Source: an uncultured Solirubrobacterales bacterium (GTDB taxonomy: Bacteria; Actinomycetota; Thermoleophilia; Solirubrobacterales; Solirubrobacteraceae). Taken from it: DNA of 64,000 nt. The position numbers and the translations under genes were made by a program. Position 1 is the stretch's first letter, and each line of letters starts with the position of its first letter. Of the stretch, positions 1 through 64,000 are shown piece by piece. Location: the NCBI GenBank assembly GCA_963704385.1, contig OY969904.1, forward strand, positions 4,908,825-4,972,824, in the 5' to 3' direction. The notes beneath the pieces are model-generated. The model was not told where the DNA came from. It saw only the letters and a program-made list of their open reading frames with translations, and did not search any database.

Positions 1-598
1 AGAACGAGCCGGGCTGGATCCGGGCCGGCACCAGGTAGTCGCGCGCACCCTCAGGGGTCGACCGGGTCAGGTCGGGGGTCTCGATCTCCAGGAAGTCCCG
101 GCCGTTGAGGACCTCGCGCATGGTGTTGATCACGCGGTGGCGCTGGGCGATCGCCGCCTGCATCTCCGGACGGCGCAGGTCGAGCCAGCGGTACCTCAGT
201 CGCAGGTTCTCATCGACCGACTCGCCGTCTTCGAGCGGGAACGGTGGCGTGTCGGCGTCGCCAAGCAGCTCGACGTCGGTGACCGCGAGTTCGATCTCGC
301 CGGTCTTCAGGTTCGGGTTGACGTTCGCCGGGTCGCGCCGCGAGACCGTTCCGGCCGCGCTGATCACGTCCTCGGAGCGCAGGTCGTGGGCGGCCGCGTG
401 CGCCGCGGGCGCCCGGTCAGGGTGGAAGACGAGCTGCACGATCCCCGAGCGGTCGCGCAGGTCGATGAAGATCAGCCCGCCGTGGTCGCGGCGCCGGTTG
501 ACCCAACCGGCCACGCGCGCCTGACTGCCCGCGCGCTCAGCCGTCAGCTGCCCGCACCAGGCGTCCCGGTACAGGTTGGGCCGCGGCGCTAGCTTCAC
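1..598 (-). CDS. aspS: Aspartate--tRNA ligase, N-terminal part (runs off window)
   Basis: Manual translation from GTG at 598: ...YRDAWCGQL...RVAGWVNRRRDHGGLIFIDLRDRSGIVQLVF; GTGA overlap with hisS stop; canonical hisS-aspS pairing. Confidence 0.95.
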   Translation of the reverse strand, partial: MKLAPRPNLYRDAWCGQLTAERAGSQARVAGWVNRRRDHGGLIFIDLRDRSGIVQLVFHPDRAPAAHAAAHDLRSEDVISAAGTVSRRDPANVNPNLKTGEIELAVTDVELLGDADTPPFPLEDGESVDENLRLRYRWLDLRRPEMQAAIAQRHRVINTMREVLNGRDFLEIETPDLTRSTPEGARDYLVPARIQPGSF

Positions 599-1839
599 GA
601 CAGCCTGCTCCCCCGCAGGATCGTCGGGATCACGTCGGTCCGGCGGAGCTCGCGCTCCTGGCCGGACTCCATGTCCCTGAGGCTCGCCGTACCGTCATCG
701 CCGATGATCGCCACGTACCGGGCCCCGATCCGGTCGGCGTGCCTGAGCTGGCCCCTGAGCGAGCGGCCGGCGAGCTCGAGCTGGGCTTTCAGCCCGGCGC
801 GGCGCGCCTCGTTCGCGAGGTCGAAGGCCTCGGGTCCGCCGGTCGGCACGGCCACCGCGACGTATAGGTCCACGAGGGCCGGCGAGGTCGGCAGCTCCCC
901 GGCGGCCAGCAGCATTCGCTCCAGGCCTGCCGCCCAACCGCAGCCCGGCGTGGGCGGACCGTCCAGCTGCTCGATCAGTCGGTCGTAGCGTCCTCCGCCG
1001 CCCACGCCCGACTGCGCCCCGAGGGCGTCGCTCTCGAACTCGAACACGGTCCGCGTGTAGTAGTCCAGTCCGCGGACCAGCGTTGGGTCCAGCTCGTAGC
1101 GGACACCGGCGCCGTCGAGCAGGGCACGCACGTGGGCAAAGTGCTCAGCGTCCTCGGGCGCGAGGCGGCCGAGGAGGGTGGGCGCGTTCTCCATGACGGC
1201 GCGGGTCCGCGTGTCGGAGGCATCGAACGCGCGCACGGGGTTCTGATCGATCCGGTGGCGGACCTCGTCTGAGAGCTCCTGCTCGTGTTCGCGCAGGTAG
1301 GCCTTGAGCTCCTCCCGGTACTCGGCCCGCGTCTCGGGCGTGCCCAGGCTGGAGATCCGAAGCCGGGCGCCCCGTACGCCGAGGGAGTCCAGCAGGCCGT
1401 CGAGCAGCACGATCAGCTCAGCGTCCGTCTCCGGCTCGGCGGAGCCGATCGCCTCGGCGCCGATTTGCCAGAACTCCCGGTAGCGTCCTCTCTGCGGCGC
1501 CTCGGCCCGGAAGAAGCTCGACAGGTACCAGAGCTTCACGGGCTGGGGGAGCTTGTGCATCCCGTGCTCGAGGTAGGCCCGGCACACCGGCGCCGTGCCC
1601 TCGGGCCGGAGCGTGAGCGAGCGTCCGCCGGCGTCGGTGAACGTGTACATCTCCTTCTGGACGATGTCCGTCGCCTCCCCCACCCCGCGCGCGAACAGCT
1701 CCGTGTGCTCGAACGCGGGCGTCTCGATCCGCTCGTACCCGGCGGCCTCGAGAATCCGCTTGGCGTGCGCCTCGGCGACCTCGCGGCGGGCAGCCTGATC
1801 GGGAAGCACGTCGAACGTGCCGCGCGGGGCCCTGATCAC
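595..1839 (-). CDS. hisS: Histidine--tRNA ligase
   Basis: APRGTFD, QKEMYTF, LRPEGTAPV, QRGRYREFWQ, LVRGLDYYT, GGGRYD motifs. Confidence 0.97.
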   Translation of the reverse strand: MIRAPRGTFDVLPDQAARREVAEAHAKRILEAAGYERIETPAFEHTELFARGVGEATDIVQKEMYTFTDAGGRSLTLRPEGTAPVCRAYLEHGMHKLPQPVKLWYLSSFFRAEAPQRGRYREFWQIGAEAIGSAEPETDAELIVLLDGLLDSLGVRGARLRISSLGTPETRAEYREELKAYLREHEQELSDEVRHRIDQNPVRAFDASDTRTRAVMENAPTLLGRLAPEDAEHFAHVRALLDGAGVRYELDPTLVRGLDYYTRTVFEFESDALGAQSGVGGGGRYDRLIEQLDGPPTPGCGWAAGLERMLLAAGELPTSPALVDLYVAVAVPTGGPEAFDLANEARRAGLKAQLELAGRSLRGQLRHADRIGARYVAIIGDDGTASLRDMESGQERELRRTDVIPTILRGSRLS

Positions 1840-1842
1840 GGC

Positions 1843-2490
1843 CTACCTGCCCGCGAGCTCTTGGAGGAACGGGTTGGTGTCGCGCTCGCGGCCGAGCGTC
1901 GTGGTGCCCATGTGCCCCGGGTACACGGCCGTCTCGGGCGGGAACGCCCCGACCAGCGACTCGATCGAGCGCAGCAGCGTCGGCCAGTCGCCACCGGGCA
2001 GATCGACGCGGCCCACCGAGCCCTGGAAGAGCACGTCGCCGGAGAACAGCGCGTCCTCGTCCCTGACGGCGTAGGTGACGTGGCCGGGGCTGTGCCCGGG
2101 CGTGAACATGACCTCGAACCGAAGTCCGGCGAGTTCGAGCGTCTCTCCGCCGGCCACGGTTTGGTCGGCCTCGTAGCTCTCGAACGGCCCGATGCCGGGC
2201 CACGGCACGTAGTCCATGATGTTGGCGAGCACTCCCGTTTCGAGCCTGGGGCAGTACACGGTTGCGTTGGTCGCCCGAGCCACCGGCGCGACGGCGCCGA
2301 TGTGGTCGAAGTGGGTGTGGGTGATGAGGATCGCCTCGACCGTCTCGATGCCGAGCTCCTCGACGGCCTCCAGGAGTCTGTCGGGCTCGTCCCCGGGGTC
2401 GACGATCACCGCCGTGCGCGCACCCCGTTCGCGCACGATGTAGCAGTTCTCCTGGACGGGGCCGACGGTGAACATTCGGGCGTCGATCAT
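1843..2490 (-). CDS. MBL-fold metallo-hydrolase (glyoxalase II-like)
   Basis: THTHFDHIG, TPGHSPGH, FSGDVLF, YPGHMG motifs. Confidence 0.93.
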   Translation of the reverse strand: MIDARMFTVGPVQENCYIVRERGARTAVIVDPGDEPDRLLEAVEELGIETVEAILITHTHFDHIGAVAPVARATNATVYCPRLETGVLANIMDYVPWPGIGPFESYEADQTVAGGETLELAGLRFEVMFTPGHSPGHVTYAVRDEDALFSGDVLFQGSVGRVDLPGGDWPTLLRSIESLVGAFPPETAVYPGHMGTTTLGRERDTNPFLQELAGR

Positions 2491-2882
2491 CGGCCGCCAC
2501 CGCCCTTCTTCTGAGAGCCCGCGCCTGCCTCCGCCGCCTTCTTGCGTTGCCGCCGCCGGAAGAGCGTCATCTCGAACCAGTAACCCGCGGGTATGTAGAT
2601 GGCGATAGCGACCGCGGTGAAGAGCACGGCCGCCTCCAGCTTGTTCTTGCCCTTGGCGGTGAGGAGCAGGAAGGCGAAGACCAGCGCTCCCCCGATCAGC
2701 GCGCGGGTGACCGACGACCGCCAGGTCGGGGGGGTGTTCAGCCGCCGCTCGCGCGCGCTCGCGCGCGTCTGGCTCTTGCGCTCCTCGGCCGTAGGTGGAC
2801 GACCGGTGCGCCCGCGAGCCTCGATCGTCCCCGCCGGAGTGCCGCGGTGCTTGGTTCGACGCTTGCGCCTGGTCTGGGCCAT
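2487..2882 (-). CDS. Hypothetical membrane protein (basic N-terminus, 2 TM)
   Basis: 131 aa, two hydrophobic segments, ATGA-type overlap with the MBL gene. Confidence 0.75.
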   Translation of the reverse strand: MAQTRRKRRTKHRGTPAGTIEARGRTGRPPTAEERKSQTRASARERRLNTPPTWRSSVTRALIGGALVFAFLLLTAKGKNKLEAAVLFTAVAIAIYIPAGYWFEMTLFRRRQRKKAAEAGAGSQKKGGGGR

Positions 2883-2916
2883 TGGTACGGAGCTTAGCCT
2901 GGCGCCCGGAGCCCGG

Positions 2917-3780
2917 CTACGCCGCGCCCCTCAACGCGTCCTCGATCGTGGCCCGGCCGCGGATCTCGAGATCGTCAGGGAAGCCGTCGAACGCCGCGCG
3001 CGGGGCCAGGCCGACGAGCTCCGTCTCGGCCACCCGGGCATGCCGGGCCACGGCGGCGACGACGGCGGCCAGTGGCGTGGCGCGGTGATCCTCGATATTG
3101 GTCGAGACCTGTGCCCGCTCGCGGTCCGCCAGCCACACCCCGATCGCCCGCAGCGAATCGAGCCCCTCGTCTCCGCCCTCGCGGATCGCCGCCGCGATCG
3201 CCTTGGCGTCGCGCAGCGACGCCGGCGGAGCGAGTTCGACGTTGAAGGCCACCAGCGGTGGGCGGGCGGCGACAAGCACGGCACCGGCCGTGGGGTGCAG
3301 CTCATGGGGTCCGAAGTCGGGCGCCAGCGCCCCGCTTGCCATCCGAGCCGCGAGCGCCGGGGGACCGCCGCGGCGTAGCTCCGCGCGGGTCCGCCCGCCG
3401 GCCAGCACGCCATAGAGGAATACGGGCAGCCCCAGCTCGTGGCCCAGAAGGTCGCCCAGCACGAGCGCCTCGGCCCAGGCCGGTCCTCGATCGTCATCGC
3501 CCAGGTAGACGATCGGCGCGACGTCGAGTGCGCCGATGCGGGGGTGGACACCCTCGTGAAGGTGGAGGTTGATCCTGGCCACCACCTCCCGAGCGGCGCG
3601 GGCCACGACGCCCGAAAGCTCTCCCGGGCGACCCGCGACGGTGAACACGCTGCGGTTGTGGTCGGGATCGGCATGGACGTCGAGCAGCCCGTCGCCAAAG
3701 GCCCGGGCGACGTCGTCGATCAGCTCCCGGTCGCGGCCTTCGGAGATGTTGGGGACGGCCAGCAGCGTGGTCGCGGTCAC
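2917..3780 (-). CDS. ftcD: Glutamate formiminotransferase (FTCD transferase domain)
   Basis: VPNISEGRD, DPDHNRSVFT, HEGVHPRIGALDVAPIV, ETELVGLAP; GTG at 3780 overlaps upstream stop. Confidence 0.88.
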   Translation of the reverse strand: MTATTLLAVPNISEGRDRELIDDVARAFGDGLLDVHADPDHNRSVFTVAGRPGELSGVVARAAREVVARINLHLHEGVHPRIGALDVAPIVYLGDDDRGPAWAEALVLGDLLGHELGLPVFLYGVLAGGRTRAELRRGGPPALAARMASGALAPDFGPHELHPTAGAVLVAARPPLVAFNVELAPPASLRDAKAIAAAIREGGDEGLDSLRAIGVWLADRERAQVSTNIEDHRATPLAAVVAAVARHARVAETELVGLAPRAAFDGFPDDLEIRGRATIEDALRGAA

Positions 3781-4160
3781 TGCGCGTCCAGCACGTAGCG
3801 TCCCTCGTCCAGGAGGCGACGGCCGTCGACCTCGAGCGTCGGGTCGAGCACGACCGCATCGAGGTGGATCGGCACCGAGACGGTGCCGCCGATCCCGGCG
3901 CTGGCGCCGAAGGCGACCTGGACGGTGCCGAGGATCTTCTCGTCCTCGAGCACGTTTTCGGTCAGGGTCGCGTGATCGTTGGTGCCGACGCCGAGTTCGG
4001 CGAGATTCGTCCCGGGTTCGCCGTGGGCCTTCAGCCAGTGGAAGTACGCCGGCCCGAGGCCGCCCTGCGCCGGATCGACGATCACGAGCATCCCCTCCCC
4101 CGGCTTCACGGGCAGGCAGCGCTGGACTACGGTCTGCAGAGCTCGCGCGAGAGCCGGCAC
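3777..4160 (-). pseudogene. M29 (leucyl/thermophilic) aminopeptidase with large in-frame internal deletion
   Basis: N-terminal CLPVKPGEGMLVIVDP joins directly to C-terminal motifs NLAELGVGTN, LEDEKILGTV, VPIHLD; only 127 aa; usual TVHVAFG reads TVQVAFG. Confidence 0.75.
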
Positions 4161-4252
4161 GGGCGCGGATCATATGGCGCGGCTTGGGCCCGCCGACTCG
4201 GGCGGCGCCGACGCAATGGCGCGTACCGCCGCGCCGCTAGACTCGCCCCCGC

Positions 4253-4326
4253 GCCGGAGTAGCTCAGTCGGTTAGAGCAGCGGAATCATAATCCGCGTGT
4301 CGGGGGTTCGAGTCCCTCCTCCGGCA
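4253..4326 (+). tRNA. tRNA with CAT anticodon (elongator Met or Ile2), CCA not encoded
   Basis: Acceptor GCCGGAG/CTCCGGC, D arm AGCTCAGTCGGTTAGAGC, anticodon arm GCGGA-ATCATAA-TCCGC, T arm GGGGGTTCGAGTCCC; -10-like TAGACT at 4238-4243. Confidence 0.95.
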
Positions 4327-4477
4327 TCGCTGTGTTGCTACCGAATCGCCTGTAGGTCGTGCCCCTCGGCACTGGAAGGTTCTTGATGTACCGGCCGGTC
4401 GTCGCGAGGTCGCCGTGGCCGAGACATTCCTGTATCTGCTTGAGGTTGTAGCCGGCCGCCATCAGAAAGCTCGCGTA
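4327..4477 (-). pseudogene. Tyrosine integrase C-terminal remnant next to tRNA 3' end
   Basis: YASFLMAAGYNLKQIQECLGHGDLATTGRY matches box II (LGH...TT.RY); nothing recognisable upstream. Confidence 0.8.
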
Positions 4478-4896
4478 ACCAGCTCGACCAGTGGGGAGGC
4501 TCGAGCCAGGCGGACGTCGGTGCTCCAGAGCGGGAGCGAGCCGAGCTCGCTGGCGAGCTCGACATAGAGCGCGTCGACGAGCCGCAGCTCGGCCCGGCGC
4601 TCCCACGCCCCGACGAGTAGTGGCGCGAGCGGGTGCCGCCGGACGGGCGCGCTCGCGAGCTCGTTGAGCAGCGCGGCGACCGTGTTCTTGGGAAGCTCGC
4701 CAGCGCGGTGAAGGCGCCCAAGCGCCGACAGGACCTCGGCGTCCAGGTGGGCAGGGGCGTGGAGGATCCGCCCTCGCACCCGTTCGCGCACCGTGACCCC
4801 GACGGCGGTTCCCACCAGTGCCTCGACAAGGGCAGAGGGGTCTAGTACGACGGCGTGGGAAGGCGGTCTAGGCGCCGAGCTCGTCGCGGGCGTCAT
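4462..4896 (-). CDS. vapC: PIN-domain toxin (VapC family)
   Basis: VVLDPSALVE, APAHLDAEV, DALYVELA, LWSTDVRL; overlaps upstream antitoxin. Confidence 0.88.
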   Translation of the reverse strand: MTPATSSAPRPPSHAVVLDPSALVEALVGTAVGVTVRERVRGRILHAPAHLDAEVLSALGRLHRAGELPKNTVAALLNELASAPVRRHPLAPLLVGAWERRAELRLVDALYVELASELGSLPLWSTDVRLARASPLVELVTRAF

Positions 4897-5089
4897 CGAG
4901 CGCCTCGATCACCCGCTCGTGCGCGATCGCGGTGCGTGGCAGGTCCTCGAGTCGGTCAAGCCACCGGTCGGTGTCTTTGAGCGCGAGCGCCTCCTCGAGC
5001 GCTTCTTGCGTGACGCCCGAGACATTGAGGCCCGCGTCTCGCGCTCGCGCCGCCAGCTCGTCGGGCAGGTAAACGTTCACCCGTGCCAT
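4868..5089 (-). CDS. Antitoxin (CcdA/VapB-like ribbon-helix-helix)
   Basis: MARVNVYLPDELAARARDAGLNVS...QEAL; 73 aa, directly upstream of the PIN gene. Confidence 0.88.
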   Translation of the reverse strand: MARVNVYLPDELAARARDAGLNVSGVTQEALEEALALKDTDRWLDRLEDLPRTAIAHERVIEALDDARDELGA

Positions 5090-5095
5090 GCGCAT

Positions 5096-5101
5096 ATTAT
5101 A
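5096..5101 (-). promoter_or_regulatory. -10 element TATAAT; probably leaderless TA transcript
   Basis: Perfect TATAAT on minus strand 6 nt before the ATG at 5089; no SD. Confidence 0.65.
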
Positions 5102-5478
5102 CACACAAGAGCGAACGAAGGCGCACGGCCCAGCCCAAAGCGACCAGGCGCTGCGCTGGGCATAGGCCATCGACAGCGCCCACCTCCCAGCTCCGAGACG
5201 CCCTCCACTTCTAATGCGCCGCTGGTCCCCGCAGCGCTCTCTCCCCCCGCCCCTCGATGTCGTCCCGCGCTGCCATTGCCGTTGACTTTGGGTCTGTCTT
5301 TCCAGTTTGGTCCTGGTGGATTCCCTGCCGTTGCTCCCCGTCGCTTCGCGATCGCCCCCGTCCCGTGCCCGCCGCCCAGCAGAACCCCAGCCCCCGGCGG
5401 CGCCCTGCTCGTCGAGACCTGCACTCGTTGTCGCGCAGGCATCGCGGCCCACGTTTGTGCAGCAGTGCGCGCGCGGGA

Positions 5479-7284
5479 TCAGCTGGCGTGGCCGTCCGCC
5501 AGCTTCTCGGCCTCGTGTAGTCGAGCATCGATCAGGTCGAGGCCGAGATTCCAGAAGCTCGGATCTCTGAGATCCAAGCCGATCAGCTCGACGAGCCGTT
5601 GTGGGTCGCGTGAGCCGCCGGCGGCGAGCATCGCGAGGTAGCTGTTCACGAATGGCTCCCCGATCTGTTGGTAGCGCGCGTACGCCGCGAGCGCCAGCAA
5701 CTGCCCGAAGGCGTAGCTGTACACGTAGCCGGGTGTGTCGAAGAAGAAGTGCGGAACGGTCGACCAGCAGTGCTCGCTGGCGGGGGTGGGCTCCACAGCC
5801 TCGCCGTAGTAGTCGCGCATAGCCTGGGAGTAGAGGTCGCCCAGCGTCTCGGGTGAGAGTTCTCCGTCAGCTCTGCGCGCTGTGTGCGCGGCATCCTCGA
5901 AGCGGTTGAAGGCGATCTGCCAGTGCACGGGCAGCAGCGCGTTGTCGATGCTGCGGCCGATGATCCCCAGTCTCTCCCGATCGTTCCCGGCGCTTGCAAC
6001 CAGTCGCTCGATCAGCAGTGTCTCGCCGAAGGTCGACGCCGTCTCGGCGATGGTTATCGTCGGCATGAAGTCAAAGGTTCCGCGGGGCGCGGCGAGTACA
6101 GCGTGAAGGCCGTGGCCGAGTTCGTGGGCCATCGTCAACACATCACCGATGCGCCCGCGGTAGTTCAACAACACGTGGGGGTGCACGGTGCACGACCAGT
6201 TACAGAACGCCCCTGGAAACTTCGTCGGCCGCGGCGGCGCGTCGATCCAGCCCTCATCGAAGAAGCGCGCGACGATCTCGCGCGCCTCCGATGACAGCGA
6301 ACCGTAACTCTCAAGCACAAGCTCTCGCGCCTCGACATAGGAGTAGCGGCCTTCGAGGTCTCCGATAGGTGCCATCACGTCGTAATCGGCGAGCTGGTCC
6401 AGTCCGAGCAGCCTCGCCTTCAGCCGGTGCCAGCGGTGGGCGATGTCGTAGCGGCCGACCACCGCGTCGACTAGGGCATTCACCGCCTCACCGGAGATCT
6501 CGTTCTCACGATTCCGCGCATCAAGCCAATGGCGGCGTCCTCGCAGCCGATCGAGCGTCGCGTGCCCCTGCAGCAATGCGTTGTACACGAACGAGCGGGT
6601 TCCAAGACCCGGCTCCTGCGCCGCCACAAACCCCTCCATGAACTGCTTTCGCACCCCACGGTCGGGATCCTCGAGCATGCTCAGAAACGCACCGACACCG
6701 ACCTGCTCACCGCCAACCTCACATTGCACCTCCGAGATCAGCCCGTTGGCCAGCCGGACCCACGCAAACCGGCTCGTCGCCGACGTCTCGGACAGGACCC
6801 GCTCCTCGGCGACGCTGAGCTGCTCGCTCGCGGCGTCGTGCACCCGACGAAGATGATGGGCCGCGAACTCGACCTCCGGACCCGCCTCCGCGAGCAGCCG
6901 CTCCACCGCGTCCTGCGATCCAGCGCCCCACTCCAGCTCAAAGAACCGCAGCTTCTGCTCGATCTCGGAGCGCCGCTCCGCCACAAGCCCATACAACGCG
7001 CCGGCAGCCGCGTCCGAGAGATCCCGCTGATGCGAGAGCGAGGCGTACAGAAACGCTCGCATCATCGTCTCACGAATCCCCGACCACTCCTGCGCCGCCG
7101 CAGCGAACTCCGGGGCGTCAAGCTGCAGCACGCGCCCGCCGTACCGCACGGCGAAATCAGCGGCGCGCCGCGCGGCGTCGTCAACCAGCGCGCGCGCACC
7201 GTCTGCACCGCCACTGTCGACGAGCGGCTCGAGATCCCACACGGCCGCCGCCAAACCCGCGTCACCGATCTCTCCCGAAGCCAC
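5479..7284 (-). CDS. M3 family oligoendopeptidase (PepF-like)
   Basis: TMAHELGHGLH (HExxH), IAETASTFGE, WSTVPHFF, YVYSYAFG. Confidence 0.92.
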   Translation of the reverse strand: MASGEIGDAGLAAAVWDLEPLVDSGGADGARALVDDAARRAADFAVRYGGRVLQLDAPEFAAAAQEWSGIRETMMRAFLYASLSHQRDLSDAAAGALYGLVAERRSEIEQKLRFFELEWGAGSQDAVERLLAEAGPEVEFAAHHLRRVHDAASEQLSVAEERVLSETSATSRFAWVRLANGLISEVQCEVGGEQVGVGAFLSMLEDPDRGVRKQFMEGFVAAQEPGLGTRSFVYNALLQGHATLDRLRGRRHWLDARNRENEISGEAVNALVDAVVGRYDIAHRWHRLKARLLGLDQLADYDVMAPIGDLEGRYSYVEARELVLESYGSLSSEAREIVARFFDEGWIDAPPRPTKFPGAFCNWSCTVHPHVLLNYRGRIGDVLTMAHELGHGLHAVLAAPRGTFDFMPTITIAETASTFGETLLIERLVASAGNDRERLGIIGRSIDNALLPVHWQIAFNRFEDAAHTARRADGELSPETLGDLYSQAMRDYYGEAVEPTPASEHCWSTVPHFFFDTPGYVYSYAFGQLLALAAYARYQQIGEPFVNSYLAMLAAGGSRDPQRLVELIGLDLRDPSFWNLGLDLIDARLHEAEKLADGHAS

Positions 7285-7346
7285 AGTCGCCCGAAGCCTA
7301 TTCGCGCGCGACCTGCTCTGCGACCGCAGCGAGCGTCTCGGCGTAA

Positions 7347-7388
7347 CGCCGGCTCCCCTGAATTGCGCAGACTGCAGGGGAGCCGGCG
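7347..7388. repeat. Perfect 14-bp inverted repeat (hairpin)
   Basis: CGCCGGCTCCCCTG (7347-7360) / CAGGGGAGCCGGCG (7375-7388). Confidence 0.85.
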
Positions 7389-7558
7389 CCCTCTAATCTG
7401 AACGGAGCCGGGCACTGCCGGAAGTCGTTGTCCTCATGGCGAGGACCAGGACGCGACCGGCGGTTGGGGCGGGAGACCTGCTCTCCTACCGACGCGGGCA
7501 CGGTGCGCCGTCGCTTTCGCGGCATCCCGCATATGGCCCCGTCACTGCGACAGACCGC

Positions 7559-7726
7559 CACGGCGGCGCGGTCAGACCAGTCGGGCATCGGCCGCGAGAA
7601 CAGCCGGCCCATCGTCGCCGCGTCGTGGTCGGGCAGGTCGTCGTCGGACGGGCCCGGGGCCACGGGCCGCGTCCCGGCGAGGGTGAGCGCCGAGAACGCG
7701 TCCGGATACTCCAGCGCGGCGACCTG
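7559..7726 (-). pseudogene. Internal fragment of an alpha/beta hydrolase
   Basis: QVAALEYPDAFSALTLAGTRPVAPGPSDDDLPDHDAATMGRLFSRPMPDWSDRAAV resembles the post-nucleophile/cap region of actinobacterial hydrolases; no start or catalytic end. Confidence 0.55.
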
Positions 7727-7902
7727 GGGTGCCGACCGCGTTCTCGCAGGAGACCTGCTCGTGCCGCGGCTCGGGCATTTCGTTCTTCGGTGCCCCGGGT
7801 GATGGTGTCCGTAGAGCGATGCGGTGGGCGTTGTCGCAAGACGGTGCGCTTGCGGTGGCCTCGCGGGCGGACATGTCGCATCTGTTCTATACATCGCAAT
7901 TT

Positions 7903-8373
7903 GTGACGATTACCCTCCGACCTCTGCGCGAGGACGACCTTGATGATCTCTTTCGATGGGAGAGCGATCCGGGGGCGGCCAGGATGGCGGCGTTCACGCG
8001 TGCCGACCCTGCGGACCGAGCCGCGTTCGACGCTCACTACCAACGCGTGCGATCCGACCCGAATAACAACACCCAAGCGATCGAAGAGGACGGCGCGCTT
8101 GCGGGGATGATCGCGAGCTTCACTGTTGACGGCGACCGCGAGCTGACCTACTGGATCGACCCAGTGCGGTGGGGGCGCGGCATCGCGTCTGAGGCCGTGC
8201 AGACCTTCATCCGGCGCGAGACTCAACGGCCGCTGTTCGCGCGCGCTGCGGCGCACAATATTGGGTCGTGCAAGGTGCTCCTGCGAAACGGGTTCATGAA
8301 GGTCGGCGAGGAGACGTCTTGGGCTGCCGGCATCGGTGAAGATGTCCTCGAGCACATCTATCGGCTGGAGTAA
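7903..8373 (+). CDS. GNAT N-acetyltransferase (RimJ/RimL-like)
   Basis: ITLRPL, ELTYWID..RWGRGIASEA, HNIGSCKVLLRNGF; GTG start chosen (ATG 7873 alternative). Confidence 0.88.
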   Translation: MTITLRPLREDDLDDLFRWESDPGAARMAAFTRADPADRAAFDAHYQRVRSDPNNNTQAIEEDGALAGMIASFTVDGDRELTYWIDPVRWGRGIASEAVQTFIRRETQRPLFARAAAHNIGSCKVLLRNGFMKVGEETSWAAGIGEDVLEHIYRLE

Positions 8374-8579
8374 TTGCGTCCGACCGCTCCCCGTGAGTGA
8401 TGGCGAAACGGGACACCCGCTTCCGGTGCGGGGCGGGCACCAAGCCGGCGACGCACGCGGTCCCGCATCGCACGGATCGAGGGCCGAAGGGCGGGGCGAA
8501 ACTCTCAAGATTCGATCTAACAGCCACGCGACCAATTACGAAGAGGGCTACTGCTCGGTGCAGCCGGGGCGCGACGCAG

Positions 8580-9056
8580 CTAGCTGCGCGGTGTCGAGCG
8601 GACATACTCGACGTCGATCGGATATGGCGGGAACGGCACGACGCGCGTGCGGCCGGTCAGAATCCATCCGCGTTTCTTGTCGAAGGCCCGCGCGCGATGA
8701 TTTTCGGTGAGCGTCCAGAGAGACGCCTCCTGGACATTCGTTTCGCGTAGCCGATCTAGAGCGAAGTCATGAAGCGTGGTTCCGATGCCTCGGCCCCAGC
8801 ACTGAGGCATCACATATAGGGTCTGCAGGACCCCGTCGCTCACGGAGATCACTCCCACGGCCTCGTCCTCGTCGAATGCGATGTGCGTCCCCCCGTCTGC
8901 GTTGGTAAGTGCGGACATCCAGTCCGCGCGAATCGTGTCAGCAGGGAACTTGTAGAGGTCTGGCGGGAAGACGTGCTGGAAGCCTGCGAGCGCGCTAGCG
9001 CGCGCCATCCGAAAGCACAGCTCGGCGTCTTCCACCGTCGCGCGCACGACTCGCAC
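8580..9056 (-). CDS. GNAT N-acetyltransferase
   Basis: LYVMPQCWGRGIG, LWTLTENHRARAF..KRGW. Confidence 0.85.
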   Translation of the reverse strand: MRVVRATVEDAELCFRMARASALAGFQHVFPPDLYKFPADTIRADWMSALTNADGGTHIAFDEDEAVGVISVSDGVLQTLYVMPQCWGRGIGTTLHDFALDRLRETNVQEASLWTLTENHRARAFDKKRGWILTGRTRVVPFPPYPIDVEYVRSTPRS

Positions 9057-9563
9057 GCTCCAAGAAGGTAGTGCGGCCAGAGAAGCAGCACAAGTCGCGC
9101 ATGCTGAACGCGCGCGCCGTGCGCCCCTGGGTGAGCGGCAGCCATCGCTGTGGCCGACGGGCTACTTCCGACAGCGACGCACCGTGTCCGGAACCCCCCT
9201 TTCGTGTTGCCACGCGTCTACATTGTCGTGCCATCGACTGCGCTCCTAAGCGCGGACTCCAGGGCACGCGTTCCCCCCGCTCGGGGCGCTGGCGATCGCA
9301 AGCGTGACAAACCGACGGCGCCGTCGCCAGCACTCGGACGAGCGAAACGTCGCCAACTCGATCGTGAGCTCGGCGACGTCGGGCTGAGCAAAGCAGACGT
9401 CCGCGGCGGGCCTAGGATCGGCTGCTAATGAGCGAGAGCAGCTGCAACGCACGCCCCGCGATTGGCGGACTCGCGATGCCGCCTTCACACGAATGGGGCG
9501 GCGCCGCTCGTGCTGCGGGGGGCCGCTCCTTCCGCGCGATTACGCGAGCGAGCAAAAGTCGCT

Positions 9564-10523
9564 CTAAAACACCGCCACCGGATTCCACGGCGAACCCGTC
9601 CCGCCGTGAATCAGAAGCGGCAGCCCCACGACCATGAACTCGTACCGCCCCTCCTCATCACACGCTGCGGCGAGGTCTTCAAACTGGAGGCTGTCGGCAA
9701 CGAACATTCCCATGGCGACGACCTGCAAGGGATGGATCGGGTATGTGATTCCGTCGACAACGCTCGGGACCGTCTCCCCGTCCCCGTCGGGGAGAAACGC
9801 GGCGATGCGCTTCTCGTGCATCCAGGGGACAGCATCGACGTGGATGCCGGCCTTGCCGTCGCCTTCAGGTCCGTTGTCCCAAGGCCCCCGCTCGAGACGC
9901 CTTCGGTGATGCCCCGTCCTGAGCACCAGGATGTCGCCCTCGCCCAATTCGACCTCTTCTGCAGCGGCGCACTGCTCTAGCTCGGCGCGAGTGACCGCAT
10001 CGCCCGGTTCAAGCCACTTGCAGCTCCGGAGGCGCGGGATGTCCAGCAGCACTCCGCGACCCACCAGTCCGTCGCGGTACACGGTCACATCCTGGGCCGT
10101 GGCGCCCGTGCTCTTCATCACTTCGTTCGCGTCACGCCCGTTATACGTCTTCCCGTCGTACGAGATGTGACAGAGGGCGTCCATGTGTGTGTGGGCGTCG
10201 CCGTGGCACCCCATCCCCAGGAAATCCAGGGCGAACCTGACCTTGCTTCCGTCGACGGGTACGTCATGCGCCTGGATGACGAACTGAATCGCAGGCTGTG
10301 GATTGTCAAGGCCGGCGACGGTATTGATCGGGATCCCCATCGAGACTCTCCGACCCGAGGTAACGAGCCGCGCGGCCGCCGCGACCTTGTCCGGCGTCAG
10401 GTAGTTCATCGTTCCGAGCTCGTCATCGGGGCCCCACCGGTCCCAGTTCTTGACCTCCTCGAAGATTCGCTCGAACTCTTCAACGCTCACCATGTCCCGC
10501 TTGGACTCTTCAACGCTGACCAT
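9564..10523 (-). CDS. Cyclase family protein (kynurenine formamidase-like metal hydrolase)
   Basis: NWDRWGPDDELGTMN, HGDAHTHMDALCH, GRGVLLDIP, GDILVLRTG, GTGSPWNP; real start may be second ATG at 10493. Confidence 0.9.
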   Translation of the reverse strand: MVSVEESKRDMVSVEEFERIFEEVKNWDRWGPDDELGTMNYLTPDKVAAAARLVTSGRRVSMGIPINTVAGLDNPQPAIQFVIQAHDVPVDGSKVRFALDFLGMGCHGDAHTHMDALCHISYDGKTYNGRDANEVMKSTGATAQDVTVYRDGLVGRGVLLDIPRLRSCKWLEPGDAVTRAELEQCAAAEEVELGEGDILVLRTGHHRRRLERGPWDNGPEGDGKAGIHVDAVPWMHEKRIAAFLPDGDGETVPSVVDGITYPIHPLQVVAMGMFVADSLQFEDLAAACDEEGRYEFMVVGLPLLIHGGTGSPWNPVAVF

Positions 10524-10529
10524 GTCGTT

Positions 10530-11684
10530 TCACGCTCCCATGCCCGCGGTCTGGCTGCCATAGCGAGCACACACCGGCCACACGTCGACGATCCGTGGGC
10601 CGTCGGCGACGTAATACATGTCGTAGAGGTTTACGGTCGTCGGGCCGTAGCCCGGCATCAGCTCGACGGTGTCGCCCACGTCGAGGTCGGCGGCCAGCTC
10701 GATGGCCGTGTGCTCTTCGTGGATGAAGTGCTCGCCGTGCTCAAAGCGGATCCTGCCCACGTCGCCCACCAGCTCCGGAACGGTGCGGTCGATACCGATC
10801 GACTTGCGTCCACAGTCGAGTACGGCCATCTGGCCGGTTCTCGAGACTACTGAGGAGAGCACCGTCAACGCCACCTCAAACCCTGGAACGAGATTTCGGT
10901 GGAACGCGTCCGTGAAGATGTACGAGCCCGCGTGAATCTCGGTTATGCGTGCGTTCGCTCCGGTGATATCCCAAGTCCCAAACCCGCCGGCGGCGATGAT
11001 CCCGGTGGGCAGCCCACGGCGCTCGAACTCGTCTGCAAGCTCCAGGAGTGCGGCGTTTGCTGCCAGCGTCTTTGTGACACGCAGCTCACGGTCGGGCTCC
11101 AACATGCAGTGCCCTTCGTATCCGAACAGCCCGGCTACCTCCAGGCCGGGCTGTCGCCGAATCAATTGCGCGAGGCTGACCGCCTCGTCGTGGCTTCGAA
11201 CGCCGGCGCGATGAAGACCGACGTCGAATTCGACCAGTACCGCTATCTCGCTCCCCGCGCGTTGGGCTGCGGCCGACAGCTCATAGGCGTTCGTTGCACT
11301 GTCCACGCTCACGAGTACGCGTGCGAGCGCCGCAATCCGCGCTAACTCGGCCGCTTTAACCGGACCCACCACCTGGTTTGCAACCAGAATGTCCGACAGC
11401 CCGGCGTCCACCATCACGCTCGCCTCCCAGACGGTCGCCGTGGTCAGCCCGATCGCGCCGGCTTCGATCTGCATGCGCCCCAGGATCGGGCTCTTGTGGA
11501 TCTTGGCATGGGGCCGCAGTGCTGCAGGCAGTCCGGCCATACGGTCGGCCATCTCGCGCAGGTTGCTTCTCACGCGAGGTAGATCCACGATCAGCGCCGG
11601 AGTGGGGGGCGCGTTGCGAGGGCCGCCAACGAAGCTGCGTGCGGCCTCGAGCCTGTCAGTCGTCAAGCCAGCCTCTGTTGCCAT
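10530..11684 (-). CDS. Fold-type III PLP enzyme (DSD1 / D-threonine aldolase family), copy 1
   Basis: TPALIVD, LRPHAKIHKS, GYEGH, TEIHAGSY, HEEH; GAGGAGG SD before ATG 11684. Confidence 0.9.
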   Translation of the reverse strand: MATEAGLTTDRLEAARSFVGGPRNAPPTPALIVDLPRVRSNLREMADRMAGLPAALRPHAKIHKSPILGRMQIEAGAIGLTTATVWEASVMVDAGLSDILVANQVVGPVKAAELARIAALARVLVSVDSATNAYELSAAAQRAGSEIAVLVEFDVGLHRAGVRSHDEAVSLAQLIRRQPGLEVAGLFGYEGHCMLEPDRELRVTKTLAANAALLELADEFERRGLPTGIIAAGGFGTWDITGANARITEIHAGSYIFTDAFHRNLVPGFEVALTVLSSVVSRTGQMAVLDCGRKSIGIDRTVPELVGDVGRIRFEHGEHFIHEEHTAIELAADLDVGDTVELMPGYGPTTVNLYDMYYVADGPRIVDVWPVCARYGSQTAGMGA

Positions 11685-12090
11685 CGACGTCCTCCTCGAA
11701 TTTGAATTCAGTGCACTCGATTGGCACTCCGAAACGGGGCGGGCCCGGCACGAACGCCGACGCTCGGCCACGACCGGAAGCAAAGTTCATCTGCGCGTCG
11801 TGTTCCTCGGCGAGGCCGCGCGCGTCGGCCTCCACATCGTCAACTCCGAAGCAGATATGGTGGAGCCCTTCACCCTGCTGCGCCAGGTGAGCGGCGACGG
11901 CGCTGTCGTCGTCCAGCGGCTCTACCAACTGGATGTACGCGTTGCCCGCATCGAGGTATGTCAGCCGCACATGCGGGCGAGCGAGCACTTCCGCCGAGAC
12001 GACCGATAGGCCCAGCTGTCCGCAGAAGTGCGAGAGCGCGCGCTCGGTGTCGGCCACGGCGACAGCCACGTGGTCCAGCCGCCGAATCAT
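11656..12090 (-). CDS. VOC family protein (methylmalonyl-CoA epimerase-like)
   Basis: LDHVAVAV, IQLVEP, GEGLHHICFGVDD. Confidence 0.85.
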   Translation of the reverse strand: MIRRLDHVAVAVADTERALSHFCGQLGLSVVSAEVLARPHVRLTYLDAGNAYIQLVEPLDDDSAVAAHLAQQGEGLHHICFGVDDVEADARGLAEEHDAQMNFASGRGRASAFVPGPPRFGVPIECTEFKFEEDVDGNRGWLDD

Positions 12091-12932
12091 GCTCGCCTCC
12101 CGTTGTAGAGCACAAGCTTGCGGGCCACCACGCCTCTCACCGCCTCCTGCTGACGCTCGTGCAGGTCAAAAAGACGGGAGCCATCCAGGGCCTCGTGCAT
12201 GTGCCGCTCGGAGGCAGCCAGATATGCCTCGCGCAGCTCGGTGTTGACGTTTACCTTCGCCACGCCGAGCGCGATGGCCTGACGGAGATCCTCATCTGGT
12301 ATCCCCGATGCTCCATGCAGGGAAAGAGGCACCGCGGTGGCATCGCGCACGGCCTCCAGCCGGACCCAGTCGAGCTGCGGCGGCTGCGCGTACGTCCCAT
12401 GGACGTTCCCGACGGAAACGGCCAGGCACGCGGCGCCGGTGTCTGCAGCGAAGCGCGCGGCCTCGTCGGGATCGGTGAGCTGCCCGGACTCCGCCCGCTC
12501 GGCCACGTCCTCGCCTCCTGCCACGTGTCCCAGCTCGGCCTCCACGTGAGCTCCATACCCACTCGCGAGGGCGACCGCGCGCGCAACGAGCTCACGGTTC
12601 TCGTCCAACGGCAACCTCGAGCCGTCGGCCATCAGAGCACCGCAGCCCAGTCGGAGGGCGCGCTCCATGAGCTCGAGGTCGCCAACGTGATCCAGCTCTA
12701 CGCAGCAGCGGACACCTGAGGTGTCGGCCGCCGCGACCAGCGCCGCCAGCAGCTGGTCGCCACCAGGCGCCGCGAACGCGCCCCTGCTCACGAGGAGCAT
12801 GACAGGCACCCCGGCTTCCCCCGCCGCGGCCAGCACCGCGGTTGCGGTCTCGAGGTCGTAGCTGGTGAAGGCGCCCAACGCGGCGCACCGCGAGCGGCGG
12901 TCCGTCAGGAGCGCGGGCAACGAGGCGATCAT
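12087..12932 (-). CDS. Class II fructose/tagatose-bisphosphate aldolase family
   Basis: ELDH, MADGS, VEAELGHVAGGED, LAVSVGNVHG, PLSLHGASG, KVNVNTELR. Confidence 0.9.
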   Translation of the reverse strand: MIASLPALLTDRRSRCAALGAFTSYDLETATAVLAAAGEAGVPVMLLVSRGAFAAPGGDQLLAALVAAADTSGVRCCVELDHVGDLELMERALRLGCGALMADGSRLPLDENRELVARAVALASGYGAHVEAELGHVAGGEDVAERAESGQLTDPDEAARFAADTGAACLAVSVGNVHGTYAQPPQLDWVRLEAVRDATAVPLSLHGASGIPDEDLRQAIALGVAKVNVNTELREAYLAASERHMHEALDGSRLFDLHERQQEAVRGVVARKLVLYNGRRA

Positions 12933-14197
12933 CGCTCCGGGGCGAGCATGTCGACGACGTCCGCCAGCGCCTCGTCGGCGCCGACGTTGCCGGGAAAGAC
13001 CACGTACGAGATCCGACTGCACTCAGGCGTCATGACGCTCCACAGCGAGATCCCCGGCGCGACCGGGCCGATCACATCCGCCTCCTGCGCGCCGAGGCCG
13101 TGGCTGAGATTGACTGCGGAGGTGATGCCCCCCTTCGACAGCACCACGTCGACATGGGTTCGAAGCTCGGCGACGACCCGCGCCAGGCGGCGGGCAAGCC
13201 GCTCGCCGTGCGCGAGGCCGCGATCGTCACGCTCGCGCGAAGTCGCCACGATCGCGAGGCCGCCCGACGAGATCAGCTCTGCTGCCGCCCGAACGGCTAC
13301 AGCGACTGCGCCATCAGAGCTAGCGGGCTCACGACTATCCAGCTCGACCAGGGTGTTTGGCCTGCGAGCGACCAGCCGTTGCAGCTGCCGGGTGGTGGTG
13401 CGGACATAGGACCCACAGACGACGAGCAAGCCGCGCTGTGCGCGCGGTGCCGCCACTACGTCGTGGGCCGTGGTGTGGGCGAGCCGGCCCACGAATGCCG
13501 GTGCGCTGCGAACGATGACTGGAGTTCCCGCGTCGATCGCCGAATGCAAGCCGGCGGCGATGATGTCGAGATCAGCGTCTGTGCAGGCATCGGGCGCGAA
13601 CACGGCGGGCGCGCCTCTCGCAACCTGGCCCAGCGCGGCGGCCACAGCTTCGGGTCCGCCGCCACGAAGCTCTTCCAGGTGAAGCTCGCAGCCGCGAGTT
13701 GCGGCGAAGAATCCCCCTGAGCGCTCCTGCGCCCAGTCGAGGAGGCGGGCAGTCCGGTAGGAGAAGGCGCCGTCGCGCGCGTACTCAGTCTCTTCGAGGG
13801 GAGTGGTCCGACCGTTGCGCTGCAAGAGGTGGACGCCAGCGACCGTGACTCGCCCGGCCGCGGGCAGCGCGGGCACGAGCATGAGCGCAGTGTCGCGACC
13901 CTCGAACGCAGCATCCCGCAGGCCGCGGTATTCCTCCAGGAGGTGCGCTCGCAGCGTGCTGTCACCGCGAAGCGCAACCTCTGCCTCGGGAAGGTTCGCG
14001 ACGGCGGCCTCCGACGCCTCGCGGACCACCCGGTAGGCGTTCTCGGGCTCGAGCGCCCGGCTATTCGTCAGAAGGTGAACGGCGCGGGGGCGGCGCTCAG
14101 CGACGCGGCGCAAGAGAGGCCCGCTCCATGACACGACCACCGGCACGTCGGCCTCCGCTTGCGCGCCCGTGGGGTCGTCGTCGATGACGGCCAGCAC
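12929..14197 (-). CDS. Four-carbon acid sugar kinase family (DUF1537/NBD)
   Basis: IDDDPTGAQ, LTNSRAL, RGDSTLRAH, VVLSKGGITS, FPGNVG; GTG start at 14197. Confidence 0.88.
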   Translation of the reverse strand: MLAVIDDDPTGAQAEADVPVVVSWSGPLLRRVAERRPRAVHLLTNSRALEPENAYRVVREASEAAVANLPEAEVALRGDSTLRAHLLEEYRGLRDAAFEGRDTALMLVPALPAAGRVTVAGVHLLQRNGRTTPLEETEYARDGAFSYRTARLLDWAQERSGGFFAATRGCELHLEELRGGGPEAVAAALGQVARGAPAVFAPDACTDADLDIIAAGLHSAIDAGTPVIVRSAPAFVGRLAHTTAHDVVAAPRAQRGLLVVCGSYVRTTTRQLQRLVARRPNTLVELDSREPASSDGAVAVAVRAAAELISSGGLAIVATSRERDDRGLAHGERLARRLARVVAELRTHVDVVLSKGGITSAVNLSHGLGAQEADVIGPVAPGISLWSVMTPECSRISYVVFPGNVGADEALADVVDMLAPER

Positions 14198-15213
14198 TAC
14201 TGCTCGTCGGCTGCCGCCAGCGCGGCGGCAACGTCGATGATCATGTCCTCTTGTCCGACGACCGCGTGCCGACGGCCCAACTCCACGATGATCTTTCGCG
14301 GATCTACCGAGAAGCGATCGCCCGCGCGGAGCGTATGCAGCAGGAAGCTCGCTGGTACGCCGACGTAGCCGAGGGTGCCGGTGAACCGGTCGATGTCGAT
14401 TGGGCCCGGCATGAGCTCCTTGCGCACGTAGCCGTCCGCCAGATCCTGTGCCCGCCACATGTCCACACCGGTCTCGATGCCGACACGGTCCAGGATGGCG
14501 AGCAATGGCTCCATCTGGCAGTTGCCCGCGCCGGCCCCCATGCCTGCGAGAGTGACGTCGACGATCGTCGCGCCCTCCTCCACGGCCGCGAAGCTGTTGG
14601 CAACGGCGAGTGAGAGGTTGTTGTGCGCGTGCATCCCGATCGCGATGTCGGACGGGAGCACGTCTCGAAGCGCATTCACCCGTGCCCGGACGTCATCCGG
14701 AAGCAGCGCGCCCGCCGAGTCGACGATGTAGACGGCCTGGCTGCCCGCGTCCGAGACGATTCGGCCGCCCTCCGCGAAGCGCTTGGCGTCCGCGACGCTC
14801 GCCATGTTGAGATGGCTGTGCGCCTCCATCCCCAGCTCGCGCGCCAGAGCCAGGTGCTGGATGCCGATGTCCGCCTCGGTACACACCGTCGAGACCCGCA
14901 CGACGGACGCGCCGGCCTCACGAGCGAGTTCGAGCTCGCGCTTGGTCCCGATCCCCGGCAGGAGCGCGACGGCGATGCGCGCCCGTTTTACCACCGCGGA
15001 CGCAGCGCCGATCAGCACCTCGTCAGGGTAGGCGGGAAAACCGTACTGCCGGGATGCGGCGCCTAGTCCGTCCCCGTGACCAACCGCCACCGCCCAGACC
15101 CCGGCCTCGTCGAGTCCCTTCGCGACGGTGGCCACCTGCTCGGGCGTGAACTGGTGCGCGACCGAGTGGGATCCGTCGCGCACGGTCGTGTCGATGATCC
15201 GGACCGTGGTCAT
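14197..15213 (-). CDS. dmpG: 4-hydroxy-2-oxovalerate aldolase
   Basis: [46 protein letters not shown]. Confidence 0.93.
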
Positions 15214-16091
15214 GCGGCGACCGTCCTGAGCGCGTGGCGCTCCGCGACGCGGATCGCGGCCGCCGTCATGATGTCGAGGTTGCCCGCGTACTCGGGCAGA
15301 TAGTCGCCGGCGCCGACGACCTCGAGCAGCACGGTGATCCGCCCATCGTCCACCAGCGGCGGCGCCGTAAGTCTGTACCCGGGGACGTACGCCGCAACCT
15401 CTTCAACCATTCGCTCGATCGCGGCTGAAGCCTCGTCCGGCTCGATACTCGCAGCGTCGAGGTAGACCGTGTTGCGCATCGCGATCGGGGGATCTGCGGG
15501 ATTTAGCAGGATGATCGCCTTGCCGCGGTCGGCCCGGCCCACGGATTCCAGACTTCGCGCGGTCGAGATCGTGAACTCGTCGATGTTCTGACGCGTCCCC
15601 GGCCCGGCCGAATAGGACGAGATCGTCGAGACGATCTCCGCATACTCCACCGGGGCTGTCCTCGAGACCGCGGCGACGATCGGGACGGTGGCCTGGGCTC
15701 CGCACGTCACGAGATTTATGTCGGCGGCGTCAAGGTTCTCTTCGAGATCGACTGCCGGGATCACCGCCGGTCCGAGCGCGGCCGGTGTCAGATCGACCGA
15801 CGCGATCCCGCGCTGGGCGAGGAGAGCGGCATGGGCCGAGTGCGCCCTCGCAGAGGTCGCGTCGAACGCGAGATCGATCCGCTCGACCTTCTTGAGGAGA
15901 TCGGGGAGCCCCTGGTCTGTCGTCGGATGACCTCGTCGCTTGGCAAGCCCCAAGCCGTCCGAATTCGGATCGATGCCCGCCACACCGGCGACCTCGAGCA
16001 ACGCGCTGCGCTCGACCTTGTACATGAGGTCTGTGCCGATGTTCCCTGAGCCGATGATCGCGACCCGCAGCTTGGATGTCGGCTCAGACAC
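15210..16091 (-). CDS. dmpF: Acetaldehyde dehydrogenase (acylating)
   Basis: [50 protein letters not shown]. Confidence 0.93.
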
Positions 16092-17382
16092 GGGAGTTGG
16101 TGTGGTTGAGTCGCCGTTGCCAACCCCGCAGCCCGCGAAAGCGATCCGCGCGAAACGGCTCAAGAATCTCTGGACGCGTCCCTGTGCTCACAAACTGAGC
16201 TATCTGCAGGCCGGCCGGCGCGCCGATCGAGACGCCCTGCATCGAACCGCCGGTGGCCAGGTAGACGTTTGCATAGCCCGGCGCGCGGTCCAAGACCGGG
16301 AGCCCGTCGGGTGCAATCGGTCGCATCCCGGCCCACTCGTGGTCGACCTCGGGGGTTGCCCACTCCACGAACGAGCGGCGCGCGCCTCGAATCGTGGCGT
16401 CGATACGCCGACGATCGAGCCTCGTGTTCAGGCCGCTGAACTCCATCGTGCCGCCGATGCGCATGCGATCGCCAAACGGTGTGCAACCAACGTGCACGTC
16501 GGCAAGCAAGATCGCGTGGCGGGGCACGACGGTCGGAGTGACGAAGAAGCTGTAGCCCTTCCCGGCCTGCATCGGGAGCGAGACTCCGAGCATCTTCGCC
16601 AGCGGCTGGGTCGCCGCCCCCGCAGCGACCACGTAATCCCGCGCGCTGAACTCGTCGGTGGCCGTGCGGACCGTGGCGACGTGGCCGTCGGCGGTGACGA
16701 AGTCGACCACCTCCGCCGCCTCGATGATCTCCACTCCCATTCGGCGCAGCGCGTCAGCCAGCCCGCCGGTATACGAGTCTGGTCGCACGTGCCAGTGCTG
16801 GCGGATTTCAAAGCCGGCCTGCACGATCGGCGCGAGTGCCGGCTCGAGCTCGTGCAACTCAGGTCCGGTGATGATGTCGTCTGGCAGCTCGTAGCCGTAG
16901 TCGCGCATCGGCTTCAGCTTCTCGAGTTCGTGGGCAGCCACGGCGGGTGTTTGTGTCGCGAAGACCATTCCCTGCCGGTAGAGCTCGAACTCAACGCCAT
17001 CCGCGGCCAGCTCCTCCACCAGCTCAAACACCCCCTGGCTGAGGCTGGCCCACGCCGCGAGGCCGTGGCGATAGGAGCGCTCATTGCAATAGGTGATGAA
17101 CTGGAGCAGCCACGGTGCAACCTGCGCGGAGCTGGCGGGGGCGAAATACAGCGGCGAATCGGCGTGGAACATCGCGCGCAGGCCATAGAGCGTGAGGCCG
17201 GGCTCCGGCAGCGGACCTGCCTGAGCCGGGCACAGCCAGCCGCCGCTCCCCCATGTGGCGCCGCTCCCGACCCGATTCGACTCGATCACAGTCACCTCGA
17301 AGTCAAGCCGCCGCAGGTAGTAGGCACAGCAGAGACCGGCCACCCCTGCGCCCACGACGATCACCCGGCGCTCCGAGGTCAC
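16084..17382 (-). CDS. FAD-dependent D-amino acid dehydrogenase/oxidase family (DadA-like)
   Basis: [31 protein letters not shown]; GTG 17382 overlaps RidA stop. Confidence 0.9.
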
Positions 17383-17795
17383 CCCGCCACCGCCGCCGTC
17401 ACCTGTATCTCCACCAGCAGCCCGGGAACCGGAAAGCCCGCCACGGTTGTGGTTCTCGCGGGGCGCGGCGGGAGGAAGGACTCGGCGAAAACCGCGTTCC
17501 AGGCCCCGAAGTCCGCCGAACGTGCCAGGTAGCACTCAACACGCAGCACATGAGCAGGGCTCGAGCCACCGTCCTCTAGCACGCGAAAAATGTCGAGCAG
17601 CACGGATTTCGCTTGCTGAACAAACTCCGCGGATCGGACTTGCAGCGTCGCCGGATCGACATCAGCCCGGCCCGATAGATACAGCGTCCCGTTCCACTCC
17701 GTGGCGTCCGCGATGAGTGGCTCGGCCGCTCCCATCGTCGACCCGGTGCCCAGCACCAGATGCCGTGGTCCATCGTCCAAGCGACCCTTACTCAT
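17379..17795 (-). CDS. RidA/Rid family imine/enamine deaminase
   Basis: LYLSG, DFGAWNAVFAESF..PRPARTT, LVEIQVTA (catalytic Arg present). Confidence 0.88.
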   Translation of the reverse strand: MSKGRLDDGPRHLVLGTGSTMGAAEPLIADATEWNGTLYLSGRADVDPATLQVRSAEFVQQAKSVLLDIFRVLEDGGSSPAHVLRVECYLARSADFGAWNAVFAESFLPPRPARTTTVAGFPVPGLLVEIQVTAAVAG

Positions 17796-17810
17796 GACCT
17801 AGCGGCGTAA

Positions 17811-17823
17811 GGTCATCAGACCA
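17811..17823. promoter_or_regulatory. Candidate FadR-family operator
   Basis: GGTCATCAGACCA resembles PdhR/LldR-type sites; between divergent ridA and regulator. Confidence 0.45.
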
Positions 17824-17916
17824 CATGATCAGCGGACTATAGTCCCCCCTGCCGGGCGCCCGCGACGCGGCCCAAACGAACAAACGACATGACAACTCCA
17901 GCTAACTTGGCACGGC

Positions 17917-18648
17917 ATGGCGCTCACGCAGCGGACTGAAGTCCGCCCCGAGCTGTCGCTCAAGCGGGCGTCGCGTCAAAAACTCGCCGAGACCGTGGCG
18001 CAGCAGCTGCTCGAGGCGATCCACGATCTGCCGCCTGGGACGCGACTGCCGCCGGAGCGCGAGCTTACGCGGGAGCTCGGCGTGGGCCGCTCCACGGTCA
18101 GGGAGGCGCTCAACGGTCTAGCGCTGATGGGCACAGTCGACATCCGCCACGGTCAAGGCGTGTTTGTGGCAGACCGCAGCAGCCAGGAGGCGCGCACGCC
18201 GGACGCGCTCGAGCGCGCATTGATGAAGGGCGTCACTCGCGAATTTCTTGAGGCACGACTAGTGGTCGAGGTGGAGATAGCACGATTTGCAGCCGTGCGG
18301 CGCACAGACGCCGATCTCGAACAGATCGCAGAGACGATCGAGGACCTCAAACAGGCGCTGGACGCGCCCACAAGGGACGCCCTCAAACCGGCGACGGGGT
18401 TCAACCTTGCGGTAGCGGAGGCAGCGCATAACGAGGTCCTCGCCGGCGTCATGCGACCATTCATAGAGTTGATGATCGAGCGCGCGCCTGCTCTGTACGA
18501 ACAGGCCGACTTCCGGCGCTGGGATATCGAGGACCACACGCGGATATACGAGGCAATCCGCGACGCCGACCCGGAGCTCGCAGCCGAGCGTATGCGGGAG
18601 CACATCATCACGATCGGCGAGCAGTACAAGCGGGCGGGCGAGGCCTAG
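17917..18648 (+). CDS. FadR/GntR family regulator (FCD domain)
   Basis: RLPPERELTRELGVGRSTVREAL, EARLVVEVEIA, DHTRIYEAI. Confidence 0.93.
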   Translation: MALTQRTEVRPELSLKRASRQKLAETVAQQLLEAIHDLPPGTRLPPERELTRELGVGRSTVREALNGLALMGTVDIRHGQGVFVADRSSQEARTPDALERALMKGVTREFLEARLVVEVEIARFAAVRRTDADLEQIAETIEDLKQALDAPTRDALKPATGFNLAVAEAAHNEVLAGVMRPFIELMIERAPALYEQADFRRWDIEDHTRIYEAIRDADPELAAERMREHIITIGEQYKRAGEA

Positions 18649-18716
18649 GACCTTCGCTGGGCTTCGCTCTAGTGGGCCCGGGCGATGGCCGGACGCGATT
18701 TCGTCCAGCTACTTCT

Positions 18717-19472
18717 TCACCCGCCCGCGGCCTCAGGAAGGCCGAGCACCTGCCCCCCGTCGACGTGGATGATGTTCCCAGTCGTCCAGGCCGTCTCGGG
18801 TGCAACGAGCAGCCACACCCATGCGGCGATGTCGTCGGACTGTCCCATCCGCCCGAGTGGGAGGCGACGTGCGAGGTCGGCGTACGTGGCGTCGAGGTCG
18901 TCGCTGTAGGTCGCGTGGATTGGCGTGTCGACCGGTCCTGGCGCGATGCAGTTGACCCGGATGCGGTCGGCGGCGAGCTCGTACGCCCAGGCGCGAGTTA
19001 GGTATTCCAGGGCCGCCTTTGAGGAGCCATAGAGCATGCCGCCGGGCTTTACGATCGAACCGACCGAGGAGCTGATGTTCACAACCGCCGCCTCCGGGGA
19101 CTGGCGCAGCGCCGGGAGCGCCGCGGCGAGCAGGAAGAACGGACCGGCGACGTTGACCGCGTAGTGCCGCTCGAACGTCGCTCGGTCGAATGACTCAAGA
19201 GGCCCGTTCCTGATCACGGCCGCGTTGTTGATCAGCACGTCGATGCGCCCGAACGCGCCCAGCGCTTCGTCGACGATCCGACGCGGCGCGGCCGGGTCGC
19301 CGACGTCGGCGGCAAGCGCGAGAGTCCGACCACCGAGTTCCGCGCGCATGGTCTCGAGCGGCTCTTTACGGCGGCCCACGACTACGACCTCAAGACCCTT
19401 CCTGGACAGCAACCGCGCTGCGCCCGCCCCGAGGCCCGTGCCGCCACCGGTCACGATCGCGACTCGGCTCAT
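18717..19472 (-). CDS. SDR oxidoreductase
   Basis: TGGGTGLG, NNAA, YGSSKAA, NCIAPG. Confidence 0.92.
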   Translation of the reverse strand: MSRVAIVTGGGTGLGAGAARLLSRKGLEVVVVGRRKEPLETMRAELGGRTLALAADVGDPAAPRRIVDEALGAFGRIDVLINNAAVIRNGPLESFDRATFERHYAVNVAGPFFLLAAALPALRQSPEAAVVNISSSVGSIVKPGGMLYGSSKAALEYLTRAWAYELAADRIRVNCIAPGPVDTPIHATYSDDLDATYADLARRLPLGRMGQSDDIAAWVWLLVAPETAWTTGNIIHVDGGQVLGLPEAAGG

Positions 19473-19547
19473 GAAGTCATACCGATGTCGCCATTCCGAC
19501 GCCGAGGCTGGGGCTGCGCTCGGTGAGCTCTCGCCCGGTCGTTTGCA

Positions 19548-20435
19548 TCAGGCGGGAACCGCCGTGCGCGAGAGCTCCTGGAAGAGCTCATACGCATCAC
19601 CCGCCGGTGCGCCCTCATGCACTACCTCAGCGACCGCCCGGATCATCGCGGCGGGCGATTCCGACTGGAAAATGTTGCGGCCCATATCGACGCCCGCTGC
19701 GCCTTCCTGGACGGCCCGGTACGCCATCTGGAGAGCATCGAGTTCCGGCAGCTTCTTGCCCCCGGCCATGACGACTGGCACCGGGCAGCCGGCGGTGACT
19801 TGCTCAAACCCTTCCTCGACGTAGTACGTCTTGACCATCTGGGCGCCCAGCTCTGCGCAGATCCGCGTCGCCAGTCCGAGGTAGCGCGCGTCGCGTGTCA
19901 GCTCCTTGCCGACCGCCGTCACGCCGAGAACCGGGATGCCGTACCGGTAGCCCGCGTCGACGAGCCGTGTCATGTTCTCGATCGACTGCGTCTCGTGCTC
20001 GCCGCCGACAAACACCTGGACTGCGACGCTGTGGACGTTCATGCGCGCGGCGTCCTCCATGTCGACGGCGATGCGCTCGTTCGAGAGTTCTCTGAGGATG
20101 CTCGGGCCGCCGCTGCCCCGCATGACGATCCCGCCGCGAAAGGTCGCCGGTATCGTCGAGCGCAGCATTCCGCGCGTCAACATCAGCGCGTCGGCATATG
20201 GCGCGATCGGCACGATGTTCAGGTCGACGCGTTCGAGCCCCGTCGTGGGCCCCTGGAAGTAGCCGTGGTCGATCGCAAGCATCACGGTGCGGCCGGTGTC
20301 TGGCCGAAAGATGCGGGCGAGACGGTTTTTCATCCCCCAGTCGTAGGCACCGGATCCCTTTAGGAAGAAACGCTGGTCGGGAGCGGGGATGTCCGTGTGG
20401 AAGTTTTTCTCCTGCCTGTCGTCTGCCTCGGGCAT
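19548..20435 (-). CDS. lsrF: LsrF (3-hydroxy-5-phosphonooxypentane-2,4-dione thiolase)
   Basis: [57 protein letters not shown] match LsrF throughout. Confidence 0.92.
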
Positions 20436-20454
20436 CGCGGTTCCTTTCGTTGTT

Positions 20455-22017
20455 CTAGGTGCCGGCCGCACGCCAAAGCGGGCGGGCGAGACCGGCTTCG
20501 GAGATCTCGAGGCTGCGCGCGTAGAGCTCGAGCCAGCGGTCGTACAGTTCGCGGTAGGCCGCACTTGCGCTGGGATCCGGCTGGCAGGAGCGCTCGAAGC
20601 GCACGAGTCGTTCGGCCGCCTCACCCGCGTCGCGATATAGCCCAGCGCCAACGCCCGCGTAGATCGCCGCGCCGAGCGCGGTGGATTCCTTCACCTCCGG
20701 GATCCGGATCGGGATGGCGAGCGCGTCCGCGACGATCTGCGGCCATAGTGCGCCCTTTGCCGCACCGCCGATGAGTACCGCTTCGTCGACGTCTATCCCG
20801 GCCACCTCCTGCACTATCTCCAGATGGCCGCGTGTGACATACGCTGCGCTCTCTTCGATCGCCCGGAAGCACTCGACCCGACCGGCGCTTGAGGGATTGC
20901 CAACGTCGAAGCCGAGGAAGCCCGGCGAGGCGTGCACCCAGCGGCTCGCCCGCATGACGTTCGAGAAGATTCCGAAGACGCCGTTTGAGCCCGGCGCGAC
21001 GTCGCGCGCCTTGCGCTCCATGATCGCGTACACATCCTCGCCGGTCGACAGCGCCTCGAGCGCCTCAAGCTCACAGAACGCGTCACGGAACCAGCGCATA
21101 ACGATCCCGCAGTAGAACCCGATTCCCTCCATCATCCACCGCTCAGGGACCGTGTGACAGAGCGTTCGCAAACGTGCTTCGGGGTCGATCAGCGGCTCGT
21201 CAAGAACGACGGTGGCCTGCCAAAAGCTGCCGCCGACGATCGTCACCCGACCGGGCTGCGTAACGCCGATGCCGAGCAGGCCAAGCTGCGTGTCCGCGCC
21301 GCCCGTCACCACGGGCGTCCCCTCGCTGAGCCCTGTCGCGGCCGCAGCCTCGGCGGTGACCGTGCCGACGACGGTGCCGGCCTCGACGATCGGGGGAAAC
21401 ACCGACCGCCCGAGGCCACACAGCTCGAGCACACGGTCTGACCAGTCGCGAGCCGCCAGGTCGAACAGACCCGAGCTCGAACCGAGCGACGGATCAGTGA
21501 CGAAGGCGCCAGAGAGCTTGGCCAGGATCCAGTCGCCGAGCATCCCGACGTGTGCAACGGCAGCAAAGATCTCCGGTTGATGGCGGGCGATCCACAGAAA
21601 TCGCGCCGGCGCCGTGATCGCCACCCAGTCTCCAGCCAGGTCGTAAATCTCCTGCGCGGCGCCCGATCGGACGAGTTCATCGGCCTCCTCGCTCGCGCGC
21701 GAGTCGGCGTTCGGGCACGCCCATATCTCGCGTCCGCTCGCGTCGTAGAGGACCATTCCTTCGCGCATGCTGGTCGCGCTCACCGCCTTGACTGCATCGC
21801 TGGGTCGCCCAGATTCCTCGAGCGCATCACGAACGCATTCGCAAATCAGGCGCCAGTTCGTGTCGGTGTCGAACACCTGCGAGCCCGGGATTCCCGGATG
21901 CGGAGGATGGGTGTACTCGCGCTGGCAGATTGCGAGCTGCGCGCCGTCGGGAGTGAATATGACGGCTCGACAGCTTCCCGTGCCGGCGTCAATCGCGAGT
22001 AGCAACTCGTCGGTCAT
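20455..22017 (-). CDS. lsrK: LsrK-like autoinducer-2 (DPD) kinase, FGGY family
   Basis: [48 protein letters not shown], terminal LWRAAG match LsrK features. Confidence 0.88.
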
Positions 22018-23054
22018 GCGGCAGCCTGAGCCCGATCGAAGACGTTGACCAAGGGCTCGCCCGCTGCGAAGCGCTCGATTTCGGCCGCGATCATTTCAGC
22101 TCCCTGACGGAGGGTCTCGTGGGTTGCGCCGCCCACATGCGGGGTTAAGACGACGTTTTCGTGGCGCAGCAGGCGATGCCGTCCTTGTTCCGTTGTCGGC
22201 CGCAAGACATCGAGGGCCGCTCCGGCGAGACGGCCCGACGTCAGCGCGGCATCCAGCCCATCCTCGTCCACCAGCGTCTCGCGCGCCGTGTTGATGAGAC
22301 ACGCGCCTTGCTTCATCGCCGACAGCGCGGCGGCGTCGATGAGGTTCTCGTTTTGGGGCGTGGCGCGGGCGTGCAGCGAGACAAAGTCGCTGGAAGCGAG
22401 CAGCTCATCGAGCGTCCGCACTTCGCTCACGCCGTCGGTGTCGCCGACGGCAACAAAGGGATCGTAAGCGAGCACGGTCATCCCGAACGAAACGGCACGC
22501 TGCGCGACGCGCCGACCAATCTGTCCGTACCCGATGATTCCGAGCACGTGGCGGCGGAGATCGCTTCCGAGGAATCTCGCGCCCTCCCAAGTGTCCTCCA
22601 CCCGATTACCTTCCTGAAGGAAGCGCTGCGCTTTCGGGAGGCGGCGGGCGAGCATGACGAGAAACGCGAGCGTCAGGTCCGCGACCGCCTCGGCATTCTT
22701 GCCCGGAGTGTTGACCAACGGGAGGCCGCGGATGCTCACCGCGTCGACGTCCACGTTTACCGGCCCGCCACGCGCACAGCAGACCAGCCGGAGTTTCGGT
22801 GAGGCATCGAGCACCTGATCGGTTACCGGAGCGCCCTGCACGACGAGGACGTCAACGCCTGCCATCCACTCGACGAGCTCAGACGGAGAGCCCTGATACT
22901 CCCGCAGCTTCCGTTCGGATGGGGTGGCTGGAGTGAACGGACGAGCCGAATCGACTTGGACGATTTCGACGTCGTGCGCGCGTTCGAGGTCGGCGAATGC
23001 CTCTGCGAAGTATCGCGGAGGCATATAGGTATCGCCGACGGCGAGAATCCTCAA
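22014..23054 (-). CDS. D-2-hydroxyacid dehydrogenase family NAD(P) oxidoreductase
   Basis: RGGPVNVD, TPGKNAEAVAD, GYGQIG, LINTARETLVDE, TPHVGGAT. Confidence 0.9.
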   Translation of the reverse strand: MRILAVGDTYMPPRYFAEAFADLERAHDVEIVQVDSARPFTPATPSERKLREYQGSPSELVEWMAGVDVLVVQGAPVTDQVLDASPKLRLVCCARGGPVNVDVDAVSIRGLPLVNTPGKNAEAVADLTLAFLVMLARRLPKAQRFLQEGNRVEDTWEGARFLGSDLRRHVLGIIGYGQIGRRVAQRAVSFGMTVLAYDPFVAVGDTDGVSEVRTLDELLASSDFVSLHARATPQNENLIDAAALSAMKQGACLINTARETLVDEDGLDAALTSGRLAGAALDVLRPTTEQGRHRLLRHENVVLTPHVGGATHETLRQGAEMIAAEIERFAAGEPLVNVFDRAQAAA

Positions 23055-23072
23055 CGGGACACTCTCGTTCGG

Positions 23073-23576
23073 CTAGGGGTAGACGCGGATCGGGGTGAGA
23101 TCAACGGCATGCCCCGTGCCCGATTCGAAGATGACCTTGAGCAGCGGCTCCGTGTCCAGGTAGTAGAAGTGGATGGTCTCGCCGATGCGGCCCTCCATCA
23201 GGATCCCGGCGCCCATGTCTTCGAATCTCCGCCTCGTCGCCTCGGACTCGGCGGGGGTCGGCCTCATGACCGCGATGTGGTGCAGCCCCTCGCCGTGCGA
23301 ATCCAACCACTCCTTGTAGATGCTCGGCCCATCCTCCGGCTGCAGCAGCTCGACAACGATCTCGCCAACGTGCGTCTCGGCTCCGATCATCGTGAAATCA
23401 GCCGGCCGTCCATGCAGGTACGTGTCGTGGAGGGCTGGAGGCTTGTGCTCATATACATTCCAGGGCCCCCATCCGAGAGCTCGGTGGTAACGCTCGAGAG
23501 CTTGGTCGATGTCTTTCACGACGATCGCGATCTGGCTGATCGGGAGCGGTTCCGGCGGTGGCGCGACCGCGCTCAT
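23073..23576 (-). CDS. VOC family protein
   Basis: QIAIVVKD, ELLQP..GPSIYKEWL..HGEGLHHIAV. Confidence 0.85.
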   Translation of the reverse strand: MSAVAPPPEPLPISQIAIVVKDIDQALERYHRALGWGPWNVYEHKPPALHDTYLHGRPADFTMIGAETHVGEIVVELLQPEDGPSIYKEWLDSHGEGLHHIAVMRPTPAESEATRRRFEDMGAGILMEGRIGETIHFYYLDTEPLLKVIFESGTGHAVDLTPIRVYP

Positions 23577-23703
23577 ACTCTGTGTGTCCCCACCCGGTAT
23601 CTGCACTTCTCACCTCCTGTTTGTGCGAGTGAACCCACGTTCACAAGTGTCGTCTGGGTAGTCACCTTGTCTCGTCTGGTTGCTGGGGAGAAACGCTCGG
23701 CGG

Positions 23704-24498
23704 TTACGCCCCGATATTGGTTGGGGGCGGTAGCCCGACCGACAGTGCTCCGTCGACGACAAGCAATTCGCCCGTGAGATAGGACGCGTCTTCTGAGCAC
23801 ATCCAGAGGATCGCGCGCGCAATCTCGGCAGGCTCGGCGAAACGGCCTAATGGAATCCGTTCGAGGAATACCTTCGACTGCACCGGGTCATTGATCACGA
23901 ACGCCGCGAGACGGGTGTTGATGATCCCGGGCGCGATTGCGTTCACGCGGATGCCGTGCTGCGCAAGATCGAGCGCAGCGGTTTGCATGACCGCCACCTG
24001 GGCCGACTTCGAAGTGTTGTAGGCGAGCCCGCCGCCCTCCGGTTGAAAGGCATTTGTCGACGCGGTGATCGCGATCGCGCCCCGCGTTCCCTGCCGCACC
24101 ATGGCGCGGGCGGCCTCCTGAGCGAGGTACAACGTGCCGTTGAGGTTGACCTCCATGATGCGCTGCCATTGCTCATCGGGAAATTCCAAGAAGGGCACGA
24201 ACTCAGCGATCCCGGCGACCTGGACGGCAACGTCGAGATGGCCGAAGCGCTCGACCGCAAGTTCGATGGCTCGGACGACGTCCTCACGACGGCTGACATC
24301 TCCGACGACAGCTTCGACGCGTCCGCTGGTTCGTCGGATACTCTCCAGTGCGCTGTTCAGGGCGTCTGGCTCTATGTCGAGGAGCACCACCCCCGCGCCC
24401 TCGCCGACGAACCCCTCCGCAACGGCCCGGCCCAATCCCTGGGCTGCCCCTGTGACAACCACGCCCTTTTCCGCAAATCGGGCTAACGACATCGTCAT
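23704..24498 (-). CDS. SDR oxidoreductase
   Basis: TGAAQGLG, YNTSKSA, NAIAPG; ATGA overlap with upstream gene. Confidence 0.92.
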   Translation of the reverse strand: MTMSLARFAEKGVVVTGAAQGLGRAVAEGFVGEGAGVVLLDIEPDALNSALESIRRTSGRVEAVVGDVSRREDVVRAIELAVERFGHLDVAVQVAGIAEFVPFLEFPDEQWQRIMEVNLNGTLYLAQEAARAMVRQGTRGAIAITASTNAFQPEGGGLAYNTSKSAQVAVMQTAALDLAQHGIRVNAIAPGIINTRLAAFVINDPVQSKVFLERIPLGRFAEPAEIARAILWMCSEDASYLTGELLVVDGALSVGLPPPTNIGA

Positions 24499-25655
24499 TG
24501 CAAAAGCCCGATATGGCCAGGGCCTCGAGGAATCACGGGCCATATGTCAACGACGCGGTCACCCTCGACGACGTGATAAGCGTCGTACCAGTTAACAGTA
24601 CCGGGTGTGTACCCGGGCACGAGCTCGACGACGTCGCCGACCTCGAGCGTGACATCGCCAGTAGCTACGAAGACTCCGTGCTCCTCATCCGAGCGGAGCA
24701 CCGGCAAATCGTGACCACAGATAGTTGCCAGGGCGGGAGCGCCCATCGACTTGTTACCCGCGTCGACGACAACGCGGTCGGAACGCCGGCTGATAACGGT
24801 GGAGAGAACGGTGAGCGCCTGCTCGAAGTCAGAAATCATCGCGCCGTGGAAGTTGTCCATGACAACATATGACCCCGCCTGGATTTCGGTAACTCCGGGG
24901 AATGCCGCCGTCCAGTCCCACGTCGCAGTCCCGCCCGCTGACACGATGTCGCAGGGAAAGCCCGCTGCGCGGATCGACTCACCCACGCCCACGAGGAACC
25001 GCATTGCCGCCTGCTGGCGCTCATGACGCAGGTCGCGGTCCGGCGTGAGTGAGCAATGGCCTTCGTACCCAGTGACGCCAGTCAACCGGAGACCATCCAA
25101 GTGCGCGAGCCGATCGGCCAGCGTAATCGCCTCCTCGACGGAATCAACACCAGCTCGATCCATTCCAGTGTCGACCTCAATCAGCACCTCGAGCGTGCTG
25201 CCGGCGGCTCGCGCCTCCGCCGCGATCGCCGCGCCGTTTCGAGCGTCGTCCACGGCGACCATCACGTCGGCCTGGCGTGCGAGTGCCGCCAGCGCCGCAA
25301 GCTTGTAGCGGCCCGAGACCGTGTTCACGACCAATACACCGTCTAGGCCCGCCTGGACCATCACCATCGCCTCCCAGACGGTGGCCGTCGATACACCGAT
25401 CGCCCCCGCCTCGACCTGCATCCGAGCCAGCTCCGGGCTCTTGTGGACCTTGACGTGCGGCCGCAATTCGGCGCCACCCAGCGCCTTCAGTGTCTCAGCC
25501 ATCTTGGCTATGTTCCGGCGCACGACTGCGAGGTCTAGTACCAGGGCGGGAGTCACGAGGTCATGTCGCCGGCTCCCGATCTCCCAGCCGTACGCGCGGA
25601 GGACGCGATCGCGGACTTCCTGCAGGACAGGCTCGACCCCTAACACGCCAGCCAT
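24495..25655 (-). CDS. Fold-type III PLP enzyme (DSD1 / D-threonine aldolase family), copy 2
   Basis: TPALVLD, LRPHVKVHKS, DTGMDRAGV, GYEGH, EIQAGSY, DEEH. Confidence 0.9.
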   Translation of the reverse strand: MAGVLGVEPVLQEVRDRVLRAYGWEIGSRRHDLVTPALVLDLAVVRRNIAKMAETLKALGGAELRPHVKVHKSPELARMQVEAGAIGVSTATVWEAMVMVQAGLDGVLVVNTVSGRYKLAALAALARQADVMVAVDDARNGAAIAAEARAAGSTLEVLIEVDTGMDRAGVDSVEEAITLADRLAHLDGLRLTGVTGYEGHCSLTPDRDLRHERQQAAMRFLVGVGESIRAAGFPCDIVSAGGTATWDWTAAFPGVTEIQAGSYVVMDNFHGAMISDFEQALTVLSTVISRRSDRVVVDAGNKSMGAPALATICGHDLPVLRSDEEHGVFVATGDVTLEVGDVVELVPGYTPGTVNWYDAYHVVEGDRVVDIWPVIPRGPGHIGLLQ

Positions 25656-25943
25656 CGCTGCGAACCCCTAGATGGCCGAGCGGAGACGCCCACGCCTGCG
25701 ATGTCTCGTCGGACGAGCGACTTGCTTCCCTTGTCTGGCCACACAGTCTCGGGCGCCTGCCGTGCCTCAGCCCGGGACGAATGGCTCGCTCCGAGCGGGA
25801 ACCGTGGGCGCATACGTGGCGGGAAGAACGATTCCGGCCACCGGCAACCATTCACCGACAGTCGCTGGCCGTTGGTGCCTTTCATGCGGTCGTGCCTGTG
25901 TTCGCTGGAGAATCTGTAAGCGCTGCGCGAGTATACATCGTCC

Positions 25944-25953
25944 TGTACGGACA
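25944..25953. promoter_or_regulatory. Operator TGTACGGACA (site 1 of 4)
   Basis: Near-palindromic 10-mer repeated at 26033, 29622, 29687; minus-strand -10-like TATACT at 25930-25935. Confidence 0.65.
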
Positions 25954-25991
25954 GCCTGCTTAGCTCGTTAGCTGCGATGGCGGCTGTAGGC

Positions 25992-26042
25992 TTGACAGGA
26001 GGCGCGCGGCTGTGCATGATCTCTCGTCATCCTGTCCGGACT
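25992..26042 (+). promoter_or_regulatory. Sigma70-type promoter TTGACA-N17-CATGAT plus operator site 2 (26033-26042)
   Basis: Direct reading; upstream of the GntR gene. Confidence 0.7.
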
Positions 26043-26063
26043 AATTTCTAGTCGGTAGGACCC

Positions 26064-26879
26064 ATGCTTCCGAAGCCCGCGAAGCTGCCGCCGACACAAA
26101 TCGACCGTCAGTCGCCTGTTCCCTACTACTTTCAGCTTTCGGAGCTGCTTGAGCAGGAGATCATGTCCGGCCGGTGGGAGCCCGGAACTCGACTTTCTTC
26201 CGAACCGGAGATCTCGAGACAACTGGGCCTGTCGCGGACGACGATCCGCCAGGCTCTGGGCCGACTGGAACAGAGAGGTCTGGTCCAGCGACGGAAGGGA
26301 CAAGGCACGTTCGTGGCGGAGTCGGAGCCCAGGTCTTGGCTCCTGCAGTCATCGGGCGGGTTCTTCGAGGAGGAGTTTGGTCGGATGGGACGGCTCGTCA
26401 CCTCGGTTGTTCTGCGCTCCACCGCCCGGGGACCGCTGCCACCGTGGGCGACGTCAGCGCTCGGACTTGCTGGGCCCCGGGGCGGGACGCTCGAGCGAGT
26501 CCGCGCGGTCGATGGCTTGGTCGCGATGTACGTCATAAACCACCTCTCGCCCGGACTCGCCGAGTTGGTACTTCCGCTGGCCGATCCGAATGAGTCGCTC
26601 TATCAGCGATTGAAGGACCGCGCAGACACCGAGACGGCCGGCGGTCGCCGCATGCTGGAGGCCGTTCGTGCTGAGGAGCGACTCGCGAGGCTTTTAGAGC
26701 TCCCAGTCGGCGCGCCATTGGTCTTCGTCGAGTCGGTGAGTTGGGACCGCAATCTGCGGCCCTTTGACTGCTATCAGGCGTGGCTACGCAGCGACCGAAT
26801 GCGGATCGATGTCTCAGTCTCTTCGTCACCGTTCACGCCTCAGTTCTCGACCCCTGAAATCGCTGGTGGTGTCACATGA
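26064..26879 (+). CDS. GntR/HutC family regulator (UTRA domain)
   Basis: PVPYYFQL, LSRTTIRQAL, RRKGQGTFV, C-terminal UTRA (PFDCYQAWLRSDR). Confidence 0.92.
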   Translation: MLPKPAKLPPTQIDRQSPVPYYFQLSELLEQEIMSGRWEPGTRLSSEPEISRQLGLSRTTIRQALGRLEQRGLVQRRKGQGTFVAESEPRSWLLQSSGGFFEEEFGRMGRLVTSVVLRSTARGPLPPWATSALGLAGPRGGTLERVRAVDGLVAMYVINHLSPGLAELVLPLADPNESLYQRLKDRADTETAGGRRMLEAVRAEERLARLLELPVGAPLVFVESVSWDRNLRPFDCYQAWLRSDRMRIDVSVSSSPFTPQFSTPEIAGGVT

Positions 26880-26925
26880 GATCTGCCAGCGGCGATCCCC
26901 TAGTGCGATCCGCATAGGAGGAGTA

Positions 26926-28437
26926 ATGGAGCACATCGACACAGCTTCGGCGGTCCCACCCTCGAGCGACAAGGCAGCGACCGACGAGGTGCTCGTCGCC
27001 AAGACAAGGCTCGCCGGCGGCGCCCTGCGCCTTCCGGAAGCGTTGATGCAGAGCATCACCGAAACCGCTCCAGCGTTCACCTTGTTCTTCTTTATACAGG
27101 GGACGGTGCTACTCGCGGTTGGCGCCACGCCTTTCGTGTTCCTGGTCGGCATTGTGATCATGGTGTTGCTCGCGATCACGCTAGCCCAGATTGCGAGATA
27201 TCTTTCGTCCGCCGGCGGCTTCTTTACATGGGTAAGCCGAGGGCTTCATCCTCGAGTCGGCTGGTTCATCGCGTGGCTGTATGCCTTGTATACCCCGCTT
27301 CTGCCCGGTCTCGTTCTTGGACTTGTCGGCTACATATCGGACCAGTTCTTCAAGGCCCAGTACGGTTTTTCGGTTCCGTGGGCGTGGTGGGTCCTTGGCG
27401 GCGTAACCCTTTGCGCGCTTATCTCCTATCGCGGTATCAAGCTCAGCGGGCGCCTTCTGCTAATTACTGGGTCGGTTGAGATAGTGATCATGATGACTCT
27501 CGCGGTCTGGGGACTGGCGAGCCCAGGGAAGGGGGGGTTCAATCTCTCAGGGTTCAATCCAAGCACCGCCCCGACTTCGCACGGACTCTATCTCGCCGTG
27601 ATTTTCGCGATCGTTGCGTACACGGGATGGGAGTCGGTTGCCTCACTGGGCGAGGAGACCGAAAACCCCAACCGCAACATCGGAATAGCTATGTGGGCCT
27701 CGGTCCTGCTTCTGGGGATAATGTTTTCGTTCTTTGCCTGGGGAGTGCTTGTCGGATGGGGAACATCGCAAGCGGCCGCGTTTGGGTCTGCTACGAACAA
27801 TCCGCTGTTGACTGTGGCACACCGCTACTGGCACGGTGCTGACATAATTCTGCTCGTCGCGTTGTGGAATTCCGGCTTTGCCGGATCGCTCGCTCTCTTC
27901 AATCAGAGCACCCGTATGTGGTTTGGGATGGCTGACGCGGGGGCGCTGCCCAAGCAGCTGAAGTATGTCCACCCGAAGTACAAGACCCCGGTTGGCACCA
28001 TCGTGGCCGAGGTAGTCGTTGCCTTTGTCGCTGCTTTTGTGTTCTATCAGGTACTCTACGACCCGCTGACGGGTTTCGGCTTCTATGCGTTCGCGCTGGG
28101 CTTTGCGATTGTGCTGATCTACAGCGCGGCGGCTATTGCCACGGGAGCGTATTTCTGGCGCGAGCGACGGTCGCAGTTCAACCCGGTCGTGCACCTCGTA
28201 TTCCCGGTAGTGGTGACGGTTGCGTTAGTTTGGAGTGAATACAAAGCGGTGGTTCCACTTCCTCCGGCCCCTACTCGCTATGCGCTGTGGTTCTTTGTCG
28301 GTTGGGCCGTGATCGGATTCGTAATCCTGTTGGCGATGCGCCTCGCTGGGAAGGAAGATTGGCTTATCCATGCCGGCGAAGGCGCTGTACTCCGACCCGA
28401 GTCTCCGGAGGAGCTCGCGCACAGACCGGAGTTTTAA
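26926..28437 (+). CDS. APC family amino acid/polyamine permease
   Basis: About 12 TM segments, SAGGFFTW, YTGWESVASLGEETENP; AGGAGG SD. Confidence 0.9.
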   Translation: MEHIDTASAVPPSSDKAATDEVLVAKTRLAGGALRLPEALMQSITETAPAFTLFFFIQGTVLLAVGATPFVFLVGIVIMVLLAITLAQIARYLSSAGGFFTWVSRGLHPRVGWFIAWLYALYTPLLPGLVLGLVGYISDQFFKAQYGFSVPWAWWVLGGVTLCALISYRGIKLSGRLLLITGSVEIVIMMTLAVWGLASPGKGGFNLSGFNPSTAPTSHGLYLAVIFAIVAYTGWESVASLGEETENPNRNIGIAMWASVLLLGIMFSFFAWGVLVGWGTSQAAAFGSATNNPLLTVAHRYWHGADIILLVALWNSGFAGSLALFNQSTRMWFGMADAGALPKQLKYVHPKYKTPVGTIVAEVVVAFVAAFVFYQVLYDPLTGFGFYAFALGFAIVLIYSAAAIATGAYFWRERRSQFNPVVHLVFPVVVTVALVWSEYKAVVPLPPAPTRYALWFFVGWAVIGFVILLAMRLAGKEDWLIHAGEGAVLRPESPEELAHRPEF

Positions 28438-28737
28438 TGGACGAGCGCGGTGACGCCCGCGTGGCGGTAGAGATCTGAACGACCGGTCGCCAGTGCGCTC
28501 ATTGTCGCTGCGGTGGTAGGGCTATACATGATCCCTGCGCGATGTTTCGCTATCGGCCATAAGGTCTATCGCCCGGCCGGACCTTGCTGAAAGCGGGCGG
28601 GTCGTAACTAAATAAAGAGACGGCCAACAGATGATGCCGAAGACGACCGCACGACGCGAATCTCACGATGGTGTGTTCCGGGGCGGGCGACGGACCCCTC
28701 GAGACCGAGGTGGGCCGGCCAGGGGACGGCTGGGGAA

Positions 28738-29580
28738 ATGAAGCTAGGGATCAATTTGTACCTCTGGACGGATCGCATGCACGAGCAGCTGCTGCCGGTG
28801 CTCGAGTCACTGAAGCAGATCGGTTATGACGGCGTTGAAGTGCCGATATTCGACCTTGACACCGCGGAGTGGGCCCGCTGGGCCCGTCGTCTCGATGACC
28901 TTGGGCTTGAACGCACCGCTAACACGGTAATCGCGCCCGAGCATAATCCGGTGAGCCCAGACCGAGCAGTCCAAGAAGCTGCGTACCGGCACATGCAGGC
29001 CGTCGTCGACTGCTGCGCCGCGGTGGGATCATCCGTCTTGTGCGGCCCGCACCAGGTCGCGCTCGGCGTCTTCACAGGAGCTGGTCCAACCGAAAGCGAG
29101 TGGAGACGCAGCGTCGACCACCTGCACCGAGTAGCTCAGTACGCCCAGCAGGCGGGGGTTATCCTTGCAGAGGAAGTCGTCAACCGGTTCGAGCTCTATC
29201 ACCTGAATACGCTGGATCAGGCGATTCGGTTTGTAGATGAGGTCGGCCATCCGTGCTGTCGCATCCATCTCGATACGTTCCACGCCCACATCGAGGAGAA
29301 GGACCCGGGGGATGCGATCCGGCGCGCCGGGAACCGGATCGCGCACGTCCATATCTCCGAGAACGACCGCGGTGTACCCGGAACCGGATCCGTCGCTTGG
29401 GACGCGACCTTCGACGCCTTGCGCGAGATCGGCTACGACGGCTGGCTCACTGTCGAAGCATTCGGCCACTTCCTGCCCGACCTCGCCGCCGCCACCCGGA
29501 TTTGGCGGAAGCTGTTCGAAAGCGAAGATCAGCTGGCTCGGGAGGCCCTTTCTTTCCTGCGGGCGCGGCTGGGGCCCTGA
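28738..29580 (+). CDS. Sugar phosphate isomerase/epimerase (D-psicose/tagatose 3-epimerase-like)
   Basis: GYDGVEVP, EVVNRFE, LDTFHAHIEE, HVHISENDRG, VEAF. Confidence 0.9.
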   Translation: MKLGINLYLWTDRMHEQLLPVLESLKQIGYDGVEVPIFDLDTAEWARWARRLDDLGLERTANTVIAPEHNPVSPDRAVQEAAYRHMQAVVDCCAAVGSSVLCGPHQVALGVFTGAGPTESEWRRSVDHLHRVAQYAQQAGVILAEEVVNRFELYHLNTLDQAIRFVDEVGHPCCRIHLDTFHAHIEEKDPGDAIRRAGNRIAHVHISENDRGVPGTGSVAWDATFDALREIGYDGWLTVEAFGHFLPDLAAATRIWRKLFESEDQLAREALSFLRARLGP

Positions 29581-29621
29581 CCGGCTCTTAATGCGCCTGG
29601 AGCACGATCTGCCACGAGCTA

Positions 29622-29711
29622 TGTACGGACAAGATGTCAAGGTAAGGTCGCCCGGCCCGCAATGGAGAGGGGTGGCCGCGGGTTGCTGTCCGGACAAGAG
29701 TACGTTAAGCT
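29622..29711 (+). promoter_or_regulatory. Operator sites 3 and 4 (29622-29631, 29687-29696); site 4 overlaps promoter TTGCTG-N17-TAAGCT
   Basis: TGTACGGACA and TGTCCGGACA; -35 at 29683-29688, -10 at 29706-29711. Confidence 0.65.
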
Positions 29712-29753
29712 GCAATCGGCGTATCTTCAACGACCCTAGGAGGCTGCCGCAAT

Positions 29754-30461
29754 ATGTCCGCGAACCGCATCGGTAAGCCAGACGACGTTCCTTCCGTTAG
29801 GTCTTACAGCACGCGCTTCCCACTGGATGAAAATCCGATCGCGGAGGGGGGCATCTGGCTCAACGGCCGGGACGATGGGATCGACTGGGCCAACATCCTC
29901 ACCGAAGATGGGCTAGCCCATGGAGAGTCGATTCCCATGGTTGTCGCGGAGCAGCGGGTGGAACAGGGTGACGAAATTGACGTCCCGGTGGGTGACTACA
30001 ACGACCCTACCGCGATCCTGAAGGGTCCGTGGGGCAGGAACCAACACGCCAAAGCCATCGTTCGCAGCCGCAATCAAACCAGCGATCGCTATCACGAAGT
30101 CGAATTGCGTCTGCGCAGCACGCTCCTTCCCAACCGCATTCCCGGATATGAAGTCTTCTTCCGATGCCTGAAAACCGACGACGGCTATGCAGAAATCGTG
30201 CGGTGGGAAGGCCCGCTGGGAGGCTGGACGTCTCTATGTAGGAAGAACGGCGCAGAGTTTGGTGTCCAGGACGGAGACGTGATCGAGGCGACCATTATGG
30301 GCAACGAAATCAAGGGATACATCAATGGGGTGGAGGTCACATCCGCCAAAGATGATACTTACCCCTCCGGCAATCCTGGCATCGGATTCAATTACGGGGC
30401 CGAGGAGACGGCTGGGGACCACGGCTTCACATACTACGAGGTGGAGACGTGGGATGACTGA
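29754..30461 (+). CDS. Hypothetical beta-rich protein (lectin/LamG-like by inference)
   Basis: 235-aa ORF with normal composition; C-terminal IKGYINGVEV..DDTYPSGNPGIGF; no signal peptide. Confidence 0.7.
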   Translation: MSANRIGKPDDVPSVRSYSTRFPLDENPIAEGGIWLNGRDDGIDWANILTEDGLAHGESIPMVVAEQRVEQGDEIDVPVGDYNDPTAILKGPWGRNQHAKAIVRSRNQTSDRYHEVELRLRSTLLPNRIPGYEVFFRCLKTDDGYAEIVRWEGPLGGWTSLCRKNGAEFGVQDGDVIEATIMGNEIKGYINGVEVTSAKDDTYPSGNPGIGFNYGAEETAGDHGFTYYEVETWDD

Positions 30462-30816
30462 TACCCCGCGCTCGGTCTCAGAGTCGTATTGGGCTGCGGA
30501 GTGCCGCCGCGACATCGACGAGGTGGTCGAGCACTACCAGCCTGACGGAACGTACGAGGGCCCAGATGGTCTTAGGCGCGGGCACGACGAAATACGAAGG
30601 ATGTACGAGGAGCACGCACGTAACTATCCGGGTCTTGAGGTCGAGATCGTGCAGGAGTTCCCTCGCGGCGACTCGTCAGCGCTTGAGTTTGACGCGGCGT
30701 TTGTCGACACAGCCGGGAAGCGCTATCGGGTGCGCGGCGTCAATGTCGTGCGCGTGCGGGACGGGAAGTTCGTTTCCGTGCGCTCATATGAAGACTCGCC
30801 GGTCCCTGAACAATAA
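30454..30816 (+). CDS. SnoaL/NTF2-like protein
   Basis: DIDEVVEHY.PDG.Y, RGHDEIRRMY, VRDGKFVSVRSY. Confidence 0.85.
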   Translation: MTDTPRSVSESYWAAECRRDIDEVVEHYQPDGTYEGPDGLRRGHDEIRRMYEEHARNYPGLEVEIVQEFPRGDSSALEFDAAFVDTAGKRYRVRGVNVVRVRDGKFVSVRSYEDSPVPEQ

Positions 30817-30853
30817 GTGACCGATCCCGCATCGGATCATCGGAGGAAGAGAA

Positions 30854-31939
30854 ATGGCTGAGCTTCGTGTAATTCAAGCCGGGGCTGGCTTTTGGGGCAC
30901 CGGCTGGGCGAAGGTTCTTACCGAATCCCAATGGGCGAGCCTCGAGGCGCTAGTCGACCTTGACGACGAGGCGCTCCACCGCGTTGCAGACTCTGTTGCG
31001 CTCCCCGCTGATCGCCGATTTTCCTCGGTCAGCGACGCGCTCGCGAGTTGCGACGTGGATGCCGCGGTTGTCGTTGTACCTCCGGAGGCGCATGCACCCG
31101 TGGCGATAGAAGCGCTTGAGGCCGGCCTCCATTGCCTCATCGAGAAGCCGCTCGCTCCCACCTTCGCGGAGGCGACGAGGATTGTCGAGACGGGTGAACG
31201 GGTCGGACGTCAGGTCATGGTCTCGCAGACGTTTCGCTTCAAGCGAGGGGCGCGCACCGTGCAGCGCCTCGTCGAGGAAGGCGCCGTCGGCCGGATCGGG
31301 GCGGTTCACGGGCGTCTCTTCAAGGAAATGCACGTTCCGGGTTTCCGCGAATTGATGGATGAGCCCCTGATCGTCGATCAAACGATCCATCATTTCGACT
31401 TCGTCCGAGGCGTGTTTGATCTCGAGCCGGTCAGAGTGCGCGCGCACAGCTACAACCCGTCCTGGAGCTGGTTCCGCGGCAACGCGAATGCGATCGTCGA
31501 CTTCGAAACCGAGGACGGTGCCTTCGTGTCCTATTCCGGCAGCTGGGTGTCGCGTGGCGGCCCCGAGATCAACACGACGATCGACGGATCTTGGGACATT
31601 CAGGGCGACAACGGCGCTATCCAATGGGACCACAACAACGTCGTCCTCGTTCCCCAGGACTTCGCCGACGTACTGTTCAGGCCGGGAGCGCTCGAGCGGT
31701 ACGGCCAGACCCTCGAGGTGCCTTTGATTCCCCTGGAAGAGGAGGAGCGGTGGGGCGTATTGCGCGAGTTTGCGGCGGCGATTCGGGAAGGGCGCCCGGC
31801 CGAAACGAATGGAAGGCAAAACCTGGGTAGCTTGGCCCTCGTTCTCGCAGCGGCCGAAGCGACTCAACGTGGTGGCTGGCTTGAAATCTCAGAGTTCATT
31901 CGTGGATCTACCGGCGAAGAAGTGGTCGCCTCGCAGTAG
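30854..31939 (+). CDS. Gfo/Idh/MocA oxidoreductase
   Basis: GAGFWG, LIEKPLA, DQTIHHFD. Confidence 0.92.
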   Translation: MAELRVIQAGAGFWGTGWAKVLTESQWASLEALVDLDDEALHRVADSVALPADRRFSSVSDALASCDVDAAVVVVPPEAHAPVAIEALEAGLHCLIEKPLAPTFAEATRIVETGERVGRQVMVSQTFRFKRGARTVQRLVEEGAVGRIGAVHGRLFKEMHVPGFRELMDEPLIVDQTIHHFDFVRGVFDLEPVRVRAHSYNPSWSWFRGNANAIVDFETEDGAFVSYSGSWVSRGGPEINTTIDGSWDIQGDNGAIQWDHNNVVLVPQDFADVLFRPGALERYGQTLEVPLIPLEEEERWGVLREFAAAIREGRPAETNGRQNLGSLALVLAAAEATQRGGWLEISEFIRGSTGEEVVASQ

Positions 31940-31999
31940 CTCGATTGACGCCGATGGTCCTAGCGCATTGGGCGCCGGGCGTAAAGGAGCAGACGAAAG

Positions 32000-32815
32000 A
32001 TGAGCTTCACGGTTGACCTATCCTCACGCGTAGCAGTGGTTACCGGCGCGAGTTCCGGAATGGGCGCACGCATTGCGGGAGCCCTCGCGGCGTCAGGTGC
32101 CGCGGTCGCGTTGAGCGGACGCGACACGACCCGTCTTGAGCGAGTCGGGAGGCAGATACAAAGCGCGGGGGCTGAGTGTCACACTATTGTGGCCGACCTC
32201 GAAGAGGATTCGGCTGGCACCGCCATCGTCGACAAAACCGTGGAGCGGTTTGGCAGGCTCGACATTCTCGTCTGTTGCGCGGGTGTCCTCCACATCGGGC
32301 TCCTCGAGGAGACGTCGCTGGAGACCCTCGACCTTCAGTGGCGAGTGAACGTTCGGGCGCCTTTTGCTCTCTCGCAGGCGGCGATTCCGCACCTGCGGGA
32401 GGGTGGGGGCTCGATCGTGTATTTCATCTCGCCGGCGGGGGAGATCGGGCAGGCATATGCCGGCGCGTACGGCATGAGTAAGGCGGCGCTCGCGCAGCTG
32501 ACTCGGACGCTCGCGGTTGAGCTCGCCAGCGACGGCGTGCGCGTGAATGCCATCTCGCCGGGCTGGATCGAGACACCAATGAACGCTGAGCTCCGACAGG
32601 ATCCGATGGTGGTTGCGCTCGCTCTCGCGACGACCCCCGCCGGTCGCCTGGGAAGTCCGGACGACATTGCCCCGGCGGTTCTGTTCTTGGTCTCGGATGC
32701 CGCTGACTACATCACCGGAGCGATTCTTCCGGTGAGCGGCGGGTATCCATCACTTCCCAGCAGCCTTCTCGCTAAGGAGGAGCGGGCCTCCCAATCCGTG
32801 GCGCACGCCGACTGA
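32000..32815 (+). CDS. SDR oxidoreductase
   Basis: TGASSGMG, YGMSKAA, NAISPG. Confidence 0.92.
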   Translation: MSFTVDLSSRVAVVTGASSGMGARIAGALAASGAAVALSGRDTTRLERVGRQIQSAGAECHTIVADLEEDSAGTAIVDKTVERFGRLDILVCCAGVLHIGLLEETSLETLDLQWRVNVRAPFALSQAAIPHLREGGGSIVYFISPAGEIGQAYAGAYGMSKAALAQLTRTLAVELASDGVRVNAISPGWIETPMNAELRQDPMVVALALATTPAGRLGSPDDIAPAVLFLVSDAADYITGAILPVSGGYPSLPSSLLAKEERASQSVAHAD

Positions 32816-32895
32816 AGGTCGACCTCGGGGGAGCTGGTGCGTCCTCGTCGGCTGGCCTGCAGGTCCGCCTGATCGCGCCCAAGGAGAACGAAGCC

Positions 32896-33134
32896 ATGAG
32901 TGGTTTCGTCGCGGCGCGACTACCATAAGAGCGTTGCCGGACAGTCTTACTCAGCGACGAACCCTCGGTGCGCCGCTGGTGGCCGGCTGGGCGATCTACT
33001 TGACCGTGGTTTTGGCATCGAACGCCACCGATTTACCCATTTTGTTTGGATGGTTCCGGACCTCAGTCATCAGCCCCGACGATCGCTTCCATGCGATGGA
33101 CGCCTCGGAGCGCACGATCGCAAAGGCGGCATGA
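32896..33134 (+). pseudogene. Degraded small membrane-protein gene
   Basis: AAGGAG SD plus ATG 32896 stops after 10 codons; another frame gives hydrophobic LVAGWAIYLTVVLASNATDL. Confidence 0.35.
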
Positions 33135-33161
33135 GCAGTTAGGCGCGGCGGGCCCGCCCTG

Positions 33162-34642
33162 AAGGTCGCCGGCCCTCCGCGTCGAACGACATACGTCGAA
33201 GGCACGCGCGGGTAGCAGCCGCGCGGCCGGTCATTCGAGCACGAAGGGCCGACCGGGACCCAACGGTATGCGATGGGTCGGGCTGAACGCTGCCCGCGTC
33301 AGGTTCGACGCGAGGAGACGAGCAATGACGATCGTGATGGGTCTTGACCAGCACCGAGCGCAGATCACCGCGGAGTGGGTCGACACCGACACGGGTGAGA
33401 TTGGCCGTAGCCGGGTGACGCCGGCTAACCGAGCGACGGTGCGGCGGTTCCTTGAGCGCTTCCGGGGCCGGCGGCTCGAGGTGGCGTTGGAGGCGACGAC
33501 CGGCTGGCGGTTTGTGGTCGAGGAGCTTGAGCGGGTCGGCGCGGCTGTGCATCTCGCCGAGCCGGCGGAGACCGCGGAGCGGCGGGGGCGCAAGAAGCGC
33601 GCGAAGACCGATCGGGCCGACGCCAGGCTGTTGCGGGAGCTGGTGATGACCGGCCGCCTGCCAGAGTCGTGGATCGCGCCCGGGCACATCCTCGACCTCC
33701 GCGCGCGTGTGCGGCTGCGCCACACACTGGTCGATCAGCGCGGCGAGTGGCAGCAGCGGATTCACTCGGTCCTCTACCACCACGGCGTGCCGCAGCGCCG
33801 AGGGCTCGGGCTGTTGACCGCCGACGGCCGCGCCTGGCTCGCGCGCGGGCCGCTGTCGCCGGCGGCGCGCGAGCAGGTCACCGTCGCGCTCGCGATGATC
33901 GACAAGCTCGACGCCCAGCTCGCGCCGATCGACAAGCAGCTGCGTGCATACGCGCGCCGGCAGCCAGGCTGCAAGGCGCTGATGGGCCTCTACGGTATCG
34001 GTCACCTGACCGCGGTCACGATCCTGGCCGAGCTCGGCGACGCCCGCCGGTTCTCCTCCTCGCGCGACGCCGTCCGCTACTCGGGCCTGGACATCACGGT
34101 CAGCCAATCCGACCGGCGACGCGCACCCGGGCACCTGAGCCGCCAAGGCCCCCCCGCGCTTCGCTGGGCACTGTATGAGGCCGCCCAGTCAGCCCACCGC
34201 AAGACCAGCCCCGACCGCGACTACTACCTCCAAGCGGCCGAGCGCCTAGGCAATAACCGTGCCTGCTTGGCGATCGCGCGCAAACTCCTCAAGCGCAGCT
34301 ACCACACCCTGCGCGAGCTCGGCGACGAGGCGCTGCAGCCCGCGTGACATCCGACCGTGCGCGCGCAGTCCTCACTCACACCGATGCGCCGCGGCCGGCT
34401 CCCGTCAGTCGCCTGCCGCCACGTCCCCGCGTGGACGGCCTCCAAAGACCGAGCGGCCGCAACGCCTACCCCCAGCGGGATCACACCCCATCAACCATCA
34501 TGTCGCCGAGCCACCACACCAACAGGCTCGCGGACCGAGATAAGGCTGGGCGCCCGCGCGCACACGACACCCCACTACCGACCCCGACCAGCAACTTCTT
34601 CACGACCGGAGGGCTTGACAAGGGCCGACAGCACAGATAAGG
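33162..34642 (+). mobile_element. IS110-family insertion sequence (ends inferred)
   Basis: IS110 recombinase, no terminal IRs, shared AAGG at 33162-33165 and 34639-34642, TTGACA near right end. Confidence 0.75.
33325..34347 (+). CDS. IS110 family recombinase/transposase
   Basis: GLDQH (D), ALEATTG (E), KTDRADA (DxxD), GIGHLTAVTILAELGDARRFSS, SQSD (Tnp Ser); GAGGAG SD. Confidence 0.95.
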   Translation: MTIVMGLDQHRAQITAEWVDTDTGEIGRSRVTPANRATVRRFLERFRGRRLEVALEATTGWRFVVEELERVGAAVHLAEPAETAERRGRKKRAKTDRADARLLRELVMTGRLPESWIAPGHILDLRARVRLRHTLVDQRGEWQQRIHSVLYHHGVPQRRGLGLLTADGRAWLARGPLSPAAREQVTVALAMIDKLDAQLAPIDKQLRAYARRQPGCKALMGLYGIGHLTAVTILAELGDARRFSSSRDAVRYSGLDITVSQSDRRRAPGHLSRQGPPALRWALYEAAQSAHRKTSPDRDYYLQAAERLGNNRACLAIARKLLKRSYHTLRELGDEALQPA

Positions 34643-35105
34643 CGACGTAGGAGGCGTCCGCATCCGGCTCTGCGACGCCGGGCGCTGGACGAGTGCAATC
34701 GCCCAATCTCAAGAGTGGGCCGACCGGTCCTGGCGATCGCTTTCGCAGTCCGGCGTAAGTCGGGCCCACGATCCCTTCGGCGACATCTGGATCACCAAGG
34801 GTCGCGGGGCCCGAACGAGTGCTCCGCCACGATCTCGATGGTGAGGGCCAGCCCAGCCGCGCGATCGCCTTCGCCCAAATTCGAGCGAGGATCGGCGCCA
34901 AGCGAGCCTGGCGCGGGTTCAGCTTTGCCCGCAATCCGATCGAAAGCTTGGCCAGGTCGGACCGGGCAAAGCACTCGTGCGCGGCGGTGCGCGCTGCGAG
35001 CCGGGCCGACGACCGCCGCGGACCTACGTTCCTTGCCGCCGGCTTGCGACCGTCGGGTGGCAGGACGTAATGTGGGCCTCTCGGCGTCAACCTGGGAGGT
35101 CCCGG

Positions 35106-35675
35106 ATGTCAGAAGCCCCCGAACAGCTCGCTTTCGACGAGGACTTTGACGAACTCCGTCGGTTGCTCGGCCCAGTTGACGACATTCCGACTGGCTCGAC
35201 CGAGCACGCATTCGCTGCCCGTTACGGGGAGCGTCTGCCCGAAATTCAACAAAAGCTCGGCACGATCCGTGCTCGTCTGAACGACGCCCAGCAGGCCGTG
35301 AAAAGGGTGACGAGTGAACTGCCAGACGAGAAGGATCCCGCGAAACAGAGTCAACTTGCGGTCCAAGCGCTAACCGCCCTCGGAACAGTTGAGGCAAACG
35401 TAAACGATGTTGCCGCAACGGCTGACCTGAGCCTACTCGGGCTTGGGTCTGTAGCGACAACATCACAATCGGCTGCGCCAGTAGCCGCATCGCTAGGAGT
35501 GTTCGGAGGATTCATCAACAAGGTCAAAGCTACGCTAGGCAAGATCAACGCCAGCCTGATCAGCTTCCTAGCCAAGTACATGACATTCCAATCGTGGACC
35601 GTCTCTGGCCAGCTGACTGGTGGGGTTCCTTGGCTGAGTGGCTCAGTCACGCTCGCCCTGACGTTTGGTCCCTGA
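35106..35675 (+). CDS. Hypothetical protein (helical/coiled-coil with hydrophobic C-terminus)
   Basis: GGAGG SD, 189 aa, visibly more A/T-rich codons than flanks. Confidence 0.75.
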   Translation: MSEAPEQLAFDEDFDELRRLLGPVDDIPTGSTEHAFAARYGERLPEIQQKLGTIRARLNDAQQAVKRVTSELPDEKDPAKQSQLAVQALTALGTVEANVNDVAATADLSLLGLGSVATTSQSAAPVAASLGVFGGFINKVKATLGKINASLISFLAKYMTFQSWTVSGQLTGGVPWLSGSVTLALTFGP

Positions 35676-35808
35676 GTTTCGTGATTACCGCTTAGTAGCT
35701 GGAGTGTTCGCCAGTGCGGGCACGTAGACGTCATGAGCCCGAGCGGGCAACGATCTCCGACGACTTGCGTACATGAGCTCGAGGTGAATCGGAGCGATGC
35801 TGTGGAGA

Positions 35809-36482
35809 CTATTCCTGGGCGCAGCGGAGACGATCGAGATCTATCCCTCTCTGCTTGGTGTACACAGCCAGCACAATCGCGAAGAGCATAATCCAGGCGC
35901 TGGCAATTTCGCCAGCTAGCTTGTTCATGCTCTCGAACCGCCGCATCCAGTCTTGATCCAGCACGTCGCCAAACAGGAGCATCTCACTAACGCCGTGGAC
36001 CCACTGATTCACAGGCTCGGCTTCTGACATCCAAATTCGAGCAGGCAGGAACCCTGCGCCGTCGAGCGCGGCTCGGAGTTCGTCTGATCCGGGCCACATG
36101 AGATGGACGGTCTGATGACGGAAGCCGCCGTATGTCTGCTCGACGACCGATTCTTCCTCATCCTCCGGCACGCGATAAACCTCGATGAGAAATTGGCCAA
36201 AAGAGTTTTCCGAACCTGTGCCGACCACGAGCTGTTCGAGTGCGGGGTGATTTTCGAGCGCCTTAACTAGGCGCCGTGCTTCATACACGCGCGTGAATAG
36301 TTGTCGGGCAAAGAACAACGTCTCCCGGAGATGTTGTCCCTCAAGGGCCGGCCTGAGTTGCCCACAAATCACGCCGAGGTCATCGCAGAGCACTGACAGG
36401 CTGTAGACCACTCTGCGATTGCGTCGCCCGGCGGGAACAGTTCGCGGATCGCTACTGGCGGGGGGTTGCGTTCGATATGCAT
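35809..36482 (-). pseudogene. HEPN-like protein with apparent 1-nt frameshift near 36409
   Basis: SD plus ATG 36482 gives MHIERNPPPVAIRELFPPGDAIAEW, continuing in another frame as VYSLSVLCDDL...; RHQTVH = RxxxxH. Confidence 0.55.
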
Positions 36483-36646
36483 ACTCTCCCTCTGAAAGAT
36501 CTCGGTCGTAGCGCCGACCCGGTGCGTTGGGACACATTCATGTCGCGTGTCGCGGGCCAGAGGATCGCTTCGGACATCACGCCGCAGCAGGCGGCGAGCG
36601 CTTCGGTGACCACGCGCGAGTGACGGGTGGAGGTGCGTGTTGAAGA

Positions 36647-37954
36647 TCAATCTGGCGCTGTAAGTGGACCGGAGGGGCCTGTAGCCGAGGGTGCGGAGAG
36701 CGGTGGCGGGTCGAGCAACGCGCTCCCGCTTGGGTCGAGGAAGTCCATGATGGTCTGGGCGTTCGCGTCGCGCCTGGTGAGGGCCGGAAGGTTCCATTTG
36801 GCCTCGATCGTAGCGAGCACGGAGGTGTGGTCGTGGTCTATGTTGGTGGTGGCGCCGACCTTTGAATACGGAGACACGACGATGGCCGGTACCCGTGGCC
36901 CGTACTGGTTGTATCCGACATCCGGATCGCCTGGTTGGAGATCAGGCGGTATGTCGTCCGGCGGGATCGCCGGTGGGGGCGGGACGTGGTCGTAGTAGCC
37001 GCCGTGTTCGTCGTAGACGTATATCAGGCATGTCCGCGGCCAGCTGGGGGATTGCAGGACGGCGGTTACGGCCCTGTGCGCCCAGGTCTCCCCGTAGTAC
37101 ATGTCCTGCGGGTCCTCCTCCGTTTCGGCAGGGTATGCGTCGCTCAGATCTGCACCTATGCCTTTGAGCCAGTCGTCGAACGGCGGCGGGAGTTCGGAGA
37201 TTGGCTTGCCGATTTCGGAGGCCACCCCAATTCGGGGGTCGACGAAGCTGACCGCAGGCAGGTTGCCGGTCTGGCAATCATCGAAGAACTTGTCAATGGG
37301 GTGGTGGTGATCAGGATGCGCGAGGATGCTCCGCCCGATCACCATGCTCATCGGTAGGTCCGAGAAGTAGTCGGTCCAGGTGACGTTGTGGTTAGAGAGA
37401 AGCTCGAAGACCGTTCCACTTGCCGGTGAGTCGGCGATTAGGGGGTCGCCGTGCGTAACTGTGGTCCCGTAGGACGTTCCAGCCAGGAGGAAACGGCGGT
37501 TGGGGTAGGTCGGTCCGGGAAGAGAGCAGAACCAGCGGTTGGCCAGCGTAAAGGTTGAGGCGAGCGAGTAGGCGAACGGGAGAACCTCGGGTGTGTAGTA
37601 GCCCATTGGCTGCTCGGACTTAGCCGATTTGACGAAGCCGTCCATCGTGCCCCCGTTGATCTGATCGTGACTGTCCTTCCAGTTCTGGGAGACGTCTGAG
37701 CCCTGTGCCGTGTTGCTGAGCGGGAAGGACGTGACCACGCTTGGCGTGTTCGCGCTACCGGGGTTTGAGTTGGTCGCCTTGCCATTCTCGAACGTCAAGG
37801 CGCACGCGTCGGGGCGTGTCAGGGAGAGCGCTCCGAGCAGATTGTCGAACGAGTGGTTTTCCATCATCACGACCACCAGGTGGTCAAACGGCATCTCCGG
37901 GTTCGGAGTCCCCGCCGACTTATCGGGGAACGGCAGGCTCCCGGCTTGGCGCAT
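36647..37954 (-). CDS. Phosphoesterase / phospholipase C family
   Basis: HLVVVMMENHSFDN, GPTYPNR, YDEHGGYYDHVPPP, GPRVPAIVVSP, DHTSVL; no clear signal peptide. Confidence 0.92.
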   Translation of the reverse strand: MRQAGSLPFPDKSAGTPNPEMPFDHLVVVMMENHSFDNLLGALSLTRPDACALTFENGKATNSNPGSANTPSVVTSFPLSNTAQGSDVSQNWKDSHDQINGGTMDGFVKSAKSEQPMGYYTPEVLPFAYSLASTFTLANRWFCSLPGPTYPNRRFLLAGTSYGTTVTHGDPLIADSPASGTVFELLSNHNVTWTDYFSDLPMSMVIGRSILAHPDHHHPIDKFFDDCQTGNLPAVSFVDPRIGVASEIGKPISELPPPFDDWLKGIGADLSDAYPAETEEDPQDMYYGETWAHRAVTAVLQSPSWPRTCLIYVYDEHGGYYDHVPPPPAIPPDDIPPDLQPGDPDVGYNQYGPRVPAIVVSPYSKVGATTNIDHDHTSVLATIEAKWNLPALTRRDANAQTIMDFLDPSGSALLDPPPLSAPSATGPSGPLTAPD

Positions 37955-38354
37955 GGCTGTCGGGTTTGTTCCCATACACCGACCATAACTGAGGACAAGC
38001 CGCCGCCGTGCTTTTTCAGACTCCGGCCATCGCCTGCGCGAGCTCTAGACCTTGCGGGTTCGGCGGAAGGCTCGTGGCGTCGTGACGATCGCATTCGCGC
38101 CAGTGCCGACGCCTGGGGCACGATCGCGTTGGCGACATTCGAGTGGCCCAAGACCAGCGCCCTCCTGTTCGCGAGGTCCAGGGGCTGCGCGGGTCGGCGT
38201 GATCCCACCCTGCTTCGGGGTGGGCGCGGTAGTCCGTTGCGTGCTGGTGCGCCGGGGGCTCATTCGTCTGAACTGAGTTGGGTTGCGCGCTTCTGCGGAA
38301 TGGATGATGCGGGTGTCGGCAAGTTTTGACGCTGCGCGACGTTTCATCCGGCGG

Positions 38355-40427
38355 ATGCTCGAACGATCGGCTCGTGTCTGGTCGGCGATCGCGGTGGTGG
38401 GGGCCGTGGCGCTCCTGCTTACCGTCGCCCCGAATTCGCTTGCGCGTCTGGCTCGTTCCGCGCGGGTGTCATCCCCGCCGGAGTACGTGAACAACTCCGA
38501 AGACCCGACGACGGCTTACACCGAGACCGCCAACGTCCCGATCACGATGTCCGACGGCACGATCCTCGCGGCCGACGAGTACATTCCGACGACGTGTACC
38601 GTGGCCAAGTCGTGCCCGGTCATCCTGATCCAGACGCCGTACCGCAAGGGGAACTCTTACTCGACTGACGATATGGAGTCGGCGTCGGACGAGACGATTC
38701 CCTACCTCTACGAGCACGGTTACATCGAGGTCGTTGCGGACGTGCGTGGCACGGGCTCCAGCGAGGGCTACTGGGACTCGTTCGGTCCCCGTGAGCAGCA
38801 GGACGGGGCCGAGCTGGCCCAATGGGTGGCCAACCGGCACAACATCCCGGCGAGCGATGGCAAGATGGGTCTGGCGGGCGTCAGCTACTCCGGCATCAAC
38901 CAGCTGCTCACCGTCGAGGCGATCAACGAGGATATTGCCGGTCACGGACCGCTGACCGATCCAGGCTCGGGCTGCACGAACTCGGCCAGCTTCGACTGCG
39001 GCAACCCCACCCATATCATCCGCAACCCGGTCAAGGCGATCGTGCCCGTCGTGTCGTCGGCGGACGTCTACCGGGACGTCACCTGGGCGGGCGGCAACCT
39101 GGACTCGGGCTTCATCCCCTTGTGGCTTGGGCTGGTCAATGGGCTCGCGGTCGAGCCTCCGGACGAGACGCAGTCCGATCCCGCAGTGGCGCTCAACGCG
39201 GAGTCGGAGCACCTCGAGGACCTGTACCTGTTCGCGGGGTCGGTGGCAGCCGACGGGGCTCTCGGTGCCGACGAGTCGCTACTGCCCGAGGACCTCCAGA
39301 CCTACCCAGAGCAGGCCTACGACGGCCCCTTCTACACGGTGCGCTCGCCGATCACTCACATCGGCGAGGTCGACGTTCCGACCTTCCTGATCGGCGGGAC
39401 CTACGACCTCTTCCAGCGCGGCGAGCCGATCAACTACAACGCCCTGTACCTGCGAGCGACCGAGAAGAAGCTCGTGATCGGGCCCTGGTACCACGTCACC
39501 GAGGGCAGCGGCCTGCCGGCGACCGACACCGCCGGCGACACGATCCCCGACGAGAACGACATCCTGCTCGGCTGGTTCGACCACTGGCTCAAGGGCACAG
39601 ACAACGGGATCCAGCAGTTCCCCAACGTCGAGTCATACCAGCTCGGGGCCGACCATTGGGTGGCGCACACCGGTTACCCCGCCAGCGGAACCACCGGCCA
39701 GCGCTGGTATCTGAACAGCGGTCACACCCTTTCCGCAACGAGGGCTTCAGCCTCCGGTGACGAGGACCTCCCGGCGGTGACCGCCACCGGCGCATGCTCG
39801 CGCTCCACGGTGCAGTGGACGGCTGGAGTGTCGGCCGAGGGCATCGAGCCGGCTCCCGTCTGCGAGAACGACAGCACCGTCACCGAGGCGCAGGGGCTCA
39901 CCTTCACGACCGCCCCGTTCACCAAGCCCTACACGATCAGCGGACCGCTGGAGGCCGACATCTACATGAGCTCGACGGCGACCGACTCCAACGTCATCGC
40001 CACCGTGTCGGACGTCTCCTCGTCGGGTAGTGAGGGCACCACGACCGCCGACGACGTCACCGCGGGGAGCCTGGTCGCCTCGCTGAGGGCGATCACCCCG
40101 ACGCGCTGTGGGAGGGTGGTCCTCGACTGCACCGTCTACCTGGACGGCCAGTCGATCGATCCCTGGCATCCCTACACCCAGGCGTCGCAGGTCCCGCTGC
40201 AGCCGGAAAACATCTACGAGCTGCGGGTCGAGATCTTCCCGACGAGCGAAACGTTCGAGCCCGGCCACCAGATGCGGGTGACGATCACTACCAGCGACAT
40301 CCCCCACGAGATGCAGACCGCATCCACCACGTCTGACTCGGCCGGCATGGACACCTTCTACTTCGGGGGCAGCACCCCGAGCAGCGTCTACCTCGGCACC
40401 ACCACACCGCTCGCTACGACGCCGTGA
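38355..40427 (+). CDS. Secreted CocE/NonD (S15) hydrolase
   Basis: Signal-like N-terminus; QTPYRK, DVRGTGSSEG, GVSYSG nucleophile, GPWYH. Confidence 0.9.
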   Translation: MLERSARVWSAIAVVGAVALLLTVAPNSLARLARSARVSSPPEYVNNSEDPTTAYTETANVPITMSDGTILAADEYIPTTCTVAKSCPVILIQTPYRKGNSYSTDDMESASDETIPYLYEHGYIEVVADVRGTGSSEGYWDSFGPREQQDGAELAQWVANRHNIPASDGKMGLAGVSYSGINQLLTVEAINEDIAGHGPLTDPGSGCTNSASFDCGNPTHIIRNPVKAIVPVVSSADVYRDVTWAGGNLDSGFIPLWLGLVNGLAVEPPDETQSDPAVALNAESEHLEDLYLFAGSVAADGALGADESLLPEDLQTYPEQAYDGPFYTVRSPITHIGEVDVPTFLIGGTYDLFQRGEPINYNALYLRATEKKLVIGPWYHVTEGSGLPATDTAGDTIPDENDILLGWFDHWLKGTDNGIQQFPNVESYQLGADHWVAHTGYPASGTTGQRWYLNSGHTLSATRASASGDEDLPAVTATGACSRSTVQWTAGVSAEGIEPAPVCENDSTVTEAQGLTFTTAPFTKPYTISGPLEADIYMSSTATDSNVIATVSDVSSSGSEGTTTADDVTAGSLVASLRAITPTRCGRVVLDCTVYLDGQSIDPWHPYTQASQVPLQPENIYELRVEIFPTSETFEPGHQMRVTITTSDIPHEMQTASTTSDSAGMDTFYFGGSTPSSVYLGTTTPLATTP

Positions 40428-40796
40428 TCCTGGCGGCCTCGCGCAGCCGCGTGGCCAAGATCTCGCCGGCAGCTCCATGAGGATGCGCTGCAGCACGTAC
40501 CAGAATCGTTTCTTGAGGTACATCGCGGAGCACCTCGCATGGCGCGCGTCCGCTCGTCGACCGGAGTGCCGCTCGGCGGCGAGGAACGTCAACCGCCATC
40601 GCTCCGCTGCAGACACCAGCCTAGCGCCGAATGCCGCCCTCGATTGCGCGGTCCGTAGGGGAGCCGAAGCCTTCCCACCGCACCGAACGCGAGCGCTACC
40701 AAACGCGTTGTGCTCCTGGCGAAATGGAGGACTATTGCCCTGGGCGGGTCGGAACCTGCTTTCAGTAGGTACGCAGTTCGGCCGGAATGGAGGTGG

Positions 40797-41564
40797 CTAA
40801 CGCTGGCGATCGGTTTCGCGTCGCAGGATCTGGGCGTGTAGCTCGCGGGCCTTGGGTCCTGGGGTGATGCCGAGCTCGTCGCTTAGCCGCTGGCGCAGTT
40901 GTTCGTAGAGGTGCACGGCTTCGGCTGGGTCGCCGCGAGCGTCCAGCACGCGCATGAGCAGTACGTACCCACGCTCTCGCAGCGGCGCTTCAAGGATCAG
41001 CTTGTGCGCTGCCGCCTCCGCGTCTGACAGCTCGGCACCGCCAATGCCCAGTCCTACCGTCGTCCAGCAATCCAGTGCGCGCAACCGTATGTCGTCAAGG
41101 TGGCGCCTGGCCTCATCGATCCAGCTTGCCTCCATCCCGGTTAGAAAGCGTCGTCGGGAGACATTAAGCGCGATGTGGGACGGCGCCCAGCCCTCTTTCC
41201 AATCCTCTCGTTGGACGGCAGATTCGGCCCTGTGAATCGCGGCCTCCGCCGCCTCGAGGTCGATCCACGCCCCGGCCGGCAGGGCTAGCTGTAAGGCGCC
41301 CCTTCCCTGTAGGACCTCATTCCCGAGCGCCTTCCGCAGACGGGACACGACTACGCGAAGATCGTGGTCGGCGCCTGGTGGCGCGCGGTCGGGCCACAGC
41401 GCCTCGATGCATTCATCGCGGTCGACGCTGCGACGACGATTGAGAGCCAGATACCCGAACAGCAGGCGGCCCTGCCGTCCGGGCAGCGCATCCTCGCAGC
41501 GCTCTCCAACCAGCTCGACGACCAGTTTTCCGCACAGCTGGATCCTCGTAGGTTCGGACTGCAA
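40797..41564 (-). CDS. SARP/AfsR-type activator (wHTH + BTAD only)
   Basis: GRQGRLLFGYLAL, LRVVVSRLRKALG, PLRERGYVLLMR, LSDELGITPG; TTG start inferred. Confidence 0.88.
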   Translation of the reverse strand: MQSEPTRIQLCGKLVVELVGERCEDALPGRQGRLLFGYLALNRRRSVDRDECIEALWPDRAPPGADHDLRVVVSRLRKALGNEVLQGRGALQLALPAGAWIDLEAAEAAIHRAESAVQREDWKEGWAPSHIALNVSRRRFLTGMEASWIDEARRHLDDIRLRALDCWTTVGLGIGGAELSDAEAAAHKLILEAPLRERGYVLLMRVLDARGDPAEAVHLYEQLRQRLSDELGITPGPKARELHAQILRRETDRQR

Positions 41565-41602
41565 CGTTTCTGCAACCTCGCGACAACAGCCCAGTTCACA
41601 AT
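41559..41602 (+). promoter_or_regulatory. Three heptamer direct repeats at 11-bp period plus -10 CACAAT
   Basis: CTGCAAC 41559, CTGCAAC 41570, CGACAAC 41581; CACAAT 41597-41602. Confidence 0.65.
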
Positions 41603-41630
41603 GTGCGCCACCAATAGGAGAGGAGCAATT

Positions 41631-41789
41631 ATGGCGAAGCTGATCAACTGCGAATGCGGTTACGTGGTGCGGGGGGAAACAGACGAGGAGCTCGTCCAAA
41701 ACGCCGAGCGCCACATCGGAGAGACCCACCCTGACATGGTCGGAAAGGTCACTCGCGAGGATTTGCTCTCGATGGCCGAAGACGAGTAG
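41631..41789 (+). CDS. DUF1059-like small metal-binding protein
   Basis: 52 aa, CECG..VRGETDEELV...H...H; GAGGAG SD. Confidence 0.85.
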   Translation: MAKLINCECGYVVRGETDEELVQNAERHIGETHPDMVGKVTREDLLSMAEDE

Positions 41790-41857
41790 CACCGAGCGGA
41801 TCTCGTAATCATCTGGGGAAGGGTCCACCGCGGCGTGCGTCCGACGCACCACTGCGG

Positions 41858-41898
41858 GCGAGCTCTGTCGCCCACGGGAGCGAGCTCTGTCGCCCACG
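41858..41898. repeat. 19-bp perfect direct repeat, 22-bp period
   Basis: GCGAGCTCTGTCGCCCACG at 41858 and 41880. Confidence 0.9.
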
Positions 41899-42027
41899 CC
41901 CTGGCCCGCTTTTGCCGCGCAGCGCTAATTCGAGCCCCCCGCACCCGAGTGCCCCAAAGCGCGGATAGGGCGCCTCAGCGGCCGCCGGGAGCTCGTTCGG
42001 CACAGCGACGCCGGCGGCGGTCGCGCT

Positions 42028-42201
42028 TGCCGCGCAACTCAGGTGCGCAGTTCGGAGGGTCGCCACTACCGCGGCCAAACGAAACGAGGTCTCTTGCGTA
42101 GCCAAGCTTCCGCATCGTCCCGAGGCGTCAGAAGCCTGCCTTCGGGGTCGGCGCGCTCTCGCGTCTCGTCGAACTGAGGAGCCTCTCTCAGGAGCCCGAG
42201 C
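42028..42201 (+). repeat. 174-bp inverted repeat, left copy
   Basis: Reverse complement of 45951-46124 with 4 mismatches by manual alignment. Confidence 0.92.
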
Positions 42202-42466
42202 ACTGCCGCTCTGGCCGGGAGCGGCGGTGGTGGGACGGAACTCGGCGGCTCCCCAGCCGCCTCAATGCAGGTCTGTGGACGAGACTCCCGGATTGCAGAC
42301 CGAGCAGGCGCGAGGCCGGATCTGCGGGCGGCCGACAGGGGCCTTCGTCGGGAGCCGTCTGTGGCTCGGGTCACGTCGAACGTCTACGAACGTGACCGGA
42401 TACGGGGCTCAGTTGTCTTCAGGCTTCTTTGGCAGATCGCGGCTGAAGCTGTGCGGGTGTCGGTGC

Positions 42467-43189
42467 TCAGCGCCAGCAGTCGTCGTCGCAGCCGGGCTGT
42501 TGTTGGTTGGTGATGGGTGGCGCGGTGCAGCAGCCTTTGTCTTGCCAGGTTTGGCGGCCTTCGTTGATGGCGAGGGTGGCGATGGCCAGCGCGACGGCGG
42601 GATCGGCCCACCACAGGCCGAAGGCGGCGTTGAGCGCGAGGCTGACGAGCACTTCCGCGGCGAGGTAGGCGCAGAGTAGGTTCTGCGTGCCTTCGCCGGC
42701 GGTCGCGCCGGATCCCAGCCGCTGGCCGATGCGGTGCTTCGCGTTGCCGAGCTGGGGCATGACGATGATGCTCGAGACCGACAGTCCGATCCCGAGCCAG
42801 CTCGTGTGGGGGTGCTCGCCGGCGATCAGGGCGCGGATCGCGTGTTGCGCTATGTAGGGGGCTAGTAGGAAGAAGCTGATCGCGACGAGGCGTTCGGCGC
42901 GTCGTTCGGCGTCAGGGGATAGCCGACGCGAGCCGGTGAAGCGCCAGATGACGATCACCGATGCGAGCGCTTCGATCGCGGAGTCCAGGCCGAAGCCGAG
43001 CAGCGCGACCGAGCCGGCGAGGAGCGCGGCGGTGACCGCGAGCGCGCCCTCGGCGGTCATGTAGGCCAGCGATAGCCAGGACAGCGTTTTGGCGCGGCGG
43101 ATCAGCCGGTCGCGCTCGCGGGGATCCAGGCGCTGCTGGGCGACCTGAGCGGTGCGGGCGATCGGCAGCTCGAGCGGGGTGGTGCTCAT
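42467..43189 (-). CDS. Cation transporter (CDF-like TM domain, Cys-rich tail)
   Basis: GSVALLGFGLDSAIE, AERLVAISFF, WWADPAVAL; tail CC...CDDDC. Confidence 0.85.
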   Translation of the reverse strand: MSTTPLELPIARTAQVAQQRLDPRERDRLIRRAKTLSWLSLAYMTAEGALAVTAALLAGSVALLGFGLDSAIEALASVIVIWRFTGSRRLSPDAERRAERLVAISFFLLAPYIAQHAIRALIAGEHPHTSWLGIGLSVSSIIVMPQLGNAKHRIGQRLGSGATAGEGTQNLLCAYLAAEVLVSLALNAAFGLWWADPAVALAIATLAINEGRQTWQDKGCCTAPPITNQQQPGCDDDCWR

Positions 43190-43539
43190 CGGGTGGCTGG
43201 CATCGGTGTGAGATAGCTGTCGAGCAGCCGTGTGCCGAGCTCGGTGAGCGCGTAGAAGACGATCTTGTGCTCGCGCCGCGAGCTAGCCAGGCCAGCGGCG
43301 CGCAGGGTCCGCAGGTGGTGACCGACGAGGTTCTCGGGCCGGCCGGTGATCCAGGCCAGGTCACAGACGCACAGCTCCCCGCCTTCGCGTAGCGCCACGG
43401 CGATCGTCACTCGCGTGGGGTCACCCAGCGCCTTGCCTCGGGCGGCCGCGTCGGCGATCGCCGCCTCGTTGAGATGCTGGCGGATGTCCTCGGCGCGCGT
43501 CAGGTCGAGGCAGAGCAGATCGCAGCGGTCGTCGGGCAC
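43186..43539 (-). CDS. ArsR/SmtB metal-sensing repressor (CadC/CmtR-like)
   Basis: CDLLC, KALGDPTR, ELCVCDLAW, HHLRTLRAAGLA. Confidence 0.92.
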   Translation of the reverse strand: MPDDRCDLLCLDLTRAEDIRQHLNEAAIADAAARGKALGDPTRVTIAVALREGGELCVCDLAWITGRPENLVGHHLRTLRAAGLASSRREHKIVFYALTELGTRLLDSYLTPMPATR

Positions 43540-43640
43540 GATCTCATCCTAACGCGTGTTGTGTTGACAGGCGGGAGCCGCGGCGCTGATCGAGCCGCGG
43601 CCGACGCCACGGCTGGTCGGAAACCAGCGGTTTCGCCGCC

Positions 43641-43669
43641 TTGACAAGAATTATTAGGCATGCCATATT
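43641..43669 (+). promoter_or_regulatory. Promoter TTGACA-N17-CATATT with imperfect palindrome ATTAGGCA/TGCCATAT (candidate DtxR/MntR operator)
   Basis: Direct reading; -10 ends 9 nt before ATG 43679. Confidence 0.65.
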
Positions 43670-43678
43670 GTTGTGCGT

Positions 43679-44362
43679 ATGCCTGCGCAACAATTTCTTT
43701 CGCCATCGGTGCAAGACTATGCGAAGGCGGTGTACGCGCTTGAGACTCGCGGCGGCGCGGCGGTTTCGACGAACGATCTCGCTGCGCGGCTCGGGGTGAC
43801 GCCCGCTTCGGTGTCGGGCATGGTGCATAAGCTGACCGAGGTCGGGATCGTCGAGCACGAGCCATATCACGGTGTGCGCTTGACCCACGAGGGTCGGCGA
43901 GTGGCTTTGGAGGTGCTGCGCCATCACCGCCTGCTGGAACTGTTCCTCGCTCAGGAGCTCGGGATGTCCTGGGATCGCGTGCATGCCGAGGCCGAGGTGC
44001 TCGAGCACGTGCTCTCCGAGGAGCTCGAGGAGCTGATCGCCGCGCGGCTGGGCGACCCGGCGGTCGACCCGCACGGAGATCCGATCCCCACGCCCCTGTT
44101 CGAGATCGACGAGCGCCCGACATTCAGCCTGAACGAACTACCGGTCGGTGCCGCCGGACGCTTCGTACGCGTGTCTGACTCGGACCCGGAGATGCTGCGC
44201 TACCTCGCTGAGCATGGCATCACGCTCGACGCTCGGCTCGAGGTTGTGGATCGCCAGCCGTTCGGTGGGCCGGTGTTCGTACGGTTCGGCGAGCGCGAGC
44301 GTCCGATCGGCGGCGAGCTGGCACGCGCGATGAGGATCGAGACCGACAAAGACGCGCGGTGA
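43679..44362 (+). CDS. mntR: DtxR/MntR metal-dependent regulator with FeoA domain
   Basis: QDYAKAVY, RHHRLLELFL, EAEVLEH, DPHGDPIP. Confidence 0.9.
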   Translation: MPAQQFLSPSVQDYAKAVYALETRGGAAVSTNDLAARLGVTPASVSGMVHKLTEVGIVEHEPYHGVRLTHEGRRVALEVLRHHRLLELFLAQELGMSWDRVHAEAEVLEHVLSEELEELIAARLGDPAVDPHGDPIPTPLFEIDERPTFSLNELPVGAAGRFVRVSDSDPEMLRYLAEHGITLDARLEVVDRQPFGGPVFVRFGERERPIGGELARAMRIETDKDAR

Positions 44363-45684
44363 CCCCGCCGCCCGGCCCACCGGTTCCAGCGCTCGAGGGC
44401 GCCGGCGCCAACAGAAGCCTGCCGTTGAGCGAGCCGCTCGAGGCCAGCGCGCTGGAGCGCCTCCTATCGCGCGGGAAGGTACGCGCGACGCTGTTCATGC
44501 TCGGCCCCGCGTTCGTCGCGTCGATCGCCTACGTCGACCCGGGGAACTTCGCAACCAACGTGGCGGGCGGCGCGCAGTTCGGCTACATACTGCTGTGGGT
44601 GGTACTGGCGGCCAACCTGGTCGCGATGGTGATCCAGTACCTGTCAGCCAAGCTCGGGATCGTCACTGACCGCAACTATCCCGAGGTCGTGCGCGACAAA
44701 TACCGCCGCGCGTTCAGCTTTGGCATGTGGGTGCAGGCCGAGATCATGGCGATGTCGACCGACATCGCCGAGTTCCTCGGCGCCGCGATCGGGCTAAACC
44801 TGCTGTTCGGCGTGCCGCTGTTCATCGCCGGGCTGATGACCGGCGTGATCGCGTTCGCGATCCTCGCGCTACAGGCGCTGGGCTTCCGAAAGTTCGAGCT
44901 GGCGATCAGCGGGCTGCTGGGCATCATCTTCGCCGGCTTTCTGTATGAGACGCTAAGGATCGGACCGTCCGTGCACGAGTCGCTGCACGGGCTGATCCCC
45001 GGCCTACAGGGCGGCACCACGGAGCTCTACCTCGCGGTCGGGATCGTCGGCGCGACCGTGATGCCGCACGTGATCTACCTGCACTCGGCGCTGACCAAGG
45101 GCCGGATGCCGACCCGCAACGACGGCGAGAAAAAGCGCGTGCTGCGCTTTGAGCGACTCGACGTGTACATCGCGCTCGGGCTTGCCGGGCTGGTCAACAT
45201 GTCGATGCTCGCCGTCGCCGCCAAGCTCTTTCACACCCCTGCGCTCTCAGGCCTGAGCACGATCGGGCAGGCCCACTTTCAGCTCGGGCGCCTGGTCGGC
45301 GGCACCGCCGCGATCGCTTTCGCGGTCGCGCTGCTGGCGTCCGGGGCCTCGTCTTCCAGCGTGGGCACCTACGCCGGCCAGGTCGTGATGGGCGGCTTCA
45401 TCAACCGCAAGATTCCCCTGTTCCTACGCCGGGGGCTGACGATGATCCCCGCGCTTGTGGTCATCGCCGTCGGCACGAACCCGACCAGCGCGCTCGTGCT
45501 CAGTCAGGTCGTGCTGTCGTTCGGCATCCCGCTCGCGCTCATACCGCTGGTGATGCTCACCAGCCGCCGCGACATCATGGGCGTCCACGTCAACGGGCGC
45601 ATCCTCAAGATCTCCGGCTGGACGATCGCTGCGGCCATCAGCGCAATGAACATCTTCCTGATCTACCAGCAGTTCTTCTCATGA
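44359..45684 (+). CDS. mntH: Nramp divalent metal transporter
   Basis: AYVDPGNFATN, GATVMPHVIYLHS, SQVVLSFGIP. Confidence 0.95.
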   Translation: MTPPPGPPVPALEGAGANRSLPLSEPLEASALERLLSRGKVRATLFMLGPAFVASIAYVDPGNFATNVAGGAQFGYILLWVVLAANLVAMVIQYLSAKLGIVTDRNYPEVVRDKYRRAFSFGMWVQAEIMAMSTDIAEFLGAAIGLNLLFGVPLFIAGLMTGVIAFAILALQALGFRKFELAISGLLGIIFAGFLYETLRIGPSVHESLHGLIPGLQGGTTELYLAVGIVGATVMPHVIYLHSALTKGRMPTRNDGEKKRVLRFERLDVYIALGLAGLVNMSMLAVAAKLFHTPALSGLSTIGQAHFQLGRLVGGTAAIAFAVALLASGASSSSVGTYAGQVVMGGFINRKIPLFLRRGLTMIPALVVIAVGTNPTSALVLSQVVLSFGIPLALIPLVMLTSRRDIMGVHVNGRILKISGWTIAAAISAMNIFLIYQQFFS

Positions 45685-45950
45685 GCTGAGCACCACGACC
45701 AGACGCACGCAATCCACGGCGGATCGCGGCCAGACCGCAAAACGCCCGCGATGCCAAACGGCCGGAGGCCAGAGCGCGGGTCGTGCGTAAGCGTGACTGG
45801 ATCGTCGGCAAGCCGTCCAGGCACAGCCGGGCGTCCGGATGCTTGAAGTCGACCAGGAGGGCCAGTCTCCGGTCGAACATCCGCCGCTAGGACCCCGACA
45901 CGACGCTCGACGAGCCCGATATTGCTGCTTCGACTCGACGGAGCGGCTTT

Positions 45951-46124
45951 GCTCGGGATCCTGAGCGAGGCTCCTCAGTTGGACGAGACGCGAGAGCGCG
46001 CCGACCCCGAAGCCAGGCTTCTGACGCCTCGGGACGATGCGGAAGCTTGGCTACGCAAGAGACCTCGTTTCGTTTGGCCGCGGTAGTGGCGACCCTCCGA
46101 ACTGCGCACCTGAGTTGCGCGGCA
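45951..46124 (-). repeat. 174-bp inverted repeat, right copy
   Basis: Reverse complement of 42028-42201. Confidence 0.92.
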
Positions 46125-46253
46125 GGCAAGGCGCGCGGCGCCGGCCGGTGGCAGCCTCAGCGTGGTCCGTCGCGCTCGTGGCGACATGCGAGACGGACGT
46201 CGTCTGCGGTGTCGAGACGTGCATTCGTGTCGGCGCGTGTACGGGGGATCCTC

Positions 46254-46282
46254 GTGACTTCCTCTGGTCCAGGAGGAGTCAC
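46254..46282. repeat. Imperfect inverted repeat (hairpin or operator)
   Basis: GTGACTTCCTCTGG / CCAGGAGGAGTCAC. Confidence 0.6.
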
Positions 46283-46575
46283 ATCGGCGTGCCGGTCGAC
46301 GTGACTGGGTTCATAAGGGCTTCGACCGAGCGGCCGGCGCGACGCTGTTGAGATTCGTACGTAGCCCTCACGAGATCAGCGAGGCTGCTGGCGGTCGTCA
46401 CCGAGGGGAAGCAGCGAACGCGCTCCTGACATTTGCGATTTGCGAACACTCGCGCGGCCCCAGAGGCCGACCTGCGTTCGGGTTAGCGCGGGCATGCCTT
46501 GCGATCGTGTTCGCGTGATTCAGTGTCGCCTTTCCGGACGGGTTCGGTGACTGCACGCTGGGGCGTCGGGTGCGT

Positions 46576-47634
46576 TCAGGTGTCCTGCCGCGGCGGCAGC
46601 GATGGTAGGCGCGCCGCGAGCCGCCATCCGCCGGTTGGGGTCGGCCGGGCGTCCAGCGTCCCCCGGAGCTCCACGATCCGCTCTCGCAGCCCGGCGAGGC
46701 CGAAGCGTCCGCCGGCGTTCGCCAATCGAGCGGCCGTAGCGGTGGGCGCGGTGTTCTCGACGCTAACGGATAGCGCCGCGCTGGTGACCTCCACCTCGAC
46801 CCGGATTGACGAGCCGGGAGCGTGCTTGAGCGCGTTGGCGATCCCCTCCTGCGTCACCCGGTGGGCGACCTCCGCGAGCTCCGTCGCAACCTGGTCCCGG
46901 CTACCGGCGAACGAGTAGGTGATCGAGAGCCCGCTCCTGGCGGCTCCGCGAAGCAGCGCATCGAGGCGGCGAAGCCCCTCGTCGGCGCCCCCGTCGCGTG
47001 CGTCCTGACCGAGCAGGCCGACGAGCTGATTGATCTCCTCCCTGGCTGATTGGGCGCCGGCCTCGATGTGCCGCAGCGACTCCGACAGGACCTCAGGGCG
47101 CTCGGGCGAGCCGCGGCGACCGGCCCCCGCCTGGACGACGATCAGGCTGAGATTGTGCGCCACGATGTCGTGCAGATCGCGCGCGATCCGTGCTCGTTCG
47201 TAGCGAACGGCCTCGCGTGCGAACCCCTCGCGCTCGCGCTCGAGCTGGCCCGCCCGCTCCGCGAGCTGAGCGGACAGGTGGCTGCGCGAACGCATCACTT
47301 GCCCCATGGCCCACGCCGGTACGGTGAACACCCACATCGAGACGACCGAGCCCGAAAGGTCACCGGCAGTCGACCCGAACGCGAGCGCGACGAGTGCCAC
47401 GACCGTCGCCGGAAAGCCGACTCGCCAGCCGACGAGGAAGCTCAGGACCACCGGGATCACTGTTAGCGGGTCAAGGAGGGTCTCGGTCCACCAGCGAGCA
47501 CCGAGGACGACCCCCGGAACGAACAGTGCAGCGGAGACGGCGATGGCGACCGCCGCCAGGTGACGGTCGAGCCATCGTCGGCCACGCGTGATCAGGCTGG
47601 CGTCCGACGTGCGCGCGATAAGCGGCTCACGCAT
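46576..47634 (-). CDS. Membrane sensor histidine kinase (HisKA_3)
   Basis: RIARDLHDIVAH (His intact), QEGIANALKHA, GLAGLRER. Confidence 0.92.
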   Translation of the reverse strand: MREPLIARTSDASLITRGRRWLDRHLAAVAIAVSAALFVPGVVLGARWWTETLLDPLTVIPVVLSFLVGWRVGFPATVVALVALAFGSTAGDLSGSVVSMWVFTVPAWAMGQVMRSRSHLSAQLAERAGQLEREREGFAREAVRYERARIARDLHDIVAHNLSLIVVQAGAGRRGSPERPEVLSESLRHIEAGAQSAREEINQLVGLLGQDARDGGADEGLRRLDALLRGAARSGLSITYSFAGSRDQVATELAEVAHRVTQEGIANALKHAPGSSIRVEVEVTSAALSVSVENTAPTATAARLANAGGRFGLAGLRERIVELRGTLDARPTPTGGWRLAARLPSLPPRQDT

Positions 47635-48802
47635 GCACGGTTACCAGCGGCAACCGCACGTCTGTTGTGGCGACGCCGGACCGGACGTCCGACTCGAGCC
47701 GCCCGGCGTGCAACGACACCCACTCTCTGGCTGCTGCGATCGGTGTCTGGACGTCTGCCTCGGACCGCACCCTTCCGCGGACGAGTACGCCGAACTCCTC
47801 GGGCGCGTAGTGGAGCGCCACCGAGATGCGTGCGTCAGGCATTCCCTCGAGCGGCTCCAGCAACCGCTCGATAATCCGAAACGCCGACAGCTCCACCCCC
47901 GCCGGCAACCGTGATCGTTCGCCCTGGACGGTGAGCACTGCGCGCCCGCGGCCCAAGCGCACCATCAGCGCGTCGAGGTCAACGAGCGACGGCAGGGGGC
48001 CGAGCGGTTGCTCGTCACGCAGCGTTCCGACGATCTCGCGCATCTCGCTCAGTGTCCGACGCCCCTCGGTCTCGATCGCCGCCAGCGACGCGCGCGCCGC
48101 GCCAGGCTCCGCACCGACCATTTCCTGTGCAGCGGCTGCGTCGGACGCAAGCCGGCCGATCCGCTTGCCGATCGCAGCGTCGAGGTTCCGGGCGACCCGT
48201 GCCCGGTCGGCAGCGACAGCCAACCGCGCCGTGCGGTCACGCTGCTCGCGCAACTCGTCGTTGCGAGCCTGCAGGACGTTGGCCATCGCCTGTCGCCCGC
48301 GGACCACCCGGCCCGCACCCCAGAAGAGCGCCGTCAGCACGCAGGCGCCGAGCGTAAACCCTTTCAGCTGCGGATCGCTCTGAGCCTGCGCGATCGCAGA
48401 CACCAGCCCTAATCCCGCCCCGAGTAATGCGGGCCGCAGCTCACACCCGTCGGCGACCGAGAACAGGCACAGGAACAGTGCCGGCAGCGCAGCGCCGCAG
48501 CGCACGTATGAGCCGACCACCAGCCAGTTGAATACCGCCCCTGCCGCGAGCGCCGTGATCGCCGCAAGCGGCGCGGATCGCCGCCACGCGACTGGTAGCG
48601 TCATCGATAGCGCAGCCGCGCACACCCACACCCCGCCTTGCGGGTTCGTGCTGACGAGCGCGCCGCTCGCAGCGAGTACGACGCCGACGCTCAGCATGAG
48701 GGCTAGCAAGCCGTTCAGCCGGGTTACCCCCGAGACGCTCGACGGCCCTGACCACCAATGCGCAACCCGGCTCAGCATTTGCAAGCCCCTTTCGCGTGAC
48801 AT
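47627..48802 (-). CDS. Degenerate HisKA_3-like sensor (pseudokinase)
   Basis: Same architecture, but H-box reads RVARNLDAAIG and N/G boxes are lost; start at ATG 48802 inferred. Confidence 0.75.
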   Translation of the reverse strand: MSRERGLQMLSRVAHWWSGPSSVSGVTRLNGLLALMLSVGVVLAASGALVSTNPQGGVWVCAAALSMTLPVAWRRSAPLAAITALAAGAVFNWLVVGSYVRCGAALPALFLCLFSVADGCELRPALLGAGLGLVSAIAQAQSDPQLKGFTLGACVLTALFWGAGRVVRGRQAMANVLQARNDELREQRDRTARLAVAADRARVARNLDAAIGKRIGRLASDAAAAQEMVGAEPGAARASLAAIETEGRRTLSEMREIVGTLRDEQPLGPLPSLVDLDALMVRLGRGRAVLTVQGERSRLPAGVELSAFRIIERLLEPLEGMPDARISVALHYAPEEFGVLVRGRVRSEADVQTPIAAAREWVSLHAGRLESDVRSGVATTDVRLPLVTVHA

Positions 48803-48837
48803 TCTCCAGCGTGCCGGGTGAATCGACAAGCTGCACG

Positions 48838-49527
48838 ATGGATTCTGGAACGCAGACAGCAAAGGAGATCAGGGTGCTGGTCGCCGACGACCAGCACCTC
48901 GTCCGCGCCGGCTTCAGGATGATCATCGAAGGCGAGCCCGACATGCTCGTTGTCGGCGAGGCAGGGGATGGGCTGGAAGCGCTCGATCTTGCCCGCAAGC
49001 GCGCCCCCGACGTCGTGCTGCTTGACATCAGGATGCCTGCCATGGACGGCCTCACAGCAGCGCGGCGGATCATCGCCGAGACCGATAGCCGGGTGCTGCT
49101 GCTGACGACATTTGACGCCGACGAGTACGTCTTCGAAGGGCTGCGGGCCGGCGCCAGCGGCTTTTTGCTGAAGGACACCCCGCCCGAGCAACTGTGCTGG
49201 GCGGTGCGCACAATCGCCCGGGGCAATGCCCTTATCGATCCGGCCGTCACCCACCGCCTGATCCTTCGATTCGCAGCCGCCGCTCGTAACACGGGTGATA
49301 CGCCGCGCGAGCTCGCGGAACTGACGCCGCGGGAGCTCGACGTCCTGCGGTTGATCGCCCGCGGCCGTTCCAACGCAGAGATCGCGAGCGACCTGGTGGT
49401 CGAGGAGTCGACCGTCAAGAGCCACGTCGGCCGGATCTTGACGAAGCTCGGTCTGCGCGACCGCGTGCAGGCGGTCGTGCTCGCCTACGAGTGCGGGCTT
49501 GTGACGCCGGATCTGCTCGCTCACTAG
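48838..49527 (+). CDS. NarL/LuxR family response regulator
   Basis: VADDQ, LLDIRMPAMDG, LTTFD, LTPRELDVL, TVKSHV. Confidence 0.95.
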   Translation: MDSGTQTAKEIRVLVADDQHLVRAGFRMIIEGEPDMLVVGEAGDGLEALDLARKRAPDVVLLDIRMPAMDGLTAARRIIAETDSRVLLLTTFDADEYVFEGLRAGASGFLLKDTPPEQLCWAVRTIARGNALIDPAVTHRLILRFAAAARNTGDTPRELAELTPRELDVLRLIARGRSNAEIASDLVVEESTVKSHVGRILTKLGLRDRVQAVVLAYECGLVTPDLLAH

Positions 49528-49594
49528 CCGGCCCTTTCCCACGCACCTCACTTCAGGCCACCCACACGCCGTCGGGATACTCACGCGAGGCACC

Positions 49595-50083
49595 TCAGGA
49601 CAGCTTCACGACGAAGCTGGAATCGCCGTTCGCGAGGTCGACGATGGACAGCGAGCCGTGCGCTCCCTTGAACCGCCCCGTACCCTCGCTCAGGCGCACG
49701 ACGGCGGCGTTGTCCTGGAAGTGCAGCACGAACTGGTTGAACAGCAGCATCGAGCCGCCGATCGCGATCTGGAGGTCGCAGGTGCCCGTGCTCGAGTTCG
49801 AGAACGTGCACGTCATGTGGTCGGTGGCGCTCCACTGCTTGGCGTGGCTCTTCGCGGTCCCGACGTACAGCGTGTCGATCTCGTCAAAGCCGTCGCCGGC
49901 CGTCGGCAGCGTCGCCGGCGGGTTGATATTGATCGGCTCGCCGGCCGCATTGTGGAAGTGCGCGGGGCCGCTGACCTGATAGAAGCTGAGCGTTTGCCCG
50001 GTCTTGGCGCCGGTCGCCGGGGCGGCGATCGCAGCGCCCGCTGCGGCTAGCACAGCGATGCCGGCTGTGAGTTGTCTCTTCAT
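49595..50083 (-). CDS. Secreted protein (dirigent/allene-oxide-cyclase-like beta-barrel by inference)
   Basis: GGAGGAGG SD, signal peptide, GTGRFKGAHG motif, Cys pair. Confidence 0.75.
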   Translation of the reverse strand: MKRQLTAGIAVLAAAGAAIAAPATGAKTGQTLSFYQVSGPAHFHNAAGEPININPPATLPTAGDGFDEIDTLYVGTAKSHAKQWSATDHMTCTFSNSSTGTCDLQIAIGGSMLLFNQFVLHFQDNAAVVRLSEGTGRFKGAHGSLSIVDLANGDSSFVVKLS

Positions 50084-50149
50084 GGTGTCCTCCTCCTGGT
50101 GTGTGCGTTTGTTGTGTTCGCGTGCTGTCGCGACCGACGCGGCAGCTCC

Positions 50150-50573
50150 GGGAAAACTCGACGGTCGGCCGAGTGCGCCAGCGAACCGGCTGGTGCCCGC
50201 CATGAGGCTCCCGATGTCGCCGCGATGGCCCAGGAGCAGTGAGATGTAGAGCGTGCCCGCCGCCAGCTCGACCGTTGCGTAGCACCCATGCGTCACGTGC
50301 GCACGGCAGTTGACCGCGTCGGTGCCGACCGGCCCGCCGCCGGGGTTGCTGTCGGAGTCGGTCGTCACAAACCGCCGGGTGTTGACCGCATCCGCGCCGA
50401 TCACGCCGCCGCTCGTGGCCTTCGACCTGCACCACGATTCTGCCGGCGGGAACATCCACGCTGCGCTCGGTCACCGCCACCAAGCTGAGCGTCCCCGTTC
50501 CGGCGCGCGCCGCCCCCGCACCGGCCGGCAATACGACCGCGACGGCCGCCGCGACGCCCAGCAGCCAGCTCAT
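50150..50573 (-). pseudogene. Frameshifted paralog of the secreted beta-barrel protein
   Basis: Signal peptide from ATG 50573; a second frame carries VGTDAVNC..GCYATVELAAGTL...AGTSRFAGA. Confidence 0.5.
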
Positions 50574-50641
50574 CGAACACCGGCCCGGTCCACGCTCTCG
50601 CATGGCCCCCAAGCTACGGCCGCGTACGAGCGGCGACATCA

Positions 50642-50683
50642 GTCCTCAGGAGGAACTCCGATGCGGCCGTGTCGTCCTCAGGA
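50642..50683. promoter_or_regulatory. Paired GTCCTCAGGA boxes, candidate response-regulator sites
   Basis: 10-mers at 50642 and 50674 upstream of minus-strand -10-like TAGCTT (50611-50616). Confidence 0.45.
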
Positions 50684-51063
50684 AGGAGTCACGGCAAAGT
50701 CCTTGACCCGCTACGCACCGGACGCCCCGCAGCCAGGCCACCTAGCTCTGTCTGCGGCAGCCGCCGAAGCGCTCCTCTCGTTCGACGACGACTCCGACGC
50801 AGCGAACCCGGAGCGAGTGAACCGGCAGCGCCGTCGGCCTCCGCCGAGACCTGCTCTGCGACTGCCACGGGGCATGTCGGACAGCGCCGGCCACTGCCCT
50901 CCGTTGCGCGGAAAGCAGGCAGCACGCGGACGAGCGCTTTCGCCGTACTCGTCTCTCTGAGGCCGACCACTCCTTCGGCGACGTCCCGATCGTTCCGATT
51001 TGCTCCGGCCCGTGCGACTACGCGCTCTCGAGTTCACGCGATACCGCTCACGACAAAGCAGCG

Positions 51064-51288
51064 GTGGCGCGTGCCCGGCCACTGCTTGACGACGGAACGC
51101 CGTACCCGGAGCTGCTCTACGACGATTCCGCCTGCAGCGAGAGTTTGCTCGGGCGCACCGCTGACGCGCTGTGGCACCTGCGTCGTGCGGTGGAGCTGAT
51201 GCCCGAGCCGGCTCACTTCGCCCGTGAGGACGAGTATCTGGCGGCGCTGCGCGACGAGCCGGCGTTCGCCGAGCTCACCGCCGAGTGA
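51064..51288 (+). pseudogene. C-terminal TPR-like fragment
   Basis: LLYDDSACSESLLGRTADALWHLRRAVEL...LRDEPAF resembles YNLAC..SL.G...A...L..A TPR tails; no upstream domain. Confidence 0.55.
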
Positions 51289-51455
51289 GCGGCCGCTGCG
51301 GGACGGCGGGACACCGACGCACGGCAGTGGGCAACATGCCCGCGTGGAGTAGCGCGGGTTTTGCCTGATGGATTACTGAGCTAGCCTGGTGCGGTGGTAC
51401 ACGCGGCTAACACCGAAGCGGCGTGGGCGACGGTCTAAGCAAGGGTGCGGCAGAG

Positions 51456-52832
51456 ATGAGCGAGAGATTTGACGTGATTGTCGTCGGAGCGCGCTGCGCC
51501 GGAGCGCCGCTTGCAACATTGCTGGCGCGCCAGGGAGTCCGGGTGGCAGTAGTCGAACGCGCAGAGTTCCCGCGTGACACGCTGTCTTCACACGTGTTCC
51601 AGGCTCCGGGGATCAACCTCCTCGGGCGGTTGGGAGTGCTGGAGAGCGCTCGCGAGACTGGCGCGCCCTGTATCCGGCATTTGGACTTCCGTCAGGACGA
51701 GTTCGCGACCATGGCGCCGTTCCCGTTGCGACCCGGGGATGTCGGAGGGTTCATGTCGGTCCGGCGGTTTGTGCTCGATCCCTTGCTGGCTGACGCCGCA
51801 GCGGAGGCGGGTGCCGAGGTGATGATGGCGACCGACGCGACCGGCTTGCTCGAGCGCGATGGCCGTGTATCTGGCGTGCGCGTGTCCGCCGGCGGAACCG
51901 AGCGCGATCTCTCAGCACGCCTCGTTGTGGGCGCCGATGGTCGGAATTCGACGGTCGCGAAGCTGACGGGTGCTCGCAAGTACCACGTTGTCCCGAGCGA
52001 GCGCTTCCTCTACTGGGCGTTCTTTGAGGGCGCCAATCCTGGCCCGCACCCGGAGCTCGTGTTCCACCACTGGGCCGGGCGCGTCGTGATCGCGTGCCCC
52101 TCCGATAGCGGCCTCTACCAGGTGATCGTGGTGCCCGACAACCGCTTCCTGCCTGACTTCCGCGCCGATCTGGAAGGAGCGTTCATAGAGCACGCACGGG
52201 CGTGCGCGCCGGTCGCCCAGACGATCGACGGCGCCACCAGGGTCGGCAAGCTGCTCGGCATGGTGCGATTTGAGAGCTTCTTCCGCGAGTCGGCGGGTCC
52301 CGGATGGGCGCTGGTCGGGGACGCCGGCCAGTTCAAGGACCCCACCCCGGGTCAGGGGATGACCGACGCGTTTCGCCAGGCGGCCGCAATGGCGCCGGTG
52401 ATCACCGGGGCACTCGGCGGCTCGGACGCAGAGCTCGACGCCGCGCTGGCCGCTTGGGCGCAGTGGCGCGACCGCGACGCGTTCGAGCACCACTGGCTGT
52501 CGTGTGATCTCGGCGCCTCGGGCCGGATGCCGATCGTGGTACCCGAGATGATGCGACGGATCGACGGCCGCGGCGGGTTCGACGGCTTCATCGACATCCT
52601 CCAGCACCGCGTCATGCCCTCTCGCGTCATGACCCCGCCGCGGTTGCTCTCGAGCGCCGCTGCCATGCTGATGCGGGGCGGGTCCGATCGTCGCGCGGTC
52701 CTGCGAGGCGTCGGCGAGCTTGTGATCGCGGACGCCCGCCGCAAGCGATTGCGCCGCAGCCCGACCTTCGTGGATCCGGTGGCCCACGCCGATGCGGGGG
52801 AGACCGAGGTTCCGGAGGTGGTCGCGGCATGA
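51456..52832 (+). CDS. FAD-dependent oxidoreductase/monooxygenase
   Basis: VVGARCAG, VVGADGRNS, LVGDAGQFKDPTPGQG. Confidence 0.9.
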   Translation: MSERFDVIVVGARCAGAPLATLLARQGVRVAVVERAEFPRDTLSSHVFQAPGINLLGRLGVLESARETGAPCIRHLDFRQDEFATMAPFPLRPGDVGGFMSVRRFVLDPLLADAAAEAGAEVMMATDATGLLERDGRVSGVRVSAGGTERDLSARLVVGADGRNSTVAKLTGARKYHVVPSERFLYWAFFEGANPGPHPELVFHHWAGRVVIACPSDSGLYQVIVVPDNRFLPDFRADLEGAFIEHARACAPVAQTIDGATRVGKLLGMVRFESFFRESAGPGWALVGDAGQFKDPTPGQGMTDAFRQAAAMAPVITGALGGSDAELDAALAAWAQWRDRDAFEHHWLSCDLGASGRMPIVVPEMMRRIDGRGGFDGFIDILQHRVMPSRVMTPPRLLSSAAAMLMRGGSDRRAVLRGVGELVIADARRKRLRRSPTFVDPVAHADAGETEVPEVVAA

Positions 52833-53674
52833 ACGCGGTGGCGACGGAGACGGTTGTCGTTCGCGGCGTCTGCTCCCCGGTCCTGCAGACTGGCCCATCA
52901 GGCCAAGCTGAAGCGATCGTGTTCGTCCACGGCAATCCCGGACCGGCCGAGGACTGGCGAGAGCTGATGACGCTGACAGGCGAGTTCGCGCGGTCGCTCG
53001 CGCCCGACATGCCCGGCTACGGCAGCGCGGACAAACCCCGCGATTTCCAGTACACGATCGACGGCTATGCCGAGCATCTCGCGGGCGTGTTGGAGGAGCT
53101 CGGCGTCACCCGCGCTCACCTCGTCCTGCACGATTTCGGCGGACCGTGGGGACTTGCCTGGGCGGCCCGTCACCCGGATTCGTTCGCCAGCGCCACGCTG
53201 ATCAATACGGGCCTCCTACCGGATTACACGTGGCACCACTACGCCAAGATCTGGCGCACCCCCGTCGTCGGCGAGCTGTTCCAACTAACCGCGACCAAGC
53301 CAGCATTCAGGATGCTGCTCGGGCGCGAGAACCCCAGATTGCAAACCGCAACGCTCGACCGAATCTACGAAGCCGCCCGGGAGTGGCCGACCAAGCGGGC
53401 CATCCTCAAGCTCTATCGAGCGTCGCCCGCGAGTGCGATGCGCGGGCCTATTGACGAGCTGCGGGCGCTGGACCGGCCGGCACTCGTCCTGTGGGGAACC
53501 ACAGATGCCTACCTCCCGTGGCAGATGGCCGAGCGACAGCGGCTGGCCTTCCCCTCCGCACGGGTCGAGCTGCTCGAGGGACTTGGGCATTGGCCTTTCC
53601 ATGAAGACCCCGGCCAGGTCGCGGAGCTGGTGGTCCCGTTCCTACGCGAGCGGGTCGCCGCACCCATCGCCTAG
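52829..53674 (+). CDS. Alpha/beta hydrolase (epoxide hydrolase/dehalogenase-like)
   Basis: VHGNP, DMPGYG, HDFGG (Asp nucleophile), GHWPFHE. Confidence 0.9.
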   Translation: MNAVATETVVVRGVCSPVLQTGPSGQAEAIVFVHGNPGPAEDWRELMTLTGEFARSLAPDMPGYGSADKPRDFQYTIDGYAEHLAGVLEELGVTRAHLVLHDFGGPWGLAWAARHPDSFASATLINTGLLPDYTWHHYAKIWRTPVVGELFQLTATKPAFRMLLGRENPRLQTATLDRIYEAAREWPTKRAILKLYRASPASAMRGPIDELRALDRPALVLWGTTDAYLPWQMAERQRLAFPSARVELLEGLGHWPFHEDPGQVAELVVPFLRERVAAPIA

Positions 53675-53837
53675 CGGCCCCGCGGCGGGCTTCGGCGACG
53701 GACCAGCCACGCCAGACCATCGTGGTCTCGTGACCGCTACTGTCCGCAAGCGATAGCGTCGACGTGTTCTAGCGCGCTGCCCGTGGCTTCTGCTCCTTCG
53801 CGATTGCGGCACTCGGCTGGCGGCGCTGCGGCTGGTG

Positions 53838-54395
53838 TCACTCGCCGAGTCGCAATTGGATCGACTCGGTGAGGAGCTCGAGCAGCAGTTCGAAGTCGGC
53901 GTCGCGTTGCCGGGCGGTCTGGGCGTCGAAGCGGCCTGCGACCTCGCTGAGCGCGAAGCCGAGGACGGCGGTGCTCAGCAGTCGCTGCATCTGGTCGGCG
54001 CGTTCCTGGGGGATGCCGGCGTCCGCGAGCGCGAGACCGATCGCGTCGCGCGCTTGGCGGGCCGCGGCGGTGGCTGCCGGTCGCTGAAGCAGAAGAGGAA
54101 ACACGCTCGGATGGCGGCGGGCGGTCGCACGGAGATCGTTCGCGAACGCAGCGAGACGTTCAGGCCAGGCAAGATCAGGGGCGGGCTGCACGGCTTCGGC
54201 GAGCAGCAGCTCCACGAGCCCGTCGAGCAGGTCGGCCTTACCCGCAACGTGCCGGTAAAGCGCCATCGTCGTCACGCCGAGGCGCTGGGCAAGCGAGGCC
54301 ATCGTCACCGCGTCAAGTCCGCGTTCGTCGGTAAGCGCGAGAGCTTCTGAGAGGACACGCGCGCGATCGATTCGAGCAGGCCGACCCACCCGCAT
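53838..54395 (-). CDS. TetR family regulator
   Basis: GLDAVTMASLAQRLGVTTMALYRHVAGK. Confidence 0.92.
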   Translation of the reverse strand: MRVGRPARIDRARVLSEALALTDERGLDAVTMASLAQRLGVTTMALYRHVAGKADLLDGLVELLLAEAVQPAPDLAWPERLAAFANDLRATARRHPSVFPLLLQRPAATAAARQARDAIGLALADAGIPQERADQMQRLLSTAVLGFALSEVAGRFDAQTARQRDADFELLLELLTESIQLRLGE

Positions 54396-54415
54396 AAGTA
54401 TATGACGTACACTTA
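54395..54415. promoter_or_regulatory. Palindromic TetR operator
   Basis: TAAGTATATGACGTACACTTA fills the 25-bp divergent gap. Confidence 0.7.
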
Positions 54416-54420
54416 CTTCA

Positions 54421-55326
54421 GTGACGACAGACGCACACAGTCAACTCGCCCGGCGCCCCAGCCGCACGGCGCAGCTGATGGCCGTCCAGCGCGGACTGGA
54501 GTCCACCAGGTCCGCTCAGACGAGGCTGTTCCAAGACCCCCTCGCCGGGCGGTTCGTCTCGCCCGCGTGGCGGTTCGCACTGCGGGGCGCCCGGTTCGTC
54601 GTCGTGCGACGCGCGATCGAGGCGATCTACGACCTCATCGGCGGTCCCGGGCCCCGAGCCTCCGCGATCGCGCGCACCAAGCTGATCGACGATCTCATCT
54701 GCGAAGCGTCACCGTCGATCGATCAGCTCGTGATCCTCGGGGCTGGCTACGACACGCGCGCGCACCGTCTGGACTGCCTCTCAGACCGTGCGGTCTACGA
54801 GATCGACCACCCCAATACGCAGGCTTACAAGCGGACTGTCCTCGCTCGCGCCAAGCTATCCGCGGCGACGGCGCCAAGGTACGTCGCGGTCGACTTCGAG
54901 CGCGACGACCTCACCGCCGCTCTGATCGCATCCGGCTATCAGCGTGCTCGGCGGGGCATGTTTCTCTGGGAGGGCGTGACCCAATATCTGTCCTCGGAGG
55001 CCGTCGACAAGACGCTCTCCGCGATCCATCAAGCGGCACGCCAAGGCGACACGCTGGTATTCACCTACGTCGACGACGCCGTGGTGAGCGGCGAGGACGA
55101 TCGATTCCCCGAAGCCGCCAGATGGCTGCACGGCACCGCCAACCGGGGCGAGCCCTGGATCTTCGGCGTGTCCCCAGCAGGTCTGCACGACTACCTGCGC
55201 ACGCGCGGGTTCTGCCTCGTAAGCGATCTCTCGACGCGCCAGGCCGGCGAGCGCTACTTCACGCCGCTGCGACGACACGACCGGGGCTCGGACCTATACC
55301 ACGTCGCCACGGCAACAATCAGCTAA
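54421..55326 (+). CDS. SAM-dependent methyltransferase (leucine carboxyl MTase-like)
   Basis: QLVILGAGYDTRA, YEIDHP, VAVDF, WEGVTQYL. Confidence 0.9.
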   Translation: MTTDAHSQLARRPSRTAQLMAVQRGLESTRSAQTRLFQDPLAGRFVSPAWRFALRGARFVVVRRAIEAIYDLIGGPGPRASAIARTKLIDDLICEASPSIDQLVILGAGYDTRAHRLDCLSDRAVYEIDHPNTQAYKRTVLARAKLSAATAPRYVAVDFERDDLTAALIASGYQRARRGMFLWEGVTQYLSSEAVDKTLSAIHQAARQGDTLVFTYVDDAVVSGEDDRFPEAARWLHGTANRGEPWIFGVSPAGLHDYLRTRGFCLVSDLSTRQAGERYFTPLRRHDRGSDLYHVATATIS

Positions 55327-55517
55327 CGGCGACACTCGCGCGCATCGTGCTGCCACCTCGTCGGCACCGCGGCAGCCTCACCCACACTGCCGCTCCTCGC
55401 AGGGAGCAGTCGCCGCGCCGCCGTGACCGCTCCAGGCGTCGAGCGGCAGCACTTGACCAATCGCCGCGCTCGCCGGCCAGTCCCGCATCGGCGGCGGCAC
55501 GCGCATGTGGTCCGGAG

Positions 55518-55580
55518 TTACGAGCTCCCGTGGACGTCGGCGAGCAGCAGCCGGATGGACGGCGACGCGCTGCTCGTCAT
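55518..55580 (-). pseudogene. N-terminal remnant of Cof-type HAD hydrolase
   Basis: ATG overlaps pgi stop; IRLLLADVHG resembles the HAD motif I (LLADVDG); stops after 20 codons. Confidence 0.5.
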
Positions 55581-57217
55581 CGCATTTCGCGGTACCGCCG
55601 GATCAGCGCGTTGGTTGAGCTGTCGTGCTGCAGGCTGGGCTCGTCGTCGGACTCGAGCTCGGGGATGATTCGCACCGCCAGCACCTTGCCCAGCTCGACG
55701 CCCCACTGGTCAAAGGAGTCGATGCCCCAGATCGTCCCCTGCGTGAACACGGTGTGCTCGTAGAGGGCGACGAGGGCGCCGAGCGTGTGCGGCGTGAGCT
55801 TCTGAGCCAGGATCACGTTGGTCGGCCGGTTGCCTTCGAACACGCGGTGCGGGACGACGGACTCCGGTGTTCCCTCGGCCCTGACCTCCTCTTCGGACTT
55901 GCCGAATGCCAGCGCCTCCGCCTGGGCGAACACGTTTGACATGAGGATGTCGTGGTGGTCGCGGATCGGGTTGAGCGTCCGGCCGAAACCGATCAAGTCC
56001 ACAGGGATCAGCTTCGTGCCTTGGTGGATCAGTTGGTAGAAGCTGTGCTGACCGTTCGTGCCCGGCTCACCCCAGAACACGGCCCCGGTCTGATAGTCCA
56101 CACGGTGACCGTCCAGCGTGACGTGCTTGCCGTTGGACTCCATCGTGAGCTGCTGGAGGTAGGCGGGAAAACGCTTCAGGTACTGCTCATAGGGCATGAC
56201 GCCGACCGTCTGGGCGCCGAAGAAGTCCCCGTACCAGACGGCCAGCACCCCGAGCAGGACCGGTAGGTTGCGCTCAAACGGCGTCGTGCGGAAGTGCACG
56301 TCCATCTCGTGAAAGCCGGCGAGCATCTCGCGGAACGCCTCGGGTCCGACAGCGATCATCGTCGACAGCCCGATCGCGGAATCCATCGAGTACCGGCCGC
56401 CGACCCAATCCCAGAAGATGAACATGTTGTCGGTGTCGATCCCGAATTTCGCCACGCCCTCCGCATTGGTGGAGACGGCGACGAAGTGCTTGGCGATCGC
56501 CGACTCGTCGCCCAGCGCGGCGAGCACCCAGTCGCGGGCGGTGCGCGCGTTGGTCATCGTCTCCAGCGTCGTGAACGTCTTCGACGAGATGATGAACAGC
56601 GTCTCCTCAGCGGCGAGGTCCCGAGTCGCCTCGGCCAAGTCCGTCGAGTCTACGTTCGACACGAACCGGAACGTGAGGTCTCGTCGCGAGTAGTGGCGCA
56701 ACGCCTCGTACGCCATCACCGGCCCGAGGTCCGAGCCGCCGATGCCAACGTTGATGACGTTGCGAATCGGCTTGCCCGTGTGACCCTTCCACTCCCCCGA
56801 GCGGATTCGGTCGGCGAACGCGGACATCTGGTCGAGCACGGCGTGCACCCCCGCGACGACGTCGACGCCGTCCACCACCAGCGACTGGCCCTTGGGCATC
56901 CGCAGCGCGACGTGAAGGACCGACCGATTCTCCGACACGTTGATCCGCTCTCCGCGGAACATCGCCTCGGTCCGCTCGTGCAGCCCGGACTCCTCGGCCA
57001 GCCGTAGCAGCAGCGAGATCGTCTCATCCGTGACGCGGTTCTTCGAATAGTCGAGATACAGACCGGCACCTTCGGCGACCAGTCGCTCGCCGCGGCGGGG
57101 GTCGCGGGCGAACAGGTCGCGAAGGTGGACCCTCTCGATCTCCCCGTGGTGGCGCCCCAGCGCCTGCCAGGCGGGACGCGTTTGGAGCGGCATCGTGGCC
57201 GTGGTCGCCGTGCTCAT
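55577..57217 (-). CDS. pgi: Glucose-6-phosphate isomerase
   Basis: [55 protein letters not shown]. Confidence 0.97.
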
Positions 57218-57441
57218 CGAGACTCCTTCGTTGCGGTGACGGCCCCCAACGACGCGCGTTGCGCATCGATGTGGGCCAGCAGATCGTTCCAGGAATCGAC
57301 GAAAGCCTTGGCGCCGTCCGTCTGGAGCTTGGCGGCGAGCGCGTCGAGATCGACCCCCGCTTCGGTGAACTCCGCCAGCGTCGCCTCCGAGTCGCCGCCG
57401 TCGGCCGGCATCGGCTTCACCGTGTGCCCATGATCGCCATA
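57214..57441 (-). pseudogene. tal: Transaldolase C-terminal fragment
   Basis: DHG...[38 protein letters not shown]; overlaps pgi start; upstream part replaced. Confidence 0.7.
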
Positions 57442-57455
57442 TCGGATCACGGGTG

Positions 57456-57845
57456 TCAGGGGACGCGATCGATCGGACGTGTCAGGTCTTCCCGTCCCAG
57501 AAGCGGGTCGTAACTCACGGGCCAGTACTCGATCTGACGAGCTATGTGGCCGCCTTCGAGCTCCGAGAAGGCTACGACGCGGGCCGACTGCTGGCCGTCG
57601 GTGACCGTGACCTCGCTCACTACGACATCTCCGTCCGCTACGAGGCGATGCACATCGAAGCTCCAGCGACCGGTGTTGGTTGGATAGCGATCCTGAATGT
57701 TGGCGAAGTCGCTCCGTCCCACGATCCGCTCGCCGGAGCACGGCCAGTCGATCACGCAGTCCAGTGCGAGATACGTCGCTGCTTTGTGCCAGTCGTTGTC
57801 CTGCATGGCGGCCCAAAACGCGCTCACGAGTTCTCGGCTCGACAC
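57456..57845 (-). CDS. SnoaL/NTF2-like protein
   Basis: [31 protein letters not shown]. Confidence 0.85.
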
Positions 57846-58043
57846 TGACTCGGAGCCTACCGGTCGCTCCCGCCCGCGGCGCGTCTCTTAGTAGGTGATT
57901 CAGGCGTGCGCATCAACGTCCGTCGCCGCCTGCTGCTCCACTCCTGTCGAGCCAAGCGGAACTCGGCCGATCCTTCCGCGGGGCGAGACGCATCCGTCAG
58001 CATCAACGGCGGGGTTGTGGTTGCGGGCTGGCATGCTGTCGGT

Positions 58044-58952
58044 ATGGCGGAAGGCCGGCCGATCGATGTCGACGATGTTCCGTCGCACCGCTGGGAGTAC
58101 GGTGAGGTCGGCGCGGCGCGTCGTCGTCTTGGCATCGCGTGCGCCGCGAAGCGGCTCGGCATCGCGCTGATCGAAATCGATCCGGGGAAGCGTTCCACGC
58201 CGCCGCACTCCCATGCCGATGAGGACGAGGTGTTTCTCGTTTTGGCGGGCGGGGGCCTGAGCTTTCAGACCTCCGGCCCGGACGACGTGCGCACGTACGC
58301 GATCGGCGTCGACGATCTACTTCTGCACCCGGCGAATGGGGACGCTCACACGCTCATCGCCGGCGATCACGGGCTCACAGTGCTCGTGGCTGCCGAGGGA
58401 TCCCGGACGAACATCACTTACCTGCCACGGACGAAGCAGTTCTGGCTTGGCCCGGTGTGGTCGCCGGCAGGCAGCGCGCACCCATTCGAAGCCGATGCTG
58501 CGCTGGGCCCGCTGGAGCTGCCCGAGCCGACTCGTCGGCGACCGCCGACGATTCGCAACCTCGCCGAGCTCCCGCTCCAGGAGGGACGTGACGGCCGTCT
58601 CGCTTACGCCACTCGGGATGCGCGCGATATCGGCTCGGACAAGCTCGTTCTCGCACAGGACGAGATGCCACCCGACACGCACAACACTGAACTGCACTTC
58701 CACTCAGCGCGCGAAGAGGCGTGGTTCGTCCGAAGCGGCCACGGAACCGCGCGGCTCGGCGAGCAGGCACACCCGCTGCGAGAGGGATCGTTCTGGCTGC
58801 GCACGGAGAACACTGGGGTGGGCCACCGCATTGAGGTCGGCTCAGACGGTATGCAACTGGTGACCATCGGCGATCTGATTCCCGGCGACGTCTGCGTGTA
58901 TCCCGAGAAGCGAACGATCAAGCCGGCCCACGGCGTCGAGCTGTCCTACTGA
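58044..58952 (+). CDS. Bicupin domain protein
   Basis: HSHADEDEVFLVLAG and HFHSAREEAWFV cupin motifs. Confidence 0.85.
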   Translation: MAEGRPIDVDDVPSHRWEYGEVGAARRRLGIACAAKRLGIALIEIDPGKRSTPPHSHADEDEVFLVLAGGGLSFQTSGPDDVRTYAIGVDDLLLHPANGDAHTLIAGDHGLTVLVAAEGSRTNITYLPRTKQFWLGPVWSPAGSAHPFEADAALGPLELPEPTRRRPPTIRNLAELPLQEGRDGRLAYATRDARDIGSDKLVLAQDEMPPDTHNTELHFHSAREEAWFVRSGHGTARLGEQAHPLREGSFWLRTENTGVGHRIEVGSDGMQLVTIGDLIPGDVCVYPEKRTIKPAHGVELSY

Positions 58953-59093
58953 CGCTTCGTCACGCGCCGCGACGCCCAGCTCACCCGGGTCTACCGATCG
59001 CTGCCGCTCTTGCAGGAAACCTCGCTCCTGACCGGCTACCGCAATGGACGAGATCGGCGTTGCGTTAGGGCCTTATTAGCCGGGACCCGTTCC

Positions 59094-59474
59094 TCAACGA
59101 CGCCGCGGGGAGCGAACGCGGCGTTCGGATGCCGCGCAGTCCAGGCACAACACTCCGTCTGGCATGGCCTGCAGCCGGGCGCGGGCAATCGGATCGCCGC
59201 AAGCATCACACATCCCGTACGTCCCCTCGTCGAGCTTGACCAGCGCTCGCTGTATCCGCTCAAGTCCACGCTCCAGCGAGTCGCCAACGCCGATGTCGGT
59301 CAGCCGGCTCACGGCCTCAGAGGTGCCATCGCCGATTCGCTTACCGAACCCGACAGCGCTACCACGCTCGGGTCGCTTGGCGAGTACCGCCAAGCGCTCC
59401 CGCGCGCTTGCTCGGAGCGCTTCGAGTTTCCGACGGATCGCGTCAAGGTCTAGATCGCCAGCGGGCATGGCCAT
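59094..59474 (-). CDS. TraR/DksA C4-type zinc finger protein
   Basis: GTYGMCDACG...RLQAMP..LCLDC. Confidence 0.88.
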   Translation of the reverse strand: MAMPAGDLDLDAIRRKLEALRASARERLAVLAKRPERGSAVGFGKRIGDGTSEAVSRLTDIGVGDSLERGLERIQRALVKLDEGTYGMCDACGDPIARARLQAMPDGVLCLDCAASERRVRSPRRR

Positions 59475-59584
59475 GCGTCGTCCCAGCCAGTTAATCATCG
59501 GCCATGTCCCGTCTCTACGGCTACTCTTCGGCCGGCGTCAGACGAGGACCGTCATACCTCGTCGTCAGGCGCTCGCCGACTGCT

Positions 59585-62026
59585 TTACGCACTCGCGAAC
59601 TCGGGCCAGACCGTCAGGGCGAGCAGCTCCGGCGTCACCTCTTCCGGTGGCAGCGGGGGGCTGAACAGGGACCCCTGCCCATGGGGGCAGCTGAGCTCGC
59701 GCAGAAGGGCGAGCTGCTCGCTCTGCTCGATCCCCTCGGCAACCATGTCAAGCCCGAGGTTGCGGCCAAGATTGGTGATCGCGCGGGCCATCGCAGCTTC
59801 GCTATCGCCGGTGGCGAGGCCGTCGATGAAAGGCTTGGCGATCTTGAGGATGCCAATCGGGAACTGCTGGAGGTAGTGCAACGACGAGTAAGCGGTGCCG
59901 AAGTCGTCGACCGCGATCTGCACCCCCAGCTGGCTGAGCGTGTGCAGACGAAGCGCGCTCGCATCGATGTCGACCATCAGCGCGGTCTCGGTCAGCTCGA
60001 GGACGAGGCTCTCAGGCCGCAGGGCGGACGTGGCCAATGCATCACGGACGTCGTTGATGACGCGCTCGTCGGCGATCTGGTGAGCGGACAGGTTGACGCT
60101 CATATAAAACGTCCGTCCCTGCGGGGCCTCGGCGTGCCAGGCCACCATCTGCCGGCAGGCTTCGCGTAGCACCCAGGCCCCCAGCGGCTTGATCAGCCCG
60201 GTCTCCTCGGCCAACGGGATGAACGCCACCGGGGGCAGGAGCCCCCGCTCCGGGTGCTGCCACCGGACAAGTGCCTCGAACCCGACGATCTGCGCTTCTT
60301 CGAGCTCGACGATCGGCTGATAGTGAAGAACGAGCTCACGCTGCTCGAGCGCCCGCTGAAGATCGGCCTCGAGCTCGAGCCTCCACATCGCGTCAACACG
60401 CATCTCGGGCTCGAAGACCGCATAGCCGCCTTTGCCACTCGCCTTGGCGCGGTACATAGCCACGTCCGCGTCCCGCAGCAGCTCCTCGGGCGTCCCGTCG
60501 TGGGCGGCGATCCCGATGCTGGCGGTGACGAAGGCTTCCCGCTCGGCGATCACGAACGGCGAGGCAAGCGCGTCGATGATCCGCTCCGCAACGCTCATCC
60601 CGGTGCTCAAGCGCGTGGGCGTCTTGCAGAGGATCGCGAACTCGTCGCCGCCAATCCGGGCGGCGGTGTCGGCGGGGCGCAGAACCCCGCTGATTCGCTG
60701 CGCGGCCTTGACCAGCAGCGCGTCGCCCGCGTCATGCCCGAGGCTGTCGTTGACCACCTTGAAGCCGTCGAGGTCGACGAACAGCATCGCAACCTGCGGA
60801 TCCCCGCGCTCGGCGAGCGCCATCCGCAACCGGTCCAGCAGCAGCGTCCGGTTGGGAAGCCCTGTGAGCGGATCGTGTAGAGCCTGGTGGCTGAGCTTGG
60901 CCTCGCTGTCGCGCAGCGCCGCTACGGTCGCCTCGAGCTCATCGAGCAGCGACTGCTTGGCTGCGATGTCGACGGCGTGGCCGTAGGCGGCGGAGATCGC
61001 ACCCGCGACCAGCTCTACGGTCCGTACGTCGTTGGCGTTGAAAGCCCGCGGCTCCGGTGAGTTGACGTTCAGCACCCCGACAACCTCGCCGCGATGCCGC
61101 AGCGGGGCGATGATCATCGAGCGCAGCCCCTGCTGACGGCAGGCGTTCTTGTCAACCCGCGCGTCGATCTCGGAGTCGGCGCAGTAGACCGCCTCGCCCG
61201 AGTCAGCGCAAATCCCGGAGAGGCTGGCACGCCGGGGCGTGTGGATCGCGACGCCGCTCTCGCGGCCGGGGCCGGTCCGGTACTTGTAGACGATCTCGTC
61301 CCCTTCGATGATTCCGACGCTGGCGGCGGTGGCTCCGAGCAAGGTGCGCGCGCGGTCGAGGATCCCGAGCACGACCTCCTCGACGTCGAACTCGGCCTGC
61401 TCGACCTCGCGGTGCAGCGCGACGATCGTTTTCAGACGCTCGGCGTGGACCGCCACCGTCCGCCTGAGCTTGCTGCGCTCGGCGATGATCGCCACCCCGC
61501 TGGCCATGAAGGTGGCGGTCAGCATGATCGTCCAGCCAAGAGCCGCTCCCACGAACGCGCCAGCGTCGTAGAACAGTGGCAGCAGATTGACGGCCACAGC
61601 GATGGCAAGCATCCGCACCGCCAGGAGTGGCGGCAAAAAGCAGGCGCAGTAGACGATCGGTAGCAGCAGGCATGCGCGCAAAGGCGACGCTCCACCGCCG
61701 CTGGCCCAGACCATCACTGAGACTGTCGTCATCGACAGCGCCGCGCCGAGCGGGTGGAGGATCATCAGCTTGGGGTTGCTTGGCAATAACGCGCTCACCG
61801 CCGCCCAAGCGACGGCGAGCCCGCTGCAAGCGAGCACAACGGTCGGGTGGGGTGCGCTCACGCCGGGCAGCTCGACGTAGAGCACGCCGATGCCGGCCAT
61901 CGCGACCCACATGCCGATGGCCACGCGAACAGCCGGGAACTCCCGTGCCCAACGGGCCGGCTCGCTCCCGCGCGCAGCCGCAGACGCCATGGGGAACATA
62001 TCGGCAGGATGCGCCCACAACTTCAC
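59585..62026 (-). CDS. Membrane GAF-GGDEF-EAL cyclic-di-GMP protein
   Basis: N-terminal TMs, GAF, HDPLTGLPNR, GGDEF, EAL and DDFGT intact; start may be ATG 61990. Confidence 0.93.
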   Translation of the reverse strand: MKLWAHPADMFPMASAAARGSEPARWAREFPAVRVAIGMWVAMAGIGVLYVELPGVSAPHPTVVLACSGLAVAWAAVSALLPSNPKLMILHPLGAALSMTTVSVMVWASGGGASPLRACLLLPIVYCACFLPPLLAVRMLAIAVAVNLLPLFYDAGAFVGAALGWTIMLTATFMASGVAIIAERSKLRRTVAVHAERLKTIVALHREVEQAEFDVEEVVLGILDRARTLLGATAASVGIIEGDEIVYKYRTGPGRESGVAIHTPRRASLSGICADSGEAVYCADSEIDARVDKNACRQQGLRSMIIAPLRHRGEVVGVLNVNSPEPRAFNANDVRTVELVAGAISAAYGHAVDIAAKQSLLDELEATVAALRDSEAKLSHQALHDPLTGLPNRTLLLDRLRMALAERGDPQVAMLFVDLDGFKVVNDSLGHDAGDALLVKAAQRISGVLRPADTAARIGGDEFAILCKTPTRLSTGMSVAERIIDALASPFVIAEREAFVTASIGIAAHDGTPEELLRDADVAMYRAKASGKGGYAVFEPEMRVDAMWRLELEADLQRALEQRELVLHYQPIVELEEAQIVGFEALVRWQHPERGLLPPVAFIPLAEETGLIKPLGAWVLREACRQMVAWHAEAPQGRTFYMSVNLSAHQIADERVINDVRDALATSALRPESLVLELTETALMVDIDASALRLHTLSQLGVQIAVDDFGTAYSSLHYLQQFPIGILKIAKPFIDGLATGDSEAAMARAITNLGRNLGLDMVAEGIEQSEQLALLRELSCPHGQGSLFSPPLPPEEVTPELLALTVWPEFASA

Positions 62027-62143
62027 GCGCTAAAAGGTGCATGCGGCGGCTGTTTTCGCCTGCAAATCGTCGCCTTCCTGCCTTCCTGCGGACGCATCGC
62101 TTGCGGCGCACGAGTTGGGGCGATGAGCCGGCACGGCTCGGTT

Positions 62144-62554
62144 CTACGCCTTGATAGTCACGTAGTGGTGGGTGTGCGGGTTGAAGAGCAGCTCCCCGTG
62201 GATGGCGCAGGCAACGTCCACGTAGCCGCGGGCCTCGAGGTCACGGATCTGATGCTGGGACGAGCCGAAAGCGTCTGCGACAGAGAGGACTTGTGCCGAG
62301 GTCCCTGTGCTCACCTCGCGGGCGGTGGACTGCGCGGTGTGGGCGGAGGCTGTGACGATCCCTGCACATCCTGACGCCACGCCGACCGCGACTGCGGCGG
62401 CGACCGCCAACCGCCGGCCGCTGAACGCGGGGCCGCGCCGGGGCCGCTCGGGTGCGTCGCTCAGCTCGCGTGAGGGCTGTTCGTGGAGGAGCCCGGTAGC
62501 GATCTCATCCTGCGGGACCTGGGTCGGCTCGGTGTGCGGCTGCGGTGCGGACAT
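62144..62554 (-). CDS. Hypothetical membrane-anchored/secreted protein
   Basis: GGAG SD, hydrophobic RRLAVAAAVAVGV segment. Confidence 0.6.
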   Translation of the reverse strand: MSAPQPHTEPTQVPQDEIATGLLHEQPSRELSDAPERPRRGPAFSGRRLAVAAAVAVGVASGCAGIVTASAHTAQSTAREVSTGTSAQVLSVADAFGSSQHQIRDLEARGYVDVACAIHGELLFNPHTHHYVTIKA

Positions 62555-62706
62555 GCTGTTCTCCTTCGACTGGCCTTCGGGGCGGGGTTCCCGTTGACCG
62601 TGTCTGGTCGATTGGCTTGTTGGCCAACTCTCCCGCTGCTTGGGCTGGGCGCCCACGTCTGATCACCCAGTGCTTCTGCGTCCTTTGACGCACTTGCGAC
62701 GCAGTG

Positions 62707-63378
62707 ATGGACAATCTGGCGGTGTCGACGGCCGCATCAGGCGATGTGCTCTCGGCGGCGCTTCGGCGTGAAGGGCACCCCCGCACGTTCCGGCCCGGTC
62801 AGGCGTTGTTCATCGAGGGTGACCGGGCCGAGCGGGTGTTCCTGATCGAGCAGGGCTGGGTGACCGTCACCTGCACCGGCCCCGGCGGCCGGGAGATCAT
62901 GCTCGCACTGCGCGGGCCGGGAGAAATGCTCGGCGAACTGTCGGCGCTCGACGGGGAGCCCCGCTCGGCGACGGCGATGGCGGTCAACAAGGTCGAAGCG
63001 ACCGTGGTCAGCGGATCGACCCTTGCCCGGGCGCTCGACGATGTCGAGGCCGCGCGCGAGCTGCTCCGAGTGCTTGCCGCGCGGCTACGGGACTCCGACC
63101 GCAAGCGGCTCGAGTTCGCCGCACTCGACACCCTCGGGCGCGTCGCTTGGCGGCTGCTCGAGCTCAGCGATCGATTCGGTCAGGAAACCGAGGACGGCAT
63201 CTCGGTGGACCTGCCGCTGTCCCAGGAACAGCTTGCCGGCTGGTGCGGTGCCTCCCGCGAGTCGACCGTCAAGGCACTCACGTCGCTGCGCGCACTCGGC
63301 TGCGTCATCACCGGCCGGCGCCACGTCGTCATCGCCGACCCCGAGGCGCTTCGCCGGCACGCGCGCGGAATCGTCTAG
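62707..63378 (+). CDS. Crp/Fnr family regulator
   Basis: GPGEMLGELSALDGEPRSA, LSQEQLAGWCGASRES. Confidence 0.92.
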   Translation: MDNLAVSTAASGDVLSAALRREGHPRTFRPGQALFIEGDRAERVFLIEQGWVTVTCTGPGGREIMLALRGPGEMLGELSALDGEPRSATAMAVNKVEATVVSGSTLARALDDVEAARELLRVLAARLRDSDRKRLEFAALDTLGRVAWRLLELSDRFGQETEDGISVDLPLSQEQLAGWCGASRESTVKALTSLRALGCVITGRRHVVIADPEALRRHARGIV

Positions 63379-63544
63379 CCGGCGCAGCCGGGACAGGCCG
63401 CCAGGAGGTGCGCGCCCGGCGCCGTCGGTGATCACCTTGACCAAGCAACTCTTCGAGGCTGAACTGACCCGGCTAGCGAGCTGACAACCGGCAAGCGTGA
63501 CCGCGCAGATGCCGGCGGGGATGCTGCCCCAGGCAATCGACGGC

Positions 63545-64000
63545 TCATTGTCCGGCGACGAAGCGGGCGACGGCGGCCCTGGTGATTACCCCGTGGGTGA
63601 CGCTGACGCACGTGTCGGCGGCTCGCAGCACCGCCGGCTGTTGCAGGTTTAGGCCCGCGTTGGCGAGCATCTCGTGGGTCAGCTGGCCGCTGCTGGTCGG
63701 GTCGGGGAAGCTCGGGAACCCGTGACTGCGCAGGCAGGTAGCGAACGCCAGCAGCGCGGTGATCTGCGCTTGGCTGCGCGCCGGGCTCTGGTTGGGTGGG
63801 CCGCCGCCGGGCTGCAGGTGCTGGCAGGCCGCGTACGCCGATTGGAACGCGGGCGACTTCGTCTCGAACGCATTCTTGAACGCACGAGTGCCTGGGTCGG
63901 GGAAGTTGGGCACCCCGTGCGAACGCATGCAATCGGCGAACCTGACCATGTCCTGCTGCCCTTCCTGCACCTGGGTCTGCGTGGAGTGCCCGCCGGAGTT
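63545..64000 (-). CDS. Secreted/lipoprotein with tandem C(M/L)RSHG.P.FPDP repeats (5' partial)
   Basis: FADCMRSHGVPNFPDP and FATCLRSHGFPSFPDP; frame open to window end. Confidence 0.8.
   Translation of the reverse strand, partial: NSGGHSTQTQVQEGQQDMVRFADCMRSHGVPNFPDPGTRAFKNAFETKSPAFQSAYAACQHLQPGGGPPNQSPARSQAQITALLAFATCLRSHGFPSFPDPTSSGQLTHEMLANAGLNLQQPAVLRAADTCVSVTHGVITRAAVARFVAGQ

Follow-up and report, generated by a model that had tools for sequence, protein, structure and literature searches.

A divalent-metal gene module flanked by layered inverted repeats that contain a dispersed non-coding unit in a Solirubrobacterales bacterium

Within the 64,000-nucleotide stretch of DNA analysed here (the window, to which all positions refer), four genes for metal regulation and transport lie between the arms of a long inverted repeat (Table 1). 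Their domain content confirms the two divergent pairs named in a preliminary description of this DNA, ArsR with a CDF-like exporter and DtxR/MntR with the Nramp importer MntH, as well as its statement that no recombinase is encoded between the arms. Domain content and family scores fit MntR-MntH and CadC-type ArsR plus CDF operons, in which a regulator is likewise paired with a transporter, but the 240-aa CDF protein lacks the usual cytoplasmic domain and is covered by TIGR01297 in its membrane part alone, with a score under the cut-off, and the MntR-like protein scores 214 bits against NF047407 (MntR), under the equivalog cut-off of 350. The metal specificities of these proteins are predictions from family matches. 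The functional coherence of packaging them together is plausible, because the ArsR protein carries an N-terminal C-x3-C and an ELCVCDL motif, which we take to resemble the Cd/Pb/Zn-binding alpha3N site of CadC. In the divergent control region, a sigma-70-like promoter at 43641-43669 (TTGACA-17-CATATT with TG upstream, a consensus match only) is overlapped by a 28-nt palindrome at 43667-43694 (ATTGTTGTGCGTATGCCTGCGCAACAAT), a predicted operator-like site over the mntR promoter of the kind expected in MntR-MntH operons. The non-coding spacers downstream of the two operons show no similarity to each other, although they are almost equally long (255 and 256 nt), a match for which the explanation favoured below gives no reason. 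Scanning the non-coding flanks against Pfam in all six frames returned no domain, and the left spacer is 95-99% conserved in many soil, peat and permafrost runs.

Table 1. Features of the metal gene module and its flanks (window positions).
Feature	Position	Strand	Evidence
Module A, short, dispersed, partly palindromic	41959..42029		contigs from X1, X3, X6, X28, X30
Outer remnant of older inverted repeat, left arm	42010..42029		16/20 vs mirror 46123-46145, plus 3-nt gap
Dispersed unit, ~141 nt, left copy	42030..42170	+	140/141 vs right copy; 172.6 bits (covariance model)
Inner part of older inverted repeat, left arm	42171..42211		36/41 vs 45941-45981
Left non-coding spacer, 255 nt, downstream of CDF gene	42212..42466		codon-position GC flat
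Short CDF-family cation efflux protein, 240 aa, Cys-rich C-terminal tail	42467..43189	-	Pfam PF01545, 1.4e-7
ArsR/SmtB metalloregulator, N-terminal C-x3-C and ELCVCDL	43186..43539	-	PF01022; NF033788 69 bits (cut-off 55)
Divergent control region	43540..43672		sigma-70-like promoter, 28-nt palindrome
DtxR-family, MntR-like repressor with FeoA domain	43673..44362	+	PF01325, PF02742, PF04023
Nramp-family Mn2+ importer MntH	44359..45684	+	PF01566 1.5e-113; NF001923 515 bits (cut-off 430)
Right non-coding spacer, 256 nt, downstream of mntH	45685..45940		codon-position GC flat
Inner part of older inverted repeat, right arm	45941..45981		repeat finder, mirror alignment
Dispersed unit, ~141 nt, right copy	45982..46122	-	176.2 bits (covariance model)
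Outer remnant of older inverted repeat, right arm	46123..46145		blastn, mirror alignment
Second short module, several unrelated contigs	46179..46245		contigs from X25, X27, X28, X30

A repeat finder places the inverted repeat, 187 nt long and 96% complementary, at 42025-42211 and 45941-46127, with 3729 nt between the arms, and gapped blastn extends the match to 42010-42211 against 45941-46145 (205 columns, 93.7%, one 3-nt gap, E = 9e-87). The span of 42028-42201 had earlier been given as the reverse complement of 45951-46124 with four mismatches; that count is exact (42139, 42171, 42186 and 42194), and the real repeat is longer, by about 10 nt inward and, more weakly, by about 15 nt outward. 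A 52-nt core of the repeat finds only these two arms in the 64 kb (0 matches expected, 100 shuffles), and neither candidate pair of ends shows an apparent target-site duplication, in agreement with the preliminary description. Each arm is two-layered, consisting of a discrete unit of about 141 nt and an older, poorer inverted repeat around it, with arm-to-arm identity falling from the unit to its inner and outer flanks (Table 1; Fisher p = 1e-4, unit against flanks). The left unit points its 5' end (CCGCGCAACTCAGGTGCGC...) outward and its 3' end (...GGCGCGCTCTCGCGTCTCGTC) toward the cassette, and no third copy was found in the window by a covariance model run with filters off. The close match between the two copies, which differ at just one of 141 positions, would also be expected if the duplication were an artefact of assembly or polishing; furthermore, no public contig spans the junction of unit and inner repeat, and same-strain contigs end at 42011. 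Such an artefact is nevertheless very improbable: the arms as a whole differ at seven positions and by a 3-nt indel, relatives from several studies independently carry an inverted repeat at the same place, and contigs ending at a repeat edge are what a de Bruijn assembler is expected to yield.

The unit itself belongs to a dispersed family. Solo copies, 91-94% identical and with unrelated flanks, occur at three other assembled metagenome loci (L001 and L002/L003, from JGI contigs, and L020, from an ENA contig), with a sharp 3' boundary at ...CGCGTCTCGTC; every other assembled copy is solitary, an outcome that the preliminary description had itself named as one that would count against its reading. 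In the soil runs X16, X17 and X12 the unit lies in five, 13 and nine differently flanked Logan contigs, respectively, always ending at 42165-42170, and it is likewise present in differently flanked contigs of runs X1, X2, X3 and X6. No contig records a variant at 42032-42048. All copies lie inside long stretches without coding signal, and neither terminal inverted repeats nor direct flank repeats were found for the unit. The sequences directly 5' of the copies (GCTTGC, GCCTGC, GCTTCA, GCTGAC and GCTTCC) suggest that it is usually preceded by a GCTTG/GCTTC-like motif, degenerate and seen in few copies. No TnpA or TnpB gene occurs in the window or beside other copies, where the only transposase is one IS110-family gene, 8 kb from the repeat. 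The repeat had no match in a plasmid collection, and a search of 185,579 reference genomes with exact 18-20-nt words from it gave no true match.

The high conservation of the unit against unrelated flanks is also compatible with a small structured RNA gene or cis-acting RNA, of which the repeat would simply hold two copies. Read inward, their transcripts would converge on both metal operons and be antisense to the operons' 3' regions, with possible roles as antisense RNAs, insulators or regulators of 3' ends; the 99% identity of the two copies could then instead stem from purifying selection on a functional RNA. When the window, L001 and L020 are compared, covariation is seen in a hairpin at 42058-76 (GGUCGCC-ACUAC-CGCGGCC), its third pair from the base (42060-42074) being U.G, C-G or U-A and its loop-closing seventh pair (42064-42070) C.C, C-G or G-C. 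Moreover, transitions tallied at predicted paired positions (42060, 42074, 42120, 42123, 42126, 42130, 42140 and 42160) leave a wobble or Watson-Crick pair only when the left copy is read on its plus strand, and predicted loops hold most of the variation. Against this, the unit has no Rfam match even at E <= 5, its single-sequence fold is not better than shuffles (z of +1.1 and +1.3), and covariation on five sequences stays within shuffle controls, with 340 of 500 shuffles scoring at least as high as the real alignment. In more divergent copies many paired positions are altered without compensation (42095; 42108 with 42111; 42113; 42137 with 42138). No consistent promoter was found upstream of the unit, no RNA run holds it, and its neighbouring genes (a sulfatase, unknown proteins, metal transporters) share no common theme. 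A purely RNA-based reading is hence unlikely.

The arms are flanked by further dispersed sequences. Contigs matching module A are alike only over 41959-42025/42037, with unlike sequence on either side, and those matching the second short module only over 46179-46214/46271, again with unlike flanks. Module A marks a synteny break, since a relative that is 97-98% identical over 40717-41966 diverges at 41966; its hairpin fold has a z of only -1.3. The flanks resemble the REP/BIME mosaics known from E. coli and Pseudomonas in being a mosaic of short modules (41959-42029, the unit and 46179-46245), some of them palindromic. Each module is found again between genes at many unrelated places, and the modules are located downstream of convergent gene ends. 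The unit differs from REP sequences, however, in being about four times as long and not itself a palindrome, and no RAYT gene was seen.

Comparison with relatives separates the history of the module from that of the unit. Five other contexts (L015/L018, L016/L017, L019, L021 and L022) contain the four-gene module, at 81-88% nucleotide identity, and none of them has an inverted repeat around it; the match breaks off at the two stop codons, and the flanks are different. Closer soil relatives retain the inner repeat in both arms along with the cassette and lack the unit: in close relatives from four independent studies the inner repeat runs straight into ...GTGCTTG or ...GTGCT on both arms, and right-arm contigs cease to match at 45986, the mirror of 42166. 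Since these relatives have the inverted repeat and not the unit, the unit probably joined the arms late and is not what carries the cargo. Their empty sites already hold 5-10 nt identical to the 3' end of the unit (TCGTC, GCGTCTCGTC), so that the insertion boundaries are ambiguous and deletion in the relatives is possible.

These observations bear directly on the proposal, made in the preliminary description, that the repeats form a non-autonomous composite transposon. Under that proposal the whole 4.1 kb would move in the manner of a MIC or TIME-COMP, with the arms as ends and a transposase supplied in trans, and several features agree with it: a self-contained cargo without transposase is bracketed by inverted repeats, relatives from several studies preserve the inner repeat in each arm, the module is located at a synteny break and adjoins IS5-like, IS21, integrase and serine-recombinase genes in other lineages, and cargo units bounded by MITEs or TIMEs are documented elsewhere (PMC4133298, PMC3934969, PMC13367494). 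A composite transposon is nonetheless quite unlikely here, given the lack of a target duplication, of plasmid or reference-genome matches and of terminal inverted repeats on a unit that is solitary everywhere else, the repeat-free locations of the module, and an outer extent of the repeat that varies among relatives, which is unexpected for functional transposon termini. Still less probable is a programmed invertible or excisable segment whose arms serve a dedicated site-specific recombinase. Beyond the inverted-repeat geometry, what speaks for it is the IS110-family recombinase gene 8 kb away, but that element has no sequence similarity to the arms, no recombinase lies inside or next to the segment, and inversion would have no obvious effect on operons whose common promoter region is internal. 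No recombination joints were seen in own-strain data, at a coverage (2-4x, short contigs) far too low to judge. The 4.1-kb segment is thus not demonstrated to be either a composite transposon or an invertible switch.

Among documented systems, MITE/TIME composite units and mobile insertion cassettes likewise place two inverted small non-autonomous repeats around passenger genes, with no transposase inside (PMC4133298, PMC13367494, PMC3934969, PMC3913671). Their repeats, however, have terminal inverted repeats matching a parent IS or Tn3, and the units make target duplications and recur at several sites (PMC4133298, PMC13367494, PMC3934969, PMC3913671); here the unit has no such termini, no duplication was seen, other copies are solo and the cargo occurs elsewhere without the repeat. 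The earlier label of a MITE-like element is hence right in a loose sense, because the repeated sequence belongs to a dispersed family of small non-coding elements, and fails on the termini and the target duplication; overall, the preliminary interpretation is partly supported. PATEs are IS200/IS605 derivatives without protein genes; they lie next to a transposon-adjacent motif and often carry a guide-RNA scaffold (PMC10055086). Like them (PMC10055086; PMC7290912), the unit is small and non-coding, lacks terminal inverted repeats and target duplications, has hairpins near both ends and a defined polarity, adjoins a short, semi-conserved 5' flank motif, is scattered in intergenic DNA and may have RNA structure on the strand read from its 5' to its 3' end. 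It departs from PATEs in that no TnpA (Y1) or TnpB/IscB gene was seen near any copy, the Rfam IS605-related and HEARO families show no similarity to it, its 5' motif is degenerate, and its 5' hairpin begins 2 nt from the mapped end, where about 20 nt would be usual; the unit is a putative mobile element.

The explanation that we favour, at roughly even odds, starts from a short, older inverted repeat whose two arms each received, by insertion or by copying, a dispersed non-autonomous element or small RNA gene. The segment would then be a chromosomal module for divalent-metal homeostasis, in which a CadC-like ArsR with a short CDF exporter and an MntR with an MntH importer form two operons probably transcribed divergently from one common control region. 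Among the Solirubrobacteraceae-like soil bacteria of this clade, an old inverted repeat, imperfect and roughly 60 nt long, encloses the module, and the long, near-perfect part of the present repeat is a separate non-coding element of about 136-141 nt, occupying the equivalent position in both arms in mirror orientation. The layering of the arms, the scatter of the unit and the relatives that lack either the unit or the whole repeat are observed directly. The element could have entered by site-preferring insertion into both arms, with an identical target on offer, or by a single insertion followed by gene conversion from arm to arm. With a putative hairpin at its variant-free 5' end and a GC hairpin 5 nt from its 3' end, it appears to behave more like hairpin-ended elements free of terminal inverted repeats, such as PATEs, than like a classical MITE, and it may be transcribed. 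For the organism, the 187-bp repeat would mainly be expected to let RecA invert the intervening 3.7 kb from time to time, a change that should be neutral because both operons have their own promoters inside.

The inverted repeat around the metal genes, which the preliminary description had put at 174 bp, is real according to both a repeat finder and blastn. The repeat finder places its arms at 42025-42211 and 45941-46127 (187 nt, 96% complementary, with 3729 nt between them), and gapped blastn lengthens them to 42010-42211 versus 45941-46145 (205 columns, 93.7%, E = 9e-87); a 52-nt core occurs at two sites only in the whole 64 kb, where chance predicts none. The arms are non-uniform. Compared with each other, they are identical at 140 of 141 positions across 42030-42170, as opposed to 36 of 41 in the inner part (42171-42211) and 16 of 20, plus a 3-nt gap, in the outer part (42010-42029), so that a near-perfect unit of about 141 nt is set within a poorer repeat (Fisher p = 1e-4 for the unit versus its flanks within the arms). 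A covariance model run with filters off found no third copy of the unit in the 64 kb. It is very improbable that this arrangement is an assembly artefact, since mismatches at 7 positions and an indel set the two arms apart and an inverted repeat is seen independently in relatives.

These relatives also separate the two layers of the repeat. The closer relatives of the cassette, at 95-99% identity, were found only among short Logan contigs of soil, peat and permafrost origin, which retain the inner repeat along with the spacers and have the unit on neither arm. Their similarity to the window switches at 42166 (42160/42161 in sequencing run X38) into sequence ending in ...GTGCTTG or ...GTGCT, and their arms agree at 83% across the next 30 nt in runs X1, X2 and X6, diverging sooner in X38. 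The cassette is therefore bracketed clade-wide by an old, imperfect repeat of some 55-75 nt; the added unit is seen in the window alone. Because the sequence of the relatives already holds 5-10 nt identical to the 3' end of the unit, the boundaries of the latter are blurred, and its deletion in the relatives, rather than its addition in the window, keeps some probability.

Copies of the unit are found in several unrelated loci. In one pass over JGI metagenome contigs, a 22-mer taken from the repeat hit three of them (L001-L003). They stand for two loci and carry one copy apiece of 42030-42170 alone (91-94% identical), with nothing beyond it shared with the window. A six-frame translation of the arm, used as a protein query, gave one match, the spurious ORF P0121, a 250-aa "protein" overlying the one unit copy of the ENA contig L020. 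Several genes of this contig, including that for EF-Tu (17468-18644), are split into adjacent ORFs, which suggests frameshift errors of long-read assembly. In the copies of L001-L003 and L020 similarity breaks off sharply at ...CGCGTCTCGTC on the 3' side and sets in at or shortly before CCGCGCAAC on the 5' side, and the flanks are unrelated; unit copies sit within long stretches lacking coding signal. Furthermore, runs X1, X2, X3 and X6 each contain several Logan contigs that match the unit alone or parts of it, with differing flanks, and with the threshold set at 80%, X16, X17 and X12 yield 5, 13 and 9 unit contigs, respectively, which differ in depth and flanks and all end at 42165-42170. 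The unit is hence present in many contexts per metagenome, contexts not assignable to single genomes, and it amounts to two copies in the 64 kb of the window and one in the 20.7 kb of L020. Overall, the feature is of a known kind, namely dispersed intergenic repeat copies flanking a gene cluster.

Features of the cassette and ends of the repeated unit.
Feature	Coordinates	Strand	Evidence or sequence
Short CDF-family protein, 240 aa	42467-43189	-	Pfam PF01545
ArsR/SmtB regulator	43186-43539	-	NF033788, 69 bits versus cut-off 55; HTH_5
DtxR-type MntR-like repressor	43673-44362	+	
MntH (Nramp)	44359-45684	+	NF001923, 515 bits versus 430, full length; PF01566, 1.5e-113
Unit, left copy	42030-42170	+	
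Unit, right copy	45982-46122	-	
Ends of the unit			CCGCGCAACTCAGGTGCGC and GGCGCGCTCTCGCGTCTCGTC

The gene content first reported for the cassette, an ArsR regulator with a CDF-like exporter and a DtxR/MntR regulator with an Nramp-type MntH, was borne out by profile matches, as was the lack of a recombinase between the arms; there is no transposase remnant inside the cassette or in its non-coding flanks either. The CDF protein scores above the Pfam PF01545 threshold (31.9 versus 26.6 bits) and below the full-length cut-off of TIGR01297 (48.5 versus 82 bits, profile positions 5-187 of 285). The ArsR sequence carries C6 and C10, forming an N-terminal C-x3-C, and an ELCVCDL motif, a pattern that we take to resemble the alpha3N site of CadC (CVC in helix 3 plus N-terminal cysteines), and its metal specificity is probably CadC-like. 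The 133-nt divergent region includes a sigma-70-like promoter, and a 28-nt palindrome at 43667-43694, ATTGTTGTGCGTATGCCTGCGCAACAAT, which overlaps the predicted -10 element of mntR-mntH and the mntR start, is a candidate MntR operator. No exact-protein match to the MntH, CDF or ArsR of the window is on record, and the C-terminal fragment of the CDF protein, used as a query for near-identical short contigs, retrieved no protein above 80% identity. The C-terminal 80 aa of this protein (42470-42709, minus strand) match 44 stand-alone database proteins, mostly of ~97 aa and 60-80% identical, several of which carry the JGI name "divalent metal cation transporter"; judging from these matches, the CDF tail apparently has a small gene of its own as well.

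Through MntH homologues that are 84-93% identical as proteins, five other contexts were reached, contigs L015/L018, L016/L017, L019, L021 and L022, all of which hold the four-gene module at 81-88% nucleotide identity; sources assign relatives of this protein to Solirubrobacteraceae. Similarity to the window starts and stops in these contigs close to the two stop codons, a few bases away at most, and the inverted repeat is absent around the module in all five contexts. The neighbours of the module vary by contig, and in several cases genes of IS5-like or IS21 type, integrases or serine recombinases are among them. In L016 (9540-11081), L017 (4448-5988) and L019 (102-1609) the module has an IS5-like transposase (DUF772 plus DDE_Tnp_1) either upstream of it or immediately behind mntH, and in L019 (7521-10949) mntH is followed by a tyrosine integrase and a large serine recombinase. 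The module is a conserved block, often in new surroundings, and the inverted repeat is not part of it.

The preliminary description had read the repeats either as a MITE-like element forming a non-autonomous composite transposon or as the recombination sites of an invertible or excisable unit, and had asked whether repeat copies recurrently bracket other cargo. The observation stands and the interpretation holds in part, the composite transposon and the invertible unit both faring poorly. A true non-autonomous composite transposon is improbable, given that there is no target duplication outside the arms (left flank ...GGCACAGCGAC versus right flank CGGTGGCAGCC..., with no exact direct repeat at either candidate boundary), that the assembled copies elsewhere (L001, L002/L003, L020) are all solitary and unrelated in their flanks, that the relatives of the module are repeat-free and that the outer extent of the repeat varies. 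Neither a bounded unit at a second site nor an empty site was found when looked for: a left-flank relative (40717-41966, 97-98% identical, runs X28 and X30) leaves similarity to the window at 41966 and continues into sequence absent from it, and the right flank matched short shared modules only. A programmed invertible or excisable unit is more doubtful by far, for there is no recombinase gene between 40.8 and 49.5 kb, nor any switchable feature.

The divergence of the left-flank relative places the cassette at a synteny break. Beside the arms, short modules at 41959-42029 and 46179-46245 are dispersed like the unit, and the non-coding flanks of the cassette are therefore a mosaic of short dispersed repeats. 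No protein remnant was detected in the flanks 41790-42470 and 45680-46580, where Pfam searches on six frames gave no match and codon-position GC is flat. The non-coding spacers from arm to stop codon measure 255 nt on the CDF side (42212-42466) and 256 nt on the mntH side (45685-45940); this near-equality raised the suspicion of homology, which was rejected on alignment scores equal to those of shuffles (z about 0). The strain of the window itself was recovered in three runs at 2-4x, in contigs of 150-275 nt ending at the repeat edge. A tandem direct repeat of two copies with a 22-nt period, GAGCTCTGTCGCCCACG, occupies non-coding sequence to the left of the cassette (41860-41901). On the right, the cassette is directly followed by two adjoining minus-strand HisKA_3 histidine kinases (46576-47634 and 47627-48862) and, next to them on the plus strand, a LuxR-type response regulator (48796-49527).

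The window has a single transposase, of the IS110 family (33268-34347, plus strand; DEDD_Tnp_IS110 and Transposase_20), and a link between it and the arms was rejected, as no similarity was seen by sequence or by covariance model. This gene lies within a lower-GC stretch at ~23-38 kb (58-65%, against about 67-70% elsewhere) that also has GntR, amino-acid permease, sugar-phosphate isomerase-like and dehydrogenase genes, and which may therefore be an acquired island. Elsewhere in the window, a 109-nt direct repeat of 80% identity (11410-11518 and 25357-25465) falls in or beside a pair of paralogous minus-strand genes of the alanine-racemase-N/D-serine-dehydratase-like type (10530-11783 and 24495-25655), and a tRNA-Met (CAT) at 4253-4326 is the only Rfam or ARAGORN hit.

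The label "MITE-like" fits the unit in part. At ~141 nt, with flat codon-position GC and no six-frame Pfam match, it is non-coding and within the size given for MITEs (under about 500 bp), and it is dispersed. Its first and last ~20 nt, however, lack complementarity in all the copies compared (window, L001, L020), and no direct repeat is common to the flanks of five copies; lacking both terminal inverted repeats and flanking direct repeats, the unit fails two defining features of MITEs. Near its 5' end, a hairpin at 42032-42048 (GCGCA-ACTCAGG-TGCGC) has zero variants recorded across contigs, and a GC hairpin at 42150-42165 (GGCGCG-CTCT-CGCGTC), 5 nt from the 3' end, varies in its loop and shows one G.T pair. 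The 6 nt directly 5' of the unit read GCTTGC, GCCTGC, GCTTCA, GCTGAC and GCTTCC in five copies, and the 5' flank ends in ...CTCGTAT or ...GCGGATC in other Logan unit contigs. In its hairpins near both ends, its lack of terminal inverted repeats and target duplication, its possibly semi-conserved adjoining motif and its fixed polarity, the unit is like the PATEs, protein-less IS200/IS605 derivatives that often encode guide-RNA scaffolds (PMC10055086). It differs from them in that no TnpA or TnpB gene lies near it in the loci examined, among whose genes, and those examined in the window, no Y1_Tnp or OrfB_IS605 domain was detected. By analogy, it is PATEs that the feature set of the unit most resembles, a likeness of behaviour and not a claim of membership.

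The repeat family is apparently undescribed. Rfam 15 holds no family matching the unit at gathering score or at E <= 5, and 20-mers gave nothing in 185,579 reference genomes, with 18-mers returning chance hits only. The plasmid collection has no match to the repeat, and exact 20-mers from the unit and from the outer arm of the relatives are absent from viral contigs; a plasmid or viral origin was rejected on these grounds.

A further explanation would see in the unit a gene for a small RNA, here in two copies. For the plus strand of the left copy, RNAalifold predicts several helices in which few pairs are broken, with a worse result for the opposite strand, and a hairpin at 42058-76 covaries, its third pair from the base (42060-42074) being U.G, C-G or U-A and its loop-closing pair (42064-42070) C.C, C-G or G-C. 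The transitions tallied where pairing is predicted leave wobble or Watson-Crick pairs, and do so only on the plus strand of the left copy. On the other side, single-sequence folds of both strands are not better than shuffles, whole-structure covariation measures on five sequences do not exceed shuffle controls, and several predicted pairs change uncompensated in more divergent copies; a fold of the whole unit is unsupported once copies of 80-90% identity are included. No RNA run containing the unit was found. If the plus strand of the left copy is the transcribed one, the two copies point inwards and converge with both operons. An RNA role is hence possible and unproven, and the explanation by a duplicated small RNA gene, if unlikely, keeps some weight.

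The layers of the repeat can be joined in a single account, to which we would give about an even chance. A conserved metal-homeostasis module would lie between the halves of an old short inverted repeat, and a dispersed, non-autonomous, hairpin-ended element would later have come to occupy the same site in both arms, either through site-preferring insertion into two identical targets or through a single insertion and subsequent gene conversion. The repeat of 187 bp formed in this way could support homologous inversion of the enclosed 3.7 kb, which should be neutral because both operons are self-contained. A bolder version, which we regard as improbable, would make the unit an undescribed hairpin-ended mobile element of uncultured Solirubrobacterales, devoid of terminal inverted repeats, minimal and either IS200/IS605-like or otherwise RNA-guided, and almost entirely structured RNA, whose site-specific insertion into the same target in both pre-existing arms gave rise to a long perfect repeat that could flip the cassette or mobilise it.

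If the account of an older repeat occupied by a dispersed element is right, the long inverted repeat tells little about the movement of the metal genes, and it is instead a clean example of one element in both arms of an older repeat. It would also document a small, widespread and undescribed repeat family in abundant uncultured soil Actinomycetota, offering a lead towards new elements without terminal inverted repeats or towards new small RNAs. For genome annotation, such units are of practical concern, as short-read assemblies break at them and spurious genes are called over them, P0121 being one instance. The ArsR-CDF/MntR-MntH module, for its part, is a conserved block that recurs in differing neighbourhoods.
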